64,000 bases of DNA. Source: a virus. The position numbers and the translations under genes are program-made. Within the stretch, counting starts at the first letter, position 1, and each line of letters starts with the position of its first letter. Shown here piece after piece: positions 1-64,000 of the stretch. The DNA lies in the IMG/VR virus record IMGVR_UViG_3300039351_000006; one strand, given 5' to 3'. Below the pieces are notes generated by a model. The model did not search any database. It was not told where the DNA came from and saw nothing but the letters and a program-made list of their open reading frames with translations.

Positions 1-1090
1 CCCAAGGCAAACCCTCTTCCTCAGAAATTTCTATCCACTTATCAACAAAGTTGATTTTACCAGTATCCTTGGTGTAAAAGTCAGCGATATTAATAGCGCA
101 CAAGCCACCTTTTTTAAGGGACTTGCGAATATTGCGAATAGTTGGTCTTACAAAGTTCTCCACCCAACCGTCAAGCTCAGAGTACTTGTTGTATGACTGT
201 GATTCTTCGGTTGAATACACTTCGCAGTTGAAGTACGGCGGTGAGGTGAAGCTGAAGTCAACCTGACCGTCAATACCCTCAATGTACTCAGAGCCTACAC
301 AGTGGATTTCCATTCGGTCGTAATCCACGCCCATGAAATTATTAAGGTCGTCTCTTAACTCATGAAGGTGGTAGCAGGTCTCCGTATTTGGGTCAGTACC
401 AATGTAGTAGAAATTTTTCTGGCTGGACATTGCACCCAGAAGCCTTCCACCAAAGCCCATGCTGGTGTCAAGAATCAAACCATTCTCAGGGCAGTACCTC
501 TCATAGATTGCCTGAGCATCAGTATTCTTAAAGTTGCTGGCACTACCACCAACAAGCCTTAGAGCAGAATACACCCTAGTAGGAATAGGGCTGGAACCTT
601 CTTTACCGTTATCAATGATAAAGCGAATAGCTTGCTTAAGCCATTTGCGGATGAAGAACTTATCATACATGCTGCCACGGTCAGCACCCTGCTGCTGCAC
701 CATGACCCTGTGAATGTTTGGGAAACGCCAGTTCTCCCACATACGACCGATAGAATTATTCTTCACATAATTACCGTTAAAACCAACAGTATTATCGAAT
801 ACCCTATTCAACTCGTTGTAAGTGCCGAACTCGCTGTAATACAGAGTAGGGTAAATACCCCTATCCAGATAAATATCTGCGATTTCATCAAGGGCTTTAT
901 CTCTATCTTCAGGAGCGAAGCTATTATACCACGCCTTGCTATACTTATCAAAGTCTACATCATCATAACCGGTAGAAGTTTCTTGACTCTCTGGGCACTC
1001 ATAATTCCAAGAGAAAAATCCACCATTATCACCCTTTTGGCGAATTTCTTCTTCAGACACTTCTGTAGCAAGAAAAGGCATCATTGACAT
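1..1090 (-). CDS. DNA methyltransferase (N6-adenine/N4-cytosine type), 5' part only; gene runs off the window edge
   Basis: Minus-strand translation from ATG at ~1084-1090 gives a SAM-binding motif FGGRLLG followed by the SPPY catalytic motif (D/N/S-P-P-Y/F); absent from ORF track because no stop lies inside the window. Confidence 0.7.
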   Translation of the reverse strand, partial: MSMMPFLATEVSEEEIRQKGDNGGFFSWNYECPESQETSTGYDDVDFDKYSKAWYNSFAPEDRDKALDEIADIYLDRGIYPTLYYSEFGTYNELNRVFDNTVGFNGNYVKNNSIGRMWENWRFPNIHRVMVQQQGADRGSMYDKFFIRKWLKQAIRFIIDNGKEGSSPIPTRVYSALRLVGGSASNFKNTDAQAIYERYCPENGLILDTSMGFGGRLLGAMSSQKNFYYIGTDPNTETCYHLHELRDDLNNFMGVDYDRMEIHCVGSEYIEGIDGQVDFSFTSPPYFNCEVYSTEESQSYNKYSELDGWVENFVRPTIRNIRKSLKKGGLCAINIADFYTKDTGKINFVDKWIEISEEEGLPW

Positions 1091-1111
1091 TAAAATTACT
1101 CCTGTATAAAC

Positions 1112-1381
1112 CTACTGCAACACCTTTTGAGAATTACCTAAACTTGGCAAAGAATTAGTATCACTACACATGCCATCCACGCTCACCGAACAATCTGTAT
1201 CAAGCAATTTAGGGCCATCACTTTTCAAAATTCTACTAGCGAGATTGGGGTCAAAATTAGGATTAACATACTGAGTACTCCTCTCTGGAATACCCGGGTT
1301 GTCCTCCTCTCTTGACATCCTCTCAGCCAGAGACTCTTCCTCTGACATGTCTTTACCCTGCATATTTACCAAAAACACCAT
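1112..1381 (-). CDS. hypothetical small protein
   Basis: 89-aa ORF co-oriented with flanking genes. Confidence 0.35.
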   Translation of the reverse strand: MVFLVNMQGKDMSEEESLAERMSREEDNPGIPERSTQYVNPNFDPNLASRILKSDGPKLLDTDCSVSVDGMCSDTNSLPSLGNSQKVLQ

Positions 1382-1803
1382 TTCTAACTCCTAACGACTT
1401 TTATTCATGTTACCACAAATCATGAGCTCGTTTCTGAATATTCATTTGATTCCTTAAAGCCTCTGAACCCCTAACAAAAAGACCGGAAGCAATCAAACTC
1501 TTCCTAGTAGCCACTGCACAATGAAATACCTTGTACTGATACCCTATGTAATCCATTGGAGCAAAACACATTTCAATTATTGCACCCTAATGCTATAATA
1601 CAAAATCTTATACCTACCATCAGAGTAGTTAGCCTCTTTATAGAAAGTTATACACTCAGAATGTAACAACTTTTCTATTTCACTAACCGTAATGCCACCA
1701 TGACGCATATAAGACCTGCTCATTAAATAAAAGTAGCAAACTTTTCCCAGAGGCCAACCCAATACGACATAGTAATAATTTGGATTAATCAAATCTTTTC
1801 TCA

Positions 1804-3987
1804 TCAATCCACACTACCTTCATAGGTCTTCTTATTACCGGTTGTATCGTGACGTTCACCACCGGTTGTTGTACCAGACAGAGCGGTACCTGGAATAGCA
1901 TCAGCAGCTGTACTGTTTCCTTCGACCTCACATCCAGCCTCAGAATTAGCACACCTACCAGCGGTACCAGCCAAATCCTGCGCACTCTGACCGGAAACAG
2001 TCTTATTATCAGCAGCCTTCAATACCCTGAAGTAGAGCGGGTCTTTCAACTTATTAGCCATATAAGAGCTGCCCCAGATAATATACTTCTCAGTGATAGC
2101 AGTAGCAGCAGTCCAAGTCTCAATCTTACCCGTCTGACCTGGCTTCAAAGTGACACTGTCTTTAAGACCAAAGACGTTACCAGTTCTATAAGTAGGATTA
2201 CCACTATTATCACTAAGAGTGCTATCATCACCAAAAGTGACTTCATTACTACCCGTATTAGTAATGGTGAACACCATACCAACCTGAATAGAATTAGACC
2301 TCACATCGAAACCACGATTACGGGAATCCTTAGTCTCATACCATTTAATGGCATCGCCACCCACCCTAAATTCGGTCAGCGTCACATTAAGTGGATTATC
2401 AACCGGCTTTCCATCCTTGTCTTTTCCTGGCTGCGTGTAGTTAAGTCGTGTACCAACAGTGGCAGGATTATCAAAACTACCATCACCCTTTTGAGGAATT
2501 ACCTTAGTCTTACCAGAAAGCAGACGATACGTACCAACCCAAGTTTTATCAATTACCCAGCGGTCTTTAACCAAATCAGTTAATACATTCTTCTTATGGT
2601 CAGCCAAATCCTTCTTCTCGTCAGGAACCGGAATACCCTCGACGGTTGTACCATCATCAAGTTGCACACCTGGCTTATTCGGGTCAGAATCCTTTAAAAC
2701 AGTACCGTCCTTAAGCTGAATACCCTTGATGTCTGTATCATAATCATAAATCTGCAAACCATCATGTTGCGGGTCAACATCCTCAAAATCCTCTTTCTTA
2801 GTCTTTGAGGAGTCTTGCTCATCTTTACTGTCTTTGCTAGCGTCTTTATCACCATTGTCTTGATTTTGCGCGGAAGCACTACCGTCCTTACTGTCAGTAT
2901 TCCCGTCCTTATTCTGCCCGTTATTGCTGGCATCTTTACCATCTGTGGTCTTCTCCTGTGGGGCGTCAGAACCCATGCCAGAGGTGTCTGAAATATCCTT
3001 AATACCAAATACCTGCTTAGTAGTGTTTTCATCCGCTTGACCACCGGACATTAGATACAGCTGGTTTTGGAAGTCATTCATGCAGTTAATAAAGTCATCA
3101 CTACTGAAAAGTACTTTATCGAGGTATTCATCTTCCGCCACGCTAGCTGAATACCCTGCTGCGCCCTCGGAAATCATTTCATTCTTAGAAATTTGCTTTG
3201 TTGTCCTTAAACCAGTAGCCTGCTTGGTGATAATTACAGCCCACTCTGCGAAAATCTCAGCACTATCAATGTTGTAGCTAACACTATTAATACTGTTAGT
3301 ATAGTCATCCAGAGAAGGCTCTTTGTCATCAGACGTGCTGGTATTGCTACTGTCTTTGCTGGCTTTATTTTTGGCAGTGTCTTCGGCCAGCTTGTCAACT
3401 TTCCAAGCTTGAATAGCCTGCTGAATATCAACCCTATTAACAGGCACCTTAGACCAATCCAGAGTTGTTCTAGCCAAGGTGATGTTATCCTTGTTTAAAT
3501 CTCCTTGACGCTTTTCACCCTTATTGAAAAGACCAGTCTCTTCCACTTGCGGCAAACTGTATTCCGTCTTGGCAAGCACGGCCTTTTTCATTTTCGCATA
3601 GATAGGGTTATCATTATTGTAGGAGATTTCTTGGTACAAATACCCCTTGTTGCCGGCTTCGTTAGCGGTTGCCAGAGCATCGAAAGAACCACTCTGCACT
3701 AGGGAACTCCAGCTATTATAAGCGTCTTGAGCGGAAACACCGTTCTTATTGCCGGAGGACTTCTTCACGACCACCATAACGATGAGCAGAGCCACAACAG
3801 CGACTATTGCCACAGGAACAATCCAAATCTTGGATTTTTTCTTTTTCTTGTTTTTGGCAGACACCTTTTTATTAGGAGACTTTTTAACCTGATTTACAGG
3901 CTTTTCCTCTTTGGGTTGCTCCTGCTTAAACGCGGTAGGCAAACCAGTATCCCCAGCATTTTGTACTTTTCCACCACTCACACGCAT
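1804..3987 (-). CDS. membrane-anchored protein: Lys-rich N-terminal tail, one TM helix, long acidic low-complexity D/K/S/N-rich linker, C-terminal globular domain
   Basis: 727-aa ORF; hydrophobic stretch IWIVPVAIVAVVALLIVMVVV after KKKKKSK; D/K/S/N-rich repeats. Confidence 0.6.
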   Translation of the reverse strand: MRVSGGKVQNAGDTGLPTAFKQEQPKEEKPVNQVKKSPNKKVSAKNKKKKKSKIWIVPVAIVAVVALLIVMVVVKKSSGNKNGVSAQDAYNSWSSLVQSGSFDALATANEAGNKGYLYQEISYNNDNPIYAKMKKAVLAKTEYSLPQVEETGLFNKGEKRQGDLNKDNITLARTTLDWSKVPVNRVDIQQAIQAWKVDKLAEDTAKNKASKDSSNTSTSDDKEPSLDDYTNSINSVSYNIDSAEIFAEWAVIITKQATGLRTTKQISKNEMISEGAAGYSASVAEDEYLDKVLFSSDDFINCMNDFQNQLYLMSGGQADENTTKQVFGIKDISDTSGMGSDAPQEKTTDGKDASNNGQNKDGNTDSKDGSASAQNQDNGDKDASKDSKDEQDSSKTKKEDFEDVDPQHDGLQIYDYDTDIKGIQLKDGTVLKDSDPNKPGVQLDDGTTVEGIPVPDEKKDLADHKKNVLTDLVKDRWVIDKTWVGTYRLLSGKTKVIPQKGDGSFDNPATVGTRLNYTQPGKDKDGKPVDNPLNVTLTEFRVGGDAIKWYETKDSRNRGFDVRSNSIQVGMVFTITNTGSNEVTFGDDSTLSDNSGNPTYRTGNVFGLKDSVTLKPGQTGKIETWTAATAITEKYIIWGSSYMANKLKDPLYFRVLKAADNKTVSGQSAQDLAGTAGRCANSEAGCEVEGNSTAADAIPGTALSGTTTGGERHDTTGNKKTYEGSVD

Positions 3988-4009
3988 CTAAGTAATCTCC
4001 TAAATAACA

Positions 4010-4693
4010 TCAAATCATATCAGCTGTCAGTGAAGCGAACAAGTCAGCCGCTTCAGGGTCGGAATCAGCAGCATCCGATTCTCCACTAGAGGAATACCCG
4101 TTGCTGGGTACTTCTTCACCGGAATCGTCCTCAACGTCATACATTCGATATGAAGATTCTTCCTGCGGATTTTCCTTAACTTGGATTCCCAGATTCTTAA
4201 GAATACTACTACCTGATTCAGGCTGCTCTTCAGGTTTCTCCTCTTTTTGAGATGCAACGTTAACTTTGCCACTTTGCAGCAAGGAAAGCACTTCGTTGAC
4301 TTTGGAAGCAATATCAGACACCTGACCGGACAGATTAGTGAACTTGTCTTTCAGGTCTGAAATACCCTCTGGCGGTATGCTTTCTTTCCCTTCTGTTGGG
4401 GAGATGTCCTGTATCTTGTCTTTGCCGACAGCAAGCTCGTCGTCCAGATCGCCCAGACCCAAATCAAGAGCACCAATAGCAGCATTTAGAGAATCAAGCT
4501 CAGCGCTCCAATCACTGACCGCCTTCTCACGAGCCGTCTTATCAATGAAAGCCTTCACTGTAGTACTTTTATGATACAGATTAAAGCTCTCATAAACCAG
4601 CTGAGCTAGAGTATGATTTTCCTTAGCCGGCAGAATTACATCCTGATATAAGTCATCAGGTACATCCACCAATAACCTAACCTTATGCCCCAT
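4010..4693 (-). CDS. acidic hypothetical protein
   Basis: 227-aa ORF overlapping the upstream gene end by 11 nt (operon-like). Confidence 0.5.
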   Translation of the reverse strand: MGHKVRLLVDVPDDLYQDVILPAKENHTLAQLVYESFNLYHKSTTVKAFIDKTAREKAVSDWSAELDSLNAAIGALDLGLGDLDDELAVGKDKIQDISPTEGKESIPPEGISDLKDKFTNLSGQVSDIASKVNEVLSLLQSGKVNVASQKEEKPEEQPESGSSILKNLGIQVKENPQEESSYRMYDVEDDSGEEVPSNGYSSSGESDAADSDPEAADLFASLTADMI

Positions 4694-6488
4694 GATTCTC
4701 TCCCGTACCTACTTGAGTTGCAATCCAAAGATTTGACTTGCCATCTTTCTCAGATTCTTCTTTATATACTGTTACTGAGTCTTTCAACAACTTTTTACAA
4801 TTGTCCAGCACTTTAGAGTCAGGGTTCATAATATGCCAATTCACCTTCATCCACGTTTCAGGCATATTATCCCTAAACAGACCACCCAGATTAGCCAAGG
4901 TAGAACGCATACTAATTTTAATACCCCTGGAGATGACAGCATTTCCAACGGCCACCTGACAAAGCCTCTTAAACAACATTCTACGAATATGACTTCCAAG
5001 GCAACCCACGCTAATTACCACGTTATAACCAGAGGTATCAAGCTCTTCCAAGCGCTTTTCCCAGTTGATATTCATGAGCCAAGCCTCGTTAACATAACCC
5101 AAACCAAGGCTGAGAACTTTCATACCTGGCTGAGCGGCAACGCAAAAGTCAGTGATATTACCACCGTTCACGAGCCACGAAATACCCTTGCTTTCGGAAA
5201 GCTTTACACCCATCGCATGCATGTAGTAATCCATGTATGTGTCAGTACTAAGCTCTACAAGCAGCACTTCTTTACTTTGCGTAAAATGACCCAAAGAAAA
5301 CGCGTCATCACCTGACAGACGCCTTAACTTGTACCCAAGCAGTATTTTACTTCTAAGATATTGCGCAACAAATTGATTGTCACCCTCTGCACCACTTGCT
5401 AAAACCATTACGTGTTGCGCAATATTGCCACTATATTTGGGTAGCAACACGGGCTCTCGTGCAGTGCTCTTCGAGGCAAGAAAAGCCCAATTCGTTCTAT
5501 CTATTGAAACGGTTGCCTTGCTCTCATTCAAACGGCTTTGATTGAGAATTGTAAGACTTTTATCTGCATCAGATAAACGCTTCTCATACTTCTCTTTTTC
5601 AGCGGAAATCTTACTAACCTGATTCTTGGTCTCTTGCAGAGCGCGAAGAGCCTCATCCCTTTCGGAAGTCATCTTTCCAAGAGCCACTTGGCTTGACTGA
5701 TAACTACTCTGCACTGCTTGCAATTCGTTTAACTTAGATTCAAGCGACCTACTATATTCCTGAGAAGCAACAAGCTGGCTCTGAATACCCTGGGTCTTTT
5801 GCTGCTGGTCATAAATCCCCGAATTGGCTTCAACCAGTTGACGCTTAACACCCTCAAGCTCGGCTCTGGCGGAAGAACTTGTGTTCTTTTCATCCTGCAA
5901 TAGATTATTCAGACGAGCAATCTCTTGGTCTTTGCCAACCAAGGCAGTGTTAACCCTATCCAAGTCAGACTTCACATCAGCCAAAACACCCTGCTGCAAA
6001 GTGTACTGCCTCTTAATACCCGAGAGGGTTTCCTCCAGCTGTCGAATCTGCGCCTTCAACTCAATGTTTTCAAGGCCTGCGTCAACACCAGTACTGTAAT
6101 TAGTGCTAATACTACTAGGCTGATAGCCAACATCATAATTATTAATGACAGGAGCGCTGACTTTCACTTCCACCTTGGAGCCCAGTTTGTCATTGATCCA
6201 ACTCACCAAGCCCTGGTCATCACCGGTGTACTTGTAGTACTTTCCAGTATTTTTAATGGCGTTGCCACTTTTACCGTCAAGATACGCATCATTGCTGATG
6301 GCATACACCACCACAACAACTCGCGTATCCCTAACAGCATCAGCCGCAGACAGGTTGGCCTCAGAATCATTGCTAGGGGTAATTATAGTATAATTACCCG
6401 CTCCGAAAGAGGAACTTAGACCCTCAGCTATATATTCCTGAACCTGCTCAGGAATACCCATGCATACCGCTTTGACCTGCAACGCCAT
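4683..6488 (-). CDS. large coiled-coil protein (central heptad-rich segment), unknown function, immediately downstream of the actin-like ATPase
   Basis: 601-aa ORF; long Q/E/L-rich helical segment; TAA stop. Confidence 0.55.
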   Translation of the reverse strand: MALQVKAVCMGIPEQVQEYIAEGLSSSFGAGNYTIITPSNDSEANLSAADAVRDTRVVVVVYAISNDAYLDGKSGNAIKNTGKYYKYTGDDQGLVSWINDKLGSKVEVKVSAPVINNYDVGYQPSSISTNYSTGVDAGLENIELKAQIRQLEETLSGIKRQYTLQQGVLADVKSDLDRVNTALVGKDQEIARLNNLLQDEKNTSSSARAELEGVKRQLVEANSGIYDQQQKTQGIQSQLVASQEYSRSLESKLNELQAVQSSYQSSQVALGKMTSERDEALRALQETKNQVSKISAEKEKYEKRLSDADKSLTILNQSRLNESKATVSIDRTNWAFLASKSTAREPVLLPKYSGNIAQHVMVLASGAEGDNQFVAQYLRSKILLGYKLRRLSGDDAFSLGHFTQSKEVLLVELSTDTYMDYYMHAMGVKLSESKGISWLVNGGNITDFCVAAQPGMKVLSLGLGYVNEAWLMNINWEKRLEELDTSGYNVVISVGCLGSHIRRMLFKRLCQVAVGNAVISRGIKISMRSTLANLGGLFRDNMPETWMKVNWHIMNPDSKVLDNCKKLLKDSVTVYKEESEKDGKSNLWIATQVGTGENHGA

Positions 6489-6546
6489 GAACGCACCTAC
6501 CTACAAAACAAGGTGGCACCTATTATGATGCCACCTTATTACTATT

Positions 6547-7755
6547 TTAGAACTTCTCCGCCATAATGGTTGCACCGAGCACATTAAGGTCACGCGGGGA
6601 CGCACCCTCAGGCGTAGGCAGAAGGTCCGAGTACTTGGCAAGCCTATGGACATAATTCCACACGTACTTGCTCAGAGGGTCAAGACCTTCAGACGCGATG
6701 CTGCCACCACCTACAGGCAGGACAAAGGAAATCTGATTAGCCGCGTAATCAGTACCCTCAAGGTAACGAGTCACACCGAAGTTAATCTTCTGCGCAACCG
6801 CATCCTTGGCCTGACTGACGTAATCCTTGATATCAATGGAACGCTTCGGTCCAATCTTAATTCGACCGGTCTTAACAGCCTCAGCGATAACGTCCTCAGG
6901 ATATTCACCACCAATTTCAGCGTCGGAACGGAGCAGGCGATCAACGCCGCCCTGTACATCTCGACCGCCGTATCCGATGGTATCCATAGAGGAGGAAACC
7001 AGCTTACCACCCTTCACCACGCAGACATCCGTAGTACCAGAACCGATATCGATAACGAGAATCATGGAGTTCACAATCTCGGCATCAATACCCTTGTTGA
7101 ACTTGCTGGAGCTTTCAAACAGAGCTGCGATGCAAGCCGCCGCGCCCTCAGGCACAACACCGACCTTCTCTACAGTTGTCTTAAGCAGAATACCCTTGGT
7201 GATTGCACCATCAGAGTCAGACTGCTCCACCTGCACAGAGCCGATGTCAGCGAACTTCTTACGAATGACATCACGACCGTTAGCCACGTCGTTCGGCGGG
7301 AGCAGAACCATGATTTTCCAAACCAAATCCTGGCTGAGTTCAGCTTCATTACCACCCTTACCAAGGAAATTAGCAATATCCTTAGTACCCACAAAAAGTG
7401 CGTAACGGACGGCCAAATCAGTAGACTGGGAAGAATACTTCTTCTCAGTAGTAGTCGGGCGAATCAGACTCTTGGAAAACTCGTTCTCAACGATGTCACC
7501 GTGAGCATACACATCACCAGCATACTCAATATAGGCATTCTCCGGCGTGCGGTAACGCTCAGGAATAATGTAACCCTCCGGCAGACGTGCATAAGTGTTA
7601 GTCACACTATGATACTTCTTAAAATGATGACCACTACCATCATCAAACACCACATTGAAACGCGTGGCGGAATTTCCAAAATCAATAACAAGCTTGGCTT
7701 CTGTAGCCATCTTCAACTCCTCTTTAAAGATAACCGACCGCCCGCAAACGGACAC
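6547..7755 (-). CDS. actin-like ATPase of the ParM/StbA/Alp family
   Basis: Phosphate-1 motif LVIDFGNSATRF, phosphate-2 motif LVIDIGSGTTDVCVV, adenosine motif VLPVGGGS; ~400 aa. Confidence 0.75.
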   Translation of the reverse strand: MSVCGRSVIFKEELKMATEAKLVIDFGNSATRFNVVFDDGSGHHFKKYHSVTNTYARLPEGYIIPERYRTPENAYIEYAGDVYAHGDIVENEFSKSLIRPTTTEKKYSSQSTDLAVRYALFVGTKDIANFLGKGGNEAELSQDLVWKIMVLLPPNDVANGRDVIRKKFADIGSVQVEQSDSDGAITKGILLKTTVEKVGVVPEGAAACIAALFESSSKFNKGIDAEIVNSMILVIDIGSGTTDVCVVKGGKLVSSSMDTIGYGGRDVQGGVDRLLRSDAEIGGEYPEDVIAEAVKTGRIKIGPKRSIDIKDYVSQAKDAVAQKINFGVTRYLEGTDYAANQISFVLPVGGGSIASEGLDPLSKYVWNYVHRLAKYSDLLPTPEGASPRDLNVLGATIMAEKF

Positions 7756-7837
7756 AGCACCGCCACGAACGCTAATTCATTAATATGTTACCAGATACAC
7801 ATTGAGCTTGGATAAAAATTCATATCCAACTCTTAAT

Positions 7838-7910
7838 ACTTTCTAACTAAAAATTTTCCAATTCTTCTACATGTTAATAATTCCTAACCAGACTATAATA
7901 CTTTCTAACC
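7838..7910. repeat. two direct copies of TAATACTTTCTAAC in the DHH-ParM intergenic region (candidate centromere/promoter repeats)
   Basis: Exact 14-nt repeat ~59 bp apart, upstream (in minus-strand transcription sense) of the ParM-like gene start at 7755. Confidence 0.35.
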
Positions 7911-7917
7911 AGCAAAA

Positions 7918-9468
7918 CTAGCGCTTTTGCAGCACATAGCTAACGCCATTTCTGCTTTCGCTAACATCAATAATACCACCTCTTACAGTAGCATCATCAC
8001 CTTCTGCACCGAAATAAAGCACCTCTCGACCATCAATATCGAACAATACCCTCTTCGGGGAGGCTTTCAGGATTTGAATACCCCCACCAGTATACTGTAG
8101 GTATACCCTCTGCGTACTTGGCGCATAATCATTATACTGCGCTATCTTCCTGCCATAAGTGCTATCAAAAACAGCCAGATTCTCCACAGGGCGGATTATT
8201 TTATCAGATTTACCAGACTTTTTGAATTCTTCCACCAGAGTGTCAACTTCTTTGGCAATGCCCTTGAAATCCACCTCTTCAGGCATACCTGGGATACCGA
8301 AAGCCGCTGAATGGCCAGCTCCGTCAAGGAGTCCTTTCTCATGCAAAACCTCTCTGTAAGGCAAGTTATGCAAGCCTCTGAAGCTGGCACGTTTTACAGT
8401 ATTACCCAGATCACGTGCAATGGCAATGACACAGCAATTCTCGTCGTCTTCCAGCCAACTTGCGGCCAAACCTAGAAAATTACTTGGATTGCACTCAGCC
8501 AAGATATTCTGCTTTACCGGATATTTCAGGTCGATTACGGCAAAATTATTACTATATTTCTTAATGTTGGCCTCTTGTAAGATAGCATCACGTACTTTAC
8601 GCTGGTATTCTTGCCAATTCCTACCGTTAATACCCTGATAGGTAGGGTAACTACCACCCTTGAAAAGTTTTACCGCATCATTTTCCAAATCAAAGCGGAA
8701 CAGGGAATTAATGGCTGGGGACAAAGTGAAATCTATGTACGTTCTTGTTAGCCTGATAACACCAAACTCCCAATCACACCTATTTTTCATAACTTGGTCA
8801 ACGACGTGTCTTAATACCCCTGAGAGACTTCCCTTCTTAAGGCTGATTGGCCTATTATACTGCCAGTTAAAGACTTTTTCCAGCCACCACCTTGCCTCAG
8901 GACTACTAATGTCTCTGACGTCACTTAGCAGTGTCCAGCCAACCAGCTCTTCGGCATAAACGCCACCCCAGTCACTGCCCGAATACCCCCGGAGAATATC
9001 CAATATGACACCAGCGCCACTTTGGTAGCGGCGGTCTTCTCTCTCAAACTCATACTGATTGTTAATTACCACGCCCTTGGCATTGTTTTTGCCAGACTTA
9101 ACTATTAATTTTTGACCTGTTGGCAATTCGTGGTGGTCAGCGGACATGATGTTAATACCCAAGCTGACGAGCCATTCTATCTGCTCTTCCGTGGTTGTGA
9201 AGTCACCGTGCAAGATGTACGCACCGGAAAGGTCTTCTCCTAGATAATTCTTCAAGTCTCCCTCTGTCAGGAAGAATCCGTGCGCACGGTTGGTGTTGCA
9301 ATACCAGCTGTAGGAAATACCCCTCTCCTCCAGCCAAGACATTATAAGTCTGGCAGCGACAACACCATCAATGTCTGGGTCAACGTACACCAATACCCTA
9401 GGTGAAGTCTCCTTTTCCAATTTGGAGAGAATCTCATTCGCCACTTCTTGACCGTACACGCAATTCAC
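7918..9468 (-). CDS. DHH-family phosphoesterase (RecJ/NrnA-like)
   Basis: Motifs VYVDPDIDGV and SADHH in the N-terminal domain; 516 aa; TAG stop. Confidence 0.75.
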   Translation of the reverse strand: MNCVYGQEVANEILSKLEKETSPRVLVYVDPDIDGVVAARLIMSWLEERGISYSWYCNTNRAHGFFLTEGDLKNYLGEDLSGAYILHGDFTTTEEQIEWLVSLGINIMSADHHELPTGQKLIVKSGKNNAKGVVINNQYEFEREDRRYQSGAGVILDILRGYSGSDWGGVYAEELVGWTLLSDVRDISSPEARWWLEKVFNWQYNRPISLKKGSLSGVLRHVVDQVMKNRCDWEFGVIRLTRTYIDFTLSPAINSLFRFDLENDAVKLFKGGSYPTYQGINGRNWQEYQRKVRDAILQEANIKKYSNNFAVIDLKYPVKQNILAECNPSNFLGLAASWLEDDENCCVIAIARDLGNTVKRASFRGLHNLPYREVLHEKGLLDGAGHSAAFGIPGMPEEVDFKGIAKEVDTLVEEFKKSGKSDKIIRPVENLAVFDSTYGRKIAQYNDYAPSTQRVYLQYTGGGIQILKASPKRVLFDIDGREVLYFGAEGDDATVRGGIIDVSESRNGVSYVLQKR

Positions 9469-9542
9469 CTATCCGCTAAGACACTATTTGAAGAATATTA
9501 TACCAAAAATTGGCTACTATTTTAGAGTAATTAAAAACATAC

Positions 9543-9573
9543 GAAAAGAGGGCCGGATTCATATCCGACCCTC
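9543..9573 (-). terminator. intrinsic terminator after gene 9585..10076
   Basis: Hairpin GAGGGCCGGAT/ATCCGACCCTC (11 bp, 1 mismatch, 4-nt loop) followed on the minus strand by TTTTCGTATGTTTTT. Confidence 0.5.
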
Positions 9574-9584
9574 TGACCACTACT

Positions 9585-10076
9585 TTAGATGCCGTAATAA
9601 TATGTGCGGCGGGCGTATTCCCTTTGGAAGTCCTCGTCTATTTTCTTAAGCAAACCAATCCAACTTGGGTGAACCTGCTCCAGAGGAACAAGAGTGGCAT
9701 TAAACTTTTCAACGGCGGCTTTACTGTAGCCTTCGGGACGGCAGTAACTCCACTTGATATTGAAAGCGAAGGGATTAGTACATTCGCCAATATTCTTCTT
9801 ACGAATAGGCCAATCCCAGAAATACCCTCTCTCGTTGATGAGCGACTGAATGAATTTATCAGTATTCCTATAACTGGTGCTGCTGTACACAGCATACTGG
9901 GAGTACAGGCAAGTCCAGCCATTCTTACCCTTGTAAGCCACGCAATGAGGCACGCCATAACGGTAGAGAATGTACGCTTCGTCACCCTTGTAAATACCCA
10001 CAAAGGTGATTTGCTTATCACCATTCATACCGGTGGAGAAGCCCTTGCTCTTGATATCCATGTAAGTCTCAGACAT
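9585..10076 (-). CDS. hypothetical protein
   Basis: 163-aa ORF, aromatic-rich, no recognisable motif. Confidence 0.5.
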   Translation of the reverse strand: MSETYMDIKSKGFSTGMNGDKQITFVGIYKGDEAYILYRYGVPHCVAYKGKNGWTCLYSQYAVYSSTSYRNTDKFIQSLINERGYFWDWPIRKKNIGECTNPFAFNIKWSYCRPEGYSKAAVEKFNATLVPLEQVHPSWIGLLKKIDEDFQREYARRTYYYGI

Positions 10077-10078
10077 GA

Positions 10079-11026
10079 TTACTCTCCTTGCTTAGCCATG
10101 ACGTTGAGAGCGCTGAGGAATGCAGCAGCACCGTCCATATCAGAAGCAGCTGCTGCAACAGGCTCTTCCACGGTCTTCTTCCTCCTGACAGAGCGCTTCA
10201 TGGCCTTCTGCTTCTTGGCTTCCTTCTCTTCTTTTTGCTTTTCAAGCATTTCGGCAACATGACGGTTGCTTGCATCATTGAAGTCGGAGAGCTTCTGCTC
10301 AACCAACTCGATATCGGAAATACCCACTAGCTGGTCTTCCTGCTCCTTGCTGGGATGATACTTGGAGACACGAGACCTCAGCATTTCACGGCGACCCTTT
10401 TCAGGAAGCACATACCAGCTCCAGAGAGGAATGTTCTTAATTTCGCCCTTTTCGGAGATGAGGGTACCACCCAAGAAGTTATGAGCAGACAGAACATTGA
10501 GATTACCCTCTTCAAAAGCGAACTTGTAGGAGAAGAAGTACTCAAAGTCCTTCTCACCAGAGGTAATGCCCTTTCCGCTGTATGCAGTATCAACAGAAGA
10601 GATTACTTCTTCAACAGTAACGTACTTAACAGCGTCTTTCTCGTCGTCAAGCAGCAAACGCGGCAGATTCTTTTCAATCTTGAAAGCCTGTTCACCGAGG
10701 TCAATAACCGGAATACCCTTGGTCACGGTGACAATCATTTCACCTGTTTCGGTGAGGACAGCAACGAATTCGGCGTCACCAATAAAACCAACCTTATCAG
10801 CAGCGATAACAGGCGCACTCTCAGCAGCTGTGTTATTCTTGGCAACGCGGCTGAGAATCATCTCCTTGATGTCAGTCTTCGTGCCTTTGTAAACCTTAAA
10901 GTCTTCACCAGAGGAAGTTACCAGACCGCGAACAGGCTTCATTTCGTTGCCGCCTGCATCTAAATTAATGATACCGTTAATGTACTTGTACTCCGTTTGA
11001 CCTGCGATGTCATAAATGGTAATCAA
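10079..11026 (-). CDS. hypothetical protein with basic K/E-rich C-terminus
   Basis: 315-aa ORF. Confidence 0.5.
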   Translation of the reverse strand: MITIYDIAGQTEYKYINGIINLDAGGNEMKPVRGLVTSSGEDFKVYKGTKTDIKEMILSRVAKNNTAAESAPVIAADKVGFIGDAEFVAVLTETGEMIVTVTKGIPVIDLGEQAFKIEKNLPRLLLDDEKDAVKYVTVEEVISSVDTAYSGKGITSGEKDFEYFFSYKFAFEEGNLNVLSAHNFLGGTLISEKGEIKNIPLWSWYVLPEKGRREMLRSRVSKYHPSKEQEDQLVGISDIELVEQKLSDFNDASNRHVAEMLEKQKEEKEAKKQKAMKRSVRRKKTVEEPVAAAASDMDGAAAFLSALNVMAKQGE

Positions 11027-11092
11027 GACTTCAACCTTTCGTAAAAGAAATTCGCCCGCACTAGGGCCACCAACAATACAACCGATTTATTA

Positions 11093-12037
11093 CTAGGCAC
11101 GCTTAGGGAACAAAGCCCCACCAACTGATCCGGTAGTAGAGCGGTTATATTCGTTTCTCCTATCCAATTTATCAGCGTCGTCTTTCGACAGACCACCGAC
11201 AAAATAATCTTCAATAGGATAATTCTTCATATAAGCCAATCTTACCCGTTCTGCAAGCCAAGGTTCGTAGTATTCCCGACCGGTTGCGGAACTTATACCC
11301 AACAATCTGACTAGGCTGTCATCGGGAATACCTTGCTTTGCGCACTCCACTACCTCTTTAAGCATGGCAAGGCTATTATCCGCCGACAAACCCACACTTA
11401 TCAAGGTGCTGTAGACCACTCTATTGACATTTAGTAGGACTTGCAACACCTCTGTTTGCCAATTCTCAGATATGTACCTTGGGCTCCAGCGGTTATTCCG
11501 CATGAGGCCAAGGTACACGCTTACTCTATCATAACTTACTTTGTTACCCAAAGAATATATTTCCCAAACAGGCAGACCAGACCTGAAACCACTATCTATG
11601 ATATTCAAACAATCATCTGATACGCCACCCAGAATACCCCACATGTTTTCCTGGTGACTACCACCTATACCATTCAATACCCAACCTAGGAGTATTTCCC
11701 ATTTCTTCTCGCTGAAGCCCTCTGAGATAAACCTCTTCAAATTATCTAGGGCTATTCCATGGTTATGCGCATAACGAAGTCTTACCAAGACCCTATCAGA
11801 CGTCAACCTGAGGAACTGCGAGTCCAGCCCATCAACCAAAGCCCTGCGAACCTGACAAAGCCAACTTGCACCGTCATAGCCTAGTTCTAGGGCCTGCTGA
11901 AGATATTTATCAATATCCAAGTCTTGACCCAGAGCAGCGTAAATCTCCTCTTGAATGTCCTCGCCTACATGCGGGTATACTTGCCTGTAGTTAGTGAAAG
12001 TTACCCTCTGACCATTATGAAACATTCCTATCACCAA
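11093..12037 (-). CDS. hypothetical protein
   Basis: 314-aa ORF; ends with tandem stops TAG-TAA. Confidence 0.5.
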   Translation of the reverse strand: MVIGMFHNGQRVTFTNYRQVYPHVGEDIQEEIYAALGQDLDIDKYLQQALELGYDGASWLCQVRRALVDGLDSQFLRLTSDRVLVRLRYAHNHGIALDNLKRFISEGFSEKKWEILLGWVLNGIGGSHQENMWGILGGVSDDCLNIIDSGFRSGLPVWEIYSLGNKVSYDRVSVYLGLMRNNRWSPRYISENWQTEVLQVLLNVNRVVYSTLISVGLSADNSLAMLKEVVECAKQGIPDDSLVRLLGISSATGREYYEPWLAERVRLAYMKNYPIEDYFVGGLSKDDADKLDRRNEYNRSTTGSVGGALFPKRA

Positions 12038-14154
12038 CCTGTCACTATACTATCCACAGAGAAATCTTCCTCTTTGTTAGAGAATACCCCTAGAGAACCG
12101 CTGACTTGCGACACTTCCTGCACGTTCTTAGCCTTGCTTAAATCCATCTCTTTGAGAAACGGGCTATCTCGACCATCCAGAGAGAAGATTGTCTCTATTT
12201 CCTTTGCTCTTGTGCAGGCAATGTAGAAGATTCGACGCTCTTCTTCCATAGCGTCTTTACCACCTTCATCTAATGCTCTTTGGTGCGGAAACACGCCACG
12301 GCTTGCATTCCACACATACACGGACTGCGCTTCACGACCCTTATATTCGTGGATGGAGGCGATATCAACGCTAGAGGAATACCCCTTCTTGCTATTTTCA
12401 AAGTGGGAACTTAAGCTATCCCTTACGTTGTTGAATACCCTTGAGACATCCTGTATTTTCGCGTCTTGGCCGCAACCCACGACTATGTTTTTAATTGCCA
12501 GATATACAGCTCTTCTTCGTAGGTTCCAAGCTGAAATGTTGGAACCCGAACCAATATCGGACAGCAACCAATCCAGAATAGACATCAACACTTTGGAGGA
12601 GCCAAAGGTATCATTATAAGTGTTCTTCCAGCCTATGAAACGTAAAGCGTCTCTCTTGTTGAGAGAGTATATGTAATCATCATCAGCAATGTCCCAAAGG
12701 CCGATACCCCTGGACTGTCTTAGGTACTTTTTGAAGCCATCAGCAATAGTATTATCCTTTAAGAGGCTTCCCAATGCGTTAACAGCCAGAACGCCACTAC
12801 CGTCATTAGCCAAATCTAGAATACCCTGCGCATTATTGCCTATAGCACCGTTCAGTGTCATCTCTTTACTACTGAGACTGAACGATATTCCCTTGTTAGC
12901 CAAGGCCATTGCCGGTATTACACCGTCAGAGTTGACTCGCACCAAAACAGCTACGCTCCGACCCCGCATAACATCCTCTTTGACCAAGTCAACAAGCGTA
13001 TTACTCATACCAGTAAAATCGGGCATGCGACCCAACCGCACTATTCCACCGGTGTGTGCAGCCTCCAAAGGCTTATCGTATCTGTCCTCGTTCTTCTCTA
13101 TGCATGGCACGACGGCGGAGAGAATACCCTCTGGGGTTCTGTAGTTCTTTGGGTTCTGATACACCGTCGCATTAAAATCAGCAGGGTATTTCTTCGTCAA
13201 GAAACTAACATCGGCTCCTCGCCATGAGTAGATGCTCTGGTCATCATCACCGATGGCAATAACGCTACCACTCTCACGGTCTTCGACGATACTACCACTG
13301 TCTTTTGCCGAACCTTTGCCCAATGCATACACTTTAAGAATTTCATACTGTATTCTGGAGACGTCCTGAAACTCGTCCAGATATATACGTCGATACCTGT
13401 TGGATAGGATGTCTCTTACCTCTGGTCGGGATTCTATAACCGCCAGACGGTATATTATTTCTTGCAAGTCTTCAAAGTCAACCATACCCTGCTCGAAACG
13501 CATTCGCTTCCAGTCTTTAAACACTCCTTGGTATTCAGGGAGAATATTCAAACTGCCACGCTGGTTGATACTGTTCGCATACGCAGTATCCATCTCTTGC
13601 TTACCGTAACGGAAGCCGTTATCGCGCATGGCACGAGAGAAGAAATTACGATTATCTTTATCTTCTATGATTGTGACAGAATACCCTAAGAGCTGACAGA
13701 CTTGATAAAACTCGGAATGCAGCGTATTCACATGCACTTTAGTGGACAGGTCAACGCCATTCAGTAACTTGCTCTTCAGTCGCAATTGCTTCGACAAATC
13801 TTGTTGCCCCGACTTAAGGAATGTACCCACCCACACAGGCAGAAAGCAGGGAATACCCTGGTCGTTGGTTTCAATCATTCTACCACTGACGAAGTCGTAT
13901 AAGACTTTCAGCAGCAGTGTAGTAGTCTTTCCACTTCCGGCGGAGCTGTTAATTAAAATGTTTCCGGTGCTTTTGAGGATTGGGCTTATATATTCAAGGT
14001 CGTAACCGCGCTGTTGGATGTTATCCAGCAACTGCTCACTTTTGCTCTTCTTATTTTCAGTCTTCTTATTTGACCAGTCTTCATCAAGTATTCTATTAGT
14101 GACATCAAAATTCGGGGTCATCTTCACTGTCATCGCTATCCAAACCCTCCTCAT
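12031..14154 (-). CDS. UvrD/PcrA/Rep-family superfamily-1 DNA helicase
   Basis: Walker A SSAGSGKTTTL, motif II YLDEFQD, motif IV NYRT, motif VI-like ASIHEYKGREAQSVYVW; 707 aa. Confidence 0.8.
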   Translation of the reverse strand: MRRVWIAMTVKMTPNFDVTNRILDEDWSNKKTENKKSKSEQLLDNIQQRGYDLEYISPILKSTGNILINSSAGSGKTTTLLLKVLYDFVSGRMIETNDQGIPCFLPVWVGTFLKSGQQDLSKQLRLKSKLLNGVDLSTKVHVNTLHSEFYQVCQLLGYSVTIIEDKDNRNFFSRAMRDNGFRYGKQEMDTAYANSINQRGSLNILPEYQGVFKDWKRMRFEQGMVDFEDLQEIIYRLAVIESRPEVRDILSNRYRRIYLDEFQDVSRIQYEILKVYALGKGSAKDSGSIVEDRESGSVIAIGDDDQSIYSWRGADVSFLTKKYPADFNATVYQNPKNYRTPEGILSAVVPCIEKNEDRYDKPLEAAHTGGIVRLGRMPDFTGMSNTLVDLVKEDVMRGRSVAVLVRVNSDGVIPAMALANKGISFSLSSKEMTLNGAIGNNAQGILDLANDGSGVLAVNALGSLLKDNTIADGFKKYLRQSRGIGLWDIADDDYIYSLNKRDALRFIGWKNTYNDTFGSSKVLMSILDWLLSDIGSGSNISAWNLRRRAVYLAIKNIVVGCGQDAKIQDVSRVFNNVRDSLSSHFENSKKGYSSSVDIASIHEYKGREAQSVYVWNASRGVFPHQRALDEGGKDAMEEERRIFYIACTRAKEIETIFSLDGRDSPFLKEMDLSKAKNVQEVSQVSGSLGVFSNKEEDFSVDSIVTGW

Positions 14155-15481
14155 CTTCCTCTATGGGCATTAAACCAATATCCGCAATATGAACCTTAGG
14201 CACTTCCTGCATATACCACTTCAACTGGATGTTGTGCTCTTCATCGTATTTAGCCCAGTCAATATCATAGCCACGTTGAGTGTAAATTGTACGAATTAAA
14301 TCAACCTCGGAAAGACGCCTTAATACTTGCGCACCCAGAGGATTGAAAACAACTTCGTCATCAAGGGAGTAACTATCATCTTCCCTATCAGGGTCTTCGC
14401 CTAGCCACACCACCACATCAATTGGTGCAATATTATTGTTATCAAGCTTGCAGATTATATAATCGGCGTCGGTGAGTAACTCACCCTCGACCACCAGCTC
14501 TTGATAATCTATCTCCAGCTCTGAGGGCTTGAAATACTTGTCAAGCAAATCAAACAATGAGCGCTGTACATCAGGCGTCTGCTGCCTGTAGGAGGAAACT
14601 GTGGATGCATACGGCAAGACCTGAGGCAATACCCGAAAATTGAGAGTATTACTATCATACTTATCAAGTATGACCAAAAAGCGTTCATCAGTATCAGGAG
14701 AACGGCTATCATATCGAATGGAGGAATCCTGTGTTCTTGACAGACCTCGACCCGAACGACGCTTCAACAACAGATACAGGCCGCCCACTTCGAAATTATT
14801 TTTCTCTAAAAGCTTTTTTGACTCTTCACGGGTATTCACCAATACCCCCTTAGAGAGGTCACAGCACAGCTTTGTGTACTGCAAGAGGATGTTGTACTCC
14901 ATGTCGTTTGCTAATTCCGACTCTACCCTAATATCAAGTTTTGTACCCAAATACTTATAATTGGCCGCAAGAATTGTTGCGTATGAAAGAATACCCTTGG
15001 AGTCTACAGCATTTATGTAAAACTTGTCACCATAGACATACGCCTGAGCAGTAATCAGCGCCATGAAACCGATAGGATTGGTGTTCAGCAGAGCCATCTG
15101 CTCATCTTTTTTATCCTGCACCAGAGAAGAGAAGTTCCAAGCGTACTCATCTGATTTAGCATCGCCATCAAGAGTATCATAGGAGGACAACTGATTATTG
15201 CCGAATACCGGCATATAGTACTTCGAGCCGTGCAGCACATCAAGGTTGCGCACTTCACGGCGCGTGTCCAGATTATCACCGTACTGGTATTGCAACTCCA
15301 AACCTACTTTGTAACCGGAACGCTTGATGTCGTCATACCTTAGATTGTTTTTTCTTGCATACCAGTAGTAGAGACTATCTATAACAAGCAGGGTCACCTT
15401 CGACCGGACTTGAACCACCTCTGGAGCAGTGGGGATAATTTTCCTGAAAGGCACATTATACTTCTCCAACTCATCAAGCAT
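14105..15481 (-). CDS. hypothetical protein with strongly acidic C-terminal tail
   Basis: 458-aa ORF; C-terminus EEDEEGLDSDDSEDDPEF. Confidence 0.5.
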   Translation of the reverse strand: MLDELEKYNVPFRKIIPTAPEVVQVRSKVTLLVIDSLYYWYARKNNLRYDDIKRSGYKVGLELQYQYGDNLDTRREVRNLDVLHGSKYYMPVFGNNQLSSYDTLDGDAKSDEYAWNFSSLVQDKKDEQMALLNTNPIGFMALITAQAYVYGDKFYINAVDSKGILSYATILAANYKYLGTKLDIRVESELANDMEYNILLQYTKLCCDLSKGVLVNTREESKKLLEKNNFEVGGLYLLLKRRSGRGLSRTQDSSIRYDSRSPDTDERFLVILDKYDSNTLNFRVLPQVLPYASTVSSYRQQTPDVQRSLFDLLDKYFKPSELEIDYQELVVEGELLTDADYIICKLDNNNIAPIDVVVWLGEDPDREDDSYSLDDEVVFNPLGAQVLRRLSEVDLIRTIYTQRGYDIDWAKYDEEHNIQLKWYMQEVPKVHIADIGLMPIEEDEEGLDSDDSEDDPEF

Positions 15482-15548
15482 TAAAAAACTCCCTTGAAGA
15501 TACTACACACTCTTTCAAGTATAGCAAAAATTGGAGAAGAAGTCACCA

Positions 15549-16181
15549 CTATTTATCTTCAACAGTTAACTGTCTTAAAATACCCTCCCTATCGCGAGCT
15601 TGACCTTTCCCTTCCAGAATACCCAAGAGGTAACTGAGCTTACCCATATCCAGTGAATTAAAGGACTCCCACATCCTAGGAAGAGAGTACTTCCGTAGGA
15701 AATTAAGCTCTTTCACGCAATCCTGCGGGGCATACACTTCCTCGTCAGTTTTCTCTAATTTGGAAGCGAAGTGCGCACGGGTTACGACATCAACCGGAAC
15801 GTAATCAAAAATATTAACACCATCAATTACGTTGGCAACGAGGTCTTTCAGTCCTTTGTCAACAGGGACTTTTCTTAGCCTGCGGAAGAAGTCCTCACCA
15901 AACAATGAATACAGTTCGTTGCTGATGGCGGTGCGCCTTTTAATGAAGTTGTTCTCACCAATACCCAAGTAGGCCGCTCCCAGAGCAACTGTCATGTCAT
16001 CGACACCCGTAGCCAAAGACTGAGTAGCGATTAATTCTCTGGCTTTGGAATACCCCGAGAATTCGCCTTTCAAGGTGAATTCTATTACCTGCTGGAGGAT
16101 TGCTTTCGCTTCGGGGTCGTCAATATCTTTTGCGGCGTCTGCCAACTCTTTAAGGAAATTCCTTTTACGCTTCTCAGCCAT
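15549..16181 (-). CDS. hypothetical protein
   Basis: 210-aa ORF. Confidence 0.5.
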   Translation of the reverse strand: MAEKRKRNFLKELADAAKDIDDPEAKAILQQVIEFTLKGEFSGYSKARELIATQSLATGVDDMTVALGAAYLGIGENNFIKRRTAISNELYSLFGEDFFRRLRKVPVDKGLKDLVANVIDGVNIFDYVPVDVVTRAHFASKLEKTDEEVYAPQDCVKELNFLRKYSLPRMWESFNSLDMGKLSYLLGILEGKGQARDREGILRQLTVEDK

Positions 16182-16196
16182 GTCTTAAAACCTCTT

Positions 16197-16472
16197 TTAG
16201 TATAGGGCGGTCATTATTCTGCCGTTGGTGTAGTATTCACCTACTACATTGCCAATTGTTTTTCCAAGCCATGTTCTCAATTCAGAGAGCGTCTTAAATG
16301 ACATAGACGCGTTGCGTTGGAATACCCCTTGCTGGTTATCCCTTGTGATATACCGCGGGTTCGTCACCATGTGTATTCCATCTTCCTCTTTGCGGTACAC
16401 CACTTCAACCGTGAACAATTTCAGTGTGGAGAAATCACCACTGCCGAAATACACCCATCTGACTACTTTCAA
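16197..16472 (-). CDS. hypothetical small protein
   Basis: 91-aa ORF, overlaps next gene by 4 nt. Confidence 0.4.
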   Translation of the reverse strand: MKVVRWVYFGSGDFSTLKLFTVEVVYRKEEDGIHMVTNPRYITRDNQQGVFQRNASMSFKTLSELRTWLGKTIGNVVGEYYTNGRIMTALY

Positions 16473-17182
16473 GACTTTCTCCCATCTTCGGCAACCCTCT
16501 GCTGGAATTCTTCTAGACTGAGAAAAGCTTTACTGTCTTCCCGTGGAGGATTATCCTCTTTAGTAAAGTTGTCAACCAACCAATTGAAACAACCCTCAAA
16601 AGAACCTTGGTAGTAGACCTCGTTGGAATTCCTATGGCGAACCACGCATATATCAGTGGCGTCACCCTTTGCTGAAGTCAGGTAGTTGATAGTCCATTTC
16701 AGTATTTCAGTCATTTCAGGCAGGTTGCTCTGACCACCTGTCATAGGCTGAATTATATACTGCCTAGAACCACTTTCCAAGTAAGGACGAATGTACCACA
16801 CGAAGCCGTTTTTCTTAGCCAAGTCACCGCCATTCCAATATGGAGTAACATTAAGACCAGACTTGACCACGAATTGAACGTTGTAACCTTTCTTCGCACA
16901 GTAATCCCAAGATTTGACAACTTCAGGAATTTCACAATCTAACACGTTAGTGTCTGAATCAAAATCACGCTGCAAATCACTTAAAGTATCAGCATTGCCA
17001 GTCGCAGACGACACCCAGCAGCCTTGAATACCCGACTGGACGTCTCCTCGCGGAGTGTGCAGAGTGAATCCTGGAACCGTTGCCATTTCATTCAGCAGGA
17101 AAAAGTATGTTCCCATACTAGGCATCTTGATTAGCATTTTCTTAATATCATTGGGCATGAAAACTCCTAATTTCAACGACAC
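16469..17182 (-). CDS. hypothetical protein
   Basis: 237-aa ORF. Confidence 0.5.
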   Translation of the reverse strand: MSLKLGVFMPNDIKKMLIKMPSMGTYFFLLNEMATVPGFTLHTPRGDVQSGIQGCWVSSATGNADTLSDLQRDFDSDTNVLDCEIPEVVKSWDYCAKKGYNVQFVVKSGLNVTPYWNGGDLAKKNGFVWYIRPYLESGSRQYIIQPMTGGQSNLPEMTEILKWTINYLTSAKGDATDICVVRHRNSNEVYYQGSFEGCFNWLVDNFTKEDNPPREDSKAFLSLEEFQQRVAEDGRKS

Positions 17183-17278
17183 AAGCCTACAGGATTACAA
17201 CTATTCTCTTACCGCAAACGCACTCTTACAATGTAACACAAATTGCGGAAAGACGAGGATGATTCAATACCCTCTGGG

Positions 17279-17674
17279 CTAATCTATAGGCGTGCACATG
17301 AAATAATGTTGCAGATATTCAGCCAAGGCCTTGATATTCTTATTATTTTCCCAGTAATTCAAACCGAACGACTGCTTGGATGTGACAGTCAGGAAAGTGC
17401 CATTCTTGGAGTTGTCTTGCAGAGCACAGGTAACAGTTGCACCCCATGAGAACATGGACGTTGCCAATTCATACACCACAGTATTTTCGGTTATTTTTCT
17501 CAGCTCTTGACTCTTAGCAAACGTAATGACCACATCTTTGACATTCACCACAGGGGCGTTCACTACGAACTTCTTCGTTGTTTCAACTTGCATAAAGGAC
17601 ATTATAACTCCCAGACCAAAAAGACATTTCCGGCGACACAGGAATACCCAATGCTTTCCAATCATTATTACCAA
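17279..17674 (-). CDS. hypothetical protein
   Basis: 131-aa ORF. Confidence 0.4.
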   Translation of the reverse strand: MVIMIGKHWVFLCRRKCLFGLGVIMSFMQVETTKKFVVNAPVVNVKDVVITFAKSQELRKITENTVVYELATSMFSWGATVTCALQDNSKNGTFLTVTSKQSFGLNYWENNKNIKALAEYLQHYFMCTPID

Positions 17675-18073
17675 ATAAAAGGTATTAGCCAGAACGACGT
17701 TGTTCGGCCTTTTCTCCGCCTATAATACCCTAGGCCAACCCCCACACGGAAAACGCACCACAGGCGCAGGAAGAGGCGCTTATTAACGTCTGAGAGGCAT
17801 ATAGGGCGGGCAATAGCATAGCAGACGATACCAAAAGCAGCCCGCCCCAAATATCCTAGGCAGAAAATCCCACTACACGAAAACTCGTCATTATTTCCGC
17901 CAAAGCCATTAAAATTAAAAGAGAGGGCGCATAAACGTAAAGCAAGCCTTGGAATAGCCCCCTCAAAGCAATGCGGGCGGAAAAGCTTCCGCCATTCCAC
18001 CCAAACCTATAAAATTATAAGGGCAGGTACATGCGTACTACATAAATTTCACATCAAACCCACCCAAGCACTA

Positions 18074-18484
18074 TTAAGCTGTTACTACCTCTGTTCCGAG
18101 CGACCAGCAGAAACGCAAGTAGCCGCTGGGGTATGTAACGCCCAGCTTATAAACGCCAATAGCCTGAGTTAATTCAGGATACACTCTTGAATTATTAACG
18201 CAGAAATCAACTCTGACACTAGCGTCAGCTCTACACAGCAGCTCTTGCATCCAGATTATGCGGCCGTTGGTTAATACCCATACGCTTGAAACGCTGTCAT
18301 AGGTATAACTTTTAGGTATACCATCCGCGTTAATCAGAACCACCGTCAATGGGCTGGAATACCGCGCGAAATACCCCAGGTTGACGAACAACGCGCCATG
18401 AGAGGCAAAGCCGTTAAACTTTGAAATTATAGTCTTCTCAGCCAAATCATCAAAGACGGACATGAAACCTCCCAAAAGTCTCAA
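18074..18484 (-). CDS. hypothetical protein
   Basis: 136-aa ORF. Confidence 0.45.
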   Translation of the reverse strand: MRLLGGFMSVFDDLAEKTIISKFNGFASHGALFVNLGYFARYSSPLTVVLINADGIPKSYTYDSVSSVWVLTNGRIIWMQELLCRADASVRVDFCVNNSRVYPELTQAIGVYKLGVTYPSGYLRFCWSLGTEVVTA

Positions 18485-18587
18485 GAGGGGTCAAGCCAGG
18501 CTTAACATACTTCTATCATAAACCCCTCAAAATTATTTAGGCGGACTACAGCACTTATAATCGACATGACCTCCGAGCCCACCTTAG

Positions 18588-18658
18588 CTGCCCCCGCAGG
18601 ATTCGAACCTACGTTCACGGTTCCAAAGACCGTTGTCCTGCCACTGGACGAGGGGGCA
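18588..18658 (-). tRNA. tRNA-Gln (anticodon UUG)
   Basis: Reverse complement folds as a cloverleaf: acceptor TGCCCCC/GGGGGCA, D stem GTCC/GGAC, anticodon stem ACGGT/ACCGT with loop CTTTGGA, T loop TTCGAAT; CCA not encoded. Confidence 0.7.
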
Positions 18659-18882
18659 ATACGACTTGCCAACGTCCGACCAAAATACCGCGCGTACAGG
18701 CAAGCCATATATTCATATTAACAGGGATTAATACCCTTGCTGCACCATGTGCAAGCAAGGAAAATCACTATCAGGAGCCAAAGAAACCCTGGTCTCATCA
18801 GGCGTTTCCACAGGCCACCCCAATGGCAGCTCAGTAAGCAAATCAGCTGCGGACAATTCATACTTACGTGCAACAGACATAA

Positions 18883-19152
18883 TCAATCCTTTTTCAATTC
18901 TTGGGATTCTTCCAAATCCTCTTGCTCTTCAATCTTAAGCTCTTTGTAGATAGCGTAACCAAGTATTCCAAAGATAACTAAAGCGGTTAACGCAGAACCC
19001 TGAACACGGCCTCTATTGACCAGAGAGCTTTTATACTTGCTGACACCACCACAGAGCTTAACAGCCCTATTTAAATCATTATACTCTTTCAAACCGCTAT
19101 TAACCAAAGCGCCTCCTAATACCCAAAAAGTACGGCACCTAGTAAACAGCAT
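18883..19152 (-). CDS. small hypothetical protein with a hydrophobic segment
   Basis: 89-aa ORF between two tRNAs. Confidence 0.35.
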   Translation of the reverse strand: MLFTRCRTFWVLGGALVNSGLKEYNDLNRAVKLCGGVSKYKSSLVNRGRVQGSALTALVIFGILGYAIYKELKIEEQEDLEESQELKKD

Positions 19153-19294
19153 GCTACGGAAAAACCGGTCTTGCGAAGAACACCATTATCCATAAAATAG
19201 GAAGAGCGATTATTCCATTAACATACAAGATATATTTTAAACCACTCAAAACAACAAGGGTAAGTAAAGAACATTCACAGAATACTGAATCCAA

Positions 19295-19425
19295 CTTACC
19301 CAAGAATTAAAAGGCTGGCTACCAGTTGAGTACTAAACGTCCGGTTAAAACCAGCCAAAAATTAAAAGGCCAGCTATTTTTCTCACATTCAAACGTGGCA
19401 TAGAACCGACCAGAGATTAAAAGGG
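19295..19425. repeat. three direct repeats of ATTAAAAGG(C/G) spaced ~50-57 bp in a non-coding region upstream of tRNA-Met
   Basis: gaattaaaaggctggc / aaattaaaaggccagc / gattaaaagggcaatc; a related copy attaaaattaaaagagaggg at ~17907. Confidence 0.4.
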
Positions 19426-19523
19426 CAATCATTTTCACTCAAATAACCGCGGAAACAGATTACCCTAAAAGATAGGACACTCCAAACAGAATATATACAA
19501 CATTCAAGTTAGGAATGTCATAG

Positions 19524-19597
19524 TGCCCCCAGCAGGGCTTGAACCTGCGACCAAGGACTTATGAGGTCCCCGCTCTAACCGACTGAGCTATAAGGGC
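19524..19597 (-). tRNA. tRNA-Met (anticodon CAU; elongator-type, or possibly Ile if lysidinylated)
   Basis: Reverse complement GCCCTTATAGCTCAGTCGGTTAGAGCGGGGACCTCATAAGTCCTTGGTCGCAGGTTCAAGCCCTGCTGGGGGCA forms a canonical cloverleaf; anticodon loop CTCATAA. Confidence 0.7.
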
Positions 19598-19675
19598 AGA
19601 AAGCTTAAATATTCCTTATTCACATAACATTTTCCCCAATTCAAGCAATACATACAGTATAACAAAAATTAAGCA

Positions 19676-20011
19676 CTAACCTTTAAGAGTGTACACATCC
19701 AAGCCAAGCTCCTCAGCCACATTCCTCTCTAAGGTTGCACCAGCGCTGTCCTCCCATCCTGGCAACAAGAGAATAGCCTTAGCCCAGCCTACCAGCATTA
19801 GCAGGCCTTGACGAAGCAAATCACTTCTATCACTAGGGTTAATTACAGCGGCAGGGCTGTACACCGCAACACCATGAGTAATCAAACTTTTGGCAACCAT
19901 ATCAAAAGCTGGCTTATTAAAACCCTCAATACCCGTCATAGGTCCGGCAATGTACACGTTCTCCAAACCAGAATACCCTAGGATGTCTGAAAGATGACCC
20001 TTTACTACCAT
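19676..20011 (-). CDS. nucleoside 2-deoxyribosyltransferase-like protein (DUF4406-like)
   Basis: YIAGPMTG ... GVAVYSPA ... PGWEDSAGATLE pattern typical of the family; 111 aa. Confidence 0.5.
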   Translation of the reverse strand: MVVKGHLSDILGYSGLENVYIAGPMTGIEGFNKPAFDMVAKSLITHGVAVYSPAAVINPSDRSDLLRQGLLMLVGWAKAILLLPGWEDSAGATLERNVAEELGLDVYTLKG

Positions 20012-20463
20012 GCGTAAACACCCTCCTTAGCAGGGTAGTTCTTACGATTTACGGGATTGTAGCTGGAGATTTCATCTTTGTCCTCATCATCGATATACGC
20101 ACGACGATAATCACTGTGCTTCAAGCCACCCTCAGTCTTGGACATCCAATGATACTTCTTACGCGGAAGAATATTATCCTCCACGCTCTTAAGAAGCTCT
20201 TCCTCGTCAACCAACTTTTGCCAATCCAGAAACTTACGTTCATAAGCGTACTTGCGTACCACGACCAAGGTTTCAACGGTCTGAGGATACGCCTTATATC
20301 GAGTTTCACCAGCGTAATCAATATATTGAACAATACGCTGACGGATGCGAGGAAGGCCGAACATGTCATGAGCTTGCCATACTGTTACATCGCCAATAGC
20401 CTTATTAACCAAATCAGAGGCCTCTTGAGTGGAGACAACCTTAGTGATAACAGTGTCTTTCAT
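20005..20463 (-). CDS. hypothetical protein
   Basis: 152-aa ORF. Confidence 0.5.
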   Translation of the reverse strand: MKDTVITKVVSTQEASDLVNKAIGDVTVWQAHDMFGLPRIRQRIVQYIDYAGETRYKAYPQTVETLVVVRKYAYERKFLDWQKLVDEEELLKSVEDNILPRKKYHWMSKTEGGLKHSDYRRAYIDDEDKDEISSYNPVNRKNYPAKEGVYAW

Positions 20464-20684
20464 ACCAGTAGACTCATCAACTGCCTCTACAATAAGCTTA
20501 GGGCAAGCCTTGGGAAATACCCTTACGACCTCCCAAGCAAAAAAGAATCCTGGTTACTTTAGTGTCGTCAGGCGACTTACCACGCTTACGCAGGATACCC
20601 TTGATTGCCGAGTACTTAAGGTCTTTGCGAGTACGAGACATTTCAACCTCCAAAACAACAAGATACTAACAGTATACCAGATAT

Positions 20685-20761
20685 CCCACCAAAAAGGTAA
20701 AGGTGGGAAATGGCAGTTCCACACAAAATTCCAAGTATTCCCACCAAAAGGGTAAAGGTGG
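20685..20761. repeat. two tandem near-identical hairpin repeats CCCACC-(11 nt)-GGTGG(G)
   Basis: cccaccaaaaaggtaaaggtggg at 20685-20707 and cccaccaaaagggtaaaggtgg at 20740-20761, just upstream of tRNA-Leu(CAA). Confidence 0.45.
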
Positions 20762-20856
20762 ATAATCTCAGCTTTACACAACAACCCAAACAAACCCACC
20801 ACAAATATTAGCGGGGCAATCGATGAGTAGAAAACAAACAGTCCAACCCCGCTTAG

Positions 20857-20938
20857 TACTCCCCACGGGACTTGAACCCGCACTCCGAAAGGAAGCGCAT
20901 TTTGAGTGCGCCGCGTCTACCTATTCCGCCAAGGGAGC
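20857..20938 (-). tRNA. tRNA-Leu (anticodon CAA), type II with long variable arm
   Basis: Reverse complement GCTCCCTTGGCGGAATAGGTAGACGCGGCGCACTCAAAATGCGC...GGGTTCAAGTCCCGTGGGGAGTA; anticodon stem GCGCA/TGCGC with loop CTCAAAA. Confidence 0.7.
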
Positions 20939-20944
20939 AAATTA

Positions 20945-21193
20945 TTAAATTAAACCCTGAGATTTAAGATACTCAGACATTCTTACAGCAGACTCACAGT
21001 CCTCTTTAAAATCAGCCGACTGTGACTCACAAATGGTAACAGAATTACCCTCACGTAAAGAATCCATAACTTCCTTAGCATGAGCAACTTCTGCAGCCTC
21101 TTGGTCAGCAGTCAATGTCACATACTCGTTAGATGGAACAACAATAGCAGCCTCATCAACTCTTCTATTAAATTGAGTTACCATATCTTGCAC
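20945..21193 (-). CDS. small acidic hypothetical protein
   Basis: 82-aa ORF. Confidence 0.4.
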   Translation of the reverse strand: MQDMVTQFNRRVDEAAIVVPSNEYVTLTADQEAAEVAHAKEVMDSLREGNSVTICESQSADFKEDCESAVRMSEYLKSQGLI

Positions 21194-21590
21194 CTCCTAC
21201 ATTGTTATTATAAAACACATTTCTAGCATACGTACTAAGATTAACAATAGCGTTTGCAGTTCTTACATCATAACCTACACTCAGTAGTTTGGATTTTGTT
21301 GCAGGACTGCAATGAACAACAACCCAGTAATTAGTGTAGAACATGCTAGGCACAAGTACCAACTCCAAATAAGACCCTGGTACTCTTAAACTCTTTGTTA
21401 TTATAATGTCCTGCGTACCCTTGATAGTAACCAAAACCCTGTGCCTCACCACACCAGCTAACAGCACCCTAAAGATTTCATCCGAAGAAGTACCAGCATG
21501 CTTTAAAGCTGAATTCAGTACTATCGACCGCCTATAATAACCATTCAGATTATCCACCACAACAGACCTGCGAACAACCAAATCACACAT
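21168..21590 (-). CDS. hypothetical protein
   Basis: 140-aa ORF. Confidence 0.45.
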   Translation of the reverse strand: MCDLVVRRSVVVDNLNGYYRRSIVLNSALKHAGTSSDEIFRVLLAGVVRHRVLVTIKGTQDIIITKSLRVPGSYLELVLVPSMFYTNYWVVVHCSPATKSKLLSVGYDVRTANAIVNLSTYARNVFYNNNVGGARYGNSI

Positions 21591-21897
21591 GGACAGTTAT
21601 CCCTCGTAAACTACCTGTGGCAATCTGAGAATTCATTTCACGCTGACCTTTAATGGCAACACTTTCAAAGACCCTCTTAACGTCTTCGGGAATTAAATCA
21701 CCCTGTAAATCAAGTAAATCAATTGCTCCGTCACCAGCACCACGAGAATACCCGTACTGGTACGACTTCTCCAACAGAGTCTTCACCTCTTCCGCAGAAT
21801 ATTCTGATTTACCAGTCAGGAGACAAGCATTAGTATTCCCATCAGCAACAGGCGGGTGATACAACTCATACCTACCCTTAAAAATATCACCAAACAT
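21583..21897 (-). CDS. hypothetical protein
   Basis: 104-aa ORF. Confidence 0.45.
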   Translation of the reverse strand: MFGDIFKGRYELYHPPVADGNTNACLLTGKSEYSAEEVKTLLEKSYQYGYSRGAGDGAIDLLDLQGDLIPEDVKRVFESVAIKGQREMNSQIATGSLRGITVHV

Positions 21898-21898
21898 A

Positions 21899-22105
21899 TT
21901 ACATAACCTCCACTACAATAGCGATAAAAAAGGAACCAAAAAGCACCAAGAAAAGTCCCAAAGCACCGTACACGGCGGTCTTAGGAGACTCACCATTCCT
22001 CTTACCGAAGCCCTCCCAATAATTCTTTCCAACATTATAAGCTCCAAAGCCCAGAGCAATTGCGACAACCAACGACAGTACTACAATTAGATAAACGCCA
22101 GACAT
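21899..22105 (-). CDS. small two-TM membrane protein (holin-like size and topology; function unproven)
   Basis: 68 aa with two hydrophobic helices. Confidence 0.4.
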   Translation of the reverse strand: MSGVYLIVVLSLVVAIALGFGAYNVGKNYWEGFGKRNGESPKTAVYGALGLFLVLFGSFFIAIVVEVM

Positions 22106-22116
22106 TATTCTAATCC

Positions 22117-22920
22117 TTACTTGTAGGGCTTCAACACTGTATATTTATTAGTGTTATCATCATACATCAGAAATGAGCCATCGCCCCTGGTAGTATTAGT
22201 TAGCCAACTATGAGTATCGCAGAACCACAGAACATCATTATTAACAGTTTTGCTCTTGACAACGGTATTCTGAGCTGAGTGACCCACTATCTGAGTAATA
22301 CCCTTTATACCCTCTGCTCTTAGTTCGTGTTCGCCAGCCCAGCAAGGACTTGGACAACCAAAGCCACCTCGTTCCCGACCGGCAGTAGAGAGCTTACCCA
22401 TGCTGTGATTGCCATCCTTGAGCAGCATGTTATTGGTCTTTTCAACCAACTTATCCAGACCTTCAGAGGGTGACCACAACTTCCTTACCCAACTGGAGCA
22501 AAATCCAGCATGTGAACACGCCACTTCCTGACCATCAGATTGAGTGAATTTCCAACAAATACCATCGACCAGAGCATTCACCCTATCACGTAGTCTATAA
22601 ACAGCGCTGGATTTAGTCGCGTTACCACCAACGCTATCTCTTACATAATTATATGCTTTATCAGAGTAATCAACCATATAAGGCAGGTCATGGTTACCAG
22701 CCAAGACTATTACTTCAACACCCTCTTCTCTTTTGGCGAATACCCATTCTTCAAGGTTTCCGAATGCTTCTATCTCCGCTTTTGCACTTGTATTGTAATC
22801 ATTAAGTAAATCACCTAGCAAAACAACACGCTGAATACCCTCTTGCTGGATATACATGTCTATAAGAGGGGTAATTATATCACTCTTGTTGTGAATGTCA
22901 CCAGAGAACAAAGTTTTCAT
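22117..22920 (-). CDS. calcineurin-like metallophosphoesterase (lambda PPase / Pnkp phosphatase fold)
   Basis: GDIHN, GDLLND and GNHD signature motifs; 267 aa. Confidence 0.7.
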   Translation of the reverse strand: MKTLFSGDIHNKSDIITPLIDMYIQQEGIQRVVLLGDLLNDYNTSAKAEIEAFGNLEEWVFAKREEGVEVIVLAGNHDLPYMVDYSDKAYNYVRDSVGGNATKSSAVYRLRDRVNALVDGICWKFTQSDGQEVACSHAGFCSSWVRKLWSPSEGLDKLVEKTNNMLLKDGNHSMGKLSTAGRERGGFGCPSPCWAGEHELRAEGIKGITQIVGHSAQNTVVKSKTVNNDVLWFCDTHSWLTNTTRGDGSFLMYDDNTNKYTVLKPYK

Positions 22921-23669
22921 TCAGACAGACCCTTCTTAAAGGCAGCCAACCTGCTATTCAAATCTTCTTGAGTGTAACCAGAACTCTGCTCATAAACCCT
23001 AGTCATTACATGAATATAGTTATCTTTCAATTTACCTAAAACAGGCACGCTTATAACTTCAGGAAGAGAGGATGCTTCAAACGCAGCTTCTACAGAAAAA
23101 TACTTCTTCTCCAAATACCCAATAGAAATACCCTCAGAGCGCACAGAGGCTACTTCATCCAAATTCACATAATTTACAGTAGGCCAGTAACCATTCTCCA
23201 GAGCAACCTCTATATTAGTTAGCAACCTGAGAACTTCACCGGAAAACTTATTTGCCCTTACAACCGACAAGCTATGATTATTACGCAGCTTCTTTAAAAC
23301 TTTTCTGGCGTTATCAAGAGCAAAAGACAACGCCTTCTTTGTCAGCAGACTCTCAGGTGTAATGCCATATTTGATATTACTTAAGAAGAAATCGTCCAAT
23401 AAGACATACTTACTATTAATGCTAAACGCTTCTAGAAGATTGAAATTGCCACCAATAAGGCCTTCATAAAAATTAATGGGCATCATTGACAAAACATCAT
23501 GAGATTTATTCTCTTCCAGCATACTTGCACTATTCAGTAGAATCTGCTCTCGCGTAGGCATAACAATGACACGCACATCAATATCGCTATCAGCAGTAGC
23601 CAAACCGTGAGCATGACTACCACCAACCCATGCAGTTAATACATTACTTGTAGTTAATTCAGTAGCCAC
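22917..23669 (-). CDS. Pol-beta superfamily nucleotidyltransferase (MNT/KNTase-like core)
   Basis: GGSHAHGLATADSDIDVRV matches the hG[GS]x9-13Dh[DE]h motif; 250 aa; overlaps the downstream phosphoesterase by 4 nt and abuts tRNA-Leu(UAA). Confidence 0.6.
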   Translation of the reverse strand: MATELTTSNVLTAWVGGSHAHGLATADSDIDVRVIVMPTREQILLNSASMLEENKSHDVLSMMPINFYEGLIGGNFNLLEAFSINSKYVLLDDFFLSNIKYGITPESLLTKKALSFALDNARKVLKKLRNNHSLSVVRANKFSGEVLRLLTNIEVALENGYWPTVNYVNLDEVASVRSEGISIGYLEKKYFSVEAAFEASSLPEVISVPVLGKLKDNYIHVMTRVYEQSSGYTQEDLNSRLAAFKKGLSE

Positions 23670-23690
23670 TACTCAACCTTTCTCTACTTG

Positions 23691-23770
23691 TGCCCCCTAC
23701 GAGACTCGAACTCGTACTCCAATGGAAGCGGATTTTAAGTCCGCCGTGTCTACCATTCCACCAAGAGGGC
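23691..23770 (-). tRNA. tRNA-Leu (anticodon UAA), type II
   Basis: Reverse complement GCCCTCTTGGTGGAATGGTAGACACGGCGGACTTAAAATCCGC...GAGTTCGAGTCTCGTAGGGGGCA; anticodon loop CTTAAAA. Confidence 0.7.
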
Positions 23771-23871
23771 GATGGCACCCATAAAGGTGCCAAGTAACCG
23801 ATGGTATTGATTCCTCTCAACCAACAGTAACTATATTACATATCATGCAAGAATATATAAACAATATTCAA

Positions 23872-25440
23872 TTATTTCTTAACACGACTTACAGTAACTA
23901 CACCAAGCAACATTGCAACGATAACTATCAAAACAATAAAAGCCTTAGATAAATCAATACCCGTTGTGACCAGAGTTGCGAATTCCTTTTTGTCGTTGGT
24001 TTTGTCCTGAGTGTTCTTGCTATCCTGATATGGAGAAGTTGGCTTGGCAACTTGGTTCTGAGGCTGGCTGTTACCAGCATCACTAGACTTATTAGTAGTT
24101 GTTTCATTGCTTCCCTGATTTGGCTTTGTTTCACTACTACCATTGTCGCCCTGGCTTGGCTTGGTTTCCCCACCGTTATTTCCGTTGTTACCATTACCCT
24201 GGTCTGGCATAATCTCTCCGCCGTTATTCCCGTTATTACCGTTACCATCTTGACCCGGCTTTATTTCTCCACTGCTACCGTTACCTTGGTCAGGCTTCTT
24301 CGTTACTGTCAGGGTGAAATCAGCTTTCTTATCAGCAACCGTGGCTGTTATAACAGTCTTACCCTCCTTGACAGCGGTTACAAGACCGTCCTCAGATACT
24401 GTTGCAACTGTTGGGTCAGAACTTGACCATATTACCTCTTCACCAGTATTTGCCGGCGTTACGGTTGCAGAAAACTGGGATGTTTTACCTTCTTTCAACT
24501 CTGCCGGTGGATTATTTATTGTCACACCTTCGATTGGAGCGGGGTTCACTTTCAGCGTGAAATCTTGGTCCTGAATACCCTGGTCGTTCTGAGCTTCCAA
24601 AGTAAATTTAAAAGTACCAGCTTCCTCAGGAATACCCTTAATATGGAATTGGAACAAATCATCAGATTTATTAGTATCCGTCGGGTCGAGTTCAATACCC
24701 TTTGGCAGGGTTCCCGATTTCAGACTTCCCTTAATTAAGTCACCTTGGTTACTCTGACCAGCCAAACGCAACGTCTGGTCATATGCTTTATTTTGGTCTG
24801 CGTCCGCCATTGTCTGAACGGTGAAATATGGCTTCGGATTAATGGCGTCCTTACGCATTGCAGCAAACATGGCCACCGAACGATTGAAATACTCGTCAGC
24901 ACCGCCCTTATAGTCTGTCCACTCTGTTGCATAGTTGTCACCATAAGGCCACATGTGGGCACTTCCGCATGAAAGTGCTTCGTTGTCACCGAATGACTTC
25001 ACTGTTTCCAAGGCCGCAGGTCCAGTCCATCTTCCCAGAACGCAGTAACTTTGCCACTGGAAATACCCTGAACCCATATTGTGGCCGATTTCATGTAAGG
25101 CGGTTCCTTCCACCATGAAGCCTCTATTGCTTCCGAAATCTATAGTGCCTTCGCTGCCTGGCCCCCATGACTTCCAGCCGTACTCATTCATGCCATACGC
25201 AGGGTGGGCTTGAGCCGTCGGAACGCCTGGCTTATAATTAACCGTTAAATGCATTTTAACCGAATCAGCTGGGTGCTCAAAATTCCATTTATTCCAGCGA
25301 GCTGTTGCAGCGTCCATTGCCTTGGTTATTCTATCATAAGCATCTTGCTGGTCTGCTGTAGGACTTGCAGCTTTATTCAGCGTATAGGTTACCTTATTGT
25401 AATCTTCCGCCGCGTTCGCAGTCACCGCTCCAGCGACCAT
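23872..25440 (-). CDS. secreted zincin metalloprotease with Ig-like Big_2 domain, G/N-rich linker and C-terminal hydrophobic anchor
   Basis: HEIGHNMG (HExxH); Big_2-like VATVSEDGLVTAVKEGKTVITATV; C-terminal LVTTG + hydrophobic stretch + RVKK; a signal peptide (MRLKKKVLSGLLAAGI) is encoded immediately upstream at ~25487 but one nt out of frame across a T8 run. Confidence 0.65.
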   Translation of the reverse strand: MVAGAVTANAAEDYNKVTYTLNKAASPTADQQDAYDRITKAMDAATARWNKWNFEHPADSVKMHLTVNYKPGVPTAQAHPAYGMNEYGWKSWGPGSEGTIDFGSNRGFMVEGTALHEIGHNMGSGYFQWQSYCVLGRWTGPAALETVKSFGDNEALSCGSAHMWPYGDNYATEWTDYKGGADEYFNRSVAMFAAMRKDAINPKPYFTVQTMADADQNKAYDQTLRLAGQSNQGDLIKGSLKSGTLPKGIELDPTDTNKSDDLFQFHIKGIPEEAGTFKFTLEAQNDQGIQDQDFTLKVNPAPIEGVTINNPPAELKEGKTSQFSATVTPANTGEEVIWSSSDPTVATVSEDGLVTAVKEGKTVITATVADKKADFTLTVTKKPDQGNGSSGEIKPGQDGNGNNGNNGGEIMPDQGNGNNGNNGGETKPSQGDNGSSETKPNQGSNETTTNKSSDAGNSQPQNQVAKPTSPYQDSKNTQDKTNDKKEFATLVTTGIDLSKAFIVLIVIVAMLLGVVTVSRVKK

Positions 25441-25520
25441 AATACCCGCTGCTAGCAGTCCAGATAGTACTTTTTTTTCAACCTCATAGGGATTTCCCTT
25501 TAATATTTAACTATAATAAT

Positions 25521-25554
25521 AGTCGTCAATGAAACCTTCGCAACGTTGACGACT
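25521..25554. promoter_or_regulatory. inverted repeat AGTCGTCAA-(16 nt)-TTGACGACT between HTH gene and protease gene
   Basis: 9-bp perfect inverted repeat in a 235-bp AT-rich intergenic region. Confidence 0.3.
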
Positions 25555-25674
25555 CAGCGTACTAATTTTTAATTAGGGGAATCACTTTTCCATTATTATA
25601 TTAGCATTATCAGTGTGCTTACTAATACTTAGACATACTACCAGACACTTACAACGTACTACGCAAAAATGGTC

Positions 25675-25857
25675 TCATCTAACCATCCTGTATCCATAAG
25701 GTATTCTATAAATCTCAAAACCAAGAGACTTAACCAATGTTATTACGTCCTCTATTGCAACATTTTTCTGATCACCGGAAAAGAAGGAATCAATAGTTGC
25801 CTTAGGCAGATTAGATAATTTAATTAAAGCCTCTTTGCTAATACCCCTCTTTTCCAT
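25675..25857 (-). CDS. XRE-family helix-turn-helix transcriptional regulator (short)
   Basis: ISKEALIKLSNLPKATIDSFFSG resembles an HTH_XRE core; a 57-codon ORF (25827-26000) overlaps its start in another frame across an AAAAGAGGGG run, possibly a single frameshifted gene. Confidence 0.55.
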   Translation of the reverse strand: MEKRGISKEALIKLSNLPKATIDSFFSGDQKNVAIEDVITLVKSLGFEIYRIPYGYRMVR

Positions 25858-26284
25858 GCGGTGAGTAACCCTAGGAGCATAGCGTTATCCTTAGGATGAA
25901 GAGTATCCGAATCGTCATTAGGTTTCCCCATCCAAGGCTCATATTTCATTGACACAGCATCCAAGTCTATCGGCATAAGGGCTACATAATCTCTTTCCAT
26001 GCATCTACACCTCCTTAACTACTCTTTTGACTCTGTGAACAGCTACCCCCAAAGCAGATGCTTCACCACACTCTTACGAATAAATATACTTTACCAAAGA
26101 TTAACCAGCAAAAACATGACATTCAGTTATTAAATTATCCTATAAAGCATTAAAAACCCTAAATAACCATTGAGAATAACACTACTTTCTCTTCTCTCTA
26201 CCTACCCAAAAACTATACCCTACCACTATTTTTCATTAAGAATAGTCGGCAAAAGCCAGCCCACACAACGACTTCAGAGGCCAC

Positions 26285-26335
26285 AGAATATAAAAAGCGG
26301 ATATTTAGGGTAAACCAACTACCCTAAATATCCGC
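26285..26335 (-). terminator. strong intrinsic terminator downstream of gene 26354..26770
   Basis: Perfect 16-bp stem GCGGATATTTAGGGTA/TACCCTAAATATCCGC with 7-nt loop, followed on the minus strand by TTTTTATATT; a third half-site TACCCTAAATATC follows at 26343-26355. Confidence 0.6.
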
Positions 26336-26353
26336 CATACACTACCCTAAATA

Positions 26354-26770
26354 TCAGGACTTGGGATAGAACGAAAGCAACACCACGGATTCACCGACCT
26401 CTTGATAATTACTTAAAACATAGTCACCAATTAAGCCCTGAATACCCTGCTCGAAGATAAACTCGTTAGACATGGGCTGCTTCGACAATACAGCCTTATT
26501 AATGGACTTCACCAAGGTTCTAACTGTTAGAGCGCCCTTGCCAGTGTAAATAGAGTCGTTATCACGCAACTCCCTATTGACATTACTCTTCAACAGGAAT
26601 CCAAGATAATTAACTTTCTTTTGACCCGTGGACAGATGAGTGTAATAAGGCTTCGTAACAATGGAAGTCAAGGGATAATACTTGAACCTATTTGTATTCG
26701 CATCCAAAATGGCCAAAACCACTTTCCTATACGGGTCAGCCGTATACGCCTTCATTTCGATGGACAACAC
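26354..26770 (-). CDS. hypothetical protein
   Basis: 138-aa ORF. Confidence 0.5.
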   Translation of the reverse strand: MLSIEMKAYTADPYRKVVLAILDANTNRFKYYPLTSIVTKPYYTHLSTGQKKVNYLGFLLKSNVNRELRDNDSIYTGKGALTVRTLVKSINKAVLSKQPMSNEFIFEQGIQGLIGDYVLSNYQEVGESVVLLSFYPKS

Positions 26771-26931
26771 ACCTACCTCCTATTTTACCGTTTTCAAAAT
26801 GTTCAAAGTATTCTTAACAGTCTAAGACAACAAAACAGCCGACTCATCCTTTCCAAGCAGGAATACCCTATGCCCAGCGTAAACGCCCGCGCTAGTAGAC
26901 TTCTTAGCAATTTCAGAAGCCAAGCTATCAG

Positions 26932-27935
26932 TTAATCCCTGAACTTCCTTCTTAAGGTCCTTAATCTCTGGTCACGCATAACCAAGGACTGCTTAAGATT
27001 CTTGTACTCCTCAGTGTCTTCAGTACTCGCGGAGAGCTTGGCTCGAAGAGAATCAATTCTCTCTTTGTAAGACTTGTTGGCTTCTTGCAGCTTGGAGACC
27101 TTCGCAGTCTCCTCATAATACTTTTTATCCAGAATAGTATTCTGCGTTTCCAAATACTTAGAATTTTTCCGCTCTTCTTCCAATTGTGCTCTAACAGCCT
27201 TCAAGGAATCAACCAGTTCAGGCAGCTTACTGCCAGCGCTTTTATGCAGAGCTAGTTCTTCATCTTTCTTGCGAAGAGAAGCCGTCAAAATACCCAAGTC
27301 GGCTTCCGCCTTCTCTTTCTTCTTACTGGCTTCAGCCAAATCTGCTTCAAGCGTGGCAACCTTGTTAGCATATTTGCCACCCTGCTTGCTAAGAGCCTGC
27401 TGTTTGTCTTTCTCTGCCTCTTCTTTGAAAGAAGCATACTCTTCCGCCAGTTTTCCGCGTTAGACTTTACCTCGTCCAAGGACTCCTGTAATGATTCAAT
27501 CTTACTATCCCTGGAGGCAATATCCTTATTATATTTAGACTTAAAGGATTCTAATTCCGCAGAGTTGTCTTTAATGGAGGATTCTTTCTTCTCCAGATAG
27601 GCGTTTTCTTCCGTCAAAGCAGCAATCTTCTCAGTTAGCTTTTTAATGACCAGAGATTCAGTGAACTTTTCACCTAGCTCTGCTTGGTTTACAGCGTCTT
27701 CCCATCCTTGGAGACTTGCGACTACCAAGCGAGAAACCCACTTTCCACCGTAATCATCAACCCAGAAGCAGTCATCCTCTTTAATAGAGGTGTCACTATT
27801 CAAATTATTAATAGTGTTTTCCAACGCTTCTTCCGAGGTTTTCAGCTGTTTCAAAGCTTCATCAAGAGGCATCCACTTGTCGATATTCACATCAACATAG
27901 CTATTAGCCTTCAGCCAATCAGAGAACCTCTCCAC
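26932..27935 (-). CDS. coiled-coil protein interrupted by a +1 frameshift (ORFs 27285..27935 and 26932..27339)
   Basis: Both ORFs are heptad-rich; adding one A to the GAAAAC run near 27440 gives a continuous frame ...SNAEKLAEEYASFKEEAEKDKQQ... Confidence 0.5.
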
Positions 27936-28203
27936 ATCGAATACCCAGAGTCTTCATGGCGTCAACCTGCGATGTACTAACGTTATTAATTATTTCCACA
28001 TCTTCAGGGACAATGACCAGAGTACCCTCTTCGATCGGAACGGTTCTGACCTTACCTACAATATCGGAACTTGCCATCAAACCATACGTCATTTCGTCAA
28101 CGTTCTCCTTTTCCACAGCAAAACTGGCCCCTTTTCCTAGCTTTTTACTGAGATTATCAAAATCTTTTTTTTGGTCATTGAGGTTACATGCCAAAACCCG
28201 CAC
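27919..28203 (-). CDS. hypothetical protein
   Basis: 94-aa ORF. Confidence 0.4.
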   Translation of the reverse strand: MRVLACNLNDQKKDFDNLSKKLGKGASFAVEKENVDEMTYGLMASSDIVGKVRTVPIEEGTLVIVPEDVEIINNVSTSQVDAMKTLGIRCGEVL

Positions 28204-28388
28204 TTTTTACAGGCGTAGACACGTCTCTCGATATGCTTGTCACCTCTGCCAGACCTTGCATGTTGCATGGCATTATCAGCAGCCCACTTATTACCGTAAC
28301 AAAACTTGCCATCACAAGTCTTACCTACAATGGCACCAATTCGCTGCGCTGTATTCGATTTACTATTCCGCAATACAACTCCTTTCAT
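28137..28388 (-). CDS. small basic zinc-ribbon-like protein
   Basis: Cys pairs CDGKFC ... CKKCGFWH; 83 aa. Confidence 0.4.
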   Translation of the reverse strand: MKGVVLRNSKSNTAQRIGAIVGKTCDGKFCYGNKWAADNAMQHARSGRGDKHIERRVYACKKCGFWHVTSMTKKKILIISVKS

Positions 28389-28427
28389 TAAATATCTATT
28401 ATACTAACTATTTACCTAACAATAATG

Positions 28428-28955
28428 CTAATCGCGGGACAGCATAACCACGGAACCGGCGTTAAACTCCATATTAACAAACAGCAACAGGAGTTCCACC
28501 GGCAAAACCGCCATGTACAAAAGAGTAACGTCTTTCAGAAGCGCAATACCCACTAGGGCTATCAGCAGCAACGCTATCACAGACGAGCAAATTCGGTAGG
28601 CATTAAACCTGCTATTAAACAGATTATATAAATCGCTGGTATCAAAATATCTTGCCACTTTGACAAGATACATGCTCCGAGTAACCATCCGAAGCATGTA
28701 CATAACGAAGTAGATCGCACCCAAGTAGACCAGAAAGAATTCTATATTCACGGAAGTATCTTCATAATAATACTTGTCAAACAACCAGTAGACACTGAAC
28801 GACGCCGTAGAGAACAAATCAAAATAAATCATAAAGTTAAGAATACCATGATACATTTTGCCGTTGTCTGTGTAATCATAACTAAAGACAGCCTGTTCAT
28901 CATAGTCATAAAGGTACTTTTCCTTGCCCTTTTTACCTAGAAACGCAGCGTTCAT
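28428..28955 (-). CDS. polytopic membrane protein
   Basis: 175 aa with ~4 hydrophobic helices. Confidence 0.5.
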   Translation of the reverse strand: MNAAFLGKKGKEKYLYDYDEQAVFSYDYTDNGKMYHGILNFMIYFDLFSTASFSVYWLFDKYYYEDTSVNIEFFLVYLGAIYFVMYMLRMVTRSMYLVKVARYFDTSDLYNLFNSRFNAYRICSSVIALLLIALVGIALLKDVTLLYMAVLPVELLLLFVNMEFNAGSVVMLSRD

Positions 28956-29698
28956 CTGTTATACCTTTCATACTCAGCGTTCACAATAGCATTGAACTGC
29001 TTATTATTCGCACAAAGCCAATCAAAAGCCTCCGAATTCTTGTCTCGGTAGTCCTGATAGGCTTTGTAACGCATACTAGAGTCGTCTGGCAGATTATCCT
29101 CAAAATACAGCCTGTCATTATCCCTACGCAAGACAATCTTGTACTCTGGGCTTCCATACCAATTATTCAGTATATCTTGAGAGGATGTTAACTTCGCAAT
29201 ATAACCATCATTAATATAGACTTTCGTATTCTTCTTATACTCATACCATGACGGAGACGAATTCATGAATGGCCCAAGTCCTGAAGCGGACATTAGAAGC
29301 CACAGATACAACACCGTATAAACAACCGTAAGCCATTGCAAACCATTAACAAGGTATGCCAATACCCCTGATTCAAGGGCAACCAACGACAATGAAATTA
29401 CGCTTCTTACTAGGCTGGACTTAATTCTATTAGAGTAGTAAGCAGTCTCCTCCTTTGTCAGAAATAACTCTGTCCTAGCAAAATAGGCCAATGCTATTCT
29501 AATTGACAGACACTTGCCATAAATCCCCCGCAATACCCCTAGAGCAACCTGAGCTGTGATTACAGCGATTAAAACAGACCTACTAATACTTGTAGACAGC
29601 ACCACTATTAAGGTAGCGGAAAATACGATTTCAGCAGCAAACCTAAACCCTTGAAACATACAACACACCCTTTCTAAAGCAATAGGGCAAGCATTCAA
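28952..29698 (-). CDS. membrane protein (N-terminal TM helices, C-terminal soluble domain)
   Basis: 248 aa; overlaps neighbour by 4 nt. Confidence 0.5.
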   Translation of the reverse strand: MNACPIALERVCCMFQGFRFAAEIVFSATLIVVLSTSISRSVLIAVITAQVALGVLRGIYGKCLSIRIALAYFARTELFLTKEETAYYSNRIKSSLVRSVISLSLVALESGVLAYLVNGLQWLTVVYTVLYLWLLMSASGLGPFMNSSPSWYEYKKNTKVYINDGYIAKLTSSQDILNNWYGSPEYKIVLRRDNDRLYFEDNLPDDSSMRYKAYQDYRDKNSEAFDWLCANNKQFNAIVNAEYERYNR

Positions 29699-29772
29699 CT
29701 TGCCCTATTAAAATAACGATGAGGCGGTGTTAACAGTCAAACCTCTTGATAGCCCCACCAAGCACTAATTAA

Positions 29773-30714
29773 CTAGTCAATACGCGGAGCATCAAAATCA
29801 GCAGCAGTCAGCCCGAGCTCCTTGAGGTGAATATCTCGACTGGCCTTCCACATATTCTCAAGGAACTTGCGACCCATATAACGAAGAGCATCAGAGTGCT
29901 GATGACCGGCAGTCCAATAAGACTTATCAGGAGCATCGCCCTCGCCATCCCAAATAGGATGAGTAGTGGCAGTCACCTTGCGCCTATCAAGGTAAACCTG
30001 GCCATATTCAGAAATAGCGTATTGTTCCTTGAGGATGACCTTCTCACCCTTTTCATCAAGCTTGGGAGTACCGTCCTCATTTAGGACTTCAGTCTTCTTG
30101 GAGCGAATACCCGCCTTGAGCAGACCTTCCTCAATGACGTGGAGACGCTTCAGAGCCTCGGGGGAGTAACTTACCTTTTGACCACGACGGAACCGAGAAG
30201 CCTGCCAAACCACTTCACCGGTCTTCTCATCAGTGACGGGCACGGACTTCAGACCACAGTAACTAACAAGCTCACCAAACACACGAACACGGTTATCACG
30301 ATAGTGATAGAACGGGTCACCAATAACACCGATAAGGCGTCCGAACGTCTTAGCACCCACACCTTTTTGCAGAGTAAGCCAATCATAAAGCGGATAATCC
30401 TTAACCGCCTTTTCAAGCGCCTTAATAGCCTTGGACTCAGTCTCTTTAACAGAGTCACTAACGTCAATCATACGCTTCACATTAGGGTCATCATCTGGCA
30501 GACCAAGACCACGAATGACACCATCCTCATCAGCATCCTTCGTAGTCAATGCACGCAGACGATTATCAGTGGCGATACGCAAGCCTTCCATATCAGATAC
30601 AGAGCTAGCAAGCATGTTGATAATCCTATCTCCAGAAAACGGAGTAAGCCTATCCTTAATATCGGCATAGGTCATTTTAGGTTCACGAGTAACCCCACTA
30701 ACTTCGATACTCAT
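29773..30714 (-). CDS. hypothetical protein with helix-hairpin-helix-like GVGAKT...GVIGD segment
   Basis: 313 aa; motif QKGVGAKTFGRLIGVIGDPF. Confidence 0.5.
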   Translation of the reverse strand: MSIEVSGVTREPKMTYADIKDRLTPFSGDRIINMLASSVSDMEGLRIATDNRLRALTTKDADEDGVIRGLGLPDDDPNVKRMIDVSDSVKETESKAIKALEKAVKDYPLYDWLTLQKGVGAKTFGRLIGVIGDPFYHYRDNRVRVFGELVSYCGLKSVPVTDEKTGEVVWQASRFRRGQKVSYSPEALKRLHVIEEGLLKAGIRSKKTEVLNEDGTPKLDEKGEKVILKEQYAISEYGQVYLDRRKVTATTHPIWDGEGDAPDKSYWTAGHQHSDALRYMGRKFLENMWKASRDIHLKELGLTAADFDAPRID

Positions 30715-31069
30715 CGTATACTACCTTATCTACTATAGTCCACCCCGTTTGAGCAAACACATAAGTAGTATAACAAAAATCCTAAAAATACTCCTAGTTA
30801 TTCACCTAATAACACCGGCAGTTAAAGATAAAGGAGCAAGTTCCAACTCAAGAGTAATTTCAAGCCTAGACTCCCTAATTAGTTGGAGCATACGTGGGTG
30901 AGCAATAGCAAATATAAACTCATCACCATAATAGAAATTCCAGTAGAAACCATTCCTATTAAAGGCTACGCCGCCAGTAATACCCACTGCCCCACAAGCG
31001 GTAACAAGAGCGGAATTTATAACATCCCCAAAGCATTTCATCATGTCAGCAGAGCTTACACCACAACAC

Positions 31070-32600
31070 AAAAGACACGCCGAGCAACCCTAAAAATTTT
31101 CCAAAACACAAAAACAAAACCACAAACACAGACCAAAAACAACTACAGAAAATAAAGTATCCCCAACAAAAATAAAGACAGTTACCAACGCCAAAAATAA
31201 AACATCTACAACCACAAAAATATAGAATCCCTAACAAGAAAAATAACACAAACCTATCACAAAATACCTCATCCAGCAACCAAAAAATAAAGCATACACA
31301 ACAAAATACTCTCCTAAAATTAAATATAAACATCCCACTACTACACCAATAGCAGTCCACCAAATAAACAAGCATCCAAACCAGACCCAAGAGCAGCCCA
31401 CCAACCTACCCTAAAAAGCACGCCAAGCAGCCCACCATCGCCCACGGACGAAACCCGATACCCTAGGCAAGACAAGGGCTAAGAGCGGCCACAGGCGGAT
31501 ATAGACAGCATATAAGGGTAAGCCAGCCACCCAAGATAAACGCCATAGCCTACCCTAAACAACGACCATAGAAAATGCGAAAACGACAAAATACCCGTGA
31601 CCGAACACAGAGCAAATCCCAGCAAAGCAAGTCCTACCATAAACTATAGCTATTTCAGAGTAAGAATCCTACAGACAAAACACAAAACATTTCTACACGG
31701 CAACAAACAAAATCCCTACTACCCTATTTACCTAATCACCCAACGTAATATAGGAGAAATACACCCACCACGACCAATTAACCAACAGTCAAAGCAGTCA
31801 TCCTCAAGCTAAATAACCACAAAATAACAGACACAATAATTCTATAAAACCTAAGACAATCCTATAATAAGAAACCAATAAAAAGCACCCATTATCCAAT
31901 AGTTAAACAAGACATAAAATAGTCCCTATCCAACCAGTAATAGTCACTATCTAAAAACAACCCAAAATAATAGTTCCTAACCAACTATAAATAATCACTA
32001 ACCAAAATAAAAACAAGATATTTACCGAAATAATACTCCCTAACCAACTATAAATAATTACTATCTAACATAAATCCAAGGCAAATACCTAAATAATAAT
32101 TGCCAACCAAAAACTAATACTTCGAAACCAACGAAAACAAGCATTCTGATACCCAACAAAACCGGCACCAAAATACCCTACTCAGACACTTAGTAAACCC
32201 TAAAACCAAAGACACCGAACAAGCAACCATCCGCTAATAACCTACAGTATTTACACACCAAAAACCAGACGTATTAAACGCAAAACGAATGTAAAAACAA
32301 CCATAGAACCCCAATAATTATACAAGTAATTTAATACTTATAATCCAAAGTATAATAGTGCCTATCCAAATATAGACAATAACACTTTTCACAACAAACA
32401 ACATAAAACAAAAGGGTAGGCCTTAAATAAAAGGTCTACCCCATCATATAAACAACTAAATACTCATCATCTACATACTAAAACTCATCAACCGAAACAT
32501 CATCAATATAATAATCAGCAACCAAAGACAAATACTTTCTAACCAAAAACAACCAATCTTTAATATGTAAAAATACCCAAGAGGACTGAATATATCAGCC
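31070..32600. other. ORF-free region with extreme strand compositional asymmetry (plus strand almost only A and C)
   Basis: Plus strand is dominated by A and C, with G and T scarce; the only ORF (31046..31390 minus) is a low-complexity F/C/L/V/G/W artefact of the G/T-rich complement. Confidence 0.7.
31915..32075. repeat. three iteron-like direct repeats (~45 bp, consensus approx. CCCTA(A/T)CCAAC(C/T)A(G/T)TAA(A)TA(A/G)T(C/T)ACTA)
   Basis: aatagtccctatccaaccagtaatagtcactatcta / aatagttcctaaccaactataaataatcactaacc / aatactccctaaccaactataaataattactatcta spaced ~55-60 bp. Confidence 0.5.
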
Positions 32601-32604
32601 TATC

Positions 32605-33093
32605 CTAAAAAGCATCATACACATACAGCAACCGTCCATCCTTGACAAAAGGTATTGCACAAACCTTGTCTTCAGGCAGGTACGCAGTCTTATTATCTAT
32701 AAGATACAACTCAGAAATGTACTTTTCACCCTTAGGCAGTTTATACAAAACCACCAAGAAAACAACAGACACCAGCAATACTGCCAAACCAACGAAACCG
32801 ATCTTGACAAACAACCTAGACCATCTTAGCACCAAGGCGTTCATACCGAACACGAAGGAAACCAGACCAAACAAGCACAGCATCCAAGATACACAAGTAG
32901 ATATTACCCTAACAGCAGTACCCAAGGAATAGGAGCCCTTTTTGCTCTTAAGAACAACCAGAGACCTTGAAATACACACCACAAGAATTAACACAACAGC
33001 AAGTAAAGCAAGCAACCCTATAACATCAAGTGCACCTAGAAAAAAGGCACCTTTCCTACCCTTGCCGACAGTGGTATAAATATACTCAAACAT
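32605..33093 (-). CDS. polytopic membrane protein
   Basis: 162 aa, four hydrophobic helices. Confidence 0.5.
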   Translation of the reverse strand: MFEYIYTTVGKGRKGAFFLGALDVIGLLALLAVVLILVVCISRSLVVLKSKKGSYSLGTAVRVISTCVSWMLCLFGLVSFVFGMNALVLRWSRLFVKIGFVGLAVLLVSVVFLVVLYKLPKGEKYISELYLIDNKTAYLPEDKVCAIPFVKDGRLLYVYDAF

Positions 33094-33145
33094 GACAAAT
33101 CCTTAAACAAAAAGGTGGATAGCATACACTATCCACCAAGATATT

Positions 33146-34093
33146 TTACTCTTCAGCAGTATTAGAACCGCTTGCTGTCTCCAGCGCGGACACCATTTGA
33201 CCATACAAATCAGAATACCCACCTGGCGTACCGAAAGGCAGAACCACGGTCTTAGCACCCTCGCTTTCAGCCAGTTTACGAGTGACATCCAGATACTGGT
33301 TGAAGAGAACCACGTTATTCACTTCAGTAATATCCATACCAGCCTGTTGTAGGGTCTTAATCTGGTCAACGATACCGTTAGCAATCTCACGACGGTAATT
33401 AGCCTGACCCTCACCTTGCAAACGAGTCTCTTCTGCTTCAGCCGCAGCTTGTGTTTCAATTTCGATACGTTGAGCCTCGGCACGCTGACGAGTGGCCTCC
33501 TTTTCACGCTGAGCCGCATTAATAGAGTCCATAGCATCCTTAACGGCAGTAGACGGGTCAACAGAGGTCACCAAAGTTCTGACTACGGTAAAACCATACC
33601 GACTCATTTCGTCTCCAACAGTATGTTGAACATCCTGAGCTACATCATCCCTACGAGAGTACACATCGTCCAAGGACATAGCAGGGATAGCCGAACGTAA
33701 AGCATCCTCCATATAAGACTTTATCTGAGCACGCGGGTCTTGCAGCTCATAATAAGCAGTAGCCACATCATTAGGCAATACCCTGAACTGAGTGCTAGCT
33801 TTAATAGTCACAAAGACGTTATCAAGAGTCTTAGTTTCCAAAGTAACATCTAGCTGACTAACACGCAAATTGGTCTTGGACGCAATAGCATCAATAAAAG
33901 GAATCCTTACATGAATACCCGCCTTGGATACCTTATGAAACCTACCAAGTCTTTCAATAATATAAGCACCCTGCTGCGGCACGATATACACAGTACTCCC
34001 AGCAAGCAACAGCAGGACAACGATAGCAACAACCGCCGAAACCATAATAAACCTCCAAAAACAATATGAGGCCGAGCGCCAGCCCGACCTCAT
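33146..34093 (-). CDS. SPFH/band-7 (stomatin/prohibitin-like) membrane protein with C-terminal coiled coil
   Basis: N-terminal TM then VPQQGAYIIERLGRFHKV...GIHVRIPFID...LDVTLETKTLDNVFVTIKAS typical of the SPFH fold. Confidence 0.7.
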   Translation of the reverse strand: MRSGWRSASYCFWRFIMVSAVVAIVVLLLLAGSTVYIVPQQGAYIIERLGRFHKVSKAGIHVRIPFIDAIASKTNLRVSQLDVTLETKTLDNVFVTIKASTQFRVLPNDVATAYYELQDPRAQIKSYMEDALRSAIPAMSLDDVYSRRDDVAQDVQHTVGDEMSRYGFTVVRTLVTSVDPSTAVKDAMDSINAAQREKEATRQRAEAQRIEIETQAAAEAEETRLQGEGQANYRREIANGIVDQIKTLQQAGMDITEVNNVVLFNQYLDVTRKLAESEGAKTVVLPFGTPGGYSDLYGQMVSALETASGSNTAEE

Positions 34094-34137
34094 ATAATTA
34101 ACTAGTCACAAAACCAGTACTACCACACAAGGCAGTA

Positions 34138-36876
34138 TCAGGCCTGCTGCTTATTCTTCAGAATAGTGACGCCAGCACCAAGAGCCGCCAGCGAAACCGT
34201 CAGGATAACCATGGCAGTGGAATCCACACCGGTAGAGGCCAGATTCTCACCGGAAGCAGTTGCATGGTTAACCGTGTCAGCAGCCTTAGAAACAGCCTCT
34301 TCCGAGGTGGTCTGAATACCCTTGTCCTGAGACTTTGCAGGAGTCACAATCACGCCAGTCGGCTTGGCTGCGGCATCTTCCTTGTTAGTGGACGGCTTTT
34401 CACCCTCAGTGTTGCCGACTTCAGGAGTCTTACCATCAAGCTTATCCTTGATAGCCTGAAGCTCCTTCAGGGTCTTGGTGGACTTAGCAAGCTTGGCAAT
34501 AGCGTCATTAAGCTTGTCGTTCGCCGCCTGAAGCTTGACCTCAGCATCCTGAAGAGCCTTAATCTTATTATTCAGCTCATCAGTAGCATTAGCACTGGTG
34601 ACCTTGGCGAAATCATACTCCTTAAGAGCCTTCTGGTAAGCATCCTGAGCTTCCTTCAGAGCCTTCTCCGCACCCGCAAGCTTAGCCTGAGCATCCGGCA
34701 GGATGGAGGCGTCAGCCTTGATTTCATCAAGCTTAGCCTGTGCATCCTGCAGGGTCTTCAGCATGGCAGACAGGTTCTTCTTAGCCGCAGCTGTATTATC
34801 CTTCTTCAGAGCGAGCTTGGCAGCCTCATCCTGTGCGGTCTGAACAGCCTTAGCATAGGAGTCCTCAGCGGTCTTCTGTTCCTGCTTGGCAGCATCCAGC
34901 TTCGACTGAGCTTCATCAGCCTTGGTCTGCTTTGCCTTGACGTCGTTTTCAAGATTAGTCAGGTAATCAGGAGAGTTCACCTTATCAGAGTTGGCCTGAG
35001 CGTCCTTGAGCTTGGCATTAGCCGCATCAAGAGCAGCCTTAGCAGCATTACTTTCCTCCTGGGCCTTATCATAGGCAGTCTTAGCTGCGTCATACTTCTT
35101 CTGTGCCTGCTGAATACCCGCAGAGCTGCTAGTGTTGAGAGCCTTAACATAGGAGTTGACCAAATTAGTAAACCCAGCGGTAGTGTAGGACGGCGTATCC
35201 CAAGAACCGTCAAACGCGGCAATACCGTCGCCAACACCGAAACCGAAGGAGCTGATACCACCACTAATAAGATTAAGGTAATGACCAATCGACGTGTAAT
35301 TAGTAGTGCCGGACTCAGCAAGATTCTTCTCAGCTGTGTACCAGCCGGTAAACGGCCAAGAATTGCCGAGCTTCTCCTCCTCTTCTTCTGTCAGTTGCGG
35401 TCCGTTGTTCCACTGCGCATCGTAGGCCTTCTGCCACAGGTCAACATCAGTAGTGCCTGTGTATTCTCCATAGACACCGTTTGCAATATTCTCATTGGCA
35501 GGGAACATACCGGAATGACCCAAGTCCACCTGGCCGGAGTACGAAGTGTTCATCATAGCCATTACCATGGCAGAGAGGCTAATACCCAACTCGTTGAGGC
35601 CGTTCTTCTTACGAATGGCATTAACAGCATCAAAGTAGGTAAGAGCATTCTGCAAGCCAACAATGGAAGTACCGTCTTCCTTATCAGCGGTATTCACCTT
35701 ATCGAACCATGAAAGCTTGCTGCCTTCATATACGCCAGTGGTGAGCAGCTTATAAGCGGAAGTTGCATCATCCTTCTGCGCCTGAGTAGCGGAGGGATCA
35801 TTCATGACACTTTCAAGCAGGCCTGCGAAACCCTTATTGACCTTGGCTTGGTCAACACCGGTTCCCGGTTCCTTCTTGGCGTCATCAAGAGCCTTCTTTG
35901 CTGCATCCAGAGACTTCTGCGCTGCGTCTTCGGCCTCCTTCTTAGTGTTGTAATCACCTTGAGCCTTCACCTGGTTGACCTTGGCATCAGCCAGCTCCTG
36001 AACCGCCTTGTCAACCTGACCCTGATGGTTGGTCTTCGCATCCTCCAGAGTCTTCTGGGCTTCGGCAGCCTGCTTATCAGCTTCAGCCTTGTTAGCAGTT
36101 GCAGTCTCAACCTTCTGAATTGCCTGCTGCCGAATACCCGCTGCTGTGTCCTTCTGCTGATTTGCGGCATCAGTCTTGGCCTGCTGCTCAGCCTCTTCCT
36201 TCTGAGCAGTATCAGCAGCAGTCTGGCCGGCATTCACATCCGCCTGCACCTGATCGACCTTGTCCTGCTGGGCGGTCACATCCTCCTGAGCGGCATGCTC
36301 TTCACCCTGAACCTTATTCAGGTTGTCCTGAGCCTGAGCAACCTGCTCTTCCTGAGCCTGCTGCACCTGCTGTGCCTGCTGAGCTGCCTGCTGTGCGGCC
36401 TGCTCAGCCGCCTGAGCCTGCTGAGCTTGCTGCTGCGCTGCTTCCTGCTGCGCCTGAACTTGCTGTTGCGCTTGCTGGGCTGCCGCCTGCTCTTGCTGAG
36501 CCTGCTGCTGCGCCTGAGTATCGGCATTCACCTGCTGCTGAGCAACATCAATCTGCTGCTGCACAACCTGAGAAGCCTGCTCCTGAGGCGTAACCGCCTT
36601 CATGTCCTGAATAGCCTGCTGAGCCTGTTCAGGAGTGACCTCCTGAACCTGCTGGGGCTGTTCAACCTTATTATTGGCAGTGGTAGTGGCCTCGTCAGCC
36701 ATTGCAACACCTGGAGTTGCAAGAGTAGCAAATGCAGTCGCAAAAGCGACACCCTTGAGAGCGGAAATCTTATTATTCTTAGCCAAAACTGACCTCCTAT
36801 AACCTGTTCTACTATTTCTATACAGAAGCGACCCCAAATCAAACCACTTCAGCCGCAACCTAAACAAGCATAACAA
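34138..36876 (-). CDS. sortase-anchored surface protein: signal peptide, long Q/A/E-rich coiled-coil stalk, CAP/SCP-like domain, C-terminal LAXTG sorting signal
   Basis: Signal peptide KISALKGVAFATAFATLATPGVAMA; CAP-like motifs NENIANG and IGHYLNLISGG; C-terminus LASTG + hydrophobic stretch + KNKQQA. Confidence 0.7.
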   Translation of the reverse strand: MLCLFRLRLKWFDLGSLLYRNSRTGYRRSVLAKNNKISALKGVAFATAFATLATPGVAMADEATTTANNKVEQPQQVQEVTPEQAQQAIQDMKAVTPQEQASQVVQQQIDVAQQQVNADTQAQQQAQQEQAAAQQAQQQVQAQQEAAQQQAQQAQAAEQAAQQAAQQAQQVQQAQEEQVAQAQDNLNKVQGEEHAAQEDVTAQQDKVDQVQADVNAGQTAADTAQKEEAEQQAKTDAANQQKDTAAGIRQQAIQKVETATANKAEADKQAAEAQKTLEDAKTNHQGQVDKAVQELADAKVNQVKAQGDYNTKKEAEDAAQKSLDAAKKALDDAKKEPGTGVDQAKVNKGFAGLLESVMNDPSATQAQKDDATSAYKLLTTGVYEGSKLSWFDKVNTADKEDGTSIVGLQNALTYFDAVNAIRKKNGLNELGISLSAMVMAMMNTSYSGQVDLGHSGMFPANENIANGVYGEYTGTTDVDLWQKAYDAQWNNGPQLTEEEEEKLGNSWPFTGWYTAEKNLAESGTTNYTSIGHYLNLISGGISSFGFGVGDGIAAFDGSWDTPSYTTAGFTNLVNSYVKALNTSSSAGIQQAQKKYDAAKTAYDKAQEESNAAKAALDAANAKLKDAQANSDKVNSPDYLTNLENDVKAKQTKADEAQSKLDAAKQEQKTAEDSYAKAVQTAQDEAAKLALKKDNTAAAKKNLSAMLKTLQDAQAKLDEIKADASILPDAQAKLAGAEKALKEAQDAYQKALKEYDFAKVTSANATDELNNKIKALQDAEVKLQAANDKLNDAIAKLAKSTKTLKELQAIKDKLDGKTPEVGNTEGEKPSTNKEDAAAKPTGVIVTPAKSQDKGIQTTSEEAVSKAADTVNHATASGENLASTGVDSTAMVILTVSLAALGAGVTILKNKQQA

Positions 36877-37019
36877 CTATTTACAAAATAAGACTAAAGA
36901 TTCAGAATAAACTTCTTGACTTCCACGAAACAATATAGTATTGGCAGTCCTTTACCCTTCACCACCATCCCTACACGCCCATAAGCCGTCACCACAAGGA
37001 CACCGCAACCACCGAACAT

Positions 37020-37056
37020 ACGCAAAAAGGCCGCCAGCAGCCCCGCCAGCGGCCTA
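37020..37056 (-). terminator. intrinsic terminator between gene 37146..37592 and the surface-protein gene
   Basis: Stem AGGCCGC/GCGGCCT (15-nt loop) followed on the minus strand by TTTTTGCG. Confidence 0.45.
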
Positions 37057-37145
37057 ATACCCCGAACGGCACGCCCTACACGGACAAGCGATAAAAGCCC
37101 CGCAGAGCGGCCATAGTGCACGTTTTCATGCAACCAGAAAATTAG

Positions 37146-37592
37146 CTATGCAACACAACTCATATCAGAAGCGTACACAACGTAGTCTTCACCTAGCAAC
37201 TTTCTATATCTTTTAGCTGTCTTATTGGACATGTCCCAAAGATCATAAAAATCCAACTCATAAACCAAAGCCACTGTTTGAATACCCCACCTTTTACGTG
37301 TTGTAAGAAAGCTCTCTATTTCTTCGCCTTCTACCGCACTTACAACCAGCAGCACGTCAGTGTAGTCATCCAAGGCCTTCTCCAAATCGCCCATACTTGT
37401 AACAGGAGCAGACCATTTACCATCAACACTACTCACGTGCAGAACTCTCTCTTGGTCCGACCAATACGCATAAGTCCTATCATGCAATACCCATGATGAT
37501 ATCATATCCGAGAACAAGGTGTCGTTATAATTTACCCAAACCACATTCTTCTTCTCTTGGAAAATATCACAGCACAACGAAAAAGATGACAT
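37146..37592 (-). CDS. hypothetical protein
   Basis: 148-aa ORF. Confidence 0.5.
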   Translation of the reverse strand: MSSFSLCCDIFQEKKNVVWVNYNDTLFSDMISSWVLHDRTYAYWSDQERVLHVSSVDGKWSAPVTSMGDLEKALDDYTDVLLVVSAVEGEEIESFLTTRKRWGIQTVALVYELDFYDLWDMSNKTAKRYRKLLGEDYVVYASDMSCVA

Positions 37593-37662
37593 TTTTCCTC
37601 CTACATAACAATAAGGCCTGACCCACTGCTAGGTCAGGCCTTTCATTCCTCATCCTTCTAAA

Positions 37663-37930
37663 TTATTCTTCTGAAGCGGTAAGACTCTTCAACGTTACAT
37701 CAGTAACATTGCAGCCAAGTGGAATCATCTCAAACGTCTGAGCAAACTCCTTGACAGCAAGAACCAGATTACGAACACCAGTAGTTTTCACCTGAATAGC
37801 TTGATGTAGAACTTCTACGTTCACCCTACTCATGCCGAGAGTTTTACCGACATAGGTAGCGACAATCTTAGCATTGCCCTCTGGCAATGTTTCGGTGCCC
37901 ATAGTCATTACCACTTTATAGGTTTTTGAT
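37663..37930 (-). CDS. hypothetical small protein (likely start MASKTYKVV; track ORF 37663..38049 over-extends into the upstream gene)
   Basis: Internal Met just after the stop of 37916..38770. Confidence 0.4.
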
Positions 37931-38770
37931 GCCATAACGTTCCTCATAATCTTTCTGAACAGCCTGCATAAGCCTGTGCTGGAACTCCAAACGAAGCTTA
38001 TCCTGGTCAACGGTATTATGACGTTCAATGAGGCCTTGCACACCCTCAATACCTTTCAAAGGCGTTGGGTCTATCAACCTGCCACGCTCGTCATACAAAC
38101 ATCTTACCAGAATATCACCAAAGGTTAAACCCCTCTTCAGAGAAAAACCAAACTCCCCCGGAAACACAGATGTGTACGCCAAATCGATTCTCGAACCCGC
38201 CAAGGGCTCACCTCTATCAAGCTTTGCGTAAACGCGCCAATACCCGTTCTTCTTATGATAGAGGTACATCATGTTTTGACCACGGGTTAATACCCAGCTA
38301 ACGCCTCTTGTGTAATCGTCTCGGAATCTTAAACCGCCAAGGAACACACCGGAAAAACCATCAGAATAACCGTTAATACTTTCTGTGTAGTTATTAAACT
38401 GAAGCCAAACACCCTTCGGGCTTTCATTCCAGTATGATTTCATGTCCAATTTATAGGTGAGAGCTACGGGATTGCCACCCTTGCCATCCGCCAATTCATC
38501 AGAATAATCCATGTGGTCAACCAGAAAAGCCCATACTTTTCTTCCACCGAGGGATACTTTCACACCACCAGACAGAACTGCGAATTCCCCATCTTTGGTA
38601 AGGCCTTGGATTTTCTCGTCCATCAGTATTACGTCACCCGCACGCAGCTTCTCTATTGAGGGAACCAAATCCCACTGCACCGTAGAAACAGCCTCTGCCA
38701 AAGCACGGTGATAAGGAGTTACGGAAACCGTACTATTATACTCAGCTGTATTTTTAGTGAATTTCAACAT
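37916..38770 (-). CDS. hypothetical protein
   Basis: 284-aa ORF. Confidence 0.5.
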   Translation of the reverse strand: MLKFTKNTAEYNSTVSVTPYHRALAEAVSTVQWDLVPSIEKLRAGDVILMDEKIQGLTKDGEFAVLSGGVKVSLGGRKVWAFLVDHMDYSDELADGKGGNPVALTYKLDMKSYWNESPKGVWLQFNNYTESINGYSDGFSGVFLGGLRFRDDYTRGVSWVLTRGQNMMYLYHKKNGYWRVYAKLDRGEPLAGSRIDLAYTSVFPGEFGFSLKRGLTFGDILVRCLYDERGRLIDPTPLKGIEGVQGLIERHNTVDQDKLRLEFQHRLMQAVQKDYEERYGIKNL

Positions 38771-38772
38771 GA

Positions 38773-39270
38773 TTAAATACCCTTAAGCACGGCAGGAAAG
38801 ACGGTGGTCTCATCCAAGCTATCAGTGAATACCCTATTCTCTGTGTTTTTGCCCACGTTTGTGATTAAGTCGTGGATATGACTTGTCAGGCTTTCAAAAG
38901 TGTAGCCTTCATGCTTCTCATACTCTTTGTTAAAGTCATCAAAGACATTCTTATAGAGCAAATCCGCCGTGATATCCAACACGTCATCAAGACTCTTGTA
39001 AATATCAGGCAACTTATTAATATTGCCAACAATTGAGTCAACTGCTCTGTCTCGACCAATGACATAGACAGCAGTAAAATTAGCATTGTCTTTAAGACTG
39101 TTAAAACCATCAGCAATCTCAGTTAGTGTTTTGCCACCATCAAGCTTGACACCAGCGGATACCCTACCATATCCAGCGAACTTTCTAACTTCCATAAACT
39201 TTCTCCTAACGGAACCGACACTACAGGTCTTCACGACAACTATAATACTATTATATGATACTAATCCCAA
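38773..39270 (-). CDS. hypothetical protein
   Basis: 165-aa ORF. Confidence 0.5.
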   Translation of the reverse strand: MGLVSYNSIIVVVKTCSVGSVRRKFMEVRKFAGYGRVSAGVKLDGGKTLTEIADGFNSLKDNANFTAVYVIGRDRAVDSIVGNINKLPDIYKSLDDVLDITADLLYKNVFDDFNKEYEKHEGYTFESLTSHIHDLITNVGKNTENRVFTDSLDETTVFPAVLKGI

Positions 39271-40448
39271 TCATCAGAGGTATCACGGTAGGGGTCATGC
39301 AAGCCAAAACCTACTTGACCCACGGCCTCCTCCTTGCACTTTTTAGAAAGATTCTTCAGAAACAGCGCTCTGGCAACATCCGTATTACCAGCTGTCTTTT
39401 CAGCGGGCTGCGACAGCAGATAAGACGTAATTGTCTTTAGGAATTTTTGACGCATATCAGTTAAATTCTGAAAAGTATTGCTTTTACGCCAAGGAGCATT
39501 AACTCTTGTGCTTGTTGCAAGCGTACCAAAATTAAACTGGCACACGCGCCTATCTGAAAGATTCTCCTCCATGTTGGACACGTCATAGAGAGCATACATG
39601 TTACTGCCTGTTGTCGACCAATTATAATACCCTAGGACGCTTCCAAGAGTGGAGTCCAATACCCTGAAAGTATTTCTCTCGTTAAGGGAGTTCACCCAAT
39701 CCTGAAGAGAGAACCAGCCAGTTTCAACTGTGACACCGGCATTCACATCCTGGGAAATGTTATCATATTCTTCCTCCGAGGTAAAGCAACTTCTGTCTTT
39801 AATCATTCTTTCGGCTGGTAGCATACCAAGATTGGCGAAGTCACCACCATTTTTGAAAAAGACCTCGTTATCAAATAGCATAAAGCTAGTGCAGTTAACA
39901 TCTTTTTCTATGGGCGAATACCCTAAGAGGGGATCCCAATCGCTACTATATGTGCAGTACGACCATTTCCCGTCTTTCCTATTAAATAAGTTGCATCCAT
40001 TAATAGGCAGGGGCACTTCATAGAAGCCGTCACTCAGCACGTCTTTGAATCTGGCGCCACCCATGAACTCATCTTTGATATTGAAATTACTCCTGAAGAG
40101 GCCACTAACACCACTCATAGGAAGATAATGCGTACTGGTGTATTCCTGCCTGGGCATTAGAATTACACCGTCTTTAATCCTCTTGGCTATTTGACAACCA
40201 AACACATCACCGTCGATACAAGCCGAGTCAAAGAGCTTTCTTTCCCTCTCTGTAAGGCCTTTGAGGAAGATTATGTCACCATCTTTCAGGCTATCATAAT
40301 CGCCCACAATACCCCAAGGGTACGCACGGAGGGCATACTCCACACCGGTGCCAGAGGTGTCCCCACTTCTCAACAGGGCTATGTTATCCCCAGAAAACAA
40401 GGCATCTTTGTATACCTTTTTAGGTATTAACTCAACTATGATGGCCAT
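39261..40448 (-). CDS. hypothetical protein
   Basis: 395-aa ORF. Confidence 0.5.
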   Translation of the reverse strand: MAIIVELIPKKVYKDALFSGDNIALLRSGDTSGTGVEYALRAYPWGIVGDYDSLKDGDIIFLKGLTERERKLFDSACIDGDVFGCQIAKRIKDGVILMPRQEYTSTHYLPMSGVSGLFRSNFNIKDEFMGGARFKDVLSDGFYEVPLPINGCNLFNRKDGKWSYCTYSSDWDPLLGYSPIEKDVNCTSFMLFDNEVFFKNGGDFANLGMLPAERMIKDRSCFTSEEEYDNISQDVNAGVTVETGWFSLQDWVNSLNERNTFRVLDSTLGSVLGYYNWSTTGSNMYALYDVSNMEENLSDRRVCQFNFGTLATSTRVNAPWRKSNTFQNLTDMRQKFLKTITSYLLSQPAEKTAGNTDVARALFLKNLSKKCKEEAVGQVGFGLHDPYRDTSDDWD

Positions 40449-40496
40449 TTTATTCTTCCTTATACGACGAAGGCGGGTGCGATTGCACCCGCCGTA

Positions 40497-41387
40497 TTAT
40501 TTATCCAAAGTTCCACTTAACACTTTATCTATCATCACTGACGCACTATAAGCGTTACTGGCGGACTTTTCGAGAATGTCTTTATCACCCCTAGACCAAT
40601 CAGCAACATACGGAATAGAAATGCTAGATGTATCCAAGCCATGCATTTTACCCACAATATAGCTGACGGACTCGGCCTCAGTCTCTCTGAGACCTCTATT
40701 CTCTTTATAATCTTGGTTATCTTGATGAAGAATAGCATGAGCGGTCTCATGAATCAAGACACTTAGCTTCGTTGCGGAATTAAGACCAGCATCCAAAATG
40801 ATTGTCTTGCTCTTAGTATTAGTTTCACCTTGAGCACTACCAGTATTACCGTCCGAAACAATCCAACCGTTAAGGCCAAGCCAAGCCATCAGACGCTGAA
40901 TACCCTGGGAGTAGTCCTCTTCGGAGGAAATGCTCTCAGGAGCCAGCTCTTTCTCCTTCTCAACCAAATCTTCTGCGCCTTCAATTGGTTCTGTCTGAGA
41001 AATATCAAAGACATTCAAAATCGGATAATACGTGTATGTCTGCGGAGTTCCGTCAGGTCCCAAAATCTCCTGGCCATCTTCATCTTTCTTTTTGGAAATT
41101 CCGAAACCGAAAATCTTGATGGCCTTAGATCCCTTCTTAACCTGACGACCCCGGCTCTGCCACTGCTTGAAACCGGCAAGCCTACTTGCTTTAGGATACT
41201 GCAAGTAGATTAGCATCATATTGTTAAAGGAGTATGTATGAAAACCGGCAAAGAAATCCATGACTCGTCGCCACTCTTCGTCAGCGGCCAACGCCAGTAC
41301 GCCCTGCTCAAAAGTGCTCTGAAGGTCCTTAACCCTCTCCTGCCGAGTCTTCTTATCCATATTACTAATCCTTCGGAAGGTCTTCAC
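40497..41387 (-). CDS. ArdC-like antirestriction protein (DUF1738 ssDNA-binding N-domain + zincin metallopeptidase C-domain)
   Basis: N-terminal FHTYSFNNMMLIYLQ...FKQWQSRGRQVKKGSKAIKIF pattern and C-terminal HETAHAILH (HExxH). Confidence 0.65.
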   Translation of the reverse strand: MKTFRRISNMDKKTRQERVKDLQSTFEQGVLALAADEEWRRVMDFFAGFHTYSFNNMMLIYLQYPKASRLAGFKQWQSRGRQVKKGSKAIKIFGFGISKKKDEDGQEILGPDGTPQTYTYYPILNVFDISQTEPIEGAEDLVEKEKELAPESISSEEDYSQGIQRLMAWLGLNGWIVSDGNTGSAQGETNTKSKTIILDAGLNSATKLSVLIHETAHAILHQDNQDYKENRGLRETEAESVSYIVGKMHGLDTSSISIPYVADWSRGDKDILEKSASNAYSASVMIDKVLSGTLDK

Positions 41388-41730
41388 CAGTAAGGTGATA
41401 ATACCGGTCGTCTAGAGTATTAAAAGACTCTTTATACATCGGGTCGTCAATGCTCTTAAGATAGTCTGCCACGTTACAGCAGCCATCCTGATCACTGGAC
41501 AGTACATACTGAGAATCCAAATTAGAATAACCCTCATCAACAGTACCGTTGTCAGCACCAGAATCAGCATCAAAGTAATGCAAAGTCACCTTATTACGCG
41601 ACTTACGCGTCATGATAATATACACGGAGTCATCATTCGGGTCATCCAAAGACTCGAATACCCCACTGGGGAGCGCGTAGCGCCAAGTTCGGCTATCAGA
41701 AAGCTTCACCTTGACAGTTTCGGTAGACAT
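41365..41730 (-). CDS. hypothetical protein
   Basis: 121-aa ORF; tandem stops TAG-TAA. Confidence 0.45.
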   Translation of the reverse strand: MSTETVKVKLSDSRTWRYALPSGVFESLDDPNDDSVYIIMTRKSRNKVTLHYFDADSGADNGTVDEGYSNLDSQYVLSSDQDGCCNVADYLKSIDDPMYKESFNTLDDRYYHLTGEDLPKD

Positions 41731-42161
41731 TAGTTTTTCCTTCCTCTGCTGTAACCAGCCAAATCAATTCTCAACTCATACAAGGCATACATGTTATTCT
41801 GCGTACTTGCCTTATTAGTGTGATATTCAAGAACCTTAGCTAATACCCTGAGAGCCGAGCGCTTTTCTAGGAATTTAATTTCACCCAAGTCCGGTTCACT
41901 CTTGTAAATGTGACCATCCACACTGGCGACGTAACGTCCCTTCTTCTTAATTACTGGATGAACAACATATTCGGGAATTTTCTTATATATGCTTTTGGTT
42001 CGCCCAATCATGTACTCTAGGACGTAGACAACTCTTTCATTGTTTTGAAAGCCGCCTTCTATTACTTCAAAGGCACATCTCCCATAATGAAAACGCCACT
42101 TTTCTGTATTAGCTAACATATAACCTACTTCTGCAAAAAGAGCGCCTTTAGCACCATGCAA
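41730..42161 (-). CDS. hypothetical protein
   Basis: 143-aa ORF. Confidence 0.45.
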   Translation of the reverse strand: MHGAKGALFAEVGYMLANTEKWRFHYGRCAFEVIEGGFQNNERVVYVLEYMIGRTKSIYKKIPEYVVHPVIKKKGRYVASVDGHIYKSEPDLGEIKFLEKRSALRVLAKVLEYHTNKASTQNNMYALYELRIDLAGYSRGRKN

Positions 42162-42355
42162 CTAACCGAGATGACCGTTACAAAATCAGCGATGATAAGC
42201 ATAAACGCGACACCACGATAAGGCTGTGGGGCAACCTGAAAGCCCATCAAATACTTGTATGCGATTACGCCCAAGACCACGACCACCGCGATGAACAGGA
42301 CGCGAACCACTCGACGGACATTGTAGTAAGTTTTAGAATGCTTCATTTCAGGCAC
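42125..42355 (-). CDS. small membrane protein
   Basis: 76 aa, two hydrophobic helices. Confidence 0.4.
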   Translation of the reverse strand: MPEMKHSKTYYNVRRVVRVLFIAVVVVLGVIAYKYLMGFQVAPQPYRGVAFMLIIADFVTVISVSCMVLKALFLQK

Positions 42356-42408
42356 CTCTTGATGAAATATGTTTTTTTAAGAACAATACCAGTATAGTAG
42401 ATATTCAC

Positions 42409-42870
42409 CTACATAGAGAACTCTCTATAAGAAAAGTTACAGACATCCCTAGTAATTGCAGTAATGCAGCGCTCTAATTTGGTTGCACCTTCCTCTGTTA
42501 GGGTATTCTCCTCTCTTGTATCGTCAGGTGTTACATACTCCCAATACACATTAGAGTCAAGAGCTTCATCTGGTGCATAGCCATCCAATAAGGAATCCCT
42601 AATATATTCAAGCGTGTCCTCCTTAGAATAGGGAGTACCCTCTTTGGACAAATACCCTGCTTGCACTTCAAACATGTCATAGTCAGGGATAAAGATAAAA
42701 GTCTTACCTTCTATTGCGTAAACTGCGAAAGCGAAGTAATCTCTGTCTTTCGTAGAAAATATTTTATTAAACGCCCTGGGAGACACCCATTTTTCTTCCC
42801 GACAGATTTTGCCCTTATCCCAAATATCCTCTTCAGGCCAATCCATTCGCGTCTTTTTACTGTACTCCAT
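42409..42870 (-). CDS. hypothetical protein
   Basis: 153-aa ORF. Confidence 0.45.
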   Translation of the reverse strand: MEYSKKTRMDWPEEDIWDKGKICREEKWVSPRAFNKIFSTKDRDYFAFAVYAIEGKTFIFIPDYDMFEVQAGYLSKEGTPYSKEDTLEYIRDSLLDGYAPDEALDSNVYWEYVTPDDTREENTLTEEGATKLERCITAITRDVCNFSYREFSM

Positions 42871-43108
42871 AATCTGCCACCTTTACAGAAAATACGCCAT
42901 CATCAAACTTAAGAACCTTTTCAACCCTAGAAGCTCTTTTACCATTTTCAAGAACTTCTATAGCCTCTTGAACAATGATAAAAGACTCTTCGGAACCACC
43001 CATATCAGGGTGACTCTCTCTTAATGCTTTTCTTTTGGCTAACTTACGCTGTTCTTCTGACTCGTTGCCAGTAAGATGCAATACCCTGAGAGCTTGCTGA
43101 TAATCCAT
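42857..43108 (-). CDS. J-domain (DnaJ-like) protein
   Basis: HPDMGGS (HPD motif) in an 83-aa helical protein. Confidence 0.6.
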   Translation of the reverse strand: MDYQQALRVLHLTGNESEEQRKLAKRKALRESHPDMGGSEESFIIVQEAIEVLENGKRASRVEKVLKFDDGVFSVKVADYGVQ

Positions 43109-43824
43109 TAGTTATCACCCTTTCGCAGCTTGCCATCGAGTGTTACCGGCCACAATGTGCCACTTGCACAATTTTGGCAGACCACCACGTAGCCACCTCT
43201 TTGCATATCAGCCCATCTTGCAACACATTCAAGAGAAGAACTCACGTAATGATTGCAGAGCATACAGCGTGTGCCAATACCATGAATATAGCCTATTTCG
43301 GAAAGATTCTTTAGAATGTCTTTTCTAAAAGACTGTAAAGTTACGCACCAATTCCACTGATATGTAATATCATTGTCATTAGCAACAGAGCCTTCCAGAC
43401 CAAAAGCGCCGTTCAAGTCCATGAAACCAGCATCAACCACTGTTAACTTGCCAAAAGACTGTATATCCCTGGCTTCTTGCAGACTTGCACGCATTGCTTT
43501 TACCTGCGAGATATATTTCGTTTCGACATCACGCTCTTCGTATGTGCCCAGCCAATTAACATTACCTTTAAAACCAGTGGTATCCAGACAATCAGCCACC
43601 AACCTACGAAGGATATTTCTCTCACGACGTTTAGTTACACTCAGCAACATCCATTCAGCCGTGTACATATCAGTCACGCACTGAAAAGCATCAAAAACGC
43701 CGTACACATTCTGGGGCATACGCCAGCCTACAATACCCCGGTCTTGCAGAGCGATGGCGGTTTGCATTGTAGTTTTCGAGGAAAGTAGTGCCACTTCAGA
43801 ATCTGGCGCTGTAAGTAAAGCCAC
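43108..43824 (-). CDS. hypothetical Cys-containing protein
   Basis: 238-aa ORF; CxxC-like pairs near C-terminus (CMLCNHY ... CQNC). Confidence 0.45.
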   Translation of the reverse strand: MALLTAPDSEVALLSSKTTMQTAIALQDRGIVGWRMPQNVYGVFDAFQCVTDMYTAEWMLLSVTKRRERNILRRLVADCLDTTGFKGNVNWLGTYEERDVETKYISQVKAMRASLQEARDIQSFGKLTVVDAGFMDLNGAFGLEGSVANDNDITYQWNWCVTLQSFRKDILKNLSEIGYIHGIGTRCMLCNHYVSSSLECVARWADMQRGGYVVVCQNCASGTLWPVTLDGKLRKGDN

Positions 43825-43860
43825 TATACACTCCTTCCGTAAACACTACTTTCCAAACAT

Positions 43861-44337
43861 CTAATTAATACCCGTGGAACCGAAGCCACCATCTCCTCGA
43901 GATGTGCTATTCAACTTTTCAACTTCCACGAAGTCAGCCTTAATGTAAGGCACGATAATCAACTGGGCAATTCTGTCGCCCTCAGAAATTTCATAGTCAG
44001 AGTTACCGTGATTAATTAAACCTACCTTAATTTCACCACGATAACCACTATCGATAATTCCTGGAGTATTAATGACCTGAATACCGCGCTTCAAGGCCAG
44101 ACCGCTACGCGGCACGATAATACCCATGTAACCTTGAGGGATAGCCACTTTCACACCTGTGCTGACTACTGTGACATTATTGTCAGCAGCCTGAGCAGCA
44201 AAGCTATCTTCGATTTCCCAAGGCACATGACCACCATGAACAGGGACGATGTAGTTACCAACCGCCTTCAAATCGACACCAGCATCACCCTCCTTAGCAT
44301 AGGAGAGATAACCACCACCAATGGTATTAATCTTCAT
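43861..44337 (-). CDS. dut: dUTP diphosphatase (dUTPase)
   Basis: All conserved trimeric dUTPase motifs: AGVDL, PRSGLALK, GIIDSGYRGE, GDRIAQL, RGDGGFGSTG. Confidence 0.85.
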   Translation of the reverse strand: MKINTIGGGYLSYAKEGDAGVDLKAVGNYIVPVHGGHVPWEIEDSFAAQAADNNVTVVSTGVKVAIPQGYMGIIVPRSGLALKRGIQVINTPGIIDSGYRGEIKVGLINHGNSDYEISEGDRIAQLIIVPYIKADFVEVEKLNSTSRGDGGFGSTGIN

Positions 44338-45053
44338 TACAGCAAACCTTCCTTAATATCCTCTTCCTCAGTGAGAATTCGACTAGCGCCGTTCTCCTTC
44401 TTCACGGTGACATACTCAGTTACCGCATCAATACTACTGCCGGGGTTGTAACGACCCTGGTCCACCATAATGAACTGGAAACCCTCTTCAGTAAACATTC
44501 TGAAGATGGAGGCTACAGCACCTTCAGCCGCTTCAGGACTTAAACCATTCATAATCTCGTCCATGATAAGCAGACGGCGTCCACCACTTACGCTGATAAG
44601 CAGAGTGATGAACAGGAAGCTAATAACCTGCTTAACACCATCACCGGACTGCAAACCCAAATCACGAGGATTGCCGTTCTGAAGAAGCTCCAGCTTCATG
44701 TGAGCAATTCGACCGGCGTATAATTCTTTGACAAGGCGAATTTCATAAGTGTCACCAGAGTTCTCAAACATCTTACCAAGAACCGAGTTAACAGCCCTAG
44801 TAACGGTATCCAACATGCTACCCAGCGTCTTATCAGACACCGCGTTCAACAGCTTATTAGCACCCTCCAGAACATCCAAGCGCTCAACCAAATCATTCAT
44901 CTGATTGGCATACTCAAGACGCTGCTGAATAACGCGCTCTTTACTCTCATAATCAGACTTGACCTTGTGATAATACCCCTCTACAAGAGATTCAAACTCC
45001 TCAAAAGAGACATCATCAGGAGAAGCCTTCTCCGTAACCATACTAGTAGTCAT
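44337..45053 (-). CDS. Rad50/SbcC-like ATPase, C-terminal half (signature/Walker B/D-loop) as a separate gene
   Basis: LQSGDGVKQVISFLFITLLI (signature-like) + RRLLIMDEIMNGLSPE (Walker B + D-loop) preceded by a short coiled coil. Confidence 0.5.
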   Translation of the reverse strand: MTTSMVTEKASPDDVSFEEFESLVEGYYHKVKSDYESKERVIQQRLEYANQMNDLVERLDVLEGANKLLNAVSDKTLGSMLDTVTRAVNSVLGKMFENSGDTYEIRLVKELYAGRIAHMKLELLQNGNPRDLGLQSGDGVKQVISFLFITLLISVSGGRRLLIMDEIMNGLSPEAAEGAVASIFRMFTEEGFQFIMVDQGRYNPGSSIDAVTEYVTVKKENGASRILTEEEDIKEGLL

Positions 45054-45060
45054 TTAAATC

Positions 45061-46476
45061 TCAATTCTTGGAGACACCAGAGTTAATCCTTGGCAAGCCA
45101 GTCCAAGTTCGCCAAGCGTTCATGCCATCAGAGAAAATCAAGTCAATCTGCTTAGGCTTAATACCCACCTTGATTTCAACCTTTTCGTAGAGGAAAGTCT
45201 TGAAATCCTTCTTCTTAACCTCTTCCTTTTTAGACTTAATTTCGTCCTCATAGTCAATATCAGGATTTTCCTGAGCCTTCAAGAGCAGATCCTTGAGCTC
45301 CCCGACCTTGTTTTTCATCTCATCGCGATTTTCATCAGTAACAAGTGTACTCGTATCGCAGAAGATCGCCTTCAGCAAATCGGATGGGCTAATCTTGGCA
45401 ACCACGGTGGACAGCTCTTTTACGGAGCCTTCAACATCATCCTTGGTGTTTTCAGAGAACACCAGACGTTCCGAGCTACCCGTGTGAATCTTCAGGTAGT
45501 TAATCTCTATGCCACTATCCACCTGATTCACAAACTCCAAGTATACAAAGCCATTTCCAACCATGGAGGCGGCGTTAATCAAATTAAGCACATCGCAGAA
45601 CTGTTGACGGTCCACCTCATAAGTGGCTCCTGGCTTAATAGCTTCATAAGATCTGACTACCATGTTAGGTCGGATAGCGATATTAATTCCACCCTCAAGA
45701 TTCTCAGGCGTATCAGCAACTCGGAACTGAAGCATGGTTGCTTTCTTCTTACCCTCAGGGCCTGTCAGCTTCTTATAAAGATACAGCTTCTTACCCTTTT
45801 CGGATACGGTTTTTAATACCCTTAGGAGCTTCTTGTTAATTTCGTAACCCTGCTTAGAATTATCGTCAGCAAAGAAAGACTTCGCTTCCTCATTATAAAG
45901 TGTATTAAGTGCATAACGAATATTACCAGCTACGTAAATAGAGTTCTTGGTAAACAAAGCCTTACTAGACGCACCAGACTCAGTCATAACACCGAGAAGA
46001 GCCGTTGCAAGCAAATCGAAGGATTCCGTAGTCAGATAATCATTCTCATTATACTCAGCACTAGTCATTCTTTCTTTCTGAGTTTTTGTCACTTCCTTGC
46101 TGGAGAACACAATATCAAACTTGCTATCATAATTAGCAGAAGTACCCTTCTTATGCTCCATAGTGTAAGTAACCTTAAGAGTGGACTTCTCAAAACCAAA
46201 CTCAATCTCCGTAAGATTTGTTCGATAGCTTCGAGCACAAGTATTCAGTACGTTCTGGAACAAATTAAAGTCAACAGCCGCATACAGAGGCTCAGACAAG
46301 TCCTCCTCTGGCGTAACCAAATACCCCAGAGTACCCATAAGATGAACGTCTCCAGCGATAGCAGCAAAAGTTGCACCATCTTCAGCGAACTTAAGATACA
46401 AGGTCTTATTAGTAGCCGCCATACGAATAGTGGAAATTAGCGACGGAAGATTACCAGCATTAATTTTAAAAGACAT
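45061..46476 (-). CDS. hypothetical protein (function unknown)
   Basis: 471-aa ORF with no recognisable motif; lies between the Rad50 halves. Confidence 0.5.
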   Translation of the reverse strand: MSFKINAGNLPSLISTIRMAATNKTLYLKFAEDGATFAAIAGDVHLMGTLGYLVTPEEDLSEPLYAAVDFNLFQNVLNTCARSYRTNLTEIEFGFEKSTLKVTYTMEHKKGTSANYDSKFDIVFSSKEVTKTQKERMTSAEYNENDYLTTESFDLLATALLGVMTESGASSKALFTKNSIYVAGNIRYALNTLYNEEAKSFFADDNSKQGYEINKKLLRVLKTVSEKGKKLYLYKKLTGPEGKKKATMLQFRVADTPENLEGGINIAIRPNMVVRSYEAIKPGATYEVDRQQFCDVLNLINAASMVGNGFVYLEFVNQVDSGIEINYLKIHTGSSERLVFSENTKDDVEGSVKELSTVVAKISPSDLLKAIFCDTSTLVTDENRDEMKNKVGELKDLLLKAQENPDIDYEDEIKSKKEEVKKKDFKTFLYEKVEIKVGIKPKQIDLIFSDGMNAWRTWTGLPRINSGVSKN

Positions 46477-46489
46477 TATCCTACCTAAC

Positions 46490-47191
46490 TCACAGCATGT
46501 TCAGCAAATCAGCGCCATCAGACGTTACGGGGGAAGCAGGTTCTTCCTTTTCTGTCTTGTTAGCATAAGGCGACTGAGTAGTACTTCCACGACGAACCAA
46601 CTCAGCAAAAGACAGAGAACCAGCAGATTCATCTTGCTGAGGAATACCCTCTTGGTTGTCTACCATTTCGACTTCTTCAGAGTCTTCTTCCTCTGGCGGT
46701 TCACCCATATCAACCTCATCAGGGTCTCCGTCAGCATCTTCAAACACCGCGTTAGATTCCTGAGAAGCAACGGCACTCAGCATTGGATTAACTGCAACAG
46801 CAGGCTTAGCCTCCTCAACCGTCTTCTCTTCTTTCTGAGTATCTACGGAGGAGTTATCCAAATCCAAACCGTCAGTGTTCGACTCTTCAGGAGTCTTTCG
46901 CATGGACTTGGCAGCTTCCTCAGCTGCATAATCCTTATTCTTAATTTCCATGTACTCGTTGGCGATATCCTGTGCCTGCTCTTTGAGTCGAGCAGTTTCA
47001 GCCTTGATAGCGGCTTTCACACCCTCCAGATTCGAGAGGTCACCCAAGTCAACACCGAAGTCTTTCTTGTACTGAGCGATAAGCTTAGCTTGATTCTCTT
47101 TGTACACCTGTGTACGCGCGGCGGCATCATTAGCCGCACGCAAATCACGATGAATGTCTTCGGCCAATTTTTGATATTCAACCATGTTCAT
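46490..47191 (-). CDS. acidic coiled-coil protein
   Basis: 233-aa ORF, E/D-rich. Confidence 0.5.
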   Translation of the reverse strand: MNMVEYQKLAEDIHRDLRAANDAAARTQVYKENQAKLIAQYKKDFGVDLGDLSNLEGVKAAIKAETARLKEQAQDIANEYMEIKNKDYAAEEAAKSMRKTPEESNTDGLDLDNSSVDTQKEEKTVEEAKPAVAVNPMLSAVASQESNAVFEDADGDPDEVDMGEPPEEEDSEEVEMVDNQEGIPQQDESAGSLSFAELVRRGSTTQSPYANKTEKEEPASPVTSDGADLLNML

Positions 47192-47267
47192 TTAAATATC
47201 TCCTAAAATTTATTACTATACCTACTATATTAACAGGTATTCAACCAAAGGAATACCCTATTAGCCT

Positions 47268-48326
47268 TTAGCTTTCGGGAGCGCTTGCATACTTGAGATA
47301 ACGCTCCTTGGCTTCCTTTCTTACTTCTTGGGAGAACCCTGGAATCTTATCAATTTGCGTAAGGTTATTATACTGCTCACCAAGACGGCCTTCGATTACA
47401 GCAGATAGGATTTCCTTGATGTCAGCATCGCGCTTCTGCAAATCTTCAACGTAGTTAGCCTGTTCTTCAGTCAATTCGTTAGGGATGAACTCCTCCTCAA
47501 CAGGCCAGAGCTTAATCGGCTCACTAGTGAAATCAATCTTACCCTGAGAAGAAGTAAACACCACATCATAGCAGGTATCAATCTTCTCAGCCACGCGACT
47601 TGGACTGCCTGGAATTAGCAGCTGCACCGAACTACCATCAGAGAGCGTGGCCATAGCATCATTGCGCATAAGAGGCGTATGAATATGACCAGACACCACC
47701 AAACTAACACCGATGAAATTATCCAGCTCCGAGAGCAATACCCTGTCACCACGAGTACTGTTACCCTCTTTGCCACCATAAGTAGGAGTTACACCTGGAA
47801 TCGCATAATCATTATGGCCAAACACCACATTCTGACCGTCAGACAGCAAATCTAACTCGTCATGTTCGTGACCATAATTAACGATATGCATTCGGCAAAT
47901 TCTACGACCGGAAGTATCAGTCATATCAACATACTTCGGATTACGAATCCAACCAGCATCCTTGGCAAAATCAAAGGTGGTGTACTCACCCATATCATGA
48001 TTTCCACGCACGGAATACACGTGATTATCACAGATTTCGTTGAATTGCTTATACCAGCGGCCTACTTCATTCAAGTAGAATTCGTCGTTAAAATTACGCT
48101 CGTTCACGCCGAAAGTGTCACCAAGAAGCATGAGAGAAATACCCTCGTTCTTGATTTTGTGCTTCTGGAGCAAGCCCCTGACCAATTCGAGAACTTTAAT
48201 GCTGGACATTGCATAATCAATATGCGTGCCCTTGTACTTTGGGCTGGTATGCAAATCACCGATTACAAGTAGAGTGCCAGAGATGCTCTCTACCTTGTTA
48301 TCAATGGACTTTTTGATTGCTACCAC
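47268..48326 (-). CDS. Mre11/SbcD-like metallophosphoesterase nuclease
   Basis: Motifs GDLH, GDTF, GNHD, GHIH in the expected order. Confidence 0.8.
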   Translation of the reverse strand: MVAIKKSIDNKVESISGTLLVIGDLHTSPKYKGTHIDYAMSSIKVLELVRGLLQKHKIKNEGISLMLLGDTFGVNERNFNDEFYLNEVGRWYKQFNEICDNHVYSVRGNHDMGEYTTFDFAKDAGWIRNPKYVDMTDTSGRRICRMHIVNYGHEHDELDLLSDGQNVVFGHNDYAIPGVTPTYGGKEGNSTRGDRVLLSELDNFIGVSLVVSGHIHTPLMRNDAMATLSDGSSVQLLIPGSPSRVAEKIDTCYDVVFTSSQGKIDFTSEPIKLWPVEEEFIPNELTEEQANYVEDLQKRDADIKEILSAVIEGRLGEQYNNLTQIDKIPGFSQEVRKEAKERYLKYASAPES

Positions 48327-48328
48327 TA

Positions 48329-49522
48329 CTATTCACCGTCCTTAATACCCACAGCCAGCTGCTGACCACAATTCGGGCACTTAACCAGCTTACCACCCTT
48401 GGCCTTGATTTCTTCGTTCATGGCGTTAAGCCTATCTTGCTTGTCTTTAAGACTTTCTTGCAGGCTATTCTGTGTTGCCACGGCGCCAGCCAGAGATTTG
48501 AAGCCCGCAACTAAATCTTTAAGGCTACCATACTTGCTGTTGACTTCATCAGCTTTCTTGCTAAGAGCATCCAAGTCATTACGGCAAAGGGAATCTACAT
48601 GACTCTTGTAACTGGCATCAATAGCAGAACCGATGTTCTCCAGAGTATTCATTCTGCCAAGCAGAATACCCATGGAGTCGCTTACCTTGCCTAAATCTGC
48701 TTTCTTATCTTCGGCAGTAGTATCAATATTCTCAGTGACTTCCCTAATCTTATCAAGACTTCGCATCTGCTGACCACAGAGCTTGGTTTTCTTCCATAGG
48801 GACTCGGCATCAGTTACAGCCTCTTCTGTCACTCCTCTTAAACCGACAACCAGCGCATCCATAGCGTCATAAGAACCCTTGGCAGTATTAAACTCGCTGT
48901 TCTTCTGATTTATCTCCCTGCGGAGAGAGTCAGTTGCATCACTGATAGCAGTAAACTTAAGTACGTCGTTAAGAGCATCATTGTTCACCCTGTCAGAAGT
49001 TCCAGTAAGCAGAGGAGCATCGTTCCTGTCACGATAGTTCAGATCAGCCACCTTTGTTGTGACCAAACCCAGATAGCGCTTAAAGCAATCAGGAATCGTT
49101 CGTGCGGCTGTCAGGGCGTTACCTTCCTTGGTTGTGTAAAGAACTTTATCATCCTTCCGCAACTCGTAGAATACCCCCGAGCCGGCTCGCTTAGCGTAAC
49201 GACGCATGAATAAAACCACGCCATCATTAAAGCCGACAGACAACTCAAAGAAGTCTTTTCCATCCTGAACGAACTTCTGCTGGTCCTTTTGGAACTTTCC
49301 AAGCATGAGCATGCCCAAACCACGGAGCAGAGCGGATTTACCCGTATCATTGTAGCCGTTAATCTTGAGAATACCCTTGCCCTCTGGGAAATTGATAGTC
49401 TCGTCATCAAAAGCGGCAAAATTAACGACATGATACCAAATAAGCTTGGATCGAATCCCCGCCTTGGGGATATTCACGTCCTTCTCTATAGGCACTCCGG
49501 CACTTGATTTCTTGACAGCCAT
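48329..49522 (-). CDS. Rad50/SbcC-like ATPase, N-terminal half (Walker A, coiled coil, zinc hook)
   Basis: INGYNDTGKSALLRGL Walker A, long coiled coil, C-terminal CPNCGQ hook-like CxxC; adjoins Mre11-like gene with a 2-nt gap. Confidence 0.65.
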   Translation of the reverse strand: MAVKKSSAGVPIEKDVNIPKAGIRSKLIWYHVVNFAAFDDETINFPEGKGILKINGYNDTGKSALLRGLGMLMLGKFQKDQQKFVQDGKDFFELSVGFNDGVVLFMRRYAKRAGSGVFYELRKDDKVLYTTKEGNALTAARTIPDCFKRYLGLVTTKVADLNYRDRNDAPLLTGTSDRVNNDALNDVLKFTAISDATDSLRREINQKNSEFNTAKGSYDAMDALVVGLRGVTEEAVTDAESLWKKTKLCGQQMRSLDKIREVTENIDTTAEDKKADLGKVSDSMGILLGRMNTLENIGSAIDASYKSHVDSLCRNDLDALSKKADEVNSKYGSLKDLVAGFKSLAGAVATQNSLQESLKDKQDRLNAMNEEIKAKGGKLVKCPNCGQQLAVGIKDGE

Positions 49523-49881
49523 TAATTCTCCTTATTCAAATCTTTGAAATCAGCAGCTTCCACACCCTGTTCAGAGGTTTTACCACTATCAGTTTCTTCT
49601 ATAGAGGATGACCAACTCTTACGTGTCTCACCTTTGTACTCTCGGTAGGCTTTTCGCAGAACAGACCTGCCATTACCGGCCAAATCCGACACGGAACGAA
49701 TACCAAACCTCTTTACCACAGGCTCTTCATCCTTGACATTCGCAATAACCATGCACTTACCAGCACCGGCTATGAAAGCCCTGTACATACCCAAAAGGGA
49801 GCCATCCTCAACGGAGTAAAGCTTCTCTGTTAATACCCCTTTGCTGGTGTTGGCATCCCTAAACTCAGCATTAAACGCCAC
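49522..49881 (-). CDS. hypothetical protein
   Basis: 119-aa ORF. Confidence 0.45.
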   Translation of the reverse strand: MAFNAEFRDANTSKGVLTEKLYSVEDGSLLGMYRAFIAGAGKCMVIANVKDEEPVVKRFGIRSVSDLAGNGRSVLRKAYREYKGETRKSWSSSIEETDSGKTSEQGVEAADFKDLNKEN

Positions 49882-49987
49882 TGGAACTCTCTTTCAACAT
49901 ACTACGAATATAATACCATTATAACAGATATTACATACAAGTAAGGGCGATGACCTAACAAGGCCATCGCCCTTAACTAATCAGAGA

Positions 49988-51232
49988 CTAGAGATTCAGC
50001 TCGTCAAAATCGTTATCCGCTGAAGCCGGAGTAGCCTCCGCAGCCGGAGTTGCGGGCTCAGCCTTCTTCTCCTCCGTAGGGGTGTCAACCGCACCGAGAA
50101 GGTCGGAAGCGTTAATCTGCGGAGCAGTAGCCTTACCCTGAATACCACCACCAGCAACCTTAGGCGCATCAATACCCGTTGGAGCAGAAGCAGAACCACC
50201 CTCAAGACCAAGGCGCACAATGCTGTTCTGAGACAGGAACTCATCACGCATACGGGCAAGCTCGTCATACGGGTGGAACACGCAAGCACCGACCTTCTCC
50301 CAGATGACATCAAGAGTCCATGGGTGAGAGCCTTCCTCAGGAATGAGGTTAGACCACTTATCACCCTCGACACGATGACCATCGCACTGAGCGTTGAAGT
50401 GCTTAGCCAGTGGAGCAAGCTCAGACTCCATGCTAGAGGTATCAACAAGGAGATTCACAGTCATATCACGACCGGAATTCATCTTGGATACACCCTGACC
50501 GTCAGGGTAGCTCACCAAGAACCAATGACCAACCGGAGAGGGCACCATGTTATTGCGATAGGCACTCTTCCACTTCTGCCACTGACCGTTAGTAGCCATC
50601 ATAAAGTACATCTTCGGCTCTTCGGACACCACGGCGAAAGAGCCGTCATCTTCGTCACGCTTGACCTCGACAACGCCGACCGGGAACACATGATTACGCG
50701 ACTTATCCTGGTCATCACCACCACGAATAGCAGTTACCAGACGAGTGCTATCAAACTTATCAGCGGCGTTAGTCCAATCCTGACCAGAAAGGTTCTCACC
50801 CGGATGAGCGGCCTCAACCTGCTCACGACGAAGTTTGTTACTGTCCTGAGCAGCCTCGCAAAGCGGACACATCTTCTTTGCTGCGTCATAACCAAATGCA
50901 GGGAGCGTCAGACCATTAATGCAGCGGTACGGACGACGGTAGTAAGAGGTCTTACCGTTGTTATCATACTTGGCAAGCACCTGATGAATGAGCGGCTTAT
51001 CATCGTTCAGAACTTCGATGGTGTCACCCTTCTTGTTCTTCATCTCGATGTAAGTACCAGTACCGTCCTCACGGAATACCCGCGGGATGTACATAAGGTA
51101 GGACTTACCCTGCTCAAAAGTCCAACGCGGATATGTGGGGTCATAGCTACCATTGTTCGGGAGAACAGCGGTCTGATTGCGAGTCTGGTCGATAATCGAC
51201 GCGAGAATACTCTTATCCTTGAAATTAACCAT
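49988..51232 (-). CDS. T4 gp32-like single-stranded DNA-binding protein
   Basis: Zinc-ligand arrangement C-x17-CPLCE resembling gp32 ...CPVCQ; acidic C-terminal tail DNDFDELNL. Confidence 0.55.
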   Translation of the reverse strand: MVNFKDKSILASIIDQTRNQTAVLPNNGSYDPTYPRWTFEQGKSYLMYIPRVFREDGTGTYIEMKNKKGDTIEVLNDDKPLIHQVLAKYDNNGKTSYYRRPYRCINGLTLPAFGYDAAKKMCPLCEAAQDSNKLRREQVEAAHPGENLSGQDWTNAADKFDSTRLVTAIRGGDDQDKSRNHVFPVGVVEVKRDEDDGSFAVVSEEPKMYFMMATNGQWQKWKSAYRNNMVPSPVGHWFLVSYPDGQGVSKMNSGRDMTVNLLVDTSSMESELAPLAKHFNAQCDGHRVEGDKWSNLIPEEGSHPWTLDVIWEKVGACVFHPYDELARMRDEFLSQNSIVRLGLEGGSASAPTGIDAPKVAGGGIQGKATAPQINASDLLGAVDTPTEEKKAEPATPAAEATPASADNDFDELNL

Positions 51233-51370
51233 AATAAATATTTCCTTACTAAAACTTTTTAATTAACTTTTGTTTACCTACTAATTACTTTTACAAAACG
51301 GCGGTGGATAACCGCCAACCACTTCTCCTTTCAACGGGGAACTATATAAGTATAACACAATTTTAAAAAA

Positions 51371-51871
51371 CTATTCAACAGGATTATAATTCTTATTATC
51401 CAACTTTTGAAGGTCATCCAGAACATAATTGCCACCGAGGGCAGGACGCATCATGTAAAATACCCTACCTTCCGGTGTATGCACCATTTTTATGGTATTA
51501 AGCAACCAACTTGTGAATTCCTTCGTATAAGTAGCACGCTTCATAACGCCCTTATCATTCTTCAGAAGCAGAAACGCACAGGAACCATTCGACACAAAAT
51601 CGTGCACACCCTTACTATCCTTAACTGGGAACAGCAAAGCAGGACTATTACCGATATTGTCTGTAATACCTTTGGACACCAAGGCTATATTATAGTTTTT
51701 AAATTTTCCTATCGAATGAATTTGATAGTCATTACCCCAAAGAACTTTAGTCCAACTATCAAATGACTGTCTCTTCAAGCCACTAACGGAGAACACGGAA
51801 AAAACAGGAGCGTCTTCTTCAGATTTTCGCACCACTCCCCACATACTACCCATATTTACTCTTTCACCCAC
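51371..51871 (-). CDS. hypothetical protein
   Basis: 166-aa ORF. Confidence 0.45.
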   Translation of the reverse strand: MGERVNMGSMWGVVRKSEEDAPVFSVFSVSGLKRQSFDSWTKVLWGNDYQIHSIGKFKNYNIALVSKGITDNIGNSPALLFPVKDSKGVHDFVSNGSCAFLLLKNDKGVMKRATYTKEFTSWLLNTIKMVHTPEGRVFYMMRPALGGNYVLDDLQKLDNKNYNPVE

Positions 51872-51915
51872 GGATTAATTTTTATTATAGTTTAACAAGC
51901 ATTAACCAATAAACG

Positions 51916-52557
51916 CTAACAATTAAGAAACTCTTCTGCGAAATAACGCTCTTCCTGACTTACCACGACAAACGCGCTTGCTTCCCTATCATTGATATTC
52001 TTATTTAACCTGTACTTTTTAAGATTCAGGCTTACCAAATTGTCAGGTAAACTATTAGCCAAACGCCAATAACTATTCACGCCGGCGAGCATCTTATCAC
52101 TTTTATCCGAGAGCACTACTTCCTTATTTTTATTCTTGGAAAAACCCTCAAGCAAAAACCACAACGTATACGGGTTATTGGTCTTAATATAAAAACCTGG
52201 GACATGAATGAAACTATCAGGATACTCGTTTACACGCCTACGACGCTGCTGACCGGAGGGGAGATGCAATTCATAATAATACCCGTTATCCTTATCATCT
52301 TTCACGTATTTGACTGTATAGCGATTAGGATATTTCCTATTCCCCAAAAACACGTTTTCTATGCTTCCAGCCAAATCCATGCCTGTAGTTTCTTTAAACT
52401 TATCCGCAACCCTAGAATAAGGAAGATTGAACAGCCATTTGATTAAATTAACCAACATTACCAACACCACTATGAAAAGGATTATAGCAACCACGAAAAG
52501 CAGGATGCTCTTCCAACTTATGCTATTTACCAGACCTTTTAGTATTTCGTTCACCAT
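51916..52557 (-). CDS. N-terminally membrane-anchored hypothetical protein
   Basis: 213 aa; TM helix ILLFVVAIILFIVVLVMLVNLI. Confidence 0.45.
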   Translation of the reverse strand: MVNEILKGLVNSISWKSILLFVVAIILFIVVLVMLVNLIKWLFNLPYSRVADKFKETTGMDLAGSIENVFLGNRKYPNRYTVKYVKDDKDNGYYYELHLPSGQQRRRRVNEYPDSFIHVPGFYIKTNNPYTLWFLLEGFSKNKNKEVVLSDKSDKMLAGVNSYWRLANSLPDNLVSLNLKKYRLNKNINDREASAFVVVSQEERYFAEEFLNC

Positions 52558-52800
52558 TATTCAACTCCCTAAAAACCATACAAATATTATAAAAGATATT
52601 ATTTAGCACTTTATGCTAGGCATTTACTACATTAAGTAAATATTACCTATTGCTGCAAATTACCGATAAACACCCTTTATTCGAGACTTTTCATAAATAT
52701 TATCAATATTCAACGCTAGTATAGCGCCTACTTGATATTGACAAGCATTCAGTCATAACAAAAGCCCTTGAAACTCCCTAAAATTTCAAGGACTTTATAT

Positions 52801-54885
52801 TTATTTAATAGTGAAGAAGAAATTCTCATCAATTAAGCAAATATCTTCTTTATTAGTGCTTCGACCGATAGTTAAAACAACATCAGCGTCTTCCTTATCA
52901 TCAACCCATGTAATACCCCAAGCCTCTCCTAAATACCCCAAGTAGGTTTCAAGAGTGAAGAGGAATTCACCAATAGCCTCTTTCTGGTTGCGAATCATTC
53001 GCAGGCTGGCATTATCCTTATTAAAGATAATTTCGGCCATATTAAGATTGTAAACAGAGGCATTCAAATCGTCACTGAAGAGAAGATTTTTGCTATCAAA
53101 CGTAGTGACATTTTTCTTGCCTAGGTCTTCTCGGGAGATTTGCTCTGCTCCGAACTTAGCAGTTTTAATATTGCTAAACAAAGAGCAATGAGCATACGCT
53201 TGCAACTCCATTGTAATCTGAGCAATATTACTTTCAGAGGCTTTGACCATATCAATGTCGATGTATTCTTCAGCAGGCAACCTGCTGGAAGTCACATCAC
53301 CACTCATTACGATGCCAGCATTTCTGAAGTCACTATTCCAGCCAATATGAACAACTTCACCATCCCTGCGGACAGCAAAAGCGTGCATATCCAAATCAAC
53401 CATTCTAATCTCGTCCTGCCAGAACATGAAGAACCTTAAATACCCATCCTCTGGTAAGGAGTAGGCCATACCATTCGGTGGGTAGGAATTATCAGTCTGT
53501 CCGTTATCACTGGGAAGCAGTACACTACCGCACTTACTGATACCTTCTTCGGAAAGGTAGACTTTCTTGCCAGCAAGCCTATCATCCTTCTTGCCAAGCA
53601 GGTTACTCTTCAAAGCCGAGCAGAGCAAGTTAAGAGTGATGACATTCTCCGTGTCTAGTGTATCCCCATAATTAGGAGCCTTACTGAATTTGGTAATAGT
53701 TCTCACCAACGTTGCACGTGACATCTTACCGGCAACGCGAGTAAGACTATCTTCCAAGACTTGATATTCAGTGGGCTTGAAACCACTTTTAACAGAGTAG
53801 GTAAGCTTATCAACGCCAACAACCCTTACCACCCTACGTAGTGCCCGCAGGTACACACCTGGGCGCTTCTCCAAGAAAGCAAGCAAATCATGCAGAGTAT
53901 TTTTGCCGTTGGAATACCCTGTGATAAGCCTATCCAAATTGGAGTTAATGCTCTTAATTTTGCCAAGGCGCACTTGGTTAACGGCTTCCACATTAGACTT
54001 GCTATTAGAGAAACGCTTATAGGAGATTCTCTGAATTGCATAGGCATCAGAAACCTTCGCGTCGGCAAGATTATTAGCCAGCACACTGGACGAATACCCA
54101 TCGAATAGCCAGCTGAAAGCCTTCTTGTACTTGGTTGGCAGGCTCTTACCCAGACTGTCAGCAACATAATTAACAGTCTTCAAAACATCCATCGGATTGG
54201 ACAAAAGCGCACTTGCAGCAGCATATAATTCCTTGGATGGAACGCCATCCCTGATTAACAGGTAAACCAAGGCAGTGGCGTTCTCCTTAAACGCCACATC
54301 AATACTACCGGAATACCCTGAGCCTAGCAGCACTTCGGCAACCGACCTGATTTGCACTTCCGTCATGCGCACAGGGGAGGCCAAGTCTTTCTTGGCTTTT
54401 TCTACCACTTCTTTGTAGCCGAAATACAACGGCAGAACGGTGAGGCTGCCCTTGGCGAAGGTCTGACCCTTAGTCTCTTCTTTGGTATTTTCGGGCAACC
54501 AACCGACCGGAACGTCTTCAATACCCGAGTCTCTGATGCCATACGTGCTTAGATAATGCATAATTTGGATGAAGCGATACTTAGCCTCACCCATTGCCAG
54601 TACTTCGTCAGGGAAACCAGAGATTAAAGGTCTGCCACTATGCTTCGGCAGCAACTCTTGCAGCTCTGCGACAGGATTAAAATCTGCGTTACTATGCAAG
54701 GTGTAGTACTTCGCCAAGGATTCAATACCCTCTGCCGTGAGGGTGAAACCCAGTTCCACCAACGCCGCATTGCAGCTTACAGCGGATTGCATACCCTCAT
54801 CAGATACAGTGTTGCTCTCTTCAAGCGAGGGCACCCAGAGACTCTGATATGCACCATAATACGACTTGCTAACCAAACCGGTCAT
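52801..54885 (-). CDS. large hypothetical protein
   Basis: 694-aa ORF with no motif I can assign. Confidence 0.5.
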   Translation of the reverse strand: MTGLVSKSYYGAYQSLWVPSLEESNTVSDEGMQSAVSCNAALVELGFTLTAEGIESLAKYYTLHSNADFNPVAELQELLPKHSGRPLISGFPDEVLAMGEAKYRFIQIMHYLSTYGIRDSGIEDVPVGWLPENTKEETKGQTFAKGSLTVLPLYFGYKEVVEKAKKDLASPVRMTEVQIRSVAEVLLGSGYSGSIDVAFKENATALVYLLIRDGVPSKELYAAASALLSNPMDVLKTVNYVADSLGKSLPTKYKKAFSWLFDGYSSSVLANNLADAKVSDAYAIQRISYKRFSNSKSNVEAVNQVRLGKIKSINSNLDRLITGYSNGKNTLHDLLAFLEKRPGVYLRALRRVVRVVGVDKLTYSVKSGFKPTEYQVLEDSLTRVAGKMSRATLVRTITKFSKAPNYGDTLDTENVITLNLLCSALKSNLLGKKDDRLAGKKVYLSEEGISKCGSVLLPSDNGQTDNSYPPNGMAYSLPEDGYLRFFMFWQDEIRMVDLDMHAFAVRRDGEVVHIGWNSDFRNAGIVMSGDVTSSRLPAEEYIDIDMVKASESNIAQITMELQAYAHCSLFSNIKTAKFGAEQISREDLGKKNVTTFDSKNLLFSDDLNASVYNLNMAEIIFNKDNASLRMIRNQKEAIGEFLFTLETYLGYLGEAWGITWVDDKEDADVVLTIGRSTNKEDICLIDENFFFTIK

Positions 54886-55100
54886 GTCTTATACCTTCCC
54901 TTTAAACGGACAGTACACCAACTATAACAACTCTTAAGTAAAAAGCCCAGCAAATTCAAAATGAATCTGCTGGGCTCCCTAGTAGAAAGGTGTCGTGACT
55001 ACCGCGCCGTGTCAGTAATTTTAGCCAAAATAATTAAAAGTAACGGCATCGAACGTCTCGAACCTATTCATATTAACAAGGATTTACCTACAACGAGCAG

Positions 55101-55691
55101 CTATTTAACAAAAGAATCCGAATAGTTGTTAAGAAAATTCCAGCTATCATCGCCCTGTAGTCTTTTCAGAGCATCAGCTATCTCTTTATACTTATTATAC
55201 CGAGCGTACCTCTTCACCGGCATAAACGTGTAATAGGAGAACAGAGCCACAATATAATCCATGTCAACTTTTCCATTGAGCATTACGTTTCTCTCGACGT
55301 AATCACCAAAACATAATACTGCTTCTAGACACTCACCCAATTTTTCTTTGCCAAGAATACCCTTTTGCTTACTACGCAAAATGAAGTTTCCACAGGATGT
55401 CTCAAGATTCAGCCAATAATTAACTTCTTCCCCAAACGTGTAGATGCAGTTTACATCAAAGTGATAACCAATGGAGTGACCCCACACCTCTGTACCCAAG
55501 ATAAAGTCTGCGCCATCAATAATTTCTTGGAAATATTTACCATACTTGTTCTTCAGGCTTTCCTCAAAATGCACTTTTCTGTTGGATGGCCTGCCGAAAA
55601 CGAAAGCCTTTTTATTTTTCAGCTTACTGAAAATAGCCTCTTTTAGCTGGCCATTTAAGATATCCATATACTCTAGCTGCGATTTAAGCAT
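55101..55691 (-). CDS. hypothetical protein
   Basis: 196-aa ORF. Confidence 0.45.
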   Translation of the reverse strand: MLKSQLEYMDILNGQLKEAIFSKLKNKKAFVFGRPSNRKVHFEESLKNKYGKYFQEIIDGADFILGTEVWGHSIGYHFDVNCIYTFGEEVNYWLNLETSCGNFILRSKQKGILGKEKLGECLEAVLCFGDYVERNVMLNGKVDMDYIVALFSYYTFMPVKRYARYNKYKEIADALKRLQGDDSWNFLNNYSDSFVK

Positions 55692-56191
55692 TCTGGCAAA
55701 ATCTTCATGCGTCGTGGGGCATACTCAAACTTATAATAATCATCAAATTGACTTCTCATTCGGGTAAGCCTCTTCAAATCACTAGTCTGGAAATACCCGA
55801 TGTGCAGAGTATTCTAACTCCTATTGATGTAATAGAAGTTATTCCCAATACCCTTGTCGTAGAAACTAACAGTATTGCCGTCGATGAAGTAATCAAAAAT
55901 TGGTTTATTTAATACCCTCTGAATGATTCTCAACTCTTTTGATACACTGAAGTCAGTGAACACCGTATCACGACGAAGAACCTCCGCAACGGAGAGATTA
56001 AACTACATTCTAAAGTAATCCTCATACTTAGGCAAAGCCATGTAATCCTGAGGATATTTTCCCTTAGACATGTATCCTTCCAAGTCAGAAGTGCTTACAG
56101 TTTGAATACGACCTGTACTATACTTAAGCCAAACGATGTATTTATCATCAAGTGAAATTACCTTATCAGTATCCAAAATACGCAGTGGCAT
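55692..56191 (-). pseudogene. coding-like stretch interrupted by two in-frame TAG codons (56003-56005 and 55814-55816)
   Basis: One minus-strand frame reads 62 aa, TAG, 62 aa, TAG, >40 aa with no other stops; only the first segment (56003..56191) appears in the ORF track. Confidence 0.35.
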
Positions 56192-56271
56192 TGGACATCC
56201 TTTCTACAAATAGAGGGCATACACCCAAAAGTATATGCCCTCTATTATACTAGAACTTCTACAAATAATGA

Positions 56272-57495
56272 TTACTCTTCTGAAACGACCTGAATAACGC
56301 CGGTATTATCGTCGTCATCGTCAGACGGAATACCCTGCTCCTGCGTAGTATTCACGAGAGCGGCGAGGCCATCATCTGTGGCATCAGACTTGCCGGCATC
56401 CTCCACGATACTAGACTTATCGTCGGAATCCGAGTCTTCCGGTGTGTCTTGCGTATTCTTGATGGCTGTAGGCTCCAAGTCAGGCACGTCATACTTCTTA
56501 GCCGACTCGACGCTGAGAGCATCAACAGCCAGAGAAGTCTCACGATAGCTCTGCATATCCTCAGCCTTCTGAATACCACCAATCGAAATAGGAGTGTAAG
56601 CCTCATCCTGTAGAACTTCCACAGGCTTAGTCTTCTCCTCAATGGACTTCAGCATTTCCATGGCCTTGGAATACCCGTCTTCCAGCTGAGAGTGCATCTC
56701 ATTCACAGCGGACAGAACAGAATTGACATACTCCTTATATTCGGTGAAGCCGGAACCAAGCTTCTCGTTGGCGACATCCTGCTGCTCATTGCCCGCCTTC
56801 ATGAGGGCATCATACTGATTAGCAGCCCGCATAAGCAGCTCAGCAGAGTTATGCTTGGCAGTTTCGACAATACCCTTGGCCTTGTTCTGAGCGTCCTTCA
56901 TGGTGATTTCAGCACGCTTTGTTGCGGAATCTTCAATAATTTGAGCAGAGTTACCAAGAGTTGCCCAGAGGTTACCGTCATGAGCCTTCTTAGCTTCTTC
57001 AAGCAAGCCCTCCAACTCAGCGATGCGAACCTTCAGATGCTCATCGGTGCTATTTTCGAGCTTCTCAATCTCCATCTTCTGAGACTCAACCTGCGCACGG
57101 AGAACGCCCTCATCAGAAGAGGCATCAAGAATACCCCTGGCCGTCTCTTTTGCGGCCAGCTTCTCCTTAAGGGCGGCAATTTCTGCGTCCTTCTCTTGAA
57201 TAGTCTTGATGCTATTCTGGTTTTCAGTATTCAGCCGAGTAATTGCTTCTGTTGCCTTGGCCGCTTGCTCTTGTAGCGCCTTCACGTCGGATTCACCGGA
57301 CGAGTAGGCTTGCAAATTGGCCTTAAGCTGAGCGTTCTCATTACGAAGGTCAGTGACTTCCTTATTCCGAGAAACCCATGCCTTATCAATATAATCAATA
57401 AAGGCCTCAACCTGGCCCTTATTATAACCGTTAAAAGCATTCTCAAAGTTCATCTGCTCTGAGAATGTCGTTGGCGCATTAGACATAATATCCAC
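56272..57495 (-). CDS. DivIVA-domain coiled-coil protein
   Basis: N-terminal FENAFNGYNKGQVEAFIDYIDKAWVSRNKEVTDLRNENAQLKANL matches the DivIVA N-domain pattern; long coiled coil; acidic C-terminus. Confidence 0.6.
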   Translation of the reverse strand: MDIMSNAPTTFSEQMNFENAFNGYNKGQVEAFIDYIDKAWVSRNKEVTDLRNENAQLKANLQAYSSGESDVKALQEQAAKATEAITRLNTENQNSIKTIQEKDAEIAALKEKLAAKETARGILDASSDEGVLRAQVESQKMEIEKLENSTDEHLKVRIAELEGLLEEAKKAHDGNLWATLGNSAQIIEDSATKRAEITMKDAQNKAKGIVETAKHNSAELLMRAANQYDALMKAGNEQQDVANEKLGSGFTEYKEYVNSVLSAVNEMHSQLEDGYSKAMEMLKSIEEKTKPVEVLQDEAYTPISIGGIQKAEDMQSYRETSLAVDALSVESAKKYDVPDLEPTAIKNTQDTPEDSDSDDKSSIVEDAGKSDATDDGLAALVNTTQEQGIPSDDDDDNTGVIQVVSEE

Positions 57496-57856
57496 CTATC
57501 TACTTGCTTGTCTAACAAACACCACCAGTATACCAGATATTACTACAACAAAATAGAAAATGGGTGGTTACATTCAAACAAATGCAACCGCCCAATGCTA
57601 TGATTTCAAATGGCCAACTAGCAGAACGCCGAATAATTCTGCCAAAACCCAGTATAGCACAATATTATAGAACCAGCAAGCAATACTTACTATCTAAATT
57701 ATCTTTTTATAATACTTCCAAACCAAATAAAGATAATTATAATCTATAAAATTACCATATTTAGTAATTAAGAACCAAAGATAAATACTTTATAACCAAA
57801 ACAGAAACAGTGCCAATTATACAATTGGCACTGTTTATATTATGCTCCGAATACTA

Positions 57857-58476
57857 CTAGAAGTAGTATGACGAGGACAAACCAAAACCCCTAATCAACT
57901 CCAGCGCTGTCAAAGCCAAAATGACAATACTGATAATCATACCGGCGGTGGCAAGACCTTTACCACGTTCATTAATACCCTGTTGGGCTTTCTCAGCAAT
58001 CTCTTTTCGTGCCAGAATACTGAACACCAAACCGGCGATACTCAGCAAACCGAAGAACGACAGCACGAAACCGGCAATTGCTTTACCATTCCATTTGTCG
58101 GTTGAAACGGGCTGCTGATAATACCCAGACATAGGTGGTTGCTGATAAGGCTGGGTAGGCTGCGCGCCATAACCATTCTGCTGGTAAGACTGAGCATAAC
58201 CCTGCTGCGCCTCAGGCATCTGAGGCTGAGCGTAACCGGCGTTCTGAGGCTGCTGATAGCCCTGCGTTGCATCAGGTTGCGGCTGGGCGTAACCAGTGTT
58301 CTGCGGCTGGGCGTAACCAGTGTTCTGCGGCTGCGGATAACCTTGCGTGTTATCCGGTTGGCCATAGCCTTGCTGCTGTTAACCTTGTGTATTATCAGGC
58401 TGGGCATAACCTTGCTGCTGCGGCTGCTGATAGCCCTGACCAGACGTAGTATAGCCTTGCTGTTGACCGTAACCAT
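57857..58476 (-). pseudogene. Q/Y/P-rich repeat N-terminus + two-TM C-terminal domain (DUF4190-like), interrupted by an in-frame TAA
   Basis: Repeats QPDNTQGYPQPQNTGYAQ...; at ~58380 the repeat reads QG-TAA-QQQGY where GY is expected (TAT to TAA); C-terminal TM helices AIAGFVLSFFGLLSIAGLVFSIL and GMIISIVILALTALELI. Confidence 0.45.
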
Positions 58477-58549
58477 AATTGTTAGGCGCGTTATTAAAAT
58501 CAGTCATACTTTCTCCTTTTTAAGTTGACTTTTCAAAACATGAAAATGC

Positions 58550-59254
58550 TTAACCCTCTTCACAAGTGCCACTATAAGTACCGCCCGCCAATTCACAAAC
58601 AGCCCTTAAACCCTTATCCCTGACACTTGGAATATTCTGCAAAGCCTGAACCCTGTCTTTGAAACTCTGAATACCCTGAGCAGCTTGCAAAGCAGCGTCA
58701 TCTTGAGCCTGCTTCTCAGCTTGCTCAGCTTTCCGCTTTTCTTTCTCAACATCAGTTTTCTTGGCATTTTGGGAGGTTTTAATACTCTCCAGCAACTTGC
58801 TTATAGAGTTACTAACGGTATTAATTGCATCTTTATCGTCGCTTTGCATAAGGCCATCAACAGTACCCAACAAAGCTTGCAAGTCGGACTTATAGTGCTT
58901 GTCAGCATCTTTTAGCGAGTTTTCATCCAGACTATTGTAAATACCCTCTGCTTGATCTCTAACGGCTGAGAGGGCGTTCTTGGCGTCAGCCAGAGGCTTA
59001 GCTTTCTTCTCCTCGTCTATTCGAGTAATGCAGTTGTTTATTCGGGAGAGCACTTTTCTCGCTTCAGCCACCCTGGAATTCTGCCTATCCACATCAACGG
59101 AGGACATTGTATAGTATTCACTCTCATCTGAGACAGCCATTAAATCTAATTTACTTTGCAAGCTAGTCAACTCGGTAGCAGCTTTGCTATTCGGTACGGC
59201 GGTTTTCAAAGCCTCAGCTGCTTTTTGATTGGTTGAATCAATATCCTTTTGCAA
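58550..59254 (-). CDS. coiled-coil hypothetical protein with Cys-containing C-terminus
   Basis: 234-aa ORF. Confidence 0.5.
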   Translation of the reverse strand: MQKDIDSTNQKAAEALKTAVPNSKAATELTSLQSKLDLMAVSDESEYYTMSSVDVDRQNSRVAEARKVLSRINNCITRIDEEKKAKPLADAKNALSAVRDQAEGIYNSLDENSLKDADKHYKSDLQALLGTVDGLMQSDDKDAINTVSNSISKLLESIKTSQNAKKTDVEKEKRKAEQAEKQAQDDAALQAAQGIQSFKDRVQALQNIPSVRDKGLRAVCELAGGTYSGTCEEG

Positions 59255-59259
59255 GGACT

Positions 59260-59463
59260 CTATATTTTCTTAGAGTTATTTATCTCCGAGGCGCTTGCTT
59301 TTCTACTGAGGCCAATACCCGAATTCAGGCCGGTGTAAACGTAGTAATTAATCCCTACGGTTATTCCTAAGAATATCAGGAAAACCAGCAGGATCACCAC
59401 GTTTTTCTGTTTGTGGGTTAACTCGGAATTTACAGGCTCTTCCACGAAATCAGTTGAGGTCAT
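59260..59463 (-). CDS. small single-TM protein
   Basis: 67 aa. Confidence 0.4.
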   Translation of the reverse strand: MTSTDFVEEPVNSELTHKQKNVVILLVFLIFLGITVGINYYVYTGLNSGIGLSRKASASEINNSKKI

Positions 59464-59471
59464 GACTTCCC

Positions 59472-60002
59472 CTAATCAATATGAGATTCCAAGGCCTTCA
59501 AACTACTCATAGGCACTTGATTAAGACCCGATTTAATGTCGTTTTCCAGCAATTCCAACCTTGACTTGGAGAGCATACGCCAGTCTGAAATACCCCACAT
59601 TTCCACATCCGTAGGGCCTTCCACTTCAAATGTTTTAGAATACTGAGGATAATTACTGAACGCCTGGCAACCCGTACTCAAGACACCTTTGTCTGCAATA
59701 CCCATGTATTTCTCAGCCAAAGACATGGCATTCTTATCCAAGCAAGCCCTAGAGTAATATTTAACAGACTCATAGTCTCTTACGCGGATGTAGGCAGACA
59801 GCAATTTGCCGTTCTTCCATACCAGCAAGGCCTTAGCCAAATGATTCCAAGGTGTTTCACCACCCTTGTAACCGGAAATTTCAAGACCCAGAATTACACC
59901 ATTTTCAGGGGTCAGATACAGCATATTTACTCCTAGTCTACTGTGAAGCCGGACATTTGCTGCAGGAACGGGATAGTACTTGTCGCCCAAGGATACACCC
60001 AC
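59472..60002 (-). CDS. hypothetical protein
   Basis: 176-aa ORF; start may be an internal Met because the first 70 nt overlap the sortase gene. Confidence 0.45.
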   Translation of the reverse strand: MGVSLGDKYYPVPAANVRLHSRLGVNMLYLTPENGVILGLEISGYKGGETPWNHLAKALLVWKNGKLLSAYIRVRDYESVKYYSRACLDKNAMSLAEKYMGIADKGVLSTGCQAFSNYPQYSKTFEVEGPTDVEMWGISDWRMLSKSRLELLENDIKSGLNQVPMSSLKALESHID

Positions 60003-61153
60003 TCAAACAACGCAGCTACAGCGGCCACAACCAACGCCATGAAAATGAATACCCGTATTTGCTTCACCCCTGGCAACGTCTTCCAAACCATACCGTAGAA
60101 ACTGCCTGTTCCTCTTCTACGGAAATCAGGCCATCTCCATGCAGCAGCTGCAGCAATGTACAAAACCACAGCAACTATTATAGAGATAACGGCGACTTTA
60201 TCCAAGTTAGGTATTTTACTGATTACGTTAGAGGGCAGCATTGAGAATGAGGTATCAGCCACTTTACCGTTATCATCCAGTAATTCCTTGGGAACACCGT
60301 CACTTACCTTTGCCCAATAATCAAACTTACCCCACACGATAAGCCTCTGCACAGGATATGTATACTTAGGCCAACAGGTAGTAAGAGTTATATACCTATC
60401 AACAGGCTGAGCGTTGGGGTCATTAGGCACTGGTGCAATAACGTCAATATCGTTAGGCGTTGTATACTTATTACTAGTAACTTTGTAGACATACCAATAG
60501 TCTTTAGTTCTGACTACCAGAGCATCACCTTTTTGCAGCTTGTCGTTATTTCCACCTGGTGCACCGTATCCGTTAACGTGGCCAGCTATTGCAAAGTTGC
60601 CTTTTTCTCCTGGCATTTGCGTCTCAGCATAATGACCATAGCCGTGCATATCAAGCTGGCCTAAACCCGTACCTTGGACAATGTTTCTTACCCAGCCTTT
60701 ACCTGCTCTTGGCATGTAGATTTGACCGATTAAATCTGAGGTGTTAGCATACGTAGGCTGCACTGGAGGCTCACCGGTTTGCGCAGGTGCCACCTCTTGA
60801 CTCTTCTTATCAGAAACAAGAGTCATGTTATTTTTATCTGCCTCCGCAGCCTGATTTTTCGCCGCCAGAATACCCGTCCAGCCCACCTGCCAGACCACGT
60901 AGAGTATGACAACCAAAGCAGCTGTGAAGATTAGCTCTGTGACACCTCTTAAAGCTGTTTTCCTCTTGGTGCTTTTGCCGTACTTTTGGCGCTCTCTTAA
61001 CTCACGTAATTCTCTGCGTGTTAGCGGTGTCGAGTCAGACAATTCCAGCACGTCACCCATTGTTGTTTCAAAAGGCGAGGACTCAGGAATACTGCTACTA
61101 CTCCGAGCTTTTCTTGTATGCCTGGTTGCCTCTTGTTTTACGTGACGTGCCAT
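59933..61153 (-). CDS. class E-like sortase (transpeptidase) with N- and C-terminal TM segments
   Basis: Catalytic His context GNFAIAGHVNGYGAP, catalytic Cys in ITLTTCWP (TLxTC) with the conserved Arg in QRLIVWG; basic N-tail + TM; two C-terminal TM helices. Confidence 0.75.
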   Translation of the reverse strand: MARHVKQEATRHTRKARSSSSIPESSPFETTMGDVLELSDSTPLTRRELRELRERQKYGKSTKRKTALRGVTELIFTAALVVILYVVWQVGWTGILAAKNQAAEADKNNMTLVSDKKSQEVAPAQTGEPPVQPTYANTSDLIGQIYMPRAGKGWVRNIVQGTGLGQLDMHGYGHYAETQMPGEKGNFAIAGHVNGYGAPGGNNDKLQKGDALVVRTKDYWYVYKVTSNKYTTPNDIDVIAPVPNDPNAQPVDRYITLTTCWPKYTYPVQRLIVWGKFDYWAKVSDGVPKELLDDNGKVADTSFSMLPSNVISKIPNLDKVAVISIIVAVVLYIAAAAAWRWPDFRRRGTGSFYGMVWKTLPGVKQIRVFIFMALVVAAVAALFEWVYPWATSTIPFLQQMSGFTVD

Positions 61154-61164
61154 TACTCTAATCC

Positions 61165-61452
61165 TTACTCAGCGCTTACAGTCTTCATACGAGAAATTAC
61201 TTGATTTTGAATATTCTCAACAATCTGATTGCTGGTCATACCCGTAGTATTCACGCGATGATTCATATCAGTCAAATACCAAGAATTGTCTTCCCCGTTA
61301 AAAACCTCCATGTTGAGGGAATACCCCTCCTCTTCTTCTTTGTTGTCTTGATACGGCGTTAAACTGGCTTTAACAACCTTGTTGTACTGCGGCAGGAAAG
61401 TGGTCTCACACTTCCTGATTGCTTCGATTATATCTTCCTTCATACTAATCAC
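61165..61452 (-). CDS. hypothetical protein
   Basis: 95-aa ORF. Confidence 0.4.
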   Translation of the reverse strand: MISMKEDIIEAIRKCETTFLPQYNKVVKASLTPYQDNKEEEEGYSLNMEVFNGEDNSWYLTDMNHRVNTTGMTSNQIVENIQNQVISRMKTVSAE

Positions 61453-61660
61453 CTATAGAATCTTTAATAGCGGCAGTTTTCCTACTCAATCTTGTCTTCA
61501 AGCGTCTATTACCTCTATCTTGAGGACTTGCCGCACTACTCCTTCTTAATTCCAACATATCCTTGGCTAATTAAGGATTAGCCAAGGCGTAATTCTTCTT
61601 CTTTTTCATAACAGCATCAAATATTAAGTATACTAATAATTAATATAAATCTTCATAGTA

Positions 61661-62224
61661 TTACTTATCCGAATTACTTTTCAAGTAATCTCCAGCCCTG
61701 TTAGTTAAACCTAATTTGTTACCGTCAACAACAAAAGTACCTTCCTCATATTTGCCATTTAAAAGGTATCTGGCATCCTTATAATTGAGCCTACTGAAGT
61801 CATTAGGCGTAAAAGTTGCATCACAAGAATCATAATACGTGTTTCCATAATAATTTTGATTCTTGCACTTTAAATTAGATATGCCATACACAGACTCGAC
61901 TTTTGCGGTGAAGCTAACCGGCTCAGACGCTTCAGACGTATAAGACGAAAAATAGGCTATATTTAATCCAGTGAGTATAAGAGCAAAAATAGCGATTACA
62001 CACCACGCAATAACCACATTTACTTTGCCGCTAAAGGTCTTCAAATAATCTATAGGATTAATGTCAGCAATAACCTTAACGGTATAAGCAGCAACACCTA
62101 TGGCAATGATAGCTATTATTACAGTAATCGCCCAAAACCTAGGATTACCATAGGCAGTGGAAACCGAAATATCAATATCGCTATGAGAATTCCAACTGTT
62201 CAGATAATCAGAAAAGTCAACCAC
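61661..62224 (-). CDS. membrane-anchored hypothetical protein
   Basis: 187 aa, two TM helices then a soluble domain. Confidence 0.45.
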   Translation of the reverse strand: MVDFSDYLNSWNSHSDIDISVSTAYGNPRFWAITVIIAIIAIGVAAYTVKVIADINPIDYLKTFSGKVNVVIAWCVIAIFALILTGLNIAYFSSYTSEASEPVSFTAKVESVYGISNLKCKNQNYYGNTYYDSCDATFTPNDFSRLNYKDARYLLNGKYEEGTFVVDGNKLGLTNRAGDYLKSNSDK

Positions 62225-62237
62225 TACCCTATCCTAT

Positions 62238-63104
62238 CTAATCTACTTTCTCAAAACTGGCGTCTTTGTAATTGATTGAATACCCGTTGGCGTAATTATA
62301 TACGACCACGTGCTGGTCGATGCTACCATCACTTGTACGAATATCTACAGTTACTACACGAGGCAGTAATTCTTCGCCAGTGTAAATAGGAGTCGCTACG
62401 TACTCAATGCTACCACTCCTGTTGGCGTTCAACCAATCACGGGCTTCCGTCTCTGTGAAAGCCATGCCACCCGGTTCTGCGGTGGAGTTCTTACCGACAT
62501 TCTGTGTCCTTGTGCCAGTAATCATATTCTCAGCAGTGTCTTCCCCACCCAGAGACTTGGCAATCAGGTGCGACTTATTATACATCCAACCATGATAACA
62601 ACTATTCCTAGGCTGCTGATTCTTAGGCAAAGAACAGGTATCAGCAGCAGTCAGATTAATATAGACTTCAGTGTTCTTAGCAGGATAACCGGTAATTGTA
62701 GAGGGCATGTCCCTATCCCTGAGACTACCGGACTTCATTAAAGTGTACGTGATAATACCCTTGGCTTGGACACTTCTGCCTAGACTGTCAGGCGCTGTAT
62801 TAACCACTTCACCAATTTCAGGCATGTCCGAAGGTATCTGCGCTTTACCCGTTACACTGTAATAGTTAGGGTATTTATCCAAAGACCACTGGTAATCAGG
62901 CTCTTCGCCCTCATTATTGGAGGAGTCAAACCACTTATTTACCCTGTCTTTGGCGTCTTCCCAAATGTCATTGGCTTTCGACTTGCCCTCTTCTTTTAAT
63001 TCACCTACGGTCATGTTATCAATGTCTGAGGAACATGCAGTGAGAGAGAAAGCCATGACACTAGCCAATATAGCGGATAATACCCTAGAGGCGCGCATTT
63101 CCAA
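62238..63104 (-). CDS. lipoprotein with DNA/RNA non-specific (EndA/streptodornase-like) nuclease-like C-terminal domain
   Basis: Lipobox SLTACSS after a signal peptide; SHLIAKSLGGEDTAENMITGTRTQNVGKN resembles the (D)RGH-LIA...GG...N...QN core of NUC-family nucleases. Confidence 0.45.
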   Translation of the reverse strand: MEMRASRVLSAILASVMAFSLTACSSDIDNMTVGELKEEGKSKANDIWEDAKDRVNKWFDSSNNEGEEPDYQWSLDKYPNYYSVTGKAQIPSDMPEIGEVVNTAPDSLGRSVQAKGIITYTLMKSGSLRDRDMPSTITGYPAKNTEVYINLTAADTCSLPKNQQPRNSCYHGWMYNKSHLIAKSLGGEDTAENMITGTRTQNVGKNSTAEPGGMAFTETEARDWLNANRSGSIEYVATPIYTGEELLPRVVTVDIRTSDGSIDQHVVVYNYANGYSINYKDASFEKVD

Positions 63105-63154
63105 TCCTTTCTAAGAAAAAGCGTTGACAATTCTAAATTGTCAACGCTTTCATA

Positions 63155-63727
63155 TTACAGCTTCTTCACAGAGGAGCTTAAAGAATCCGTTACACTATCA
63201 GGCTCTTTAGTAGTGTTGCTAACAATTCTAGGTGTTGCCTGAGAATGCTTGCCAGAAGGTTCATTACTACCAGTCTTAACAGCCTTATTACTAAACTTGG
63301 GCAGCACCAAGACACACACCCAAGACATGAAGCCAACCAGAGCAATGGCTATGCCTACGTACATTACCCAATATTGCAGCTCTAAACCGTAATTCCAGAT
63401 GTACGCCAAACCGCCACCATACAGCCAGACGGCAAATCCGATTAGAATACCCAACCAACAGAAAATATCACTCTTAGTATCCCTACCGATGGTCTTAAGC
63501 CTACGCTTGGAGAAATACCCCAGAGCCACACCTGTGATAAGGAAGAATACACCCGAAAGGCAACCAACCAGAATCCTGGCCAGCCAGCCCTCAACGAGGA
63601 AACCAGCCGCAGACCACACCAACACGCTGGCAACGAAATAAACGAGCGTATTCACCGTGGAAACCAAAGACTCACTTCTTTTAGTGTTGAAAATTCCAGA
63701 ATACAAGCTACTAATATCAGTTAACAT
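63155..63727 (-). CDS. polytopic membrane protein
   Basis: 190 aa, 4-5 hydrophobic helices. Confidence 0.5.
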   Translation of the reverse strand: MLTDISSLYSGIFNTKRSESLVSTVNTLVYFVASVLVWSAAGFLVEGWLARILVGCLSGVFFLITGVALGYFSKRRLKTIGRDTKSDIFCWLGILIGFAVWLYGGGLAYIWNYGLELQYWVMYVGIAIALVGFMSWVCVLVLPKFSNKAVKTGSNEPSGKHSQATPRIVSNTTKEPDSVTDSLSSSVKKL

Positions 63728-63729
63728 TA

Positions 63730-64000
63730 TTTTTCTCCTTCAGATAGTTACCGGCACTATCAGTCAAACCGACCTTACTGCCGTCAACGACGACAATACC
63801 CTTTTCCACCTTCAAGTCCTTGATATACGAGACAGGGTATTTACCATCGGAGGGCAGGTGGTCTTTCATGTCTTCCACGCCCATTATGAAGTCGGTATCG
63901 TTATACCCGCTATTCGTGGAATAAAGGTCTTCAACGCCGAACGTGTTTTCAACGGCAGTGCTGAAGCGCTCAGGCCTGTCATAACTGTTAGCCCTGATTA
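63730..64000 (-). CDS. 3' end of a further minus-strand gene running off the window
   Basis: Open minus-strand frame from the window edge down to ~63730. Confidence 0.35.

Follow-up and report, generated by a model that had tools for sequence, protein, structure and literature searches.

The 1560-nt block at positions 31045..32604 of the window (the whole 64-kb stretch of DNA that was analysed), which lies between a gene for a 162-aa membrane protein and an 80-aa ORF, is proposed to be a composite non-coding intergenic region. An element-wide strand bias, a terminator, putative operator- or centromere-like repeats, and decayed DNA or a leader would together make up the block, an explanation that is held with intermediate confidence. 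The unusual base composition, which first drew attention to the block, is the strand bias of the entire element at full strength in DNA without coding constraint.

The window comes from a metagenomic contig of 237,352 bp (ENA ERZ27239646 k119_9227), and near-identical copies (99.4–100% over the aligned locus) are present in several other assemblies, at least one of which is labelled human gut metagenome. It represents a large, uncharacterised extrachromosomal element of gut bacteria of at least 237 kb (hereafter the replicon). All sizeable ORFs of the 64 kb lie on the minus strand, and the gene content includes an actin-like partition ATPase, a RecJ-like nuclease, a UvrD helicase, an SbcCD-like gene pair, ArdC, a sortase, an SPFH protein, four tRNAs, and a 912-aa surface protein with a CAP domain and, at its C terminus, a LASTG motif. 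A Bifidobacterium host is probable, because the next matches of the SPFH protein after its own cluster are the chromosomal SPFH proteins of many Bifidobacterium species (72–77% identity); the GC content of the window (44%) is noted as a reservation on this host. An assignment to the "Inocles" was rejected on GC content, which is 24–32% in Inocles versus 44% here. The replicon is possibly one of the "Hodor" gut megaplasmids, whose G2 group has a GC content of 44.6% and carries sortases and ParM (PMC12934698). The likeness lies in these three features; neither Rep_3 nor the giant surface proteins of Hodor were seen in the ~79 kb examined of the 237-kb contig. The genes bordering the block are those of the 162-aa membrane protein at the high-coordinate end (32605-33093, minus strand), for which no homologues were found outside the near-identical contigs, and of the 80-aa ORF at the low-coordinate end (30802-31044, minus strand). 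A BLAST search of the block against known phage and plasmid DNA gave no match. All relatives found among the contigs carrying the flanking genes were at least 99.4% identical, with no diverged relatives for a conservation comparison.

The original prediction of a 1.5-kb ORF-free block was borne out by several lines of evidence. Among the gene calls in ten assemblies of the replicon, no gene was placed in the gap wherever it was spanned. The period-3 signal was absent from the block (z 1.1), compared with z values of 4.2–46 in the neighbouring genes, small hydrophobic ones included, and no convincing combination of a Shine-Dalgarno sequence and a start codon precedes the sizeable ORFs of the block. 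An alternative genetic code or other hidden coding was rejected, as stop codons of all three kinds occur in every frame; the period-3, start-site, and gene-call checks revealed no hidden frame. The only ORF that had been listed in the block, at 31046..31390 (114 aa), had been dismissed as a low-complexity artefact, with which the present results agree: its product is rich in F, C, L, W, G, and V, as G+T-rich DNA yields in any frame, and the period-3 z is 0.2 over 31045-31400. Neither tRNAs nor Rfam families were detected in the block. A decayed paralogue of other genes in the window was also rejected, since a tblastn search of all minus-strand ORFs against the block remained at chance level, and a purine/pyrimidine-collapsed similarity search, which sees through transition hypermutation, likewise gave matches at chance level.

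The plus strand of 31070-32600 is composed of A 0.473, C 0.266, G 0.090, and T 0.170. An A+C content of 74% supports the reported strand asymmetry, and the description of the strand as almost lacking G and T is overstated, with G at 9% and T at 17%. The sliding-window analysis that had been suggested showed that the block alone stands out in the 64 kb: the mean A+C content in 300-nt windows is 55% (sd 5.3%), and the block is the sole long run above 70%, with a peak of 82% near 31100. The block is not uniform. Its centre (31401-31640) has a GC content of 52%, with 19% G on the plus strand (31400-31640), and 64–71% A+T is found outside the centre. The tail at 31045..31400, which holds the composition-driven 114-aa ORF, is of low complexity and extremely G+T-rich on the minus strand (80% G+T, 7% C). 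The recurring ACAAAA- and CCAA-type units that had been noted are present and are explained by composition and by the motif of the 36-bp element described below, without strong periodicity; the best autocorrelation z in the block was 3.5, at lags of 21–24 and 63.

The cause of the skew was apparent from the rest of the replicon. On the minus strand the block contains A.17, C.09, G.27, and T.47, and its G+T content (74%) corresponds to that of the third codon positions of the flanking genes, which are 66–74% G+T on the coding (minus) strand (tasA.74, SPFH.74, the 162-aa gene.73, and the surface protein.72). At the four-fold sites of 55 ORFs, T was.44 and A.15 (.47 and.17, respectively, in the block), and all other intergenic regions lean the same way, less strongly. 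The bias reaches full strength in the block because no reading frame constrains the sequence, and there is no need to invoke selection for an unstructured strand, since the composition of the block is that of weakly constrained sites elsewhere in the replicon. Polarised SNPs on the gene strand (n=203, from relatives 99.4–99.6% identical) showed C>T at 3.1 times the per-site rate of G>A and A>G at 2.2 times that of T>C, in what is a small sample with uncertain polarisation. The equilibrium composition predicted from this small and uncertainly polarised spectrum matched the low C content, and gave T at 0.18 versus 0.47 observed. The gene strand probably coincides with the leading strand. Base skew makes a poor marker on its own, as any unconstrained stretch in a strongly biased replicon would look like the block, and skew per se should not be read as an origin or as "unstructured RNA".

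A repeat element of 36 bp was identified as the most distinctive feature of the block. It consists of two 15-bp half-sites, TGGWT-N6-TATT, placed at a distance of exactly 21 bp, or two helical turns. The half-site motif has 18 matches in the window, all on the minus strand, versus 1.5 +/- 1.2 expected; ten of these lie in the block, and five half-site pairs in the window are spaced exactly 21 nt. With a profile search, six elements were located in the block, and two and three more at 7914-7816 and 57801-57669, respectively; all are on the minus strand, and the ~15 kb beyond the window ends yielded none. In the direction of transcription, element 1 of the block (32505..32548; TGGTTAGAAAGTATT-N6-TGGTTGCTGATTATT, nhmmer E 9e-8) is located in the 3' UTR of the 162-aa gene, before its terminator. 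Next come element 2 (32329..32370), which overlaps the promoter-like match at 32379..32352, element 3 (32090..32133), element 4 (32027..32070), whose first half-site is degenerate (TAGAT...), element 5 (31965..32007), and element 6 (31915..31956). The pairs in the block are 51–238 nt apart, and half-sites occur there only in pairs. Elements 4, 5, and 6 coincide with the three ~45-bp iteron-like direct repeats of the original prediction. Those repeats are indeed present and in helical phase; the actual unit is the 36-bp double element, which occurs six times in the block and at two other loci. Together with their linkers, elements 4–6 form a local tandem triplication at 31911-32087, with spacings of 51 and 63 nt and 67–79% identity. 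Scans of genomes and metagenome contigs for the repeat, which had also been suggested, gave only unrelated matches, for example single matches or cyanobacterial tandem repeats, none of which scored with the element profile.

The two other loci place the element near genes. The cluster at 7816..7914 (minus strand, the second element weaker) is directly upstream of the gene for the actin-like (ParM/Alp-type) partition ATPase, ~60–105 nt away depending on the choice of start, and the product of this gene matches the PHROG partition protein (3e-19) and the MreB-like_C domain (9e-14). No obvious ParR-like small gene follows it, the next genes encoding proteins of 601, 227, and 727 aa without family matches. 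The cluster at 57669..57801 (minus strand, the third element weaker) comes right after a strong terminator and upstream of gene 56272-57495, a 407-aa ORF with a weak match to DivIVA. At two of the three loci, the elements set in directly behind a terminator. Because of the helical phasing, the strict orientation, the placement after terminators and upstream of genes, and the presence in the promoter region of the partition gene, the elements are most likely putative binding sites for a DNA-binding protein encoded by the replicon, operator- or centromere-like in character, and the 36-bp element may be regarded as a candidate centromere or global operator. The strict strand specificity would also fit a promoter-type or RNA-level signal.

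Transcription signals were found between and below the elements. An intrinsic terminator of the 162-aa gene lies at 32405..32444 (minus strand), where the hairpin GGGGUAGACC..GGCCUACCC (MFE -16.4 kcal/mol, z -3.06) is followed by the U-run UUUUGUUUU. A degenerate copy of a terminator module, located at 31484..31559 (minus strand) within the GC-richer centre, matches the intact module at 26276-26351 with 75% identity (79 nt, E 4e-6) and has largely lost its hairpin. The motif TTTAGGGTAGG, which is part of the terminator stem at 26290-26351, is enriched (12 occurrences versus 2.6 expected), in part because the block holds this degenerate copy. The remainder of the block, outside these named parts, is without repeats, without structure beyond that of shuffled sequence, and without similarity to anything.

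The proposed explanation of the block has three parts. First, as the composition data show, the strand bias of the replicon sets the A+C excess of the plus strand, unchecked by coding. Second, the terminator ends the 162-aa gene, and the six 36-bp elements would bind a protein encoded by the replicon as operator or centromere repeats. Third, the remaining ~870 nt (31915-31045) may be decayed or unconstrained DNA, or could serve as a long leader of the 80-aa ORF and tasA. The distance from the last element to the next gene is ~870 nt in the block versus ~100–180 nt at the two other loci, and because a gene follows so closely there, the comparison favours the degeneration, in the block, of an earlier transcription unit to which the degenerate terminator-module copy would have belonged. 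Several observations stand against the overall scheme: the SNP equilibrium misses the high T content, the gene-free ~870 nt after the elements is unlike the arrangement at the other two loci, the actin-like gene is not followed by an obvious small ParR-like gene, and the strand specificity of the elements has the other possible readings given above.

The folding of the two strands bears on whether the block is instead expressed as RNA. The A/C-rich plus strand had been predicted to be unstructured, and by MFE it is nearly unfoldable, with a mean of -12.3 kcal/mol per 200 nt in the block versus -42.7 +/- 11.4 outside. Because all genes run on the minus strand, it is most likely this G+U-rich strand that is transcribed; its mean MFE per 200 nt is -40.7 in the block versus -55.1 +/- 7.9 outside, and it folds about as well as shuffled sequence. 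A long non-coding RNA or untranslated leader transcribed from the minus strand, G+U-rich, C-poor, and a poor Rho substrate, is an unlikely explanation of the block as a whole, although the block is oriented as all genes are and stops 1 nt short of the ATG with which the 80-aa ORF starts. Transcription of this kind would begin past the terminator at ~32405 and proceed in the direction of the 80-aa ORF and tasA. The terminator is followed by the sole sigma-70-like promoter match in the region (TTGTCT-16-TATTAT, 32379..32352), and the segment 32100-32420 folds better than its shuffles (z -2.75, 1/100); however, promoter-like matches in the block are fewer than in shuffled sequence (1 versus 6.3), and three other segments showed no advantage over their shuffles (z -0.4 to -0.7). 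Furthermore, no Rfam match appeared even at E values up to 5, and no diverged homologues were found. The results neither supported nor contradicted an RNA sponge or an attachment site, two further roles that had been suggested.

A replication origin or single-strand initiation zone had been considered to fit the pattern. That the block is an iteron-type oriV or such a zone is improbable, and an origin at this position is poorly supported. The direct repeats in helical phase (21 bp), the 1.5-kb non-coding stretch that is A+T-rich outside its centre, and the unstructured plus strand would suit an origin, and sortase-bearing gut megaplasmids have been reported to carry a non-coding putative oriV of >2 kb beside Rep_3 (PMC12934698). 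However, the cumulative GC skew falls monotonically across the window with no turn at the block, and the genes keep their minus-strand orientation on both sides of it. A TTATCCACA-type DnaA box is absent from the block when up to one mismatch is allowed, and no Rep-family Pfam match is on record for the called genes within ~10 kb on either side, the neighbours being a membrane protein, an SPFH protein, the 80-aa ORF, and TasA. An iteron oriV is expected to have at least three contiguous direct repeats of ~17–22 bp in helical phase; the half-sites of the block are in phase at 21 bp and come as isolated pairs. These repeats are also shared with two ordinary genes, upstream of which they lie at 7.9 and 57.7 kb, ~25 kb off on either side. 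A unidirectional or otherwise atypical origin is conceivable, with nothing specific in its favour.

The gene downstream of the 80-aa ORF provided a further alternative. Its product had been called an HhH protein; profile and structure matches identify it instead as TasA, an RNA-guided, TIGR-associated Nop-domain protein of 313 aa encoded at 29773..30714 (minus strand), 330 nt from the block and co-oriented with it. TasA contains a coiled coil and a Nop domain and no nuclease domain. Its AlphaFold model (pLDDT 78) matches the bridge-RNA recombinases IS621 and ISCro4 and TasH-tigRNA complexes in Foldseek searches (TasH, IS621), and a six-sequence profile matches TaTasR (PDB 9MTY; bioRxiv 10.64898/2026.09.09.750476) with an E value of 2e-20 and TasH with 5e-9. 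The protein is intact: in a family alignment of 17 sequences, itself included, it retains every one of the 21 invariant columns. The closest homologue shares 42% identity (BLASTP) and is encoded on a 1.5-kb contig.

Since TIGR arrays normally flank tas genes (PMC12045711), the block was tested as an array. As a positive control, a rule-based scan found canonical stem-loop units in most of 71 viral loci with TasA homologues. The unit in these loci is an 8–14-bp stem around CCA-N9-CG-N4/5-CCA-N9-CG; the units are co-oriented with tas, spaced by ~58 nt, and located immediately upstream of the gene, often also inside the tas coding sequence; in one homologue they overlap the 5' end of the coding sequence. 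In homologous loci, between 4 and 13 tigRNA units occupy the position that corresponds to the block. In the window, the rule-based scan, which was modelled on TIGRFinder, detected no units. The sequence CCA-N9-CG-N3-6-CCA is absent from the whole minus strand of the window even without the stem requirement, and the minus strand of the block contains no CCA at all. A C>T-tolerant unit scan remained at chance level, wobble-tolerant hairpins were not significantly enriched (47 versus 33 +/- 8 in shuffles), and neither inverted repeats in unit positions nor a 36–42-nt periodicity was found in the block. A covariance model was built from 65 tigRNA units of the TasA family, and it recovered units of 20–35 bits in homologous loci left out of training. 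Its best match in the 64-kb window (11 bits, E 4) falls outside the block, and nothing was detected in the two flanking loci, which add ~15 kb. Dual-repeat TIGR arrays, with alternating 8–12-nt repeats, 9-nt spacers, a ~36-nt tandem period, and mostly 5–15 repeats, were also considered; the periodicity is absent, and the 36-bp elements are isolated pairs with partly conserved N6 gaps that also occur far from tasA.

Judged by these searches, the block takes the place of a TIGR array but is not one in any recognisable form. A guide-RNA array for TasA that has decayed by strand-biased mutation or is non-canonical is very unlikely: the adjacent protein is a Tas by profile and Foldseek and has remained intact, most of the 71 homologous loci carry a co-oriented array of ~58-nt period just upstream, and the repeats of the block are 51 and 63 nt apart, but the rule-based, C>T-tolerant, hairpin, periodicity, and covariance-model searches were all negative. 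There is an even smaller chance that the block is a guide source or a processing-enhancing context for TasA without box C/D stem-loops, or that the 36-bp elements are DNA targets through which TasA would repress the partition gene or other promoters. If true, a guide source without box C/D stem-loop units would constitute a third TIGR architecture. An intact TasA without a recognisable tigRNA in ~79 kb, beside 1.5 kb of non-coding DNA, is a case of a Tas protein without a detectable array. Moreover, the covariance model of the tigRNA unit of the TasA family detects units where the rule-based scan found few or none.

Unannotated minus-strand genes for small hydrophobic proteins, such as the 114-aa ORF or a 53-aa ORF, are a highly improbable explanation: open minus-strand frames exist beside genes for membrane proteins, the repeat spacings of 51 and 63 nt are multiples of 3, and the stop codon of the 114-aa ORF lies 1 nt before the next ATG, but few stop codons are expected in G+T-rich DNA from composition alone, the period-3 z is 0.2 for 31045-31400 and -0.6 for 31400-31660, no Shine-Dalgarno sequence with a start codon and no gene call in any spanning assembly accompanies these frames, and tblastn of the other minus-strand ORFs of the window against the block gave no convincing similarity.

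The proposed composite region can be compared with several known systems. Like the stem-loop TIGR arrays of the TasA family (PMC12045711; bioRxiv 10.64898/2026.09.09.750476), the block is non-coding, upstream of an intact tasA, and co-oriented with it. In contrast to those arrays, pairs of box C (CCA/CNA) and box D (CG/TG) with an N9 spacer are missing from it, as are flanking stems, and the covariance model gives no match there. The block also resembles the putative oriV found beside Rep_3 in the "Hodor" elements (PMC12934698) in being long, A+T-rich, and non-coding with direct repeats, and its host element is likewise a large gut element with sortase and surface-protein genes. It differs from that oriV in that no Rep-family Pfam match is on record for the called genes around it, no DnaA boxes or skew turn accompany the repeats, and the repeats are shared with ordinary promoter regions.

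A G+T-rich leading or non-template strand is characteristic of many bacterial replicons and of the vertebrate mitochondrial heavy strand. The replicon follows this replication- or transcription-linked asymmetry: along the whole of its gene strand there is more G than C and more T than A, unconstrained sites show the strongest bias, and the strand has an excess of C>T and A>G changes. On the other hand, the bias is unusually strong, with third positions at 66–74% G+T, and the equilibrium derived from the SNPs misses the T excess. The ParR-parC systems of R1 and pSK41 use centromere/operator repeats for plasmid partition, and heptad arrays for the omega protein sit in several promoter regions of pSM19035. 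The 36-bp elements differ from both in their own sequence and architecture, with pairs of 15-bp half-sites 21 bp apart, and their largest cluster, in the block, has no gene for ~870 nt. As in the known systems, short phased direct repeats immediately precede the gene of a partition ATPase, which is actin-like in the present case, and the elements recur at several promoter-proximal loci in one orientation. This new, strictly strand-specific 36-bp element links three loci of the replicon, among them the actin-like partition gene's promoter region.

On its minus strand, which is the gene strand throughout, the gene-free, G+T-rich block (31045-32604) is strongly depleted of the dinucleotide CA, with A following only 8 of 141 C (17% expected) and T following C in 61% of cases. 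Comparison of 22833-40712 with the near-identical relatives L002 and L006-L010 gave 23 T>A and 3 A>T single-nucleotide differences on the gene strand, and this excess of T>A over A>T is the opposite of what the high T content of unconstrained sites would lead one to expect.

The 36-bp double-repeat element, in which two TGGWT-N6-TATT half-sites lie 21 bp apart, occurs in three clusters (7816-7914, 31915-32548 and 57669-57801) spaced about 24-25 kb from each other, and no further cluster was found within about 8 kb outside either end of the window. The block also holds, at 31484-31559, a degenerate copy of a terminator module located at 26276-26351 on the minus strand. The module contains the segment TTTAGGGTAG in duplicate, the second copy of which forms a 16-bp stem, and single copies of the same motif are present at 26201-26211, 21871-21881 and 2360-2370. 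Another intergenic region rich in G+T (67%), which is smaller than the block, lies at 36877-37145 with a gene for a 912-aa surface protein downstream. Within this region, a tigRNA-like pattern, CCA-N9-CG-N3-CCA-N9-CG, at 36992 on the plus strand lacks flanking stems and was judged to be a chance match.

The SPFH protein encoded at 33146-34093 (minus strand) shares 72-77% identity with SPFH proteins encoded on the chromosomes of many Bifidobacterium species, and the GC content of the window is only 44%, well below that of Bifidobacterium chromosomes. Taken together, these two values point to Bifidobacterium as the probable host and to an SPFH gene that may have been acquired and then recoded to the composition of the element. 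Four tRNA genes (Gln-TTG, Met-CAT, Leu-CAA and Leu-TAA), all on the gene strand, are found in a gene-poor stretch at 18587-23770. Just beyond window position 1, the contig sequence L268 (15257-22184) encodes an FHA-domain protein, a PP2C phosphatase and a Ser/Thr protein kinase, and after these genes comes an ORF of >2283 aa. This arrangement suggests that the element may carry genes for a signalling module as well as for a giant protein.

A gene neighbouring the block (29773-30714, minus strand) encodes an intact TIGR-associated protein of the TasA type, which possesses a Nop domain and a coiled coil but lacks a nuclease domain. Neither the 64-kb window nor about 15 kb of flanking sequence contains a recognisable tigRNA unit. 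In most of the 71 loci homologous to this TasA locus, canonical arrays lie directly upstream. Stem-loop TIGR units are found at 227-293 and 325-375 of homologue locus L012 and at 560-740 and 1610-1880 of L013, in which the stem-loop arms are CCGGCCGGGG and CCCCGGCCGG, separated by 30 nt. In L013, the upstream units extend over the initial ~150 nt of the coding sequence of tas, and the low-complexity N-terminus of its Tas protein is translated array.
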